A model generated the notes under the pieces. It ran no database searches. It saw only the letters and a list, made by a program, of their open reading frames with translations, and was not told the origin of the DNA. The position numbers and the translations under genes were made by a program. Below are positions 1 to 32,000 of a stretch of DNA of 32,000 nucleotides, one piece after another. The stretch is from Mucisphaera calidilacus (lineage in GTDB: Bacteria; Planctomycetota; Phycisphaerae; Phycisphaerales; Phycisphaeraceae). The DNA lies in contig NZ_CP036280.1 in NCBI RefSeq assembly GCF_007748075.1, forward strand, positions 300,001-332,000, read 5' to 3'. Within the stretch, counting starts at the first letter, position 1; each line of letters opens with the position of its first letter.

Positions 1-1
1 C

Positions 2-283
2 CCGACGGCGACGAGCTGTGTCGGTCACGGCGGCATCGGTTTTGGTCTGGGTGGCGGGACGTACAAGTACGTTCTGTTCTTCAACACGCAGGAGGCGTAT
101 GACGCTTTCTACAGCGGCAAGTTCGGCTTCAATGCCTCGGCGACCGCGGTTGCCGGCCCGCACGGCAAGAGTGCTGACGCTGATTTCTTCAAGGACGTGA
201 TCATCATCTCGAACGAGAATGTTGGTCTGTTCGCGAACGCCGAGATCGGCCTGCACGGCTTCGACACCGAGCCGATCGACTGA
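2..283 (+). CDS. 3' end of a gene entering from upstream (93 aa in the window). Gly-rich C-terminal domain; function unassigned, with only a weak resemblance to SYLF/Ysc84-type domains.
   Basis: Open frame from position 2 to TGA at 281-283 with GC3-rich codons. It reads '...GHGGIGFGLGGGTYKYVLFFNTQEAYDAFYSGKFGFNASATAVAGPHGKSADADFFKDVIIISNENVGLFANAEIGLHGFDTEPID*'. It is absent from the ORF track because it has no start in the window. A hairpin plus T-tract follows it. Confidence 0.5.
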   Translation, partial: PTATSCVGHGGIGFGLGGGTYKYVLFFNTQEAYDAFYSGKFGFNASATAVAGPHGKSADADFFKDVIIISNENVGLFANAEIGLHGFDTEPID

Positions 284-315
284 TCCGCCCGGAAGAACTT
301 GATTGCATGACGCAG

Positions 316-345
316 CACGCCTCCTGACGGGGGCGTGTTGTTTTT
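316..345 (+). terminator. Candidate rho-independent terminator between convergent genes
   Basis: Stem cacgcctcc (316-324), loop tgac, stem gggggcgtg (329-337; one mismatch), followed by ttgttttt (338-345). It lies 33 nt after the upstream stop and overlaps the stop codon of the minus-strand kinase gene. Confidence 0.5.
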
Positions 346-1828
346 AGGCGGCGTTTCGGTGGTCGTTCTGCCTGGCCCACTGGCTGCACCGAGCGATGAG
401 GTGTTTGGCGTTGATGGGCTTGGAGAGGTAATCGTCGCAGCCGGCGTCGAGGCATTTCTGGCGGTCGGTGTCCATGACGTGCGCGGTGAGGGCGAGGATG
501 GGGCCGGCGTAGTGGCTGGCCCGGAGTCGTCGTGTGGCCTGGTAGCCATCGAGGACGGGCATCTGCATGTCCATGAGGATGACGTGGGGGTGCTGATCGG
601 CGGGTGTGTTCTCGATCGTCTGCACGGCGAGGAGGCCGTTGTCGCAGAGGGTGACGTCGGCCCCGGCCTTGCGCAGGTGGTGGGCGATGAGTCGCTGGTT
701 GTCGGGTCCGTCCTCGGCGAGGAGGACGCGTCGATTCATGAGTGAGACGTCGCAGGTGGTGGGGGTGTTTTCGCAGCTGCGCCGCCGGTTCTCGCGTTCC
801 AGCTCGGTGAGGATGTCGTCGGGGGCGATCATCTGGGCGTGGCTCAGGTCGCCGGTGTGCACGGTCAGGGTAAAGGTGCTTCCCTTGTCTTTGGTGGAGG
901 CGATATCGATGCGTCCGCCGAGCAGTCGGGCGAGGCTGTTGGAGATGGAGAGTCCGAGACCGGTTCCGCCGAAGCGTCGCGACATGCTCGAGTCGGCCTG
1001 GGTGAATGCCTGGAAGCTGTTGAGTTGTTGGAGTTGTCCAGCCGTCATGCCGATGCCGGTGTCCCGGATGCTGAAGCTGAGCGTCTGTGTCGCAGCTTCG
1101 CAGCTGGCGACGATGTCGACGCTGCCGTGGGCGGTGAACTTGATGGCGTTGCCGATGATGTTGATGAGCACCTGCCTGAGGCGTGTGGGGTCGGTCTGGA
1201 TGATGGCGGGCAGGCTGCTGATAAAGCTCGAAGTGAGTTGGATCTGCTTGTCGTCGGCTCGCGGCTTCATGATCGCGACGACGTCGCTGAGGAGCCGGAC
1301 GGGGTTGGTGTCGATCATCTCGACGGACATGCGTCCGGCCTCGATCTTGGACATATCGAGGATGTCGTTGATGACGCTGAGCAGGTGGTTGGCGTTGTTG
1401 TGGATGGTGTGGGCGATGCGTCCGACTTGATCGGCGTCGTGTTCGATATCGATCTCGTTGTTGAGCAGTTCGGCGTAGCCAAGGATCGCGGTCATGGGTG
1501 TGCGGATCTCGTGGCTCATGTTGGCGAGGAACTCGGACTTGGCGCGGCTGGCGGCCTCGGCCTGATCGCGTGCGATGCGCATCTGCTCCTCGGCGATCGT
1601 TCGTTCGGTGATCTCGCGTCGCAGAGCCTCGTTGGCCTGCGCGAGTTCCATGGTCCGCTCGCGGATGGTCTGCTGCATGACGATGTTGGACTCGAACATG
1701 GCGTAGGCGCTGCCGGCGTTGTCGACGGTGCGTTCGATGCGGTCCATCATGGCGAGGTTCATGCGTTCGAGACGCTGAATATGTTCCCGCAGCTCGCGGA
1801 CCTCCTGGCTGTCGTCGTGCTGGTTCAT
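344..1828 (-). CDS. Hybrid sensor histidine kinase / response regulator (coiled-coil N-terminus, HisKA, HATPase_c, C-terminal REC)
   Basis: H-box 'MSHEIRTPM', N-box 'LINIIGNAIKFT', G1 'RDTGIGM', G2 'GGTGLGLSIS'. The receiver domain has 'ILMDMQMPVLDG' and 'YLSKPI'. The start ATG overlaps the stop of the upstream FIST gene (ATGA at 1825-1828). Confidence 0.9.
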   Translation of the reverse strand: MNQHDDSQEVRELREHIQRLERMNLAMMDRIERTVDNAGSAYAMFESNIVMQQTIRERTMELAQANEALRREITERTIAEEQMRIARDQAEAASRAKSEFLANMSHEIRTPMTAILGYAELLNNEIDIEHDADQVGRIAHTIHNNANHLLSVINDILDMSKIEAGRMSVEMIDTNPVRLLSDVVAIMKPRADDKQIQLTSSFISSLPAIIQTDPTRLRQVLINIIGNAIKFTAHGSVDIVASCEAATQTLSFSIRDTGIGMTAGQLQQLNSFQAFTQADSSMSRRFGGTGLGLSISNSLARLLGGRIDIASTKDKGSTFTLTVHTGDLSHAQMIAPDDILTELERENRRRSCENTPTTCDVSLMNRRVLLAEDGPDNQRLIAHHLRKAGADVTLCDNGLLAVQTIENTPADQHPHVILMDMQMPVLDGYQATRRLRASHYAGPILALTAHVMDTDRQKCLDAGCDDYLSKPINAKHLIARCSQWARQNDHRNAA

Positions 1829-2958
1829 GCTGCGTCCCCGATCGCGACGCCCGTCATGGTCTGGTTGACGTGTAGCCCGTTGTACTGCTCGCCATAGGTT
1901 GAGAACCCGACGACGGGTAGGCTGTGGAACGCCCGCCCCGCCTCAGCGAGTGTGCCGTTTTTCTGTGACTCCAGTCGCCGCATGATGCAGTCGAAGGCGA
2001 TGATGATCTGTGGGCTGGAGAGTTGCTCGTTGATGGCATCGACCTGCTGGCGGATGCTCTGTGTGAGGTTGTTGCCGCGTGCGATGCGCATGACGAGTCC
2101 CTCGTCGATGGCGCAGTAGAGGGTGAGGCTGTTGTCGTCGTTAGCGCTCTGGATGGCGCGCATGAAGTATTCGCCGCCGATGGAGAGCATGAGCGGGTTG
2201 GCGGCGAATACGCTGGCGTTGAGCTCTTCGACGTCTCGGCCGATGGCCTTGGCGTACCCGATCGCGGCGGGATACCCGTTGATCTCGATGACGATTCGTT
2301 GGTCGGGGATGGCGCGGGTGATGACCAGCCGCTGGTCTGTGGGTTCGAAGTGGTGCGTGTGGAAGACCCGGTAGGGCAGCGTCGTGTTGACGAGTGCCAG
2401 CGCCGCTGCGTTGCGACAGGCTTCGCCGTTGACGGCCACCCAGGTTTCGCGGAAGCGCATGTTGTCGCCGGCCGATCCGCCCACGAGCGGCTTGTCGCCG
2501 AGGATGTTGTAGAGGGCGGCCGCGACTTGCTCCTCGGCCATGCTCAGGCCGTCGATGAGCAGCATGCCGAAGTCGGGGTTGCTGAGACGGCCGGAGTCGA
2601 TGAATTCTTCCTTGGCACGCAGTGTGTCGAAGGTGCTCAGGTCACGGATGAGATGGGGTTCAAAGCTCAGTTCGTCGGAGGTGATGGCGGTCGCGATGAT
2701 GCCGCCGCGGGTGTAGCCGTGATCGGCCCCGAGTTCGCCTGCGGTGGTGCATCCGATGGAGGGGGCATGGATCGCGTCGTCGAGGAGCGAGGCGACGGTC
2801 TTGAAATCGTAATCGGGGCTGGCGAAGTAAGTGAGTGCGTCGGCGTGTGTGCAGCCGAGCTGATCGATCAGGTGCGCGACGGCGCGTTGGGGGTTCGTTT
2901 CTGAGGTGGTGGCGATGGCCGTTTTCAGTCGAGATGACGCGGTGATGGCTGGAAGCAC
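1825..2958 (-). CDS. FIST-domain sensory protein (FIST_N + FIST_C), co-transcribed with the hybrid kinase
   Basis: 377 aa. It has a FIST-like layout, with 'YFASPDYD' near the N-terminus and 'VVGFSTYGEQ' near the C-terminus. There is a 4-nt ATGA overlap with the downstream kinase gene. Confidence 0.8.
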   Translation of the reverse strand: MLPAITASSRLKTAIATTSETNPQRAVAHLIDQLGCTHADALTYFASPDYDFKTVASLLDDAIHAPSIGCTTAGELGADHGYTRGGIIATAITSDELSFEPHLIRDLSTFDTLRAKEEFIDSGRLSNPDFGMLLIDGLSMAEEQVAAALYNILGDKPLVGGSAGDNMRFRETWVAVNGEACRNAAALALVNTTLPYRVFHTHHFEPTDQRLVITRAIPDQRIVIEINGYPAAIGYAKAIGRDVEELNASVFAANPLMLSIGGEYFMRAIQSANDDNSLTLYCAIDEGLVMRIARGNNLTQSIRQQVDAINEQLSSPQIIIAFDCIMRRLESQKNGTLAEAGRAFHSLPVVGFSTYGEQYNGLHVNQTMTGVAIGDAA

Positions 2959-3145
2959 GGGCCGATCTCCTCGGGGATAGGGCTTCTATCGGCCGTCCTG
3001 GAGACGGAGTGGCCTGGAATCGGGCGTATAGCGTGTTAGAGCTGAGAAGCTATAGGTGGTGTGTGGGTTGAAGCCGTGTGGGTTATGCCGGTTGTGCGGG
3101 TGGTTGCTGTTGCGGGGATGAGGCGGTAGTGTTGTGGGGTTGAAT

Positions 3146-3186
3146 GCGGGTGTAGTTCAGTGGTAGAACGTCAGCTTCCCAAGCTG
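3146..3186 (+). repeat. attL: 41-nt fragment identical to nucleotides 1-41 of tRNA-Gly(CCC) (acceptor 5' strand, D-arm, anticodon arm); truncated tRNA copy
   Basis: gcgggtgtagttcagtggtagaacgtcagcttcccaagctg is identical, 41/41, to 11421-11461. Identity stops abruptly on both sides. No T-arm or acceptor 3' strand follows the left copy. Confidence 0.9.
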
Positions 3187-3222
3187 GTCTATCACTGAAC
3201 GACCCAGCCCGAATATATCAAT

Positions 3223-4140
3223 TCATCCCCGGGAAGCAAGAACCTCGGCGCTTTCTCTACCCCACCCAGCCGTCACAAGCTGCTCCATGCTCTCGATGGC
3301 GTCGATCAGCTCGAGATCGTAGTAGTGCTCTGTCATGTCGCCGCTGGTGTGGCCGAGCAATCTCTGTGCAGCCTCTTTACCGGCCACCCTTCTCGCTATC
3401 GTTGCTGCTGATCTTCGCAGCTGTCCCGGTGTGACCACGTCGATTCCCTGCTTTTTACAGGCTCTGCGCATGACCTGGGCGTACGTGTTGGTCGTGTAGG
3501 GTCCAGCTGGCCGGCGAGGCTTCATGAAGACATACCCCTCTCCGTCTTTTGGCATGAATTCTCTTGCACATAATGGTATTACGATGGTTCGGGTTTTCCC
3601 GTAGTGCTGGGTCTTGTGGTGCTCCGGGATGTAGACCGTCCATCCCTCGATTTTTTGCAGCTGATCGAATCGCATCGCGCAGACTTCACCTGGTCGCATG
3701 CCACAGAGCCACTGAACCATCACCATCGACGCCACCGGTTGCGGACAGATTCTGGCCAGGTGGTGGACTACTTCTCGACCAACGAGCTTTGAAATCGTCC
3801 GCTCTCTGCAGCTGGTTCGTCCGAATCTCAGCGGTTCCATGAGCTTGAGTTGATGAGCTACCTCAGCCGGGATGAGCTCTCGTTGTGCCGCCCACCGGAA
3901 ACACCCACGGACCCACCCGCACCACTGATTCACCGTAGATCGCTGAAGGCCGCGTTCTAAGAGCTTGTCGCGGTACATGCGGAAGGATGCCAGGTTGAAT
4001 CTGTCGGCCCTCAGATCCGATCTGAGTGGACGTAGGGCGATTTCGAGGTTCTTGGCATGCCTCGTAGGAGTCCCGTCACCACGCCGATAGTACTGGTCAG
4101 CATGATCCAGATATCCCCGGATCAGCTCATCGAGCGTCAT
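3223..4140 (-). CDS. Tyrosine recombinase / phage integrase of the prophage
   Basis: Motifs 'MRPGEVCAMR' (Arg I), 'HKTQHYGKTR', 'LRRSAATIA', 'LLGHTSGDMTEHYY' (His/Arg/Tyr nucleophile region). The preferred start is ATG 4140, preceded by ggaggg. The track ORF extends to a GTG at 4239, which remains possible. Confidence 0.85.
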   Translation of the reverse strand: MTLDELIRGYLDHADQYYRRGDGTPTRHAKNLEIALRPLRSDLRADRFNLASFRMYRDKLLERGLQRSTVNQWCGWVRGCFRWAAQRELIPAEVAHQLKLMEPLRFGRTSCRERTISKLVGREVVHHLARICPQPVASMVMVQWLCGMRPGEVCAMRFDQLQKIEGWTVYIPEHHKTQHYGKTRTIVIPLCAREFMPKDGEGYVFMKPRRPAGPYTTNTYAQVMRRACKKQGIDVVTPGQLRRSAATIARRVAGKEAAQRLLGHTSGDMTEHYYDLELIDAIESMEQLVTAGWGRESAEVLASRG

Positions 4141-4261
4141 GGGCCCTCCATCGGTTGTACGGACCGCACGCTTTACGAGTTGGTCCCAACTCGCAGCGTG
4201 CGGTGATGGTGCGGCCGGGGCATTCGCCCTCGGCCGCACGCCCTACGAACGGGTACGGACG

Positions 4262-5689
4262 TCAATCTTCCAGATCTTCCCAGTCGTCGTCGTCCAGATC
4301 GGCATCATCTTCATCGGCAGGGTCGTGGTCGGCCGCCTCGTCGTCCTCTTCGTCGTCGATATCTTCGTCCGCCTCGTCCTCGTCGGCCATGTCCTCGTCT
4401 GCCTCGTCCTCGATCTCTTCATCTTCTTCTTCATCTTCGAACCTGAGTCTCACGAAGATGAAAAACCGCCTATCGTCCTCACGCTCATCGATGCCGCTTG
4501 CAATTGTAGTGCCAGGCAGACGTGGCCCGCCGCTCTGGGTCGTCGATGAATGGAAACCACCGAGTACCGCTACGCCGCCATTCCCCAGGTAGACCTGGGA
4601 CTTGATCCGTCTCGTTGCGATCGTCGGCAGGCCGTCAACGAACTCCCGCACGCTCGACAACTCCGGCTCGATATCCAGACGTGCCTTGCCAGCGTCGACA
4701 CTGTGAGCTCGCACCTTGATCTGTAGGCCCGTCTGGAAGACCTGGGTATCCACATCGGTAACGGTGCCCTCTGGCGAAGCCACGCGTTGGCGAACGTTAA
4801 TCTCGTCGCCCGCTTCCAGCGTCGCCTCGTCGCCCTCGACCAGGTGCAGCGTCACCTGTTCGGCATTGAGTCCCTGCGTCGCCTGCGAGTCTCCAAAGAG
4901 GATGCCCGACAGCGTCGCCTGCAGGGAACTCGTAAAGGTGCCTGTCAGCGGGTCCAGCTGTCCGTCCCATTGAAGTAGCTGGTCCCCGGACAGGGCCATG
5001 TCGATTCCAAGCGATCGCGTCTGCGAGTCGGTGAGCTCGACCATGACGAGCTCAATGTGATATTCACGCCGGCAGCCCGATACCGCCTCGTGAAACCGCC
5101 GGACTCGTGTAATGGTTTCTGCTGTGTCCCTCACCACTATGAGATCTCCTATGCCGTTGGCCCGGACTCGCTCCGAGCCCGCAAGTGAATAGACGTCGAT
5201 CCAGTCCGTCGCGTCTCCCGATGGCACCGCGAAGACCGCGACGTCGTAGTCTCCCTCTGTCGGCTTCCCGACATAGACGTACCCGTCACGTTGGGCCACC
5301 ACGCCACCGCCGCCGCACCGCTCCGCCATTGCCGAAAGGATCCGGTCGATCGGTGTGTTCGTGAACTTGCCTGAGAACTCGAGTCCTCGGCTCTCGTCAT
5401 CGAGGATGACGGTGATGCCCTCATATGCCAGGCATCGAGCCAGATGCCCCATCGGTCCCTCGACTGTGAGACTCACCCGCTTCTGCCTCAGCGGATCCGG
5501 CTTGATCTCTTCCGGCTCCAGCCTCTGCAGTGCTTCCTGATTCGTCGCGTCTGCGATCACCGGCAGCTTGATCGGCTGCCCACTTTGCGGCTGTGGCTTG
5601 TTGTAGATCGGCACCTGTGACGATGACAGGCAACCCGAGAGGCACAGGCACATCAAGATCACGTATGTTCCAGAGCGTTTCACCGTCAT
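4262..5689 (-). CDS. Secretin (phage pIV-like outer-membrane channel) with a lipoprotein signal peptide and a 58-aa poly-acidic C-terminal tail
   Basis: 'MTVKRSGTYVILMCLCLSGC' is a signal peptide plus lipobox. The secretin C-domain signature is 'GLPTIATRRIKSQVYLGNGGVAVLGGF...LPG...RRFFIFVRLR'. It lies immediately downstream of the Zot-like gene, as in Ff gI-gIV. The start is taken as ATG 5689; the track's TTG at 5704 is the alternative. Confidence 0.75.
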   Translation of the reverse strand: MTVKRSGTYVILMCLCLSGCLSSSQVPIYNKPQPQSGQPIKLPVIADATNQEALQRLEPEEIKPDPLRQKRVSLTVEGPMGHLARCLAYEGITVILDDESRGLEFSGKFTNTPIDRILSAMAERCGGGGVVAQRDGYVYVGKPTEGDYDVAVFAVPSGDATDWIDVYSLAGSERVRANGIGDLIVVRDTAETITRVRRFHEAVSGCRREYHIELVMVELTDSQTRSLGIDMALSGDQLLQWDGQLDPLTGTFTSSLQATLSGILFGDSQATQGLNAEQVTLHLVEGDEATLEAGDEINVRQRVASPEGTVTDVDTQVFQTGLQIKVRAHSVDAGKARLDIEPELSSVREFVDGLPTIATRRIKSQVYLGNGGVAVLGGFHSSTTQSGGPRLPGTTIASGIDEREDDRRFFIFVRLRFEDEEEDEEIEDEADEDMADEDEADEDIDDEEDDEAADHDPADEDDADLDDDDWEDLED

Positions 5690-6845
5690 AGTCGCTAATT
5701 CCAAGTAGTGTAAATTGACCGATCGTCTGTCCGACCCTCGTGACCTTGCCGTCGGCCACCACGTACCCGGCGCCGACCACGGTTACCAAGGGTGCTTTGT
5801 ACTCTTGCTCTTTTTCTTTCTTTTGCTTCGTCTGGACCGCGAACCTCTCGCCGCTCGTCACCGGCCTCGTCTGCTTCACCTGGGGCTTTTCAGTCTCACT
5901 GCATCCTCCAGTAATGACTGGTGACACGACTGCACACGCTACGCATGCCGCCGCCGCTAATGACCACCTCTTCCATCGTCCCCTCTTCTTTGTTGGAGTC
6001 CCGCCTACGTTATCTTGCTTTTTGACTGGTTCACCTTCGACTTGTTCGCGTACCTGATTCAACTTGTTCTCCAATCTTCTACGGCCGCCCATGTGTGTAT
6101 ACGAGTCATAACAGCGGAATATCGTTCCCTTGTTCAGTGCCGGAATAAGGACATCGGTGTTGATCGGCTGAACCTGAGCCAGCTTCTGCCCGTCTTTGAC
6201 CATCTCTCCCGGATATTCCTCGTATGCGAAGGCCGCCAGAGGCAGCTTGAGCCCGAACAAGAACGGCAATCGCCGTTTGTCGCTGCAGTGAATCAGCGTC
6301 GCCATGTTCCGCCGCCAAGGGATTGACACCTGCATGCGATCCTGAGTCAGGAGGATGATCCAATGGATGTGATGACGATGCATCGTGGCGTAAGTCAGGA
6401 ACGCGGGGTCTTCGTCCTTCTGGAGACGCTGATCCGCCCATCGATGAAACTCGTCGAGGATGAAGACCGAACCCGGATAGAACCACTGTGCATCCGGCCC
6501 CTCGTAGACGTGCTCCCCTTGCTCCATCTGGAATCGACGCTCAATCTCACCGTGTCCTATACCCTGAGCTTGCAACTTCTCCTTGTACTCGGCGAAAGAT
6601 TCGTTCCTTTTCATGAACCGATAGAAGTGGTTGCGATCGATGCTGTGGACGTATCGTGTGAGCTTCTCGTCGCCGGACTTGATGAGCAGATACTGCCTCA
6701 AGACTCGCATCTTGAGCGGTAGATTCGTGTAGACCGGCCTGCGTTGTCTCAGCACTGCCCGAACCATCAGGTCGACCGCACCGTAAGACTTCCCGCTTCC
6801 CGGAGCCCCTTGCCATATGTCGATGCCGTGCCGCAGGTCGCTCAT
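5421..6845 (-). CDS. Zot / pI-like phage assembly ATPase (N-terminal P-loop NTPase, central TM helix, periplasmic C-terminus)
   Basis: Walker A 'GAPGSGKSYGAV' close to the N-terminus, Walker B 'VFILDEFHRW', TM segment 'WSLAAAACVACAVVSPVITGG'. The start is taken at ATG 6845 ('MSDLRHGIDIW'), which overlaps the upstream stop as TGATG. The 32 extra N-terminal codons in the track would overlap the pVI-like gene. Confidence 0.8.
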   Translation of the reverse strand: MSDLRHGIDIWQGAPGSGKSYGAVDLMVRAVLRQRRPVYTNLPLKMRVLRQYLLIKSGDEKLTRYVHSIDRNHFYRFMKRNESFAEYKEKLQAQGIGHGEIERRFQMEQGEHVYEGPDAQWFYPGSVFILDEFHRWADQRLQKDEDPAFLTYATMHRHHIHWIILLTQDRMQVSIPWRRNMATLIHCSDKRRLPFLFGLKLPLAAFAYEEYPGEMVKDGQKLAQVQPINTDVLIPALNKGTIFRCYDSYTHMGGRRRLENKLNQVREQVEGEPVKKQDNVGGTPTKKRGRWKRWSLAAAACVACAVVSPVITGGCSETEKPQVKQTRPVTSGERFAVQTKQKKEKEQEYKAPLVTVVGAGYVVADGKVTRVGQTIGQFTLLGISDYDGETLWNIRDLDVPVPLGLPVIVTGADLQQATAAKWAADQAAGDRRRDESGSTAEAGAGRDQAGSAEAEAGESHSRGTDGASGSMPGI

Positions 6846-7117
6846 CAGCCGCCGCCGATTGCAGGAATGAAGGTGATCAGCCAACGAGCCGCACGTATCG
6901 CGTACTTCGCCGTGAGGCCCGCCGCCAACAATGCCAGGCATTCATTCAGAGGCAGCACCTGATTCCAGATGCCCCAATACTGAGAGACAAATGTGAACAT
7001 TGAAACGAGATCGAGATTCTCGAAGTCAATCGGGATGTACTCTTCCAACAGCGTGAGGGTGAACTCTTTGAGTTGCTCCCACGCGTCTAGGATGGCGTCG
7101 AGGATGGCCTGAAACAT
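6845..7117 (-). CDS. Small hydrophobic virion/assembly protein, pVI-like by position and size
   Basis: 90 aa with hydrophobic segments ('MFTFVSQYWGIWNQVLPL', 'LALLAAGLTAKYAI', 'WLITFIPAIGGG'). TGATG overlaps occur at both ends. Its position between the putative adsorption protein and pI matches Ff gVI. Confidence 0.5.
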   Translation of the reverse strand: MFQAILDAILDAWEQLKEFTLTLLEEYIPIDFENLDLVSMFTFVSQYWGIWNQVLPLNECLALLAAGLTAKYAIRAARWLITFIPAIGGG

Positions 7118-7896
7118 CAGTTACGCCTCGTCTCGTTAATCGGCATCATCGCCGCTTGCACGCCTGCAAGACCTATCATGATGGCGTTGAACATCGTCTG
7201 GATCGGCGTACCGACGTACCAATCCCAATCAATCGTCGTGGTGACCGGCGTACCGACAGCCTGCATTCCCGGCAGACCCTGAATCACAATATCCCAGTCC
7301 CCGCTGGATGTTGCGATGTCGTAGTTGATCTCGGGTATCTCGATGGCCTCGGGTGCGTCCCCGAACTGATATCCGCCGCTTGTCCCGCTTGTCGGTGGAG
7401 CCGTCTCCTCCCCCGCGACGTAGGGCAGTGAATCCCAGTTGAGACGCACTTCGTCCACCACTAATCGGATGCCGTTGTGCATGTTGATCTCATTAGATGT
7501 CACACTTGGCGATGAGAGCAGGAAGTTTGTTGGATTCGGATTTCCCCGAGCGTAGACGTCCCATATCGGCAGATATCCGATGTAGCTCGCAGGCTCTATG
7601 ACCTCCACTTTGATGAATGAGTCGGTACGTGAGAATTGAATTGTTACTCTCGTCCAGTGCGTGACGTTCTCAAGCCCCTCTGGCATTGGCTTGAACCAGA
7701 ACGTACTCGTATTGCCGAATACTGGTATCTCTATCTGATTATAGCTATAGCCACTCACCCGGCCATCAAACACACAGCCTCCGGACGCCGCAGAATCAAG
7801 CACGATGTGCGGGTCGTTCACCGTATTGAGATTAATGATCGTTGCAAATGCTTGGTTCGCCGATATCACGATGGCCAGGAGAATCATGTATCTCAT
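7117..7896 (-). CDS. Secreted minor coat / adsorption protein candidate (pIII-like by position)
   Basis: The internal start ATG 7896 gives 'MRYMILLAIVISANQAFA', a signal peptide. The C-terminus has a hydrophobic anchor, 'MFNAIMIGLAGVQAAMMPI'. ATGA overlaps the upstream stop. The 67 extra codons in the track overlap the upstream gene. Confidence 0.6.
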   Translation of the reverse strand: MRYMILLAIVISANQAFATIINLNTVNDPHIVLDSAASGGCVFDGRVSGYSYNQIEIPVFGNTSTFWFKPMPEGLENVTHWTRVTIQFSRTDSFIKVEVIEPASYIGYLPIWDVYARGNPNPTNFLLSSPSVTSNEINMHNGIRLVVDEVRLNWDSLPYVAGEETAPPTSGTSGGYQFGDAPEAIEIPEINYDIATSSGDWDIVIQGLPGMQAVGTPVTTTIDWDWYVGTPIQTMFNAIMIGLAGVQAAMMPINETRRN

Positions 7897-8363
7897 ACGT
7901 GCAGACTCCTCTTGCTCCACGAGGCGTAACTGAATCCCCACAAACCCATACCGATCAGGAATGCGAGCAGGGCATCGGTGATCGACTCGTCGGTGTTCCG
8001 CTCGCCTGGCGTATAGAAACCCGGCGTCCCGATCACCACCGTTTCCGTTGGCAGATCCTTCACGTTGAAGGTCCCCATCCATCCCTCTCCAGTCCACCGC
8101 ATATCCGGTGTGATGTCACCGTTGGCGTTGACCGCCCACAGCGTCCCGCCGTTACCGTCGCCGTACTGGAGCACTTGTACGGTGAACCCGTCGAGTGTAA
8201 AGGTCAGGCTGTTGGCGTCGGGCATGTGTCCGCCCACGACGTCGACGATGGCACCGTTGGATATGTGCCTGCATTCCAAAGGCAAACCCACCGTGTCCGA
8301 TGGGTCCGCCGCTGCGATCATCGGGAATGCTACCCCGCAGATAAGCACTCCCAACCAGATCAC
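7893..8363 (-). CDS. Secreted, C-terminally TM-anchored virion protein candidate (156 aa, GTG start)
   Basis: The GTG at 8363 overlaps the TGA stop of the major-coat-like gene (ATGTGA). The N-terminus '(M)IWLGVLICGVAFPMIAAA' is signal-like. The C-terminus 'DALLAFLIGMGLWGFSYASWSKRSLHV' is a TM helix plus a basic tail. The longer track ORF (to 8771) overlaps two better-supported genes. Confidence 0.5.
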   Translation of the reverse strand: MIWLGVLICGVAFPMIAAADPSDTVGLPLECRHISNGAIVDVVGGHMPDANSLTFTLDGFTVQVLQYGDGNGGTLWAVNANGDITPDMRWTGEGWMGTFNVKDLPTETVVIGTPGFYTPGERNTDESITDALLAFLIGMGLWGFSYASWSKRSLHV

Positions 8364-8596
8364 ATCTTTGCGAAGATCCAGTTGTAGGTCTTCTTTGCGA
8401 TCCTGAATCCGCCGCCGAGAGCGAATGCCGCACCAATCGCCACACCACCGAGAGCCAACGCACCCATCGCCAGGTCGCTCGGCGTGATGACCGTGTCGAG
8501 GCTCGAGAGATCCGGAGGCGTGTACTGAGCCTGTGCCGACTGCAGGAAGGACAGGACCGAGCAGCACCCGGCCAACGCGAGAACCTTGAGATTCAT
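8360..8596 (-). CDS. Major coat protein candidate (pVIII-like): signal peptide, short ectodomain, TM helix, basic C-terminus
   Basis: 78 aa: 'MNLKVLALAGCCSVLSFLQSAQA|QYTPPDLSSLDTVITPSDLAMGALALGGVAIGAAFALGGGFRIAKKTYNWIFAKM'. A strong SD (aaaggag) lies 7 nt upstream. The size and architecture are typical of inovirus major coat proteins. Confidence 0.7.
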   Translation of the reverse strand: MNLKVLALAGCCSVLSFLQSAQAQYTPPDLSSLDTVITPSDLAMGALALGGVAIGAAFALGGGFRIAKKTYNWIFAKM

Positions 8597-8641
8597 TTGA
8601 ATCTCCTTTCTGCCGGATAATCCGGCTTTGTTTTGTGGGGT

Positions 8642-8758
8642 CTAGCGGCCCCACGAGATTGACAGCTGTATCGCACACATTCGGTACATCCAGAACCAAT
8701 ACGTCGCGGTCGCGGCTATCCCGTAACCGAGAATCACGTACCACGCTATCGAAGTCAT
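8642..8758 (-). CDS. 38-aa hydrophobic mini-protein (pVII/pIX-like by size and position); below the ORF-track length cut-off
   Basis: ATG at 8758 is preceded by gagga (tGAGGAtgtcgcATG) immediately after the upstream stop. It translates to 'MTSIAWYVILGYGIAATATYWFWMYRMCAIQLSISWGR*' with a stop at 8642-8644. It fills an otherwise unexplained 171-nt gap in a tightly packed operon. Confidence 0.45.
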   Translation of the reverse strand: MTSIAWYVILGYGIAATATYWFWMYRMCAIQLSISWGR

Positions 8759-8767
8759 GCGACATCC

Positions 8768-9391
8768 TCACACCCGCTTGAATAGGTAGTTGTAGAACTT
8801 GCGAGCAACGACGAAACCGGCGAGTAGGGCAATCATGACCCCGAAGGCCACGCCTAGCGATGCCAATGCACCACCTGCAAGCACCTTCGGCTCGATGACC
8901 TTATAGAATCCGACCTCGTCCTCACCACCCGACCCTCCACCGCCTGGAACTTCACCCCCCGGGTCTTCGCCACCTGATCCGCCGCCCGGTGTGCTGCCCG
9001 GCTCAATGTCGCCATTGAAACCAGTCGGTGCCTGTGTGATGTTGGATGTCGGCGTGTACCAGCTTACGAAGTCCCAAGCCGACCCATCCCAAGAAACCTC
9101 AATCTGATGCGATCCGTCCTCGATTGCTGTGGCACCCATCGACCACTGCCTTACGTCGCCGCCCGTCTCGACGGCCGCCCTGAATGTTGGGCCAGGCATT
9201 TCTGGAGAGACTGAGGAGAAGAGAGCCGCCATCTTATTCCCGATAGGGGCGTACAGGTCCGCTTCGACCCACTGTGTGCCGTCCCAGATCTCGACTGGCT
9301 GGTAGACGTCCTGAACGGTGACACCGATATCAGCCGCCTGAGCCGACGACACGAGCCACAACGACATAACCAGCGTTATCAGACGCATCAT
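8768..9391 (-). CDS. Secreted protein with a ~130-aa ectodomain, Gly-rich linker and a major-coat-like C-terminal TM anchor
   Basis: Signal peptide 'MMRLITLVMSLWLVSSAQA'. Linker 'GSTPGGGSGGEDPGGEVPGGGGSGGEDE'. The C-terminus 'LAGGALASLGVAFGVMIALLAGFVVARKFYNYLFKRV' parallels the 78-aa coat protein tail 'AKKTYNWIFAKM'. The ATGA overlaps the Rep stop. Confidence 0.65.
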   Translation of the reverse strand: MMRLITLVMSLWLVSSAQAADIGVTVQDVYQPVEIWDGTQWVEADLYAPIGNKMAALFSSVSPEMPGPTFRAAVETGGDVRQWSMGATAIEDGSHQIEVSWDGSAWDFVSWYTPTSNITQAPTGFNGDIEPGSTPGGGSGGEDPGGEVPGGGGSGGEDEVGFYKVIEPKVLAGGALASLGVAFGVMIALLAGFVVARKFYNYLFKRV

Positions 9392-10614
9392 GCAACGACC
9401 CCTCCCCTTAGCTGTGGGTTCACAAGCTCGTATCCGTCACCCATCCATTTCGCTGCGATGTGGACGTAGGGCAGATCTGCGAATCGGTCCGCGTACCTGT
9501 CTGTCAGGTCGTCGGGTTCCTTGATGCCGTACATCGAGCCAAAACAGCCGCGGAGGCGTCGACCGCTCAGAGCAAGCTCTGCATGCCAGTTGTCCGGGAT
9601 GGTGATGTCACCGAACTTCAACGGGTACTTCAGCACCTCGGCCAGGTCGTCGGCGATGGCCTCATCGGATGGGTTGTTGGTGTGCTCGAATGAGTGAAAC
9701 GGCCGGAAGTCTGCAATGAACGAATCACCCGTGATGCTCTCCCACTCGCGGCGGATGGAGTTCTGGTCCGTGTCGCCCGTGACCAGGACGGCAGCGTGTA
9801 GGTGCGGGTGCCAACCCTTAGAGCCCTTGCCCCTCTTGATCTCGATCGCGTAGGTGCCTCCTGAAAATGCGGCCGCGAAGGTCCATGGCTCCCTGCGCCT
9901 GCGCTTGCCTTCAGCCCATGCGAGGTAGGCACGACGCTTGTCGGTAAGGTGCCGCCAGTTCTCCACGAGATGGTTAAATCGCTCTGTGAGATCAGGACCG
10001 TTCCTCACCGTCAGCGTCAGGAGAGCCAAGTAGGCCGATGAGTGATCGGCTTGAGCTTCATCCAGGGCATGCCGAACTCGTGGGGCGTTGTCCTGGAGTG
10101 ACCGTGAGCAGCGACGCAGGGCACAAAACGGGCAGAGCCTGTACCGCTGGCAGAACTTCGCCGACGCCAGGAGAAGCGATTCGTCCTCGGAATAGGCCGC
10201 GAACTCTAGCCACGTGCCGCACTGCTCGAGCTCATAGGCGTAGTTAGTCCGGTCCTTCGCATCGAACGAGCCCGCCCGGGTGTCGATCGTCCGGAGGTAC
10301 TCGGCCATCTCGACGGCCCTGGCGTGTGCCGGGGTGTAGCGTGAAATTCTTTTGACGACCCCTGCGAAATCGTCGTCCCGCTCTTCCTCAGGACCGCCCA
10401 CGACTTGTTTCCATGTATCAAGCAGTGGACGCGTGCACGCGTGCGCACGCGTTGCAAACTGCGTGCCAGGAGACTCGGGGGCCTCCGCGACCGGCCCCCG
10501 AACCCCCGCCGCCACGCCCCCCCTTTGGGGTGCAGAGCCAACGACAAGACCCCCGCCGACGCCGGGACCAGCGTCGGTGAGGGGGCCTGTTTTTGTTGCG
10601 TCCGTGCTGCTCAT
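9388..10614 (-). CDS. Rolling-circle replication initiator, HUH endonuclease of the pC194/pUB110 (Rep_1) type
   Basis: RCR motif I 'ALLTLTVRN', motif II (HUH) 'GWHPHLHAAVLV', motif III 'AEVLKYPLKF' (catalytic Tyr). There is a Cys cluster, 'CQRYRLCPFCALRRC'. The first ~60 aa are low-complexity Gly/Ala/Pro, so the true start may lie further downstream. Confidence 0.75.
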   Translation of the reverse strand: MSSTDATKTGPLTDAGPGVGGGLVVGSAPQRGGVAAGVRGPVAEAPESPGTQFATRAHACTRPLLDTWKQVVGGPEEERDDDFAGVVKRISRYTPAHARAVEMAEYLRTIDTRAGSFDAKDRTNYAYELEQCGTWLEFAAYSEDESLLLASAKFCQRYRLCPFCALRRCSRSLQDNAPRVRHALDEAQADHSSAYLALLTLTVRNGPDLTERFNHLVENWRHLTDKRRAYLAWAEGKRRRREPWTFAAAFSGGTYAIEIKRGKGSKGWHPHLHAAVLVTGDTDQNSIRREWESITGDSFIADFRPFHSFEHTNNPSDEAIADDLAEVLKYPLKFGDITIPDNWHAELALSGRRLRGCFGSMYGIKEPDDLTDRYADRFADLPYVHIAAKWMGDGYELVNPQLRGGVVA

Positions 10615-10634
10615 CCTTGAGCAACTCCTAGTAA

Positions 10635-10895
10635 TCAGTTGCTGCAGAATTCAATCGCACGCCTGTGAACTTCGGTGTACATGTCGCCGTAGATGCAGAG
10701 CTTGCCGGGGAAGGTCTCCCCGGTGTGGAGCTCGATCTTGCCCGTCTCGCGGTTGAGCAGGCCGCACGACATGACCGGCTTGCCGTGCTCGAAGATGAGC
10801 ACGTGCACAACATCGAAGACGTCGGAGTTTTCATACTCCTTGCGTAACGCCTCGTATGCCCTGCGGGAGACAGATGAGTCGATGCAGTGGACCAT
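10635..10895 (-). CDS. Hypothetical 86-aa phage protein (replication/regulation module)
   Basis: Internal ATG 10895 ('MVHCIDSSVSRRAYEALRKEYENSDVFDVVHVLIFEHGKPV...') lies 4 nt after the upstream stop, preceded by a G-rich SD. The upstream part of the 172-aa track ORF overlaps the better-looking 90-aa gene in another frame. Confidence 0.5.
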   Translation of the reverse strand: MVHCIDSSVSRRAYEALRKEYENSDVFDVVHVLIFEHGKPVMSCGLLNRETGKIELHTGETFPGKLCIYGDMYTEVHRRAIEFCSN

Positions 10896-10899
10896 GACC

Positions 10900-11172
10900 T
10901 TAGGCCACCCCCTTTGACGGATCGATCTTGTCCACGATCCAGATCGTGTCGCCCCGGTTGTCGACCTGGGGCCACGCCTCAACCCTGGCAGGCTTGCCCA
11001 TGAGGTTCCTGGCTCGGTCGATGTTCTCGACGTCGCCGTCGCCAAAGCGCAGTGACATGGCGCCGCCCATGTAGGCGACTTCCAGTTGATGAGCCCAGAT
11101 GCGGCTCTTGTCCTTGGTCCGCAACTCGCGGACGTCCTTGACCTGAACTTCACCGATCAGCTTGATTCCCAT
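10900..11172 (-). CDS. Small (90 aa) beta-rich protein; candidate ssDNA-binding protein (gene V-like) by size and position
   Basis: It is the first gene of the phage operon, preceded by ggaaggg. The sequence is 'MGIKLIGEVQVKDVRELRTKDKSRIWAHQLEVAYMGGAMSLRFGDGD...'. The size matches inovirus G5P-type proteins. No diagnostic motif was recognised, so the functional call is positional. Confidence 0.4.
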   Translation of the reverse strand: MGIKLIGEVQVKDVRELRTKDKSRIWAHQLEVAYMGGAMSLRFGDGDVENIDRARNLMGKPARVEAWPQVDNRGDTIWIVDKIDPSKGVA

Positions 11173-11187
11173 GATTGAAACCCTTCC

Positions 11188-11228
11188 GGGTCAGATCACG
11201 GGCGCATAAGTGCTTCATCGTCTGACCC
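11188..11228 (-). promoter_or_regulatory. Inverted repeat in the phage intergenic region (candidate origin / packaging hairpin / leader structure)
   Basis: gggtcaga (11188-11195) and tctgaccc (11221-11228) form an 8-bp stem around a 25-nt loop. It sits just upstream of the first phage gene's SD. Further TGACC/GGTCA copies occur at ~11235, ~11266 and ~11279. Confidence 0.35.
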
Positions 11229-11420
11229 TTAGACGGTCAAATGATGAAACGGACCCCAGGTGCAGTGACCAGGTGCGTTGACCCGTCGTGCTGGTTCTGG
11301 TTATGCGTTCTCGATACACTGGGTAAGGCTCCGCTCTCTACAGCGGGGTCCGATCGTCTGCCCGAGACCGTCACGTTGCGGGCGAGACGAACCCGACGGA
11401 GATTACGCCTCCGCCGGGAC

Positions 11421-11461
11421 GCGGGTGTAGTTCAGTGGTAGAACGTCAGCTTCCCAAGCTG
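11421..11461 (+). repeat. attR: right copy of the 41-nt direct repeat (inside the intact tRNA)
   Basis: Identical, 41/41, to 3146-3186. Confidence 0.9.
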
Positions 11462-11491
11462 AATGTCGTGGGTTCGAGTCCCATCACCCGC
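11421..11491 (+). tRNA. tRNA-Gly (anticodon CCC), intact; its first 41 nt form attR of the prophage
   Basis: Cloverleaf read by hand: acceptor gcgggtg/cacccgc, D-arm gttc-agtggta-gaac, anticodon arm tcagc-ttCCCaa-gctga, variable atgtc, T-arm gtggg-ttcgagt-cccat. CCA is not encoded. Confidence 0.9.
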
Positions 11492-11606
11492 TTTGGAAGA
11501 TAAATCAAGTTCCGATCGCTAGTTAGCGAACTTACCCTCGTCGGGCGGTGCGGCTCTGCAAGCCTCGAAAAAGTGGTAGTTACCACTTTGGCTGTGGAGA
11601 CCGAAC

Positions 11607-12887
11607 ATGACCCGATCAGCACCTGAGAATCTTGTTCATTCTGACCTGCCGACGCCCCGTGTCCCGAGCTATCGCCTGCACAAACCCAGCGGTCAGGCGG
11701 TGGTCCGGATCAACGGCAAGGACTTCTATCTGGGGATCCACGGAACCGACGGGAGCCGCCGGGCCTACGACCGGTTGCTCGCCGAGTGGTTCGCCGGTCA
11801 CCGCCACACGCCGAGCCCGACCCGCAAGGCGGCAGCCCAAGAGCTGGCGGTCTGCGAGCTCGTGCTGGCCTACCTGCGTTTTGCCCAGACCTACTACGTC
11901 AAGAACGGCCGGGTCACCGGGGAGTACGCCAACATGCGCGACGCGGCGCGCCCAATGGTTCGGCTCTTCGGCGATGTCCCGGTACACGCCTTCGGGCCGG
12001 TGTCGCTTAAGGCGGTCCGGCAGGCGATGGTCGATGAGGGGCTTTCCCGCCGGGTCGTCAACGGCCGGGTCAACCGCATCCGCCGGATCTTCCGCTGGGG
12101 CGTCGAGGATCAGTTGGTCGATCCGCTCACGCTGCAGGCTCTGGAGGCGGTCGGCTCGCTCAAGAAAGGCCGCTGCTCGGCCCGCGAGTTGCCGCCGGTC
12201 CAGCCGGTGGATCTGGCTGTTGTCCAGGCGACCAAGCAGCAGGTCTGCCCTCAGATCGCCGCAATGATCGACCTGCAGCTGATCACCGGGATGAGGCCGG
12301 GCGAGGTGGTGCTCATGCGGACCCGCGACGTGGACCTGACCACTGATCACTGGACCTACACCCCCGAGTCGCACAAGACCGAGCACCACGGCCGCCGTCG
12401 TGTGATCTTCCTCGGACCCAGGGCTCAGGAGGTGCTCGGGCCTTGGCTTAGGACGCGTCAAGAGGCCTATCTGTTCAGCCCGCAGGAGGTGATGGCGACT
12501 GTCAGGGCGAGGATCCGCAAGCACGCCGGGAAGAAAGCACCACGGCGAAAGAGGTCCAGCGGTCCGCCGCGTGAACCCCGCGAGCACTACACCACCTCCA
12601 GCTACGCCCGGGCGATCCAGCGTGGTTGTGATCGGGCCTTCCCGGTTCCCGAGGATCAGCTGGAGCGGCTCAACGAGCAGCAGCAGGCCGATGCAGTACG
12701 TCGGTGGCGCGATCAGCACCGCTGGTCGCCGAATCAGCTTCGTCACAACGCTGCGACGCTGCTGCGCAAGCAGTTTGGCATCGAGGCGGCCCGGGTGATC
12801 CTCGGCCACAGCTCTGCGACGACGACCGAGGTCTACGCCGAGCGCGACCTGGGTAAGGCGGCGGAGGTGATGCGAGACGTGGGCTAA
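11607..12887 (+). CDS. Tyrosine recombinase / integrase of a second element, immediately 3' of the tRNA
   Basis: 426 aa with 'MRPGEVVLMR', 'HKTEHHGRRR', 'LRHNAATLL', 'ILGHSSATTTEVYA'. The motif set matches the prophage integrase, indicating paralogy. This is the classic tRNA-then-integrase island arrangement. Confidence 0.85.
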   Translation: MTRSAPENLVHSDLPTPRVPSYRLHKPSGQAVVRINGKDFYLGIHGTDGSRRAYDRLLAEWFAGHRHTPSPTRKAAAQELAVCELVLAYLRFAQTYYVKNGRVTGEYANMRDAARPMVRLFGDVPVHAFGPVSLKAVRQAMVDEGLSRRVVNGRVNRIRRIFRWGVEDQLVDPLTLQALEAVGSLKKGRCSARELPPVQPVDLAVVQATKQQVCPQIAAMIDLQLITGMRPGEVVLMRTRDVDLTTDHWTYTPESHKTEHHGRRRVIFLGPRAQEVLGPWLRTRQEAYLFSPQEVMATVRARIRKHAGKKAPRRKRSSGPPREPREHYTTSSYARAIQRGCDRAFPVPEDQLERLNEQQQADAVRRWRDQHRWSPNQLRHNAATLLRKQFGIEAARVILGHSSATTTEVYAERDLGKAAEVMRDVG

Positions 12888-12937
12888 AGAAGATCGCACC
12901 ACAAACTTGATAAAGCTGGGACGACTACCCCCGGTGC

Positions 12938-13351
12938 ATGACAACGCCACCTGACTATCTCGCCGTGACGAACTACTACGCCGAGTCGGACCCGATGAGG
13001 CTGCTGACGCTGCGTGAGACTGATGCATCTGCGCGGATCCGCGGCTCCCTGCTGGCTGCTGCGGCACGCATCGGTCTCGCCAGCGAGCGGTGCATCGAGC
13101 TGGATGAGCAGATCACCCAGACCCAGCAGCAGCTGCGCAACGCACCCAGCTGGCTGGGCACCGGCGAGCTCATGAGCCTGGAGCAGCGTGTCCTTTCGCT
13201 ACAGGCCGAGCTCGCGACCGAGCGTCGTGAGCTCTGGAAAGACCTTCAGCCTCTGGCTGAGGCGGCCCGCGATGCCGGTGTCGAGCGACAGCGACGCGGC
13301 TTTCTTCGCGAGATGATCCGCGGGCTTGAAGAGGTGACCGATGAACCATGA
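12938..13351 (+). CDS. Hypothetical coiled-coil protein (island cargo)
   Basis: 137 aa, helical and Gln/Glu/Leu-rich ('LDEQITQTQQQLRN...LEQRVLSLQAELATERRELW'). Its stop overlaps the start of the next ORF (ATGA at 13348-13351). Confidence 0.5.
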   Translation: MTTPPDYLAVTNYYAESDPMRLLTLRETDASARIRGSLLAAAARIGLASERCIELDEQITQTQQQLRNAPSWLGTGELMSLEQRVLSLQAELATERRELWKDLQPLAEAARDAGVERQRRGFLREMIRGLEEVTDEP

Positions 13352-13890
13352 GACGCATCGAGTCGCCCTTCGCCGATCTGGTTGCCGTGGACAAGCGGGC
13401 TCGTCGGCTCGATCTGGTCTGGCGACAAGCCAGGCCCGAGGAGCGCGTCGAGCTCGACATCGTCGCCGAGGTGATGCGTTCACGCTTTACCCACAGCCGT
13501 TCGGCCCTCCTGAGTCCCCCAACGCGGGATGAGGCCGACGGCCCGCTTCGGCTCGGCCGTATTCATCACGGCCGACAGGAGCTTGGTTATCTGGGTCTGC
13601 ACAAGCACGAACTGATGCAGGACGCCCTGTTCACCGGACGTTCGGGGTCGGGCAAGAGCACGGCGTGCCTGAACCTGATGATCAAACTGATCGATCAGGA
13701 TGTGCCATGGACGGTGATCGAGATCAAGCAGGGCCTCAGTCCGAAGCTCGGGCGTGGCTTCTACAGCGCCCTCGAAGACCTCGAGCCGGACCGTGCGTTC
13801 GTGGTGTACGCAGGCCGGGAGCGCTACCCCCTTGCGGATAGTGTCGAGGCGATCGGTCTCGCGGAGATCTGCTCCGAGCTCACATCCTGA
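13348..13890 (+). pseudogene. Truncated/chimeric P-loop NTPase remnant
   Basis: Walker A 'FTGRSGSGKSTACLNLMIKLI' is followed ~25 aa later by 'SPKLG...RAFVVYAGRERYPLADSVEAIGLAEI'. That second segment resembles only the extreme C-terminus of DUF4143-type AAA ATPases. No Walker B or catalytic core lies between them. An AT-richer non-coding stretch follows. Confidence 0.4.
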
Positions 13891-14542
13891 TGCCGGTCAC
13901 GGACTACCACCAGCTGCTCATGAGCCTAAGTCGGTGAGGGATCGGTGAATCATGACTTACCGCCGCTGGAATGACCGTGACCGTCAGCGGGCAGAGCTTG
14001 TGGTCAGGCTGGAGCTTGGCATTATGCTTTCAAAATGATCTATACGTCTATCCATCCTGGTTTCTCTATCAAGCGGGTGATTCCAAACAAACGCTGAACT
14101 GTCGCCGAAAACAAGAACCAAGAATGAATCAGGATTCGGGGAGAGGCGCAGTTCGGACACCGGGCTGCTGGTCTACCGGAAACTTGATAAGACGGTGAAG
14201 CTGACGCAGAAGGCTGCCAGAGTCGCTTGCCAGCCTGAAATCGTGGCTTTTTAGCATCGCGAGGCTTGCGTTCGCCTCGTCTGTGCGATAATATTTGCTC
14301 GAAATCGCCTAGGCAGCGTATCCGGGCATCCCAAATGGCAAAGGTCAGCCAAAACAGCTGAAGGCTCCGTCGTTATCAACTCCAGAAAAACGACTGAGTG
14401 TCGTACAAGTGTTTGGCGTGAGATGAAATATTAACTCCTAACTTTCAACCAACATATAAGGACTACTAAGGATATTGATGCTGCATCGGCACTGTGTGCT
14501 GCGTGTATATGGTGCCGATCCGAGTTTACAGGAGAATCAACC

Positions 14543-15475
14543 ATGACTGCTGATCACACCGTTTTACTCATTGGTGCCACCGGCATGTTGGGCAGTTCAA
14601 TCCTCGATGAGCTTTTGCGTGCTAATTTGTCTACGACCGTTCTGATGCGGCCGGGCAAGCCTGAACGCGAAGAGGCGATCCGCGCACGCGGTCTGAAGAT
14701 CGTGCACGGTGATGTGATGGACCCTGCAACGTTGCCCGCTGCGTTCGAGGGAATCACTACGGTGGTCTGCTCTCTCAACAACAATCCCGAGATGTTCGTG
14801 CCGGGCCACGGCCATGTGATCGCGGCGGCGGATGAGGTCGGAGTATCGCGGGTGATCCCGTCGGATTTTTCGGTCGATTTTTTCAGGATCAAGCCGGAAG
14901 AAAACTACAACTTGGCGATGAGGCACGAGGTGGCGCCGCTTTTTGAAGACCGTCGGGTCCGGCCAATCCACGTTCTGATCGGCGCCTTCATGGATACGAT
15001 GCTCGATCGCCAGGCCCCGTTCATCGACTGGGCCAATGGGGTGCTGCCCTACTTCGGCGACGGGGAGCAGTCATGCGATTTCACGAGCGTCGCGGATGCT
15101 GGAAAATTTGTCGCGGCGGCTTGCCAAGACCTGGCCGCCCCCGAGGTCTTGCGTTTTGCTGGCGACGTGATCACCATGCCGCAACTCGCCGAGGCCGTCT
15201 CGGCAGGGACGGGTACCGCGGTCGCCGCCCGGCGTGAGGGTTCGGTCGAGAAACTCGCGGCATTGATTACCGAGAAACAGAAGACGGCGGAGAACCCGTG
15301 GGCGTGGATCGCGTTGCAGTACCACCATAACATGGTCAGCGGTCGGGCCAAGTTCTTGCGGCTCGACAACGATCGATATCCTCATGTCAAGACGGAGTCG
15401 GTCGCCGACTTCAGCCGGCGTACACGGGACGACGAAGTACGGGGGATGAGCCACTCGGACGTGCCCCGTTCCTAA
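14543..15475 (+). CDS. NmrA-like / atypical SDR NAD(P)-binding protein
   Basis: N-terminal Rossmann motif 'VLLIGATGMLGSSILDELL', 310 aa, with NmrA/isoflavone-reductase-like length and layout. SD aggaga lies 8 nt upstream of the ATG. Confidence 0.75.
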   Translation: MTADHTVLLIGATGMLGSSILDELLRANLSTTVLMRPGKPEREEAIRARGLKIVHGDVMDPATLPAAFEGITTVVCSLNNNPEMFVPGHGHVIAAADEVGVSRVIPSDFSVDFFRIKPEENYNLAMRHEVAPLFEDRRVRPIHVLIGAFMDTMLDRQAPFIDWANGVLPYFGDGEQSCDFTSVADAGKFVAAACQDLAAPEVLRFAGDVITMPQLAEAVSAGTGTAVAARREGSVEKLAALITEKQKTAENPWAWIALQYHHNMVSGRAKFLRLDNDRYPHVKTESVADFSRRTRDDEVRGMSHSDVPRS

Positions 15476-15535
15476 ATCCGTCCGCGTGTGATCAACGCTG
15501 CGGCATGCCCTGATCTCTCCATATTGGTGTTCGCT

Positions 15536-16825
15536 ATGCATATCCCCCGTCACGCCGCTTGGACGCTGCTGGCCGCCAGCAGCCTGACCGTCATGAGTGG
15601 TGCGACGATCGCGCCGGCGTTGCCCGCGATCCGTGACGCGTATGCTGATGCCTGGCAAGCTGAACTGATGGTCAAGCTAGTGTTGACGCTGCCAGCGCTG
15701 CTCATCGCCTTGATCGCACCGATGGGCGGGTTCCTGCTCGGCCGCTTCGGGCGCAAGCCGGTGTTGCTCATGGGGCTTCTTCTGTATGCGTTGGCGGGCA
15801 GCAGCGGCGGCTGGATGCCCGCGTCATGGACGATCTACGCGATGCTTGTAGGTCGAGCGCTGCTAGGCGTAGCGGTGGCATTGATCATGGTGTCGGCCAC
15901 GACCTTGATCGGCGATTACTTCTCGGGTGAACGGCGCCGCGGGGTACTCGGGCTGCAAAGCGCGTTTATGGCTGGCGGCGGCGTGCTGTTTCTGCTGCTG
16001 GGTGGCGTACTGGCTGACGCGGATTGGCGGCTGCCGTTCGGGATATACCTGCTCAGCGTGTTGATTCTGCCCACGGCTTGGTCGTTGCCCGAGCCGCCCA
16101 GGAACGAGTCAGACCGGTCCACCGACGCCACATCGCTTGCGGCGGCGACGCCGATCTTCCTGATCGCGCTTGGGCTGATGGTCGTTTTCTATCTTGTGCC
16201 GACACAGTTACCGTTCCTACTCGAGAGCGTCTTAACTGAACAAGCCGGTGCGGGAGGCTTGCTGAGCGGAGGAGCGATCGCCGCCAGCACCGCCGCCGGT
16301 GTGGTGACCGGCCTGACCTATGCTCGTCTCCGTCGCCCCCTCGGCCTGCACGGTGTCAACACCTGTGCTTGTGCTCTGATGGCCTCAGGATTTGCCTTGG
16401 TCTGGCTAGCGCCGATGCTGGAGAGCGGATGGGGCGCGGCCTACGCCTTGTTGGTCCTCGGCATGGGCGTCTACGGCCTGGGCAGCGGGATACTGATGCC
16501 CAACCTGAACAACTGGCTGCTTGACGTCGTGCCCGAACGTAGTCGCGGGCGGGCTGTTGGCATGCTCACCGCCGCGTTTTTCCTCGGCCAGTTCCTCAGC
16601 CCTATCGTTACGGCCCCAGCAATAGGCACCGTGGGTATCGCAGGCAGCTTCGGCTTGGCGAGTCTACTTCTCATGGCCTGTGCTATGAGTTCCGCCTTTT
16701 TTGTGCCCGGTATCCGTCACGCTTTGTCGGTACGCCAGTGCGCCTACCAAGATCCGCTCGGACCTTGTCCAGGAATGGATCGGGATTCAGACCGCCTTGA
16801 ACCGCGGGTACCCACGCGACGTTAA
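15536..16825 (+). CDS. MFS transporter
   Basis: About 12 predicted hydrophobic helices. An MFS-type loop motif, 'GRFGRKPVLLMGL', lies after TM2. The start is taken as ATG 15536 ('MHIPRHAAWTLL...'); the track starts at a GTG at 15488. The last ~40 aa look like non-conserved read-through. Confidence 0.75.
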   Translation: MHIPRHAAWTLLAASSLTVMSGATIAPALPAIRDAYADAWQAELMVKLVLTLPALLIALIAPMGGFLLGRFGRKPVLLMGLLLYALAGSSGGWMPASWTIYAMLVGRALLGVAVALIMVSATTLIGDYFSGERRRGVLGLQSAFMAGGGVLFLLLGGVLADADWRLPFGIYLLSVLILPTAWSLPEPPRNESDRSTDATSLAAATPIFLIALGLMVVFYLVPTQLPFLLESVLTEQAGAGGLLSGGAIAASTAAGVVTGLTYARLRRPLGLHGVNTCACALMASGFALVWLAPMLESGWGAAYALLVLGMGVYGLGSGILMPNLNNWLLDVVPERSRGRAVGMLTAAFFLGQFLSPIVTAPAIGTVGIAGSFGLASLLLMACAMSSAFFVPGIRHALSVRQCAYQDPLGPCPGMDRDSDRLEPRVPTRR

Positions 16826-17341
16826 AGTCGAAGTTCCACCATATTCCTACCGATCGCTGAGTGCTCGACAAGTTACCCATCTGCAAATTCCAACCTCGTC
16901 AAGTCCATGAGATTTTGGGGAGGCCCCCCGCGGCGGGTGTCGTGGTGAGTTTGGGATTGAAAGTCTTCACAGCCGGTTGTTCACTGAATTAGCAATGAAC
17001 AAGCATCAGAAGGCAGTTGTATCCGTAGGCACATTTCTCGTGGTGCTACTTGCTGTTTTCCGCCTGCTCGCTATGTCGATACTGGCGAGCAGAAATGGCA
17101 TCTGAGCTAACTCTCCTTCCGCTTAGATCTCAAGTGAACAGCCTTACACTGGTTCTGCATTCAGACTTCTATGCGGCAGCTGTAATCGCAATCATTGTGA
17201 CCGCATCACTACTACTCCGGTATGCCCTGAAGGACTGAGCAAGATGGGGGAGTATCTCAGCTGACCGCTCCCCGGATTCTGATCCATTCATGATGCTCGT
17301 TTTCGGCGACAATTCGGCCTTTGTTTGGAAAGGCCATTTTG

Positions 17342-17608
17342 ATGAAGAAGTCGAGATTTACCGAGGAGCAGATCGCGTTCGCACTCCGCCAGGCCGAGGG
17401 TGGTACGCCGGTGAAGGAGGTCTGCCGGAAGCTGGGTGTGCATGAGCAGACCTTCTACCGGTGGAAGAAGCAGTTCGCGGGTATGGGCGTGGCGGAGTTG
17501 CGCAAGCTCAAGCAGCTAGAGGAAGAGAACTCGAAGCTCAAGCGACTGGTGGCCGACCTGAGCCTGGATCGTCAGATCCTGCAGGACGCCCTCAAGGGAA
17601 AGCTCTAA
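17342..17608 (+). CDS. IS3-family transposase OrfA (HTH + leucine zipper)
   Basis: 'MKKSRFTEEQIAFALRQAEGGTPVKEVCRKLGVHEQTFYRWKKQFAGMGVAELRKLKQLEEENSKLKRLVADLSLDRQIL' is a canonical IS3/IS407-group OrfA. The track ORF starts at an upstream TTG (17321). Confidence 0.85.
   Translation: MKKSRFTEEQIAFALRQAEGGTPVKEVCRKLGVHEQTFYRWKKQFAGMGVAELRKLKQLEEENSKLKRLVADLSLDRQILQDALKGKL
17596..17602 (+). promoter_or_regulatory. Programmed -1 ribosomal frameshift heptamer G GGA AAG (OrfA to OrfAB)
   Basis: The heptamer fits X XXY YYZ in the orfA frame (codons aaG GGA AAG). A -1 slip continues as 'GKALKPDHRRAMANRTQLKY...', which is the orfB frame of the 17461-18195 track ORF. The orfA stop lies 4 nt downstream. 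Confidence 0.6.
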
Positions 17609-18159
17609 AGCCTGATCATCGCCGTGCGATGGCCAATCGAACGCAGCTCAAGTACGGCGTCAGCGAGCGTCGTGCGTGCAAGGTCCTGGGCCATGCAAGG
17701 GCGACGCAGCGTTACCAGAGCGTGGCGGATGATCAGGCAGCCCTTCGAAGCAGGATCAAGCAGATCGCTGGGGTCCATGTGACCTGGGGTTATCTTCGGA
17801 TCTGGGTGAAGCTCCGACGCGAAGGCCATCATGTGAACAAGAAGCGTGTCTACCGTCTATACCGTGAAGAAGGCTTGGCGATGAGCCGGCGGCATAAGCC
17901 GCGTCGCCATCGCAGCAGTATGCACCGTCTCGAGCAGACCACCGCAACATGCGCGAACCAGAGTTGGTCGATGGACTTCATGGCCGATGAGTTGTTCGAC
18001 GGCCGTCGGTTCCGGCTCTTGACGTTAGTCGATGACTTCACGCGTGAGAGTCTGGCGTTAGAGGTTGGCCAGCGGCTTGGCGGGCGCGACGTGTCGCGGG
18101 TTCTGACTAGGATCGGTCATCGACGCGGCTTGCCTAAGACGATCCGAGTCGACAATGGA
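17602..18159 (+). pseudogene. IS3-family transposase OrfB, 5' part (DDE domain up to '...IRVDNG'), interrupted
   Basis: '...QSWSMDFMADELFDGRRFRLLTLVDDFTRESLALEVGQRL...LPKTIRVDNG', after which the frame runs into unrelated sequence ('KLCKPGHAAVR*'). Confidence 0.8.
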
Positions 18160-18250
18160 AAACTATGCAAGCCGGGTCATGCAGCGGTGAGATGACCGCG
18201 AGACCATGATCCGGTTGCATTGATCCCCGAATCTTCGAAGGAGTCTTGTC

Positions 18251-19297
18251 ATGCTGATCCTCGCGTTGGACCTGGGTAAGTTCAAGAGTGTCGCCTGCTC
18301 GTACCGCGGAGATGATGACACGGAGTTCCGGACGATCGAGACCCGGCCACAGGTGATCCACGATCTGCTGACGGAGTGTGAGCCGGAGCGATTGGTGGTG
18401 GAGGTGGGGACAGTGACGGGCTGGGTGCACGACCTGGCGGCGGCTCTGGGGATCGAGGTGCAGGTCGCCAACCCGAATACCGAGGGCTGGCGTTGGCGTC
18501 GGGTCAAGCGTAAGACGGACCGAGACGACGCATTGAAGCTCGCTCGGCTATCGGCGGCAGGTCAACTGCCAACGGTGTGGATGCCCAAGCCGCGGGTTCG
18601 GCAGTGGCGTTCGCTCATCCACTACCGGCACGCATTGGTGAGCCGGCGGACGGCGATCCGCAACAACATCCGATCGGTGCTGGACGCTCAGGGACTTGGT
18701 CTGGCGATGGGCAAGAAGGCGTGGACCGAGGAGGGCATGCTTCGTGTGGCGGAGATCGCCAAGCCGATTGTGTCGTGCTCGGCGGATGAGTTGTGGCGCG
18801 GTCAGCTCGATGTCGAGGCGACCTTGCTGATACAGCTGCAATCGCAGCTCCAAGCGGTTGAAGACAGGCTTGATGCGCTCGCGGCGACCGACGCCCGCAC
18901 GGCTCGGCTTCGCACGATCCCCGGCGTGGGCCCGCGTCTGAGCGAGGCGGTGGTAGCTTGGGTGGACGACCCGGAGCGATTCCGCAATGCCAGGGCCGTG
19001 GGCTCGTACGTCGGCCTGGTTCCCCGGCGGCGGCAGTCGGGGACCTACGACCGTTCGGGGCGTGTGACCAGGCAGGGCCCGAGTCTCTTGCGGAAGCTGC
19101 TGGTGGAGGTGGCGTGGATCATGCGGCAGCACAATCCGCACGCGGAGGCGTTGTTCAGGAAGCTAAGCAAGGGTGAGCGAAGCCGGCACAAGCAGGCGAT
19201 GGTGGCGTTAGCCCGGCGGGTGCTGACCTGGTGCTGGGCGATCCTGCGGGATGGCAGCACGTGGGACCCCGAACGGATCGGGTTGGAAGCGGCCTAG
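18251..19297 (+). CDS. IS110-family (DEDD) transposase
   Basis: 348 aa. The N-terminus 'MLILALDLGKFKSVACSY' carries the first Asp of the DEDD RuvC-like domain. The C-terminal 'IPGVGPRLSEAVVAWVDDPERFRNARAVGSYVGLVPRRRQSG' is the typical IS110 HhH/Tnp domain. Confidence 0.9.
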   Translation: MLILALDLGKFKSVACSYRGDDDTEFRTIETRPQVIHDLLTECEPERLVVEVGTVTGWVHDLAAALGIEVQVANPNTEGWRWRRVKRKTDRDDALKLARLSAAGQLPTVWMPKPRVRQWRSLIHYRHALVSRRTAIRNNIRSVLDAQGLGLAMGKKAWTEEGMLRVAEIAKPIVSCSADELWRGQLDVEATLLIQLQSQLQAVEDRLDALAATDARTARLRTIPGVGPRLSEAVVAWVDDPERFRNARAVGSYVGLVPRRRQSGTYDRSGRVTRQGPSLLRKLLVEVAWIMRQHNPHAEALFRKLSKGERSRHKQAMVALARRVLTWCWAILRDGSTWDPERIGLEAA

Positions 19298-19350
19298 AGC
19301 GGTGTTGATCTTAGACGGATGAGGAGCCTTGGTTGATGCGAAGATTGCTA

Positions 19351-19422
19351 CGACTGCGGCGGCAGAGCTCGAGAACTCTGGTGAGCCTTAGCTCGACAAC
19401 GGAAATGAGCGCCGCCGTGTCG
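19351..19422 (+). ncRNA. Candidate bridge/seek-RNA target-binding module of the IS110-family element
   Basis: Outer stem cgac(t)gcggcggc / gccgccgtgtcg. Then an aga bulge and a gctc/gagc stem. The symmetric internal loop has 12-nt strands, gagaactctggt (19371-19382) and gacaacggaaat (19395-19406), flanking the hairpin gagc-ctta-gctc. The loop strands mirror the insertion-site flanks (see finding). Confidence 0.35.
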
Positions 19423-19555
19423 CAAAGTTGAATGGGCCCACCCCCAAACGGTGGTCAACCCGGATAGTGACCTGAACCGATCTCGCTGCATCAAGGCCAA
19501 CAGACTTAACGGAGAAAAAGCATGAGCTGAATGTTGACAAACCGGCTTCATAGTG

Positions 19556-19843
19556 ACCGAGTTCACTAGCAAGGTTCTGGACCAGTGGGCATACGCCAAC
19601 GGGGTGGCTCTGGACTTTAGTCGTCCTGGAAAGCCGACAGATAACGCGTTGATCGAGTCCTTCAACGGTCGTCTGCGTCAAGAGTGCTTGAACGAGAGTT
19701 GGTTCCTGAGCCTGGAGGATGCCCGGGAGAAGCTCGAAGCCTGGCGAACTGATTACAATCTCCATCGACCTCATAGCGCGTTGGGCAACCTGGCCCCCAG
19801 CGAGTTCGCTGGTTCAATCGGCCGGGTTAACCCAGCCGATTGA
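19556..19843 (+). pseudogene. IS3-family transposase OrfB, 3' part (resumes at 'TEFTSK...')
   Basis: 'TEFTSKVLDQWAYANGVALDFSRPGKPTDNALIESFNGRLRQECLNESWFLSLEDAREKLEAWRTDYNLHRPHSALGNLAPSEF' is the canonical IS3 DDE C-terminal region with the catalytic Glu context. It is contiguous with 18159 once the nested IS is removed. Confidence 0.85.
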
Positions 19844-19903
19844 TGATCGAGGCTGGCATAGATACTGGCACCGGAATGGGGAGAGGCGCAACAGGCGGAA
19901 AGG

Positions 19904-20824
19904 TCACTTCGATTGTGGCGTGATGAGCAACCGGGGGTGGGTCTTGGTCATCCAATCCACAACCTCCGGTCGCAGTCCGACCGATTCCTGCAGCAGACCC
20001 GCCGCCTGCCGCAAGGGCATCGCCGAGCCCGCAAGCTGCCCGGTGCCCGGCAATCGAACCGTCAGATCATCGGCGACGTCCAGCACAAGCCGACCCAGAC
20101 CGTAACGACCCGGCCCCATCCCCGCCGGCGCACTGGCATCACTCACCACAAAGCAGCGCTCGTACCCGGCCACCGCGAGATAATTCCTTAGAGCAAAGCC
20201 CGGTACGTGTATGCCATCCCCGATAAACCCGAATAACAGGCGCTCGGCACGTGACAGGAGCCGCTGGATGATGTTGTCGTGTCGCGGCAGTTCGGTCGGG
20301 CATCCGTTGCCCAGATGCGTGACCATCGACAGCCCGGCATCTATAGACCGATCCAGTGCTTCTGCCGGAGCATCGGTGTGCCCGGCCGAAACGATCACAC
20401 TCCGGTCTGCCAGCCAGCGTGTCAAGGCCGCATCCGCATCGTGTTCCGGCGCTAGCGTGAAGATGCGCAGCAGCCCGTCCGCAGCATCGAACAGCCGCTT
20501 GGCCTCGTCCACGGTCGCGGGCTTGACGGCCTCCGACGGGTGAGCCCCACGGTAACCATCAACCGGACTAATGAAAGGCCCCTCAACGTGCAGACCGGCG
20601 ATGACCGAGGCAATCAGTTCATCCCGCTCACGCATCTCGACGATCCGAGCCAACTTGCGCACCATGACCGGCACATCGTCCGTGATGACCGTGGCCAGCA
20701 TCGCGTCCACGCCGTCACGACGCATCATGTCGCAGGCGCGGTGAAGGTCGTCGACTGATAGCTCATCAGCATTGAAATCTACACCGCCGTAGCCGTTGAC
20801 CTGCAGATCGACCAGGTGATTCAT
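19904..20824 (-). CDS. nagA: N-acetylglucosamine-6-phosphate deacetylase-like amidohydrolase, short form (TIM barrel only)
   Basis: It starts directly at '[15 protein letters not shown]', the NagA metal/substrate motif of the QxN type. 'LHVEGPFIS' and 'VSAGHTDA' are present. ATGA overlaps the nagB stop. At 306 aa it lacks the N- and C-terminal beta-sandwich segments of ~380-aa NagA. Confidence 0.7.
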
Positions 20825-21573
20825 CCGGCTTGAGCTCCGGTAAGCCGCGAAGCCGCCGGCTGGTCGAGATAGAGCTGGCAGTCGGGGTGCAGTTGAAGGA
20901 TCGAGGCCGGCACCGCTTCGGTCACGGGTCCCTCGACTGCTGCCGCAACAGCCTGCGCCTTACGCTCATCCGGAACCGTGCAGATGATGTGCTCGCTGCC
21001 CATGATCGCCGGCACACTCATGGTGATCGCCCGCCTCGGGACATCATCCAGTGTCGCAAACCATCCTTCACCCAGTTGCTGCTGGCGGCACGCCTCGTCG
21101 AGGGCCACGACCATGAACGCCCGATCGGTGTCGAAATCGGCAGGAGGGTCGTTGAAGGCCAGGTGCGCGTTCTCACCAATGCCGACAAACGCCACATCGA
21201 TACGATGCTCTGCTAGGGCCCGGCCAAGCCGCTCAGTCTCGGCCAGAGGATCGGCGTTGCCGTCGATCGCGTAGAACGCTCGGACCGGAACCGGCAGCTG
21301 ACGCAGGAATCGGTCCCAGAGATACAGCCTGAACGATGCTGGGTGGGTGATCGGCAGCCCCAGATACTCATCGAGATGGAACACCGTCACCCGCGACCAG
21401 TCGAGGTCTGCAGATCCAACAAGCGCCTCAAGAGTCGCGAACTGGCTAGCACCCGTCGCGACGATGATGGCCGCCTCACCACGCACCCTCAACGCTGTGC
21501 GGATCAGCGAGGCGCCGTGCGCCGCCGCCTCCCGCCCGAGCTTCTCTCTGTCTTCACGGATGAGAACCTTCAT
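20821..21573 (-). CDS. nagB: Glucosamine-6-phosphate deaminase/isomerase
   Basis: '[12 protein letters not shown]' and '[19 protein letters not shown]' match the NagB signature regions. 250 aa. Confidence 0.85.
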
Positions 21574-21609
21574 CTCGACTCCTGCGTTGCGGGTTGATCG
21601 GCCTCTGAA

Positions 21610-23655
21610 TCAATCAGCCTTGGTCTGTCCCAGGTGAACGGTCACGGTCCCGTCGTCGTCTGCATCACGCTCGATCGAGGCGAGCAAACGGAACATCGCT
21701 CGCCAGTCATAAATACCACCAATGATGAACCATACCGTGCAGACCCCACCAACCGTGCCGATGAAGACCAGCTGGAACCACCACCAGTTGACCCAGCTCC
21801 GGTCTTCCCAAGGCGACCAGAGGTTCCATACCGTGAAGACGACAAAGGTGATGAAGAAGAAGAGCACGTAGGCCAGCTTCATGCCGTAAATCACCTTGTC
21901 CCCGAAGGTGAACTCGTCGGTGAAGCCCAGAGCTCGCCAGCCCCTGGCCGGCGGCGCGACGTGGTCGGCCCCTTCCAACGCCTCAGCCTGATACGCGCCT
22001 CGATGCAGGAGCTTGTCCATGTCCAGCTCGGGGTCTTCCGACACCAGCGAACCGATAATGTACGCTATCACCGCCGCCACCGACGCTACGAACGCCATCT
22101 GGATGCCATTCAGCCAGAATGTCTCGGGCAGCTCCTGGATCCAGCCTGTCTCGGTGAACGTGCTCTTGAGATAGGGCACCCCCTCCGGCCAGAACAGGTT
22201 CACGGTCAGTGCGCCGAGTGTCGCCACGCCGCAACCCACAAACATCGCCGACCACGCACCCGTCACCGTACCCCGTGGCCAGTAGAGCCCGCCGATGAGT
22301 ACGGCGCCTGCCCCGCCGGTGAAGATGGCACCGGTCACCGCGAAGTACATCGCGATGTACTCACGCAGCGGAAACACCATGCTGAAGCACCAGGCGAATA
22401 GGGCGATCCCGAAGATGCTCCATCGGAGTAGTCGCAGGTGGTGCTCGGGATCAAGCCGCGCATCGCGGCCTTGCCACAACTGATGAAAGGGTAGATAGAC
22501 GTCCTGCACGAAGATCGATCCCCAGGAATGCATGTACGTCGAGTCTGTGCTCAGCGCCGCCATCAGCATCACGGCCGCAAGCATCCCCATCAGACCGACC
22601 GGAAGGACCTCGGCGAGAGCAACCGTCGTGGTCATCTGCTTGGCGATCTGCGCGTCGCCGATGGCGTCTAAGGTTGCCTGGGCCGAGGCGGCGGCCGCTT
22701 CGTAAGCCGGTGCGTGCATGAGAACGTAGGCGCACACCGCCGCCATCGGGATCAGCATGAACGTCACCCCGGCCCGGAACTGGCCAAGAATGCCCGCCAT
22801 CTTCGCCTCGTGTGGCGACCGCGCCGAGCTGTTGTAGCCCTGGCTGCCCTGCCAGACCATGAACGTGTAGATGTACAGATAACCCTGGATGAAGAAGAAC
22901 ATCGGGTTGAAGTCCGGCAGCTCGCCTTGATCAAATGGATTAATCTTGCTCTCCCCCTTGGGCGCCTGCGCAAGCGTCTCAATGATCACCGACCACGGGA
23001 ACAGGTAGAGCATCACGCCCAGCAGGATCAGGAACACGATGTTGCTGGCTTGGGCCTGGATGAAGTCGCTCGCCATCACCGCGATCTGACCGCCGTTGAG
23101 CGTCACCACCAGCGCCATGCCGAGCACAACGCCCATCACGATCCCGAGTGTCAGGTTCAGCTCGAGGCCGATACCCGGCACCTCGACGATGTAATTAGGC
23201 AACCCCAGGAAGTAGATCAGGAACCGGCCGGTTACCGCGGGGAAGATGCCGTAATTCAAGACGCCCGCAACCCACGCCAAGGTACCCGCGAACACACGAA
23301 AACGACGGGAGTACCGGCGTTCTAGAAACTGTGCCAGCGTCAACGCTCTTGTTTCGCGGTACCGATAGATCACCCAGCCCGACAGCGCCAGGATCAGCCC
23401 GAGCGGGGCGAACATCGACCCCCAGTGAAGACCCGCGAAGCCGGCCTGATAGTACTGCTCCCACATCGCCACGATCGAGATCGCCCCCAGCCCCGCGATA
23501 CCACCTGCGAGCGTAAGCATATACCGCCCGGCACACCGATTGGCCGACAGAAAATCCGCCACGCTCCGCGTGTACCTCCGCGTGTACAAAGCAGAACCCA
23601 GAACCATGGCCATCATCCCAACGATGATCAGCAGATCGAGTGCGTGCAGATTCAA
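21610..23655 (-). CDS. Sodium:solute symporter (SSS) family transporter, 681 aa
   Basis: Polytopic membrane protein with an SSS-like N-terminus ('DLLIIVGMMAMVLGSALYTRRYTRSVADFLSANRCAGRYML'). It overlaps the upstream GH20-like gene by 4 nt, indicating one operon. Confidence 0.8.
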   Translation of the reverse strand: MNLHALDLLIIVGMMAMVLGSALYTRRYTRSVADFLSANRCAGRYMLTLAGGIAGLGAISIVAMWEQYYQAGFAGLHWGSMFAPLGLILALSGWVIYRYRETRALTLAQFLERRYSRRFRVFAGTLAWVAGVLNYGIFPAVTGRFLIYFLGLPNYIVEVPGIGLELNLTLGIVMGVVLGMALVVTLNGGQIAVMASDFIQAQASNIVFLILLGVMLYLFPWSVIIETLAQAPKGESKINPFDQGELPDFNPMFFFIQGYLYIYTFMVWQGSQGYNSSARSPHEAKMAGILGQFRAGVTFMLIPMAAVCAYVLMHAPAYEAAAASAQATLDAIGDAQIAKQMTTTVALAEVLPVGLMGMLAAVMLMAALSTDSTYMHSWGSIFVQDVYLPFHQLWQGRDARLDPEHHLRLLRWSIFGIALFAWCFSMVFPLREYIAMYFAVTGAIFTGGAGAVLIGGLYWPRGTVTGAWSAMFVGCGVATLGALTVNLFWPEGVPYLKSTFTETGWIQELPETFWLNGIQMAFVASVAAVIAYIIGSLVSEDPELDMDKLLHRGAYQAEALEGADHVAPPARGWRALGFTDEFTFGDKVIYGMKLAYVLFFFITFVVFTVWNLWSPWEDRSWVNWWWFQLVFIGTVGGVCTVWFIIGGIYDWRAMFRLLASIERDADDDGTVTVHLGQTKAD

Positions 23656-25085
23656 GCCTTGCTCCTCGAGGCTGACGCGACCGCTTCGCGGAGCAGGGTG
23701 GTGCCGCGGTCGAACGCGATCAGCAAGTGGTCATCGCGATCAAACGGGAACACGGGCTGCCACTTACGGGGATCGTCCGCGAACCGATCCTCATCCCAGC
23801 ACGCCGACAGTCGCTCTCCAAGCGACTCGCTGACGGCGAGTAGAGCAGCGTCTTCTCTTGCGATCTGCATCGCCGCAACCCGTTCCCAAACATGGGCGTG
23901 CAACTCGGCCACCAGCAACAGGGCTCGGCAACAGCGATCGTCAAGCCATCCATCCGGTCGGTCGTCCAGCAAAGCCTGGTAGATCCGGCGAGCTTGCTGA
24001 GCAGTTCTGTGCAGGTTTACATCATCGCGAAGCTCATTGATGTCCACCCTTAGCGCCGCCACCCAGGGATCACGCATCGGCATCACTTGGTGCAGCTCGC
24101 ATAGCGCGTTGACCCATCCGTTGGATACCGGAGAACCCAGACGAGCCTCAAAAAACCGAGTCAGCACGTCGGCCATCAATGCGTCAGGTCCCTCGATCAT
24201 CAATGCGGCTGCGTAAGCCGCAGAGGGCCACAACGAATCTGGAAAAAAACGCTGCGGGGTCCAGATCGTGGTGATGACACCTTTGGTCTGATACTCCCGG
24301 GCGTGCCTAGCGGTGTCCCGCAGGTTTTCAAGAGCGAACCTCTCCCCCGGCGCAAGCGGCTGGTCGTAGGAGATCATCGCCGGGCAGTTCACCACCTCAA
24401 ACCCATAACCCGTCAGCTTCGGTGTCGTCGCATCGGGCACCTTCGCCGTGTATTGCCAGTTGGCGATCAGGATATCCTTCGGTATCGCCTCCGCGATCAC
24501 GGGGTCCTTGAGCAGGTGGTCACCCCACATCATCATCCGCTTGCCATGCCGGGCCAGACGCCCGTGGACAAAACGGATGTAGTCCGCAAAGAGTTCACTG
24601 GACGACGACGATGCCAAAGCCTCCCGGGTCATCGGATGCGTGCCGAAATTCACTTCGTCCAGACCGACGTGCACCAGCGCGCTCTCGAACAGATCACAGA
24701 CCTCATCGATCAGGAGACCCACAACCTCGCGTGACCGCGGATGGACCGGGCAGAGCGAGGTGAATACCTCGTCGTTCTCCGAAAGCTCGGCCAGATCGGA
24801 TCGACTGCGGGTGATATAGCGTGTGTGACCCAGCGTCTCGAGTTCCGGGATCACCGCAACACCACGATCCCTCGCGTAAGCCAGCAACTCACGCAACTCC
24901 GGCTTGCTGTAGGCGTTGTTCGACGCCGCTTCCGGCAGCGAGTCGAATCTCAGAGAGCAGCCCTGATCGTCCGTGAAGTGCCAGAGCAGCGTGTCACACC
25001 CCGTCTCGGCCATATGGTCGATGAAACGTAGGTAGTAGCCACGGGATTCGAGCAATCGCGCGCTATCGAGCATGAAGCCGACCAT
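23652..25085 (-). CDS. GH20-type catalytic-domain protein (beta-N-acetylhexosaminidase-like) without signal peptide or N-terminal domain, plus a helical C-terminal extension
   Basis: 'GFMLDSARLLES...FIDHMAETGCDTLLWHFTDDQGCSLRF', 'VAVIPELETLGHTRY', 'LVHVGLDEVNFG' (the catalytic D-E pair context of GH20). Confidence 0.7.
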   Translation of the reverse strand: MVGFMLDSARLLESRGYYLRFIDHMAETGCDTLLWHFTDDQGCSLRFDSLPEAASNNAYSKPELRELLAYARDRGVAVIPELETLGHTRYITRSRSDLAELSENDEVFTSLCPVHPRSREVVGLLIDEVCDLFESALVHVGLDEVNFGTHPMTREALASSSSSELFADYIRFVHGRLARHGKRMMMWGDHLLKDPVIAEAIPKDILIANWQYTAKVPDATTPKLTGYGFEVVNCPAMISYDQPLAPGERFALENLRDTARHAREYQTKGVITTIWTPQRFFPDSLWPSAAYAAALMIEGPDALMADVLTRFFEARLGSPVSNGWVNALCELHQVMPMRDPWVAALRVDINELRDDVNLHRTAQQARRIYQALLDDRPDGWLDDRCCRALLLVAELHAHVWERVAAMQIAREDAALLAVSESLGERLSACWDEDRFADDPRKWQPVFPFDRDDHLLIAFDRGTTLLREAVASASRSKA

Positions 25086-25171
25086 AGAAGCTCACTCATG
25101 TCCAGCGACTGATGCAGAGGCGCCCAATCGCTCAAGGTGCGAAACTCTCTAGCGACACCCGTAGGCCAACT

Positions 25172-26152
25172 CTAATGGCGAGGGACGAACGGACGCTTCC
25201 CGTGCAGGTCACGCATGCCACGGTAACTGTGAGACAGCATCCCGCCAAAACCCGGCCTGTCTTTTAGTCGACGAACGACCTCATGATGCGTCGTCCAGAA
25301 AGCCTCTGAACCCATACCATGGAACGTGATCTGCGGGGTGTCGGCCAACTCGATCGTCTCGAGCGACGCCAGGACGAACTTGCCGATCTCCTCCGCGTAC
25401 ACAAGCTCGTTCTCAATCACAGAGACAACGCTGTTCTGACCCACCGCTCGCCGGCGATACGACATGATCCCGATGTAGTCGCAGATGTCCTGAATGTGTT
25501 GGTGCAGATTCTTGGTCTCACCGCGATAGGTGATAATGCAGCTGTCACCCAATTCAATCTTGCTATCGTACCAGAAAGGGATGTCAGCGGCAAGAGTCAG
25601 GTTCTGCTGCGACGCCTCGATTCGAGCTCTGGCCTGATCGTAGTAGGCAAGGAGATCCAGCATGATCTGATCACGGCTGGCCTGGCTCTCCCGCCACGCC
25701 GGCTTGATATACGGCTCTATGTCGTAATGCACCCCCGCCAGCCTCGATCCCTCAGGTAACGACGCGTTGAAATCAAGGATCAGGTCGAGGATCGCAAACG
25801 TCCTCGGCCAGTTACGCCGCATGGCCATGTCCTTGTCACCGTCCAGAGCCTCGACCGAGACACCCAGCGCGGACGCTTCGATGATCAGCCTGCGAAACGC
25901 GTCCGGATACGCCAACTCGGGCTTCCCGCTCGATTCATCAAGGTGCACCTGCACCATCAGGAGGTTGTAACCATGCTGCCGCGCGAAGGCGAGCATCTCG
26001 GCACGGTAGTCATCATCCACGTACCACTCAGAGTGCCAGACCCAAAGACCCTGAATCGGTCGTTCCACGGGCTCAGCCCTCGTTTGGGATACCGGCAGGA
26101 ACGCGGCCATGAGTAGCAGGGGCAGCATGATTGGTAGAAGCGATCTATTCAT
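25172..26152 (-). CDS. Secreted protein, TIM-barrel glycoside-hydrolase-like (family not assigned)
   Basis: Signal peptide 'MNRSLLPIMLPLLLMAAFLPVSQTRA' from ATG 26152; the track start at 26212 adds 20 aa. 'IQGLWVWHSEWY...FARQHGYNLLMVQVH' resembles the first strands of GH-like TIM barrels. The functional call is weak. Confidence 0.5.
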   Translation of the reverse strand: MNRSLLPIMLPLLLMAAFLPVSQTRAEPVERPIQGLWVWHSEWYVDDDYRAEMLAFARQHGYNLLMVQVHLDESSGKPELAYPDAFRRLIIEASALGVSVEALDGDKDMAMRRNWPRTFAILDLILDFNASLPEGSRLAGVHYDIEPYIKPAWRESQASRDQIMLDLLAYYDQARARIEASQQNLTLAADIPFWYDSKIELGDSCIITYRGETKNLHQHIQDICDYIGIMSYRRRAVGQNSVVSVIENELVYAEEIGKFVLASLETIELADTPQITFHGMGSEAFWTTHHEVVRRLKDRPGFGGMLSHSYRGMRDLHGKRPFVPRH

Positions 26153-26431
26153 CGTTAGCAGGCTAGCGACATGCGAGGCGAGCGCCAAGAGAATTCTCAT
26201 TAAATGATTCAATTATCCTCCGCAGCGTATCTCATGCGTGAGCAACCCTTTGACGCAACTGTGAGCAAGCGATCCGAGCCCCCGCATTCCATTCTTTCAT
26301 TGACTTGGGTAATGACCGCGTTACCTTGATGAACAGTCCGATCGGAATTTTGCGTCTGGCACGGGACACCAAAACCCGAAAGAACGACAGCACCTGGTCT
26401 TACCAACAGGCGACGCACCTTGAAGAGCAGC

Positions 26432-27562
26432 ATGCAGGGACTTAAAAAGATCAACCAAGCCTCGGCCGCCGCGATGAATCGCGCGCTCGTCCTCGGCCTG
26501 ATCCGTGAGTCTGGCCCACTGTCTCGTCGCCAGCTCACCGAAAAAACCAGTCTCCGAAGCTCCAGCGTCACCTACATCACACGCGACCTGATCGAAGCAC
26601 AGATCATCCACGAGCGTGGAAAACTCGACAGCAACAGCGTCGGGAAGAAACAGGTCCTGCTCGACATCAACCCCGACTTCGGTTGGGTCATCGGCATCGG
26701 GATCGATGGCGACTGGATGTCCCTAGTGATGCTTGACGCTCAGGGCTGCGTGATCGACCGCGACCATGTCGCCATGCTCGAACCCTTCGAACTGCTCCCC
26801 GAACGCCTCAAGCAACGCATCGACAGCTGGATCGACAGACGAGGACAGCCCGCCGGCGAACTCCTCGGTATCGGTATCGGGATGCCTGGGGTCATCGACC
26901 CCGACCGCGGGATCGCACTCCGCTCTGTGCCATTCCGCCTCACCAGCTGGCCCCTAGCCGAGCGTTTCAACCAACGCTTCAACGTGCCCGTCACGGTCGA
27001 CAACGACTCCAATTTCGCCGCGCTGGCCGAAGCCAGACAAGGGCACGGCAAAGACGCAGGTGACTTCCTCTATTTTCTGATCAACGCCAAGGAAGACGGG
27101 GATCGCTACACGCTCCAGGGACTCGGGTCCTCCCTTTTTCTCAATGGGCAGCTCTACCGCGGCGCCCACTTTGCTGCCGGTGAGATCGACAAGCTCATCC
27201 AGAATGGCGAGATCGAAAGCCTCTCCGCCAAGCAAATCCTTGCCCTGGGTTCGCCCGATGGCCAACTCGATTCAGGCCTCAAGCGAGCACTCAACCAGCT
27301 CGGCCTCATCCTCGTCGCCACGACCGACCTGCTGGACCTCCCGGCCGTGCTCCTCGGCGGCAACATCAACATCACCAATCCCACCGCGATCGAGTACCTC
27401 CAGGAACGGATCAACCGTGAGATCGTGCCCGTGCCCGATCGCCACGTCACGGTTTACCCTTCACGCCTGATCGAGCAAGGCGTATCAACAGGGGCCGCCA
27501 TCGCAGCCACCGAAGCCGCTTTCCGACAGAGCAGCCAGGTGATGCCCGTGGTCAAGAACTAA
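26432..27562 (+). CDS. ROK-family transcriptional regulator (NagC/Mlc-like: wHTH + ROK sugar-kinase fold), lacking the Zn-binding Cys motif
   Basis: wHTH 'NRALVLGLIRESGPLSRRQLTEKTSLRSSSVTYITRDLIEAQII'. ROK core 'GIGIGMPGVID', 'VTVDNDSNFAALAE', 'RGAHFAAGEI'. The track start is TTG 26420; ATG 26432 is preferred. Confidence 0.8.
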   Translation: MQGLKKINQASAAAMNRALVLGLIRESGPLSRRQLTEKTSLRSSSVTYITRDLIEAQIIHERGKLDSNSVGKKQVLLDINPDFGWVIGIGIDGDWMSLVMLDAQGCVIDRDHVAMLEPFELLPERLKQRIDSWIDRRGQPAGELLGIGIGMPGVIDPDRGIALRSVPFRLTSWPLAERFNQRFNVPVTVDNDSNFAALAEARQGHGKDAGDFLYFLINAKEDGDRYTLQGLGSSLFLNGQLYRGAHFAAGEIDKLIQNGEIESLSAKQILALGSPDGQLDSGLKRALNQLGLILVATTDLLDLPAVLLGGNINITNPTAIEYLQERINREIVPVPDRHVTVYPSRLIEQGVSTGAAIAATEAAFRQSSQVMPVVKN

Positions 27563-27565
27563 GAC

Positions 27566-29116
27566 GTGCGGATGATGACCCCCTACCTGCCGATCGTCCC
27601 GCAAGTCGCATCGTTCCGCCCGGAACACGGCCGGTGCCTCCTGTCGAGGGGGCTGCAATGGTCAACACCCTCCACCGCAAGCCTCCCGCTAGCGCTGTCT
27701 GACCAGATCGACAACTGGCTCACCCGCGTCAAACCCTCGAGCACACCAGACAACAGCATCAAGCTCCGATTCCAGCGATGCGACAACGCCACCAAGAACG
27801 GAAGCGACCTGCCCGATGAGTCCTACCGACTCACAATCGAGCAGCACACGATCACCGCCGAGGCCGCCAGCGAAGCCGGGTGGTTCTACGCCTTCCAGAG
27901 CCTGAAGCAGGCCGTCGATGCCGTCTGGCATCAACCCCACCCCAGCCTGCCCGTGGGAACCGTCGAAGACTACCCGCGCTTCCCATGGCGTGGGGCCATG
28001 CTTGATTCCGCCCGGCACATCCAGTCCGTCGACTGGATCAAGGGGTTTCTTGACCGCATGGCGTCGCTCAAACTCAACCGCTTCCACTGGCACCTCTCCG
28101 ATGATGAGGGCTGGCGCGCCGAGATCCGCAGCCATCCACAACTCACCGACATCGGTGCCTGGCGAGCCCAAGGCAACACGCGATACGGGGGCTACTTCAC
28201 CCAGAACCAGATGCATGACATCGTCGCCTACGCAAGAGACCGCCACATACAGGTCATCCCCGAGATCGAGATGCCCGGCCACTGCAACGCCGCCCTCGCC
28301 GCCAACCCTCAACTCGCCTGCACCAACGAGACCATAACCATCCTCTCACCGCTCGAACGACTGCCCATGAGCCAGCGTCCCGATCGCCGCGCCTTCTGCG
28401 CGGCCAACGAGGGCGTCTACCAACTCATCGCTGACGTCCTCTCCGAACTCGCCGACGTCTTCGACGCGCCCTACCTGCACATCGGCGGCGATGAGACACC
28501 CCGAAACACCTGGGAGCAGTGCCCACGCTGCCAACGGCTCATGCAGCAAGAGGGTTACGCCACCACCGATGAACTCCGCACCCACTTCCTCCGCAGAGTC
28601 CACGAGATCGCCCTTACAAAGCTCAACCGCACCACCATCGCATGGACCGAGAAGGTCCGCGACGACCTGCCCGATGAACAACTCACCCACGCATGGTTCC
28701 CGGGAGAAGCCGCAGCGGCAGCACGACTGGGACGAACCACCATCAACTCAAACCACGAGTGGACCTACCTCGATTATCCGAGCAACACCTCCGAGGCACG
28801 CGACCGACCCGACTGGATGATCATCCTGCCCATCGAGAAAATCTATCATTTCGACCCCCTCCCCGAAGGCCTTGAAGAGAAATTGCACCGACTCATCCTC
28901 GGCAGCGAGGCCCCGATCTGGACCGAGTACACACCCGACGAGGCCTCCCTCGACCAGCAGATCATGCCGCGTCTTGCCGCGTTCGCCGAGGCCCTCTGGT
29001 CACCCCGATTGGGACGCTCCTACGACGGCTTTCTGCTCCGCTGGGACGCCATCAACAGGCGCCCAGAACCCGCCCACCCGAGTCAGCCCGCCGCTCCCGC
29101 CACCACCTCCATCTGA
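27566..29116 (+). CDS. GH20 beta-N-acetylhexosaminidase (N-terminal domain + catalytic TIM barrel), no signal peptide
   Basis: 'RGAMLDSARHIQSVDWIKGFLDRMASLKLNRFHWHLSDDEGWRAEI', 'IQVIPEIEMPGHCNAAL', 'YLHIGGDETP' (catalytic D-E). It starts 4 nt after the ROK gene stop. Confidence 0.9.
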   Translation: MRMMTPYLPIVPQVASFRPEHGRCLLSRGLQWSTPSTASLPLALSDQIDNWLTRVKPSSTPDNSIKLRFQRCDNATKNGSDLPDESYRLTIEQHTITAEAASEAGWFYAFQSLKQAVDAVWHQPHPSLPVGTVEDYPRFPWRGAMLDSARHIQSVDWIKGFLDRMASLKLNRFHWHLSDDEGWRAEIRSHPQLTDIGAWRAQGNTRYGGYFTQNQMHDIVAYARDRHIQVIPEIEMPGHCNAALAANPQLACTNETITILSPLERLPMSQRPDRRAFCAANEGVYQLIADVLSELADVFDAPYLHIGGDETPRNTWEQCPRCQRLMQQEGYATTDELRTHFLRRVHEIALTKLNRTTIAWTEKVRDDLPDEQLTHAWFPGEAAAAARLGRTTINSNHEWTYLDYPSNTSEARDRPDWMIILPIEKIYHFDPLPEGLEEKLHRLILGSEAPIWTEYTPDEASLDQQIMPRLAAFAEALWSPRLGRSYDGFLLRWDAINRRPEPAHPSQPAAPATTSI

Positions 29117-29280
29117 AACTGCTCCGACGCAGGCTGGCCCATTCACGCAGACGTGGGTCTTGCCGCTAAATCGCGTTTCTTTAAGTTTAATATCTACATA
29201 TCCATAACTTATGGCTTTCACCACGCCTCATGAGCGCGTCACAAATTCTGGGGTTATTTATTATCTTTTCGAGTGAACTA

Positions 29281-29308
29281 TTGACAACGCCGCTCTTCGC
29301 CTTATTCT
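29281..29308 (+). promoter_or_regulatory. Candidate sigma70-type promoter for the DUF1559 gene
   Basis: TTGACA (29281-29286), 16-nt spacer, TATTCT (29303-29308), within an AT-rich intergenic stretch ~70 nt upstream of ATG 29377. Promoter rules for this phylum are poorly known. Confidence 0.3.
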
Positions 29309-29376
29309 CACAATGGTCGAGAACTCACACGCCTGCTCCACGCGACTCGCAAGAACGTGCACCGAAGGAACCCGCC

Positions 29377-30168
29377 ATGCGCCAATCACAAGGTTTCACA
29401 CTGATCGAACTGCTGGTCGTCATCTCGATCATCGCACTACTCATCGGCATCCTCCTCCCCGCCTTGGGGGCCGCCCGCGGATCAGCCAGACAGATGAAGT
29501 GCCTCAGCAACCAACGCCAGGTCGGCGTCGTTCTTCGTGTATACGCAATGGACTACGACAACGTCCTGCTGGCTCCGATCGGCCTGCCCAGCCAACCACC
29601 CGCCCCCATACTCAGATGGTCATGGTTCCTCCAGCAGACTGATTACATCAGCGACAACGAGGCATCGATGGTCTTCTGTCCTGCCGATACCTCCGAATTG
29701 CACCCCGATGAGGTCGCCAAAGGCACCACACGCAGCGAACTCGGAGGCAGCTTCTTCTACAACGGCGACCTCTACCAAAACCGCAATCTTGATACAAACA
29801 GCGCACCGATTCCCGGTTTCGACAATAGCGCGTTGACCGTCAAAATCCCCAATGGCGGCTCGTTCGATGACCTGCGTAGCAGCTCTCAGTACGCCAACTT
29901 GTGGGACGGCGCTTTCCCGCTGATACACATCAACACAGGTGGTTGGCGCCCACAACGTTTTACGTACGCATCACCGCTTCCAGAGACCCCCTACCAGCCA
30001 GCTCGCGACAACGCATTGCCCGATCCCGAGCGACACCGCGGGTCAGGCGACTTCCTCTTCGCTGATGGCCACGCAGCGTCCTATCAGCCCGAGGACATCA
30101 CCGATAAATACATCCGCTGGGACAACGTAGACAGTGACATCGTGAATGGTGTCACCGGGCCCCAGTAA
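29377..30168 (+). CDS. DUF1559 / prepilin-type N-terminal cleavage-methylation domain protein
   Basis: '[48 protein letters not shown]' is a type IV pilin-like leader plus the DUF1559 signature. The C-terminus '[12 protein letters not shown]' is typical of this family. The 49 upstream codons in the track cross the AT-rich promoter region. Confidence 0.85.
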
Positions 30169-30185
30169 CCGCTTAATCACCCACC

Positions 30186-31328
30186 ATGAATACGCCCCAG
30201 GGCAAAGCCAACCACTCGAGCACCGCGATCCATAATCGCCGGCTCACCATCCAGCTCCTCCGGGAGTACGGGCAGCTGTCCCGCAGGCAACTCGGTGAAC
30301 TCACCGGCCTACGCAGCTCGACCCTCACCTACATCATGCGCGACCTCCTTGAACACGAGGTCGTGCGCACCGTCGGCAAACGCGCTTCCAAGTCCGTCGG
30401 AAAGAAACAGGTCCTCCTCGAAATCAACCCCCACGTCGGTTGGTCCGTCGGTATCGGCGTCGATACCGAAGCCCTCCTCGTCGTCGTCATGGACGCAGCC
30501 GGTGATGTCACCTCCAAAGACCGCATCACCTGCGACACCCGCGCCGATAGGGTCGAAGACCGCCTCGCCGAGCTTGTCCAGAGCCTCTGCAATAACGATC
30601 GACCCGCCGACCGACTCCTGGGGGTCGGCCTGGGTATCCCCGGTGTCGTAAACCCCGACGAAGGGCTCATCCTCCAGTCCACCATGCTCAGGCGCAAGAT
30701 GTTCCCCATCGGCAGCCTCCTCGCCGCCCGGATCGACGCACCCGTGCACGTCGACAACGATGTCAACTGCGCCGCCATCGCCGAAGCACGCGACGGCCAC
30801 GGCACCGACCTCAACAGCTTCGTCTTCTTTATCATCAATGCCATCGAGAGTGGCGACCGCTTCGCGCTCGCGGGTGTCGGTTCCGCCCTCTACCTCGCCG
30901 GCAAGATGTACCGCGGAAGGCACTTCGCCTCCGGCGAGATCGATGCGCTGCTCGACAACGACCCGCTCGAACGTGTGACCGCCGGCCAACTCCTCCAGCT
31001 CGCCGATCACGCCGCTCCTCTCACCCCCGAACTCGAGGCCATCGCAGCCCGGCTCGCACGCACCATGGCCATCGTTGTCGACCTCATCGACCCCCAGGCA
31101 CTCATCATCGGTGGCAACGTTGACCTCGCCAACCAGGCCGTCATCCAACGCATCGCCGAGTCCATCAACACCGACATCATCCCGATCCAAGGCCGACAGA
31201 TCGTGGTCCGCGGATCACGCTACACCACCCACGGCGTGCCCGTTGGCGCATCGTGTCGTGTCCTCGACGCCGTCATGCTCGGCATCGGCCATCACATGCC
31301 CAGCGACCGCTTGTTCATGCCACGCTAG
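30186..31328 (+). CDS. Second ROK-family regulator, paralog of 26432-27562, also without the Cys motif
   Basis: 'NRRLTIQLLREYGQLSRRQLGELTGLRSSTLTYIMRDLLEHEVV', 'GVGLGIPGVVNP', 'VHVDNDVNCAAIAEA', 'RGRHFASGEI'. The track gives both ROK ORFs as 380 aa, and the two are colinear throughout. Confidence 0.8.
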   Translation: MNTPQGKANHSSTAIHNRRLTIQLLREYGQLSRRQLGELTGLRSSTLTYIMRDLLEHEVVRTVGKRASKSVGKKQVLLEINPHVGWSVGIGVDTEALLVVVMDAAGDVTSKDRITCDTRADRVEDRLAELVQSLCNNDRPADRLLGVGLGIPGVVNPDEGLILQSTMLRRKMFPIGSLLAARIDAPVHVDNDVNCAAIAEARDGHGTDLNSFVFFIINAIESGDRFALAGVGSALYLAGKMYRGRHFASGEIDALLDNDPLERVTAGQLLQLADHAAPLTPELEAIAARLARTMAIVVDLIDPQALIIGGNVDLANQAVIQRIAESINTDIIPIQGRQIVVRGSRYTTHGVPVGASCRVLDAVMLGIGHHMPSDRLFMPR

Positions 31329-31348
31329 GGCATCGTCGAGGAATCCCG

Positions 31349-32000
31349 ATGAAACCAACGATGCCGTCAGCCACGCAGAAAGCCGAGACGCCGACAGCGT
31401 TCAACGCGCCTCAGTCAGAGCGCCTCGCACACGATGCGCTCGTCAACGAAGCCCGACGATTCATCGCCGTCGCGCACCGCATCGAACACGACGACGACTA
31501 CGCCAACGAGCAACGATTCCACAACGCCACCTATCGCGTCGATGACACCCACGTCATCGAGTTTACGCGCGAGCGTGGCGACAGTCGATACGCACTCGGC
31601 CGTGAAGGCTTCAACCTCTGGCTGTACGCCTCGGGACAGATCCACGCCAACAAAGGCCTCTTCTCGTACTTCCTCAAACCCTCCGAAGGCGGCGAACCCT
31701 CCGCAGCCTGCTTCCTCGGTCTGCTCGATCAACAGGGCTCAACCGAACAGACCGTCCGCCTGCTCCCGCTCGAGCCCGAAGCCGGCCCACAGGCCCAACA
31801 GTTCGCCGTGCTCGGGCCCGAAGCCGCTTGGTACATCACACGCTTCGCCGGACTCGCCGCCGCTGTCCGCGTGTCACTCTCGGCCGATGAACAGATGCGC
31901 TGGAGCACCGCACTCTGGAACGACGCCGGTGCCGACCGCCAGGTCATCCTGTCGACCTACCTCAACCCCTTCCTCCGCCACGGCATACACCCCAGCTCAG
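31349..32000 (+). CDS. 5' part of a gene running off the window (217 codons seen), function unknown; absent from the supplied ORF track
   Basis: ATG 31349 is preceded by gaggaa. I translated it codon by codon to position 32000 and found no stop, with strong GC3 bias. It reads 'MKPTMPSATQKAETPTAFNAPQSERLAHDALVNEARRFIAVAHRIEHDDDYANEQRFHNATYRVDDTHVIEFTRERGDSRYALGREGFNLWLYASGQIHANKGLFSYFLKP...'. Confidence 0.65.
   Translation, partial: MKPTMPSATQKAETPTAFNAPQSERLAHDALVNEARRFIAVAHRIEHDDDYANEQRFHNATYRVDDTHVIEFTRERGDSRYALGREGFNLWLYASGQIHANKGLFSYFLKPSEGGEPSAACFLGLLDQQGSTEQTVRLLPLEPEAGPQAQQFAVLGPEAAWYITRFAGLAAAVRVSLSADEQMRWSTALWNDAGADRQVILSTYLNPFLRHGIHPSS

Follow-up and report, generated by a model that had tools for sequence, protein, structure and literature searches.

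Does the gene block enclosed by a direct repeat in the chromosome of Mucisphaera calidilacus represent a filamentous phage, and how was it inserted there? The block was analysed within a window of 32,000 nucleotides, to which all coordinates refer. The original prediction had proposed a planctomycete-like host, and this was borne out by the Zot protein of the block, which is 100% identical to an NCBI protein of Mucisphaera calidilacus, a member of the Phycisphaerae, from a 3.49-Mb genome. The block is very probably an 8,275-nt inovirus (filamentous ssDNA phage) integrated in tRNA-Gly(CCC). The phage is of an ordinary kind in a little-studied host, and its unusual part is the integration module.

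The perfect 41-nt direct repeat that had been proposed was recovered: its two copies, at 3146-3186 and 11421-11461, match at every position and start 8275 nt apart. A chance origin is implausible because this is a perfect 41-mer within 32 kb. The sole tRNA found in the window by ARAGORN is tRNA-Gly(CCC) at 11421-11492 on the plus strand, so that the right copy of the repeat coincides exactly with nt 1-41 of this gene, comprising the acceptor 5' arm, the D arm, the anticodon stem-loop and four of the five nucleotides of the 3' stem arm. The two attachment features are as follows.

3146..3186, plus strand: attL, a displaced copy of tRNA-Gly(CCC) nt 1-41 (5' half), perfect direct repeat
11421..11492, plus strand: intact tRNA-Gly(CCC), called by ARAGORN; attR is its first 41 nt (11421-11461)

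All coding between the repeats lies on the minus strand and amounts to 12 co-oriented genes instead of the 13 originally counted, with ATGA/GTGA-type overlaps at several junctions. The G+C content falls from about 0.63-0.65 on either side to 0.54-0.60 within the element. Integrase, secretin, Zot and Rep_1 were called by the Pfam curated gathering scores, with PHROG profiles as a second source. All four proposed families scored above their gathering scores, and no Pfam coat family was matched. The replication and integration features are listed first.

11173..11420, minus strand: large intergenic region, with no convincing ORF
10900..11172, minus strand: 90-aa OB-fold protein (AF2 and Foldseek), candidate ssDNA-binding protein (gV analogue)
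10635..10895, minus strand: ORF for an 86-aa protein, between the ssb-like gene and rep
9388..10614, minus strand: rolling-circle Rep of the Rep_1 (pC194/pUB110) family, 408 aa (PF01446)
3223..4140, minus strand: tyrosine integrase Int1, 305 aa by the NCBI start, with an open frame extending upstream as far as a GTG at 4239

The Rep protein matched PF01446 with 55.8 bits (gathering score 33.2) and is 30-41% identical to Rep proteins of related contigs (L003-L008 and L019). It carries an HUH metal-binding motif, HPHLH, at residues 269-273 and an ExxxY motif, E326-VLK-Y330, in which E326 and Y330 are probably the catalytic residues by analogy with pC194 RepA. The 90-aa protein was assigned from its AF2 model, a single-sequence prediction of moderate confidence (pLDDT 76.5) with the topology b1-b2-b3-a-b4-b5. 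Foldseek matched it to OB folds that bind nucleic acids, among them SSBs from bacteria, mitochondria and plasmids (E 3e-4 to 1e-2, TM about 0.6). The suggested ssDNA-binding-like protein is thus supported as a candidate by its modelled OB fold, and no sequence family was matched in Pfam or PHROGs. The 86-aa protein had no match in PHROGs or PADLOC, and its AF2 model (pLDDT 62) gave no meaningful fold match. Int1 matched PF00589 with 56.0 bits (cut-off 27.1) and phrog_1 with E 5e-39, and is 100% identical to protein P0025. The conserved Arg, Lys, Arg and His and the nucleophilic Tyr (R149, K176, R242, H264, Y273) are invariant in 14 clade members. Its gene closes the phage operon with its stop codon 36 nt from the left repeat, so that the integrase does lie next to the att site as first described.

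In the circular form, 11173-11420, the 41-nt core and 3187-3222 would together make a non-coding stretch of 325 nt, which presumably houses the origin, the packaging signal, promoters and the attP arms. The phage strand of the intergenic region folds into several hairpins (-55.3 kcal/mol, z = -2.0). The genes for structure and assembly occupy the remainder of the element.

8768..9391, minus strand: 207-aa protein, pIII-like in design (signal peptide, ectodomain, Gly-rich linker, TM segment 177-195)
8642..8758, minus strand: hydrophobic peptide of 38 aa that resembles pVII/pIX in size and position (ORF only)
8360..8596, minus strand: candidate major coat protein, 78 aa (features, position, conservation)
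7893..8363, minus strand: 156-aa protein, candidate minor coat protein; its GTG start overlaps the stop codon of the coat gene
7117..7896, minus strand: 259-aa protein, candidate minor coat or adsorption protein (ATGA overlap, sequence features)
6845..7117, minus strand: 90-aa hydrophobic protein in the pVI position, directly before Zot
5421..6845, minus strand: Zot/pI morphogenesis ATPase, 474 aa (PF05707); start agrees with NCBI protein P0001
4262..5689, minus strand: pIV-type secretin, 475 aa if started at the ATG at 5689, with a TTG at 5704 as an alternative start

The assembly module gave clear family matches. Zot scored 54.9 bits against PF05707 (cut-off 20.3) and E 6e-21 against phrog_197 ("Zot-like"), and has a Walker A motif, GAPGSGKS, and a single TM helix at residues 296-312. 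The outer-membrane secretin, whose gene overlaps that of Zot by 269 nt, scored 52.9 bits against PF00263 (27.5) and matched phrog_1012, "protein IV of M13". Its signal sequence is of the lipoprotein type (LSGC), and 48 of the 75 residues in its C-terminal tail are D or E. The protein is 32-41% identical to the secretins of relatives.

The major coat, pVI-like and pIII-like/adsorption proteins are candidates, assigned from their features, their position and how they are conserved in the clade; homology to characterised inovirus proteins was found neither for the coat nor for the pVI-like and adsorption proteins. The 78-aa protein (RIAKKTYNWIFAKM) has a signal peptide ending in AQA, an acidic N-terminus, a Gly/Ala-rich helix and a basic C-terminus. 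In relatives, seven homologues are found at this position, with 36-55% identity over the alignment and GGG..KK invariant. It matched phrog_2186, "virion structural protein", weakly (E 0.003) and no Pfam coat family, and a profile from the eight coat homologues found nothing among PDB sequences at E <= 10. The pVIII-like coat originally suggested therefore stands on its features, position and clade conservation, and homology to known coat families was not found. The C-terminal 43 aa of the 207-aa protein are homologous to the C-terminus of this candidate coat, with a local alignment score of 97 against 27.6 +/- 4.6 (maximum 66) in 500 shuffles. No family match was obtained for the 38-aa peptide, at whose position three relatives (L001, L003, L004) carry genes of 36-40 aa, nor in Pfam or PHROGs for the 259-aa and pVI-position proteins. 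The 259-aa protein begins with a signal-like segment, ends in a hydrophobic anchor and is weakly conserved among relatives. The 156-aa protein has hydrophobic segments at both termini and shares 28-31% identity with its positional counterparts in relatives, and the pVI-position protein is 30-44% identical to its counterparts in L003, L006, L007 and L008.

About 20 relatives with 40-60% Zot identity and the same gene order were found in Phycisphaerae/Planctomycetota MAGs and metagenomes. In L001-L008 and L009-L021 the synteny runs through two small genes, Rep, small TM proteins and the coat, then genes of about 160, 280 and 90 aa, Zot and the secretin, with or without int. This conservation of order and lengths argues that no gene is truncated, in agreement with the first impression that none was obviously disrupted. 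One relative (L008; 11,886 nt) has a 30-nt terminal overlap and is therefore a circular contig. Zot gave no tblastn match in 50,697 deposited phage genomes, and relatives in IMG/VR reached at most about 31% Zot identity; judged by these sequences, the Phycisphaerae clade (40-60% identity) is not represented in IMG/VR.

The lack of a Zot match among deposited phages could also fit a rolling-circle plasmid that integrates, or a domesticated module for secretion or filament formation, sharing Zot and secretin with inoviruses and making no virions. Rep_1 is mainly a plasmid family, and the coat-like proteins are without homology to known inovirus coats. However, the full inovirus grammar is present (OB-fold protein, Rep, four to six small secreted/TM proteins, Zot with TM helix, secretin), the co-oriented 8.3-kb unit is conserved on contigs of 8-12 kb, the PHROG matches are M13 pIV and Zot-like phage proteins, and Rep_1 and Rep_trans modules interchange among the relatives as in known inoviruses. 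A plasmid or module of this kind is thus very unlikely. An inovirus is the preferred reading: the 8,275-nt circle, with an order kept in relatives, follows the compact (5-15 kb), one-strand plan of replication, structure and assembly.

For such a phage the following life cycle is proposed. Int1 would excise the element via recombination of both 41-nt repeats, and Rep would nick an origin in the 325-nt intergenic region to start rolling-circle synthesis. The single strand would be coated by the OB-fold protein, the coat proteins would accumulate in the inner membrane, and the Zot ATPase and the phage secretin would extrude filaments with no lysis. The gene content suggests that the prophage is self-sufficient and intact. 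It might instead be cryptic, whole in sequence and fixed in the chromosome, for example through a lost regulator, a dead origin or an inactive integrase. No repressor, regulator or excisionase was recognised in the element, the whole of 2900-11700 yielded no sigma-70-like promoter, and the strain's genome papers mention neither plasmid nor phage, hence not the element. On the other hand, the 41-nt repeats have kept their identity, none of the 12 genes is interrupted, gene lengths match those in relatives, overlaps are coupled, and a circular contig exists within the clade. We consider a cryptic state unlikely, while giving it appreciable weight.

An element that targets a tRNA gene is expected to bear the 3' part, an assumption often built into island finding. 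In the canonical arrangement the attP block is this 3' portion, and the host promoter and 5' part are undisturbed, whereas here the block is nt 1-41. The attachment site is the mirror image of the usual tRNA-3'-half site. The attP directly downstream of int is the tRNA 5' half, antisense to the phage genes, and the intact tRNA of the lysogen is therefore composed of a phage 5' half and a host 3' half, with phage DNA preceding it. The promoter for this tRNA would then have to be supplied by the phage intergenic region. To the left of attL lies the original host upstream region, so that the int end of the prophage retains the host's own tRNA 5' half and promoter region. ARAGORN called no tRNA gene at attL; attL plus the adjoining phage DNA (3146-3231) scored 31.2 bits against Rfam tRNA (gathering score 29), and a T arm is absent from this segment. 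The crossover is likely to fall inside the 7-nt anticodon loop, with the anticodon-stem inverted repeat on either side.

The same geometry was found in relatives of Int1. The Int1 clade (39-62% identity) provides the final gene of five other inovirus contigs (L119, L120, L121, L124 and L135), and in four of these five members an antisense tRNA 5' half (Gly-CCC, Gly-UCC or Ala-UGC) lies 24-205 nt downstream of int. It is Ala-UGC in L119 (nt 1-41, aligned to a Phycisphaeraceae tRNA-Ala), Gly-CCC in L121/L122/L123 (three samples whose contigs end inside the tRNA half) and in L124, and Gly-UCC in L135. In the four lineages with a clear boundary, the identity blocks stop shortly after the anticodon loop on its 3' side, at nt 38-42, as a crossover within the loop would allow. 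L119 has a terminal overlap of only 18 nt and, instead of being a circle, could be a prophage with a contig break in each repeat. The fifth member, L120, differs in having a tRNA or tmRNA 3' end, and no 5' half, about 195 nt downstream of int. L019 carries an Int1-like gene with a tRNA-Gly(CCC) 1.7 kb off, and no repeat was detectable there. More distant integrases are associated with ordinary sites, namely a sense tRNA 3' half downstream of int in L008 and the 3' end of tRNA-Ala GGC in L001. These facts suggest that a 5'-half attP characterises the integrase clade and is no accident of one locus.

A second tyrosine integrase, Int2 (11607-12887, plus strand; 31% identical), lies outside the element, 115 nt downstream of the tRNA, and was missing from the original prediction. 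The 41-nt repeat might accordingly belong to Int2 and its island, or be a local duplication or assembly artefact, and not be the att of the element. A homologous integrase does adjoin the tRNA in the classical island position, and the tRNA is evidently a hot spot. Yet the repeat encloses precisely the inovirus genes, Int2 has no downstream copy of the 3' tRNA part, antisense 5' halves accompany Int1-type genes in four independent metagenomic lineages without Int2, and the genome is a closed 3.49-Mb replicon. We regard this explanation as extremely unlikely and keep the repeat as the att of the inovirus.

The 5'-half sites may stem from a whole phage-borne tRNA copy with a decayed 3' half. In support of this origin, L124 retains T-arm remnants besides a perfect acceptor stem (Rfam tRNA 44.9 bits, degenerate T arm, not called by ARAGORN). 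More broadly, though with somewhat less than even confidence, we propose an undescribed Phycisphaerae-associated inovirus lineage whose dedicated integrase clade systematically uses mirror-image tRNA sites, the phage supplying the 5' half and the promoter. If so, the displaced host tRNA promoter would fire antisense into int and could act as a switch dependent on the integration state. An integrase clade with the 5' half shows the tRNA-3'-part rule to be a preference, not a constraint, and 5'-half integration raises the question of tRNA expression from phage DNA. Characterised viruses are almost absent for Planctomycetota, whose unusual envelope lends interest to its crossing by a filamentous phage. 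Since the phage is apparently complete and self-exporting, and its host is a publicly held type strain with a closed genome, induction, host range, receptor use and envelope crossing are directly testable. If active in strain Pan265, it would provide the first tractable filamentous phage-host pair for Planctomycetota.

Among known systems, Ff (M13/fd/f1) and other secretin-encoding inoviruses share with the prophage a small co-oriented genome with one large intergenic region. The Ff-like order claimed at the outset holds for the modules of replication (HUH Rep and small ssDNA-binding-type protein), structure (small signal-peptide/TM proteins) and assembly (pI/Zot with TM helix, pIV). It does not hold in detail, since the ssb gene stands before rep and the gene of the pIII-like protein before that of the coat. 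The prophage further differs from Ff in lacking sequence-level similarity (tblastn, deposited phages), in a Rep of the Rep_1/pC194 family instead of the gpII type, in a secretin with a lipoprotein signal and long acidic tail, and in integrating by its own tyrosine integrase, while Ff is episomal. Pf4/Pf1-like prophages of Pseudomonas are, like this prophage, temperate inoviruses with a tyrosine integrase and insertion at a glycine tRNA. Pf phages use a host secretin and, as generally described, the tRNA 3' side, whereas this prophage has its own secretin and the 5' half. The anticodon-loop ("class I") tRNA att sites that Williams is said to have defined in 2002 reportedly resemble the present one in a block ending at the anticodon stem, in a symmetric stem around a 7-nt loop as the likely overlap region, and in the use of several tRNA identities by one integrase clade. 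Class I blocks are said to reach the tRNA 3' end, while the block of the prophage reaches the 5' end as a mirror image.

It was fair to call filamentous phages very poorly characterised in such hosts, although five predicted inoviruses from Planctomycetes are listed in Supplementary Table 4 of Roux et al. 2019 (PMC6813254), the example being an anammox planctomycete (KSU-1). Those predictions draw on evidence like that used here, namely a pI-like gene, genome features of inoviruses and att repeats in a tRNA, and the present host differs in being an axenic type strain with a closed genome. The one "chronic phage" reported for an isolate of the Phycisphaerae forms hexagonal particles, has 21.9 kb and is no inovirus. 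For integration at the 5' end, a precedent is found in the pelagiphages HTVC021P/022P/201P/121P, which integrate at the 5' end of tRNA-Cys, and for which it has been experimentally shown that the phage-borne 5' part completes the gene (bioRxiv 10.1101/410191). Those phages are tailed podoviruses of SAR11, whereas here 5' integration goes with an integrase clade specific to inoviruses, and the block of identity in the prophage spans nt 1 exactly through the anticodon stem-loop.

The 41-nt perfect direct repeat reported to bracket the phage genes was present at 3146-3186 and 11421-11461 (core GCGGGTGTAGTTCAGTGGTAGAACGTCAGCTTCCCAAGCTG), and all coding sequence between the two copies is located on the minus strand. 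The co-orientation of the genes was retained, while refinement of the gene models reduced their number from 13 in the original prediction to 12:

10900-11172, minus strand, OB-fold protein, 90 aa
10635-10895, minus strand, orfB, 86 aa
9388-10614, minus strand, Rep, 408 aa
8768-9391, minus strand, p207, 207 aa
8642-8758, minus strand, p38, 38 aa
8360-8596, minus strand, candidate major coat protein, 78 aa
7893-8363, minus strand, pX, 156 aa, GTG start
7117-7896, minus strand, pY, 259 aa
6845-7117, minus strand, p90, 90 aa
5421-6845, minus strand, Zot, 474 aa
4262-5689, minus strand, secretin, 475 aa
3223-4140, minus strand, tyrosine integrase (Int1), 305 aa

Consecutive structural genes overlap by 1-4 nt, and the G+C content of the element is slightly below that of its flanks.

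Four prophage proteins passed the curated Pfam cut-offs in profile searches, namely the tyrosine integrase (PF00589, 56 bits), the secretin (PF00263, 52.9 bits), Zot/pI (PF05707, 54.9 bits) and Rep (Rep_1, PF01446, 55.8 bits), and PHROGs matches to 'assembly protein IV of M13' and 'Zot-like' were also obtained. The assignment of Rep to the HUH type was confirmed by this match together with an HPHLH motif at 269-273; E326-x3-Y330 is present as well, the Glu/Tyr arrangement known from pC194 RepA. As expected for a pI-like ATPase with a transmembrane (TM) helix, Zot contains the Walker A motif GAPGSGKS and a single TM helix. The secretin starts with a lipoprotein-type signal and lipobox (…LSGC) and ends in an extremely acidic tail (D or E at 48 of 75 residues), and the first 269 nt of its gene overlap, in another frame, the region encoding the low-complexity C-terminus of Zot. 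Secretin-frame similarity likewise extends back into Zot in the related contigs L002 and L003. The product of the first gene, previously described as a small ssDNA-binding-like protein, gave a model with one helix and a barrel of five strands (pLDDT 76.5), with matches to SSBs and to other OB folds that bind nucleic acids. For orfB there was no match in PHROGs or PADLOC, and its AF2 model was of low confidence with meaningless fold matches. No defence cargo was found in the prophage by PADLOC. Defence-like genes encoding TIR (CAP12-PCTIR, ThsB_TIR), SLATT, SRAP and DUF2726 domains are located between secretin and integrase in two contigs with related integrases (L121, 6409-9958; L135, 3541-6570).

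The 78-aa protein was kept as the candidate major coat protein based on its sequence features and its conservation in seven homologues; homology to coat proteins was not found when its profile was compared with PDB and Pfam. Three other proteins, p207, pX and pY, share a layout with a signal-like segment at the N-terminus and a hydrophobic anchor at the C-terminus. [quoted passage not shown] With these parts, p207 is reminiscent of a natural display or adsorption protein with a coat-like anchor. Two coat-like matches were also observed in the relatives L001, L006 and L007.

The proposed planctomycete host was confirmed by the Zot protein, for which NCBI has an identical sequence from Mucisphaera calidilacus (strain Pan265, class Phycisphaerae; 3,486,541-bp genome). 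No phage is mentioned in the description of Pan265 or in a later class-wide genome paper. Relatives of Zot comprised 17 proteins at 40-61% identity and further ones at about 30%, from Phycisphaerae, Phycisphaeraceae, Tepidisphaeraceae and other Planctomycetota MAGs and from metagenomes; their contigs were found by a profile scan, a single-protein scan of genome contigs having given none. The gene order of the prophage is repeated in these contigs, which have recognisable counterparts of its Rep, coat, pX, pY, p90, Zot and secretin. Their Rep is mostly of the Rep_1 type, with Rep_trans in L001 and L119, an exchange like the Rep module swapping of known inoviruses. One relative (L008, 11,886 nt) has a terminal overlap of 30 nt and is therefore a circular assembly. 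No match to Zot was found in deposited phage genomes by tblastn, and its IMG/VR relatives reach at most about 31% identity. Because five inoviruses had already been predicted in Planctomycetes (Roux et al. 2019, PMC6813254), a predicted host from this phylum is not a novelty. In a Phycisphaerae isolate a 'chronic phage' has been reported, which is a hexagonal particle of 21.9 kb. The element belongs to an inovirus lineage that is associated with Phycisphaerae and has no member among the deposited phages.

L004, an integrase-less relative from a Phycisphaerae MAG, lies between the two copies of an imperfect 230-nt direct repeat (84%; 3455-3684 and 13106-13335, 9.65 kb apart), and L003 is found at the same host locus, adjoining tRNA-synt_1c, DUF192 and SpoIIE genes, which suggests a different integration route without a phage integrase. 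In the complete genome of Planctomycetes bacterium syqfu (L015, 7089-11210), Zot similarity is limited to residues 3-140 and two secretin-like stretches are on opposite strands; this locus may be what is left of an inovirus after degradation or rearrangement.

The right repeat copy is the start of tRNA-Gly(CCC) (11421-11492, plus strand), the sole tRNA called by ARAGORN in the window. Read against this gene, the repeat is exactly nt 1-41 and takes in the acceptor 5' arm and the D arm, then the anticodon stem (TCAGC) with its loop (TTCCCAA) and the GCTG of the 3' stem arm; the base right after the left copy is G, vs A in the tRNA. Elements that integrate into tRNA genes usually bring the 3' part of the tRNA with them, whereas in this prophage it is the 5' half. 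Along the phage strand, the integrase stop is followed after 36 nt by the anticodon stem-loop, D arm and acceptor arm in antisense, a 248-nt intergenic region and the first gene, in agreement with the claim that the integrase adjoins the attachment site. In the integrated state, the intact tRNA has phage DNA directly upstream, and the original upstream region of the host tRNA (2959-3145) is joined to the 41-nt fragment, facing the integrase 3' end. A sigma-70 scan of the element gave zero sites, and thus no promoter could be proposed for the tRNA or the phage. Integration at the 5' end of a tRNA has a precedent in several pelagiphages, which integrate at tRNA-Cys and supply its 5' part (bioRxiv 10.1101/410191).

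To see whether the 5'-half site is accidental, homologues of Int1 were searched. The Int1 clade (39-62% identity) is encoded by the final gene of inovirus contigs, after Zot and secretin; its profile had no match in IMG/VR and only one reasonably close locus, L124, in JGI metagenomes. Downstream of the integrase in L119, GGGGCGGTAACTCAATTGGGAGAGTGCCAGCTTTGCAAGCTG is the antisense 5' half (nt 1-41) of a tRNA-Ala(UGC), which aligns with a Phycisphaeraceae tRNA-Ala. The 5' part of Gly(CCC) follows the integrase in L121, L122 and L123, contigs from three samples that break within it, and that of Gly(UCC) is at the contig end of L135. In L124 the 5' half of Gly(CCC) continues into a degenerate T arm and an acceptor strand of perfect complementarity, giving a nearly complete pseudo-tRNA (3714-3784, minus strand) with 44.9 bits against Rfam tRNA and no ARAGORN call. 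In the four lineages with a clear boundary (the window, L119, L121-123 and L124), tRNA identity ends at nt 38-42, directly 3' of the anticodon loop; L135 is tRNA-like to about the same point, judged without a host tRNA for comparison. The arrangement mirrors that of an anticodon-loop site, from which we infer that the crossover in these sites occurs in the loop.

The attL copy with adjacent phage DNA (3146-3231, plus strand) scored 31.2 bits against Rfam tRNA, above the gathering score though lacking a T arm, because an acceptor-like CATCCCC persists at 3225-3231. Together with the L124 pseudo-tRNA, this suggests that attP descended from a complete phage-borne tRNA copy with a decaying 3' half. 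Automated pipelines may annotate both sequences as tRNAs. An Rfam scan of four relatives found no tRNA halves, which Rfam detects only with a small search space or a remaining pseudo-acceptor.

More distant integrases of the same phage clade use the usual tRNA part: L008 has a sense tRNA 3' half after the integrase, and L001 is at the 3' end of tRNA-Ala(GGC). In L120, a contig of the Int1 clade, the integrase is followed by the 3' end of a tRNA or tmRNA rather than by a 5' half. In L019 (Planctomycetota MAG; listed features at 3672-3836, 13596-14477 and 16200-16272), an inovirus carries an Int1-like integrase; a fragment of an Int2-like gene lies at the opposite end and a tRNA-Gly(CCC) 1.7 kb beyond the integrase, with no att repeat above shuffle level. 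The set of parts is that of the window, arranged differently.

Downstream of the tRNA, at a distance of 115 nt, there is a second tyrosine integrase, Int2 (11607-12887, plus strand, 426 aa), with 31% identity to Int1. Beyond Int2 are small ORFs, a truncated P-loop/STAND-like gene, genes of the NmrA and MFS types, and two transposases:

17461-18195, IS3-type transposase
18251-19297, IS110-type transposase

G+C dips occur at 13.5-15 kb and 16.5-18 kb in this region (to about 19300), and no downstream copy of the tRNA 3' part of at least 11 nt delimits it. This region, which does not belong to the phage, is probably a decayed island at the classical position 3' of a tRNA. A 95-nt direct repeat (26618-26712 and 30375-30469, 77% identity) lies within two 380-aa ORFs (26420-27562 and 30186-31328), probably paralogues, and has no relation to the prophage.

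Both the observation and the interpretation of the original prediction hold, and since the host is a cultured type strain, any activity of the prophage would be easily testable. The architecture is otherwise that of a standard inovirus, with three unusual traits, namely the acidic tail of a secretin that is a lipoprotein, the homology of a pIII-like protein's anchor to the candidate major coat protein, and a clade-wide 5'-half tRNA attachment site.

What the first reader, a model, noticed from the sequence alone, without database searches (positions are those of the whole stretch)
19351..19422. Bridge/seek-RNA-like fold in the IS110-element 3' end whose two loop strands mirror the two flanks of its own insertion site
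The long 3' non-coding end (19298-19555) folds on paper as follows. There is a 12-bp outer stem (cgac[t]gcggcggc / gccgccgtgtcg), an aga bulge and a gctc/gagc stem. A symmetric internal loop of 12+12 nt then surrounds the hairpin gagc-ctta-gctc. The 3' loop strand gacaacggaaat matches the left junction gacaatgga|aaa (18151-18162) at 10/12 positions. The 5' loop strand gagaactc(t)ggt is the reverse complement of the right flank accgagttcac (19556-19566) at 10/11 positions, with one extra nucleotide. One strand could therefore pair with the bottom strand of the left flank and the other with the top strand of the right flank. This is the logic described for IS110/IS621 bridge RNAs and IS1111 seekRNAs. 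Further downstream, ggatagtgacc (~19461-19471) repeats the right end plus flank (catagtg|acc), and aaaaagcatgagc (~19515-19527) loosely resembles the left end aaaactatgcaagc. These are possible donor guides. If real, this is a natural guide RNA programmed against another transposon's catalytic-site codons.
Basis: partly seen in the sequence, partly recalled or inferred. Interest (0 to 1): 0.7.

Follow-up and report, generated by a model that had tools for sequence, protein, structure and literature searches.

The report
Guide RNA of a jumping gene
The fold is real: it is the guide ("bridge" or "seek") RNA of an IS1111-type insertion sequence, whose loops base-pair with the catalytic-site codons of another transposon's transposase gene. 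This is a new example of a mechanism first described in 2024, not a new mechanism.

Summary
Window 18160-19555 is an IS110-family element of the IS1111 type. It has a DEDD transposase gene (18251-19297), 13-14 bp subterminal inverted repeats and a 258-nt 3' non-coding end. It sits inside an IS3-family transposase gene between the codons DNG|TEF.

It folds better than all 200 shuffles (z = -3.6). [quoted passage not shown]

The two 10-nt loop strands track each element's own flanks across 18 different targets. The right guide matches 8.2 of 10 against 3.9 for other elements' flanks; the left guide 4.2 of 6 against 1.9. No permutation out of 20,000 reached either value.

A second module holds two donor guides. 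AUAGUGA(CC) matches the right end and GCAAAGUU pairs with the left end, and both covary with the ends.

Eight close relatives with readable flanks also sit in DNG|xEF codons. The window site is near-cognate: Thr ACC where the guide expects Pro CCR.

IS1111 bridge/seekRNAs are published, and so is targeting of the IS3 second-D codons (ISEc21). This is a new member of a known kind.

The parts
17262..19944 (+). Host IS3-family element. It holds orfA 17321-17608 and orfB in two pieces, 17461-18159 and 19556-19843. The ends are approximate: TGACCGCTCCCCGG... on the left and ...CCGGGGGTGGGTCA on the right.
   Evidence: Pfam gives HTH_Tnp_1 for orfA, and HTH_21 plus rve / rve_3 for the two orfB pieces. 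Joining the pieces gives RVDNGTEFTS, a motif found in 33 of 120 homologs.
18160..19555 (+). IS110-family element of the IS1111 type, 1396 bp. The boundary is ambiguous by one A (18159/18160). The dinucleotide GA is at both junctions (18158-59 and 19555-56).
   Evidence: It interrupts the IS3 orfB in frame. The same junction architecture is seen in relatives.
18162..18175 (+). Left subterminal inverted repeat, ACTATGCAAGCCGG.
   Evidence: It is the reverse complement of CCGGCTTCATAGT at the right end, with one extra base. It is conserved in relatives.
18251..19297 (+). Transposase (recombinase) gene, 348 aa.
   Evidence: Pfam PF01548 (DEDD_Tnp_IS110) and PF02371. NCBIfam NF033542 'IS110 family RNA-guided transposase', 217 bits against a cut-off of 140. 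D7, E51, D90, D93, S263 and G264 are invariant in 32 homologs.
19351..19422 (+). Target-binding stem-loop of the bridge/seekRNA: outer stem, GCUCG/UGAGC stem, 10+10 internal loop and inner hairpin.
   Evidence: MFE z = -3.63. Consensus structure. Covariance-model hit of 152 bits, the only one in the window. Helices 1-3 are 91-98% paired with 21 of 22 pairs changed on both sides.
19372..19382 (+). Right-target guide AGAACUCUGG+U. It pairs with the top strand of the right flank: GAGTTC at 19559-64 and ACC at 19556-58, with U19379 bulged.
   Evidence: Across the family, RC(guide) matches the element's own right flank 8.2/10 against 3.9 for other elements' flanks; 0 of 20000 permutations reach this.
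19396..19405 (+). Left-target guide ACAACG + core GA + AA. It has the same sequence as the left junction 18152-18161 and so pairs with its bottom strand. There is one C.A mismatch, at AAT where the guide expects AAC.
   Evidence: The six non-core nucleotides match the element's own left flank 4.2/6 against 1.9 for other elements' flanks; 0 of 20000 permutations reach this.
19422..19429 (+). Left-end (donor) guide GCAAAGUU, complementary to the LE top strand AACTATGC (18161-68) at 7 of 8 positions.
   Evidence: The 4-nt core of this guide covaries with LE positions 2-5: AACT/AGUU, GACT/AGUC, ATCC/GGAU, ACCC/GGGU, AGCT/AGCU, ATCT/AGAU. Own elements score 3.64/4 against 2.75 for others; 0 of 20000 permutations reach this.
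19433..19462 (+). Hairpin of the donor-binding module: UGGG / CCACC...GGUGG / CCCG.
   Evidence: Helices 4-5 are 95-98% paired with 8 of 9 pairs changed on both sides.
19464..19472 (+). Right-end (donor) guide AUAGU + core GA, followed by CC. It has the same sequence as the right junction ATAGTGACC (19550-58).
   Evidence: AUAG+NNN equals the RE CATAG+NNN in seven triplet classes; own elements score 2.81/3 against 1.34 for others. The first base after the core matches the right flank in 14 of 27 elements, against 26% for other elements' flanks.
19534..19539 (+). TTGACA, 16 nt from the right end. It is a likely -35 box of a promoter completed by the LE hexamer AACTAT when the element circularises.
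   Evidence: It is conserved at the same distance from the end in relatives. Junction promoters are reported for ISEc11 and ISEc21. This role is inferred, not shown.
19542..19554 (+). Right subterminal inverted repeat, CCGGCTTCATAGT.
18151..18159 (+). [quoted passage not shown]
   Evidence: The same codons flank the relatives L001, L002, L081-L085 and L093.
19556..19564 (+). Right half of the target, ACCGAGTTC (codons Thr-Glu-Phe).
   Evidence: Relatives have NNN-GAGTTY at this place.

Best explanation
Window 19351 to about 19488 (+ strand) encodes the bridge RNA (seekRNA) of an IS1111-type insertion sequence.

In the first module (19351-19422), an internal loop presents two 10-nt guides. The 5' strand pairs with the top strand of the right half of the target. 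The 3' strand pairs with the bottom strand of the left half of the target, plus a GA core.

In the second module (19422-19472), GCAAAGUU pairs with the left end of the element. AUAGU-GA has the sequence of the right end plus core, so it pairs with the bottom strand there.

Bound to the DEDD/Ser recombinase encoded just upstream, the RNA would bring the circularised element and the target together. Recombination at the core then inserts the element.

The target of this clade is GACAAYG-GN-NNN-GAGTTY. These are the codons Asp-Asn-Gly-x-Glu-Phe around the second catalytic Asp of rve-type (IS3-like) transposases, so every insertion destroys another transposon's transposase gene.

The window copy landed in a near-cognate site (AAT for AAC; Thr ACC for Pro CCR).

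Shown here: the fold, its conservation and covariation, and covariation of all four guides with their DNA partners. Inferred from published relatives: transcription, binding to the protein, circle formation and the chemistry.
For: - The protein is an IS110-family RNA-guided transposase. It aligns to the IS1111-type TnpEc11 (E = 1e-17).
- The fold is predicted in the single sequence and in the consensus of 9 close relatives.
- On that alignment 95% of cells are paired, against 75% after shuffling and 28-41% when partners are slid. 29 of 31 pairs have changes on both sides.
- G.U pairs are conserved (35 of 36, 29 of 35 and 41 of 42 sequences). These are only possible on the sense strand.
- Both target guides match their own flanks far better than other elements' flanks.
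- Within the close clade, the guide triplet facing codon x changes with the target: AGC with AGC in L094, CCC with CCC in L082 and L083, CCA with CCG in L081 and L084.
- Both donor guides covary with the element's ends.
- The order of the guides matches IS1111 seekRNAs. The multi-part donor module matches what is described for IS1111 bridge RNAs.
Against: - There are no expression data.
- No sigma-70-like promoter or intrinsic terminator was found in 18100-19650.
- No Rfam family matches, and the published covariance models were not available.
- The alignment used for the pair counts was fitted to the model, which inflates the counts.
- The flank tables were curated by hand from regex output.
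- The window's own guides are imperfect for its site: one C.A mismatch and one bulge.
- No empty site was recovered, so the exact crossover point is inferred.
- Junctions of three of the nine close relatives with a readable right junction (counting the window) are 1-2 nt short of the in-frame target expected from the other six.
Confidence: 0.9

Rival explanations
1. The RNA gene is real, but this copy is a dead end. It inserted at an off-consensus site, its guides no longer fit its flanks, and it cannot excise or move again.
For: The left guide has C where the flank has T. The right guide needs a 1-nt bulge. Siddiquee et al. report that target sequence flanking the donor is needed for circle formation. 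Only one copy is present in the 32-kb window.
Against: The transposase ORF is intact with all catalytic residues. Both ends, the sTIRs and all stems are intact. ISEc21 still moved with only 3 to 5-6 matching flank bases. A 98% identical protein exists in a Mucisphaera calidilacus genome, which suggests recent activity of the element.
Confidence: 0.2
2. The conserved structure has another role, such as a 3' stabiliser or terminator of the transposase mRNA or a protein-binding site. On this view the resemblance of its loops to the flanks is incidental.
For: The structure lies directly after the stop codon, where 3' stabilising hairpins are common. The window's own flank matches are each reached by 2-3% of shuffles.
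Against: In relatives with 18 unrelated targets the loop strands follow each element's own flanks (0 of 20000 permutations), while the stems stay constant in shape. Loop length is fixed at 10+10. No U-tract terminator is present. A stabiliser would not need loops that change with the insertion site.
Confidence: 0.03
3. Chance: a GC-rich hairpin plus fortuitous 10-nt similarities.
For: The genome is GC-rich. The whole-NCR fold energy is not unusual (z = -0.45).
Against: The 72-nt module beats all 200 shuffles. Only 1 of 2000 shuffles gives both matches. The homologous structure is found in about 45 loci with compensatory changes.
Confidence: 0.01

Closest known systems
IS1111-family seekRNAs (ISEc11, ISPa11, ISKpn4, ISPst6; Siddiquee et al. 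2024, PMC11187229)
   Same: The RNA is encoded in the long NCR downstream of tnp. Subterminal inverted repeats are present. One short segment is complementary to the top strand and one to the bottom strand of the target, with the top-strand match 5' of the bottom-strand match, and the two matches abut or overlap at the insertion point. The transposase is 348 aa and carries the GL-P----SG motif. A junction promoter is likely.
   Different: The transposase is only 27% identical to TnpEc11, over the C-terminal 227 aa. The host phylum differs (Planctomycetota, class Phycisphaerae, judging from the best hits). The target differs: IS3-type DNGxEF codons rather than attC sites, REP sequences or the ISEc11 site. 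No experimental data exist for this element.
IS110/IS1111 bridge RNAs (IS621 and the survey in Durrant et al. 2024, PMC11208160; structure in PMC11208158)
   Same: There are two modules, one for the target and one for the donor. Each has a guide for the top strand of one side and the bottom strand of the other, and a short core is shared by both modules and both DNAs. After the core, each guide continues with 1-2 nt that fit the recombination product, in a handshake-like way.
   Different: IS621 carries its RNA in the left end, upstream of the gene, and its donor loop is a simple internal loop. Here the RNA is in the right end. The donor guides flank a hairpin instead of facing each other across a loop, as noted for many IS1111 members. 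The core is GA here and CT in IS621.
[quoted passage not shown] Fig. 11)
   Same: It has the same class of target, the conserved catalytic-site codons of IS3-family transposase genes, and is RNA-guided.
   Different: ISEc21 has its NCR upstream and the opposite order of guides. Its transposase shows no significant similarity to the window protein (E = 0.92). The shared target therefore appears to have been reached independently.

Membership tests
IS110 family (DEDD transposase) | Transposase with an N-terminal DEDD (RuvC-like) domain and the C-terminal PF02371 domain carrying the S/T-G motif. | tested here: met
   PF01548 E = 2.7e-11 and PF02371 E = 6.1e-24. NF033542 scores 217 bits against a cut-off of 140. 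D7, E51, D90, D93, S263 and G264 are invariant.
IS1111 subgroup | Subterminal inverted repeats of 7-17 bp. | tested here: met
   ACTATG(C)AAGCCGG at 18162-75 against CCGGCTTCATAGT at 19542-54. The left repeat lies 2 nt from the element's end and the right repeat 1 nt from it.
IS1111 subgroup | The longer non-coding region lies downstream of tnp. | tested here: met
   The 5' NCR is 91 nt (18160-18250) and the 3' NCR is 258 nt (19298-19555).
IS1111 subgroup | Transposase of 330-350 aa with the GL-P----S(t)G motif, related to IS1111-type transposases. | tested here: met
   The protein is 348 aa and contains VGLVPRRRQSG. BLASTP to TnpEc11 gives E = 1e-17, but only over residues 126-345. BLASTP to the IS110-type TnpEc21 gives E = 0.92. 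No phylogeny was made.
Bridge RNA / seekRNA | A structured RNA in the NCR with conserved stems supported by covariation. | tested here: met
Bridge RNA / seekRNA | Loop strands complementary to the top strand of one target flank and the bottom strand of the other, changing with the target. | tested here: met
.
Bridge RNA / seekRNA | Donor-binding guides that covary with the element's two ends, and a core shared with the target guides. | tested here: met
   The core GA is at 19402-03, 19469-70, 18158-59 and 19555-56. The exact crossover point is inferred.
Bridge RNA / seekRNA | The RNA is transcribed, binds the recombinase and is required for transposition. | not testable with these tools
   No expression or biochemical data are available. 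No promoter-like site was found by the consensus scan.
Bridge RNA / seekRNA | A match to a curated or published covariance model. | tested here: inconclusive
   No Rfam 15 family matches the region even at E <= 10.

The most novel reading that the evidence does not exclude
This clade may be a dedicated RNA-guided parasite of other transposons. Its guides appear built to recognise a protein motif (DNGxEF) rather than one DNA sequence.

The guide nucleotides that face codon third positions (AAY, CCR/CCY/AGY, GAR, TTY) are almost always U or G. These can pair with either synonymous base through wobble. The triplet facing the variable residue x is retuned between subclades (Pro CCR, Pro CCC, Ser AGC).

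The same catalytic-site target was reached independently by the unrelated ISEc21 lineage. This suggests that the second-D codons of rve transposases are a recurrent 'safe harbour' for RNA-guided insertion sequences.
Probability: 0.3. Interest if true: 0.5.

Novelty: new member of a known kind. Interest (0 to 1): 0.33.

Why it matters
It confirms from sequence alone that a complete four-guide bridge RNA can be read out of an uncharacterised planctomycete insertion sequence. It also gives a family of about 45 natural variants with paired guide and target data. These include natural retargeting events and a tolerated near-cognate site with a bulge and a mismatch.

Such data are useful for understanding the specificity rules of IS1111-type bridge recombinases, which are less studied than IS621. 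The finding adds a second, independent lineage that homes into the catalytic codons of IS3-type transposases. It does not reveal a new mechanism.

Tried and rejected
- The Rfam scan of 17200-20200 at E <= 10 gave only three weak hits elsewhere in the stretch, none overlapping the 3' NCR.
- Exact-sequence look-ups of the window transposase and of its 98% relative P0001 found no contigs.
- The search for an uninterrupted copy of the host IS3 gave no homolog above 75% identity. The empty site could not be recovered; only the motif statistics were usable.
That stretch is not conserved in L001, L002 or L081-L094. A different, covarying left-end guide exists.
- I first took the trailing 'cc' of GGAUAGUGACC to be coincidence, because it is kept in relatives with other flanks. 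I revised this: CC is the clade's usual right flank, and post-core matches are enriched family-wide.
- A simple 2-nt core duplication (target GACAATG-GA-CCGAGTTC) would leave the IS3 gene out of frame. The in-frame reading DNG-T-EF is favoured because RVDNGTEFTS is common among homologs.
- The consensus stem that alifold drew between UAGUGA and UCGCUG was left out of the model, because it would sequester the donor guide and does not vary in the close clade.
- The promoter and terminator scan found nothing.
- The protein search of plasmids found only distant named IS110-family elements at 24-29% identity (IS5708, ISShdy1, IS1618, ISSba8). These are too distant to test RNA homology.

Full report
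**What is in the window**

Positions 18160-19555 form an insertion sequence. It holds one ORF (18251-19297, 348 aa) with the two Pfam domains of IS110-family transposases, PF01548 and PF02371. The ORF also matches NCBIfam NF033542, 'IS110 family RNA-guided transposase', at 217 bits against a cut-off of 140. The best database relative (98% identity) carries that same name in Mucisphaera calidilacus.

The element has subterminal inverted repeats: ACTATGCAAGCCGG at 18162-75 and CCGGCTTCATAGT at 19542-54. Its 5' non-coding end is short (91 nt) and its 3' non-coding end is long (258 nt). These are the marks of the IS1111 subgroup as defined in PMC11187229 and PMC11208160.

The protein aligns to the IS1111-type TnpEc11 (E = 1e-17, including the VGLVP....SG motif) but not to the IS110-type TnpEc21 (E = 0.92).

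The element interrupts an IS3-family element. That element has orfA at 17321-17608 and orfB in two pieces, 17461-18159 and 19556-19843 (Pfam HTH_Tnp_1, HTH_21, rve, rve_3). The break falls between GAC AAT GGA and ACC GAG TTC. [quoted passage not shown]

**The observation**

For the 72 nt alone the energy is -33.2 kcal/mol, z = -3.63, and none of 200 shuffles folds as well.

The stated matches are exact. The 3' loop strand matches the left junction at 10 of 12 positions. The 5' loop strand is the reverse complement of the right flank at 10 of 11 positions, with one extra nucleotide. In 2000 dinucleotide shuffles of the NCR, 57 reach the left match, 37 the right match and 1 reaches both. The single sequence is therefore suggestive but not decisive.

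**Relatives**

A profile search of species-representative genomes returned 80 loci with 43-75% identical transposases. A metagenome scan added 14 loci, five of them with full-length matches at 70-79% identity (L081-L085).

Eight close relatives (70-79% identical over the matched part) have readable flanks: L001, L002, L081-L084, L090 and L094. All eight lie in DNG|xEF codons of different rve-type transposase genes. Two truncated relatives, L085 and L093, show the same left junction.

A covariance model built from nine sequences gives a single hit in the window (19348-19491, + strand, 152 bits). [quoted passage not shown]

On that alignment:
- 95% of cells are standard pairs, against 75% after shuffling and 28-41% when partners are slid.
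- 29 of 31 pairs show changes on both sides.

The alignment was fitted to the model, which favours the structure, but the margin is large.

Three positions are nearly always G.U or U.G. This is possible only for the sense strand, so the structure belongs to a transcript of the + strand, or to that DNA strand.

**The conserved architecture**

The layout is: outer stem, then GCYCG, then a 10-nt strand, then a hairpin, then a second 10-nt strand ending in core+AA, then UGRGC, then the outer stem again. The stems keep their shape while the two 10-nt strands differ between elements.

**The guides follow the flanks**

I tabulated both strands and both junctions for 33 loci. Eighteen of these have distinct targets.

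- The reverse complement of the 5' strand matches the element's own right flank at 8.2 of 10 positions on average. Against other elements' flanks it matches 3.9.
- The six non-core bases of the 3' strand match the element's own left flank at 4.2 of 6, against 1.9 for others.
- In 20,000 permutations of the assignment, none reached either observed mean.

Examples with 10 of 10 are L009 (ACCGUCCACU against AG-TGGACGGT) and L007.

Inside the close clade, the triplet of the guide that faces codon x changes with the target:
- AGC with AGC in L094.
- CCC with CCC in L082 and L083.
- CCA with CCG (a U.G wobble) in L081 and L084.

**The window site is near-cognate**

The window's right guide reads (as reverse complement) A-CCA-GAGTTC. 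That fits Gly(A)-Pro-Glu-Phe, whereas the site is A-ACC-GAGTTC (Thr). This explains the 'extra nucleotide': U19379 must bulge.

The left guide has C where the site has T (AAT instead of AAC). Among 120 homologs of the host transposase, x is Pro in 51, Thr in 34 and Ser in 32, and RVDNGTEFTS occurs 33 times. The in-frame join DNG-T-EF is thus a credible original sequence.

**The donor side**

Downstream of the first module lies a second one. It consists of GCAAAGUUGAAUGGG, a hairpin (19433-62) and CCCGGAUAGUGACC.

- AUAG+N+core equals the right end CATAG+N+core in seven classes: TGA, AAG, AGG, GAG, TGG, TCG, TAG. Own elements score 2.81 of 3, against 1.34 for others.
- The same core dinucleotide precedes AA in the left-target guide.
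- The four bases AGUU (19426-29) are complementary to LE positions 2-5 and change with them: AACT/AGUU, GACT/AGUC, ATCC/GGAU, ACCC/GGGU, AGCT/AGCU, ATCT/AGAU. Own elements score 3.64 of 4, against 2.75 for others, and no permutation out of 20,000 reached this.
- In the window the pairing extends to 7 of 8 (GCAAAGUU with AACTATGC, 18161-68).
- The one or two bases after the core in the right-end guide tend to match the right flank (14 of 27, against 26% for other elements' flanks). The AA after the core in the left-target guide equals the first two bases of the left end.

Both guides therefore also fit the recombination products. This resembles the handshake guides described for IS621 (my recollection of PMC11208158; not checked here).

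**Junction details (inferred)**

In the close clade the left junction always reads GA. The right junction reads G plus a variable base. In six of the nine elements with a readable right junction (counting the window), that base completes an in-frame Gly codon of the target (GGT, GGC, GGG, GGA). The window, L002 and L090 are 1-2 nt short of that scheme.

This fits an exchange inside a 2-nt core whose second base need not match, but the crossover point cannot be fixed without an empty site or a circle junction.

TTGACA lies 16 nt from the right end in the window and its relatives. With AACTAT of the left end it could form a promoter on the circle, as reported for ISEc11 and ISEc21. No promoter or terminator for the RNA itself was found.

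**Comparison with what is known**

IS1111 seekRNAs lie downstream of tnp and carry the top-strand match 5' of the bottom-strand match. Bridge RNAs were predicted in 93% of IS1111 elements, often with donor-binding bases in a multi-loop rather than a simple internal loop. The window RNA fits both descriptions.

[quoted passage not shown] The window element is not a detectable relative of ISEc21, so the same target appears to have been found twice.

Rfam 15 has no matching family.

**Verdict**

The feature is a new member of a known kind.

What remains untested is expression and activity. A modestly novel idea is left open: the guides use U and G opposite codon third positions, and so recognise a protein motif degenerately.

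Noticed in passing
window 11421-11492 and 3146-3186: There is a tRNA-Gly(CCC) gene at 11421-11492 and an exact 41-nt copy of its 5' part 8.3 kb upstream. These may mark the borders of an integrated element.
   Followed up: no
window 14037-14146 vs 17265-17374: A 110-nt inverted repeat (72% complementary) with the left end and orfA start of the IS3 host element. It looks like the remnant of a second IS3 copy in the opposite orientation.
   Followed up: no
window 26618-26712 and 30375-30469: A 95-nt direct repeat at 77% identity, lying inside two ORFs of 380 aa each (26420-27562 and 30186-31328). They are probably paralogous genes.
   Followed up: no
L030 about 4280-4600: The right-end segment of the element (...CACGGCTTCATAGTCGCTGGCAGCGG...) is repeated at least three times in tandem downstream of the element. 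This locus's right flank does not fit its guide.
   Followed up: no
L008 2616-2768 (+) and 4067-4219 (-): Two copies of the same element lie in inverted orientation about 1.3 kb apart.
   Followed up: no
L046 and L057, right junctions: In these two cyanobacterial relatives, the flank that matches the right-target guide starts 3-4 nt beyond the core (extra TAGA or AGT).
   Followed up: no
L030, L031, L042, L050, L059, L064 junctions: In the subclade whose guides and right end carry the core CG, the left junction consistently reads AG. The two junction cores therefore differ at position 1.
   Followed up: partly
window 19372-19382, 19396-19403 and the same positions in L001, L002, L081-L084, L090, L094: Guide bases facing codon third positions (AAY, x3, GAR, TTY) are almost always U or G. 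The guide has U even where the observed target base is G. This would tolerate synonymous variants by wobble.
   Followed up: partly
window 18251-19294 (protein): There is a weak sub-threshold NCBIfam match (24.9 bits against a cut-off of 100) to the TIGR-Tas RNA-guided endonuclease model over residues 128-264.
   Followed up: no
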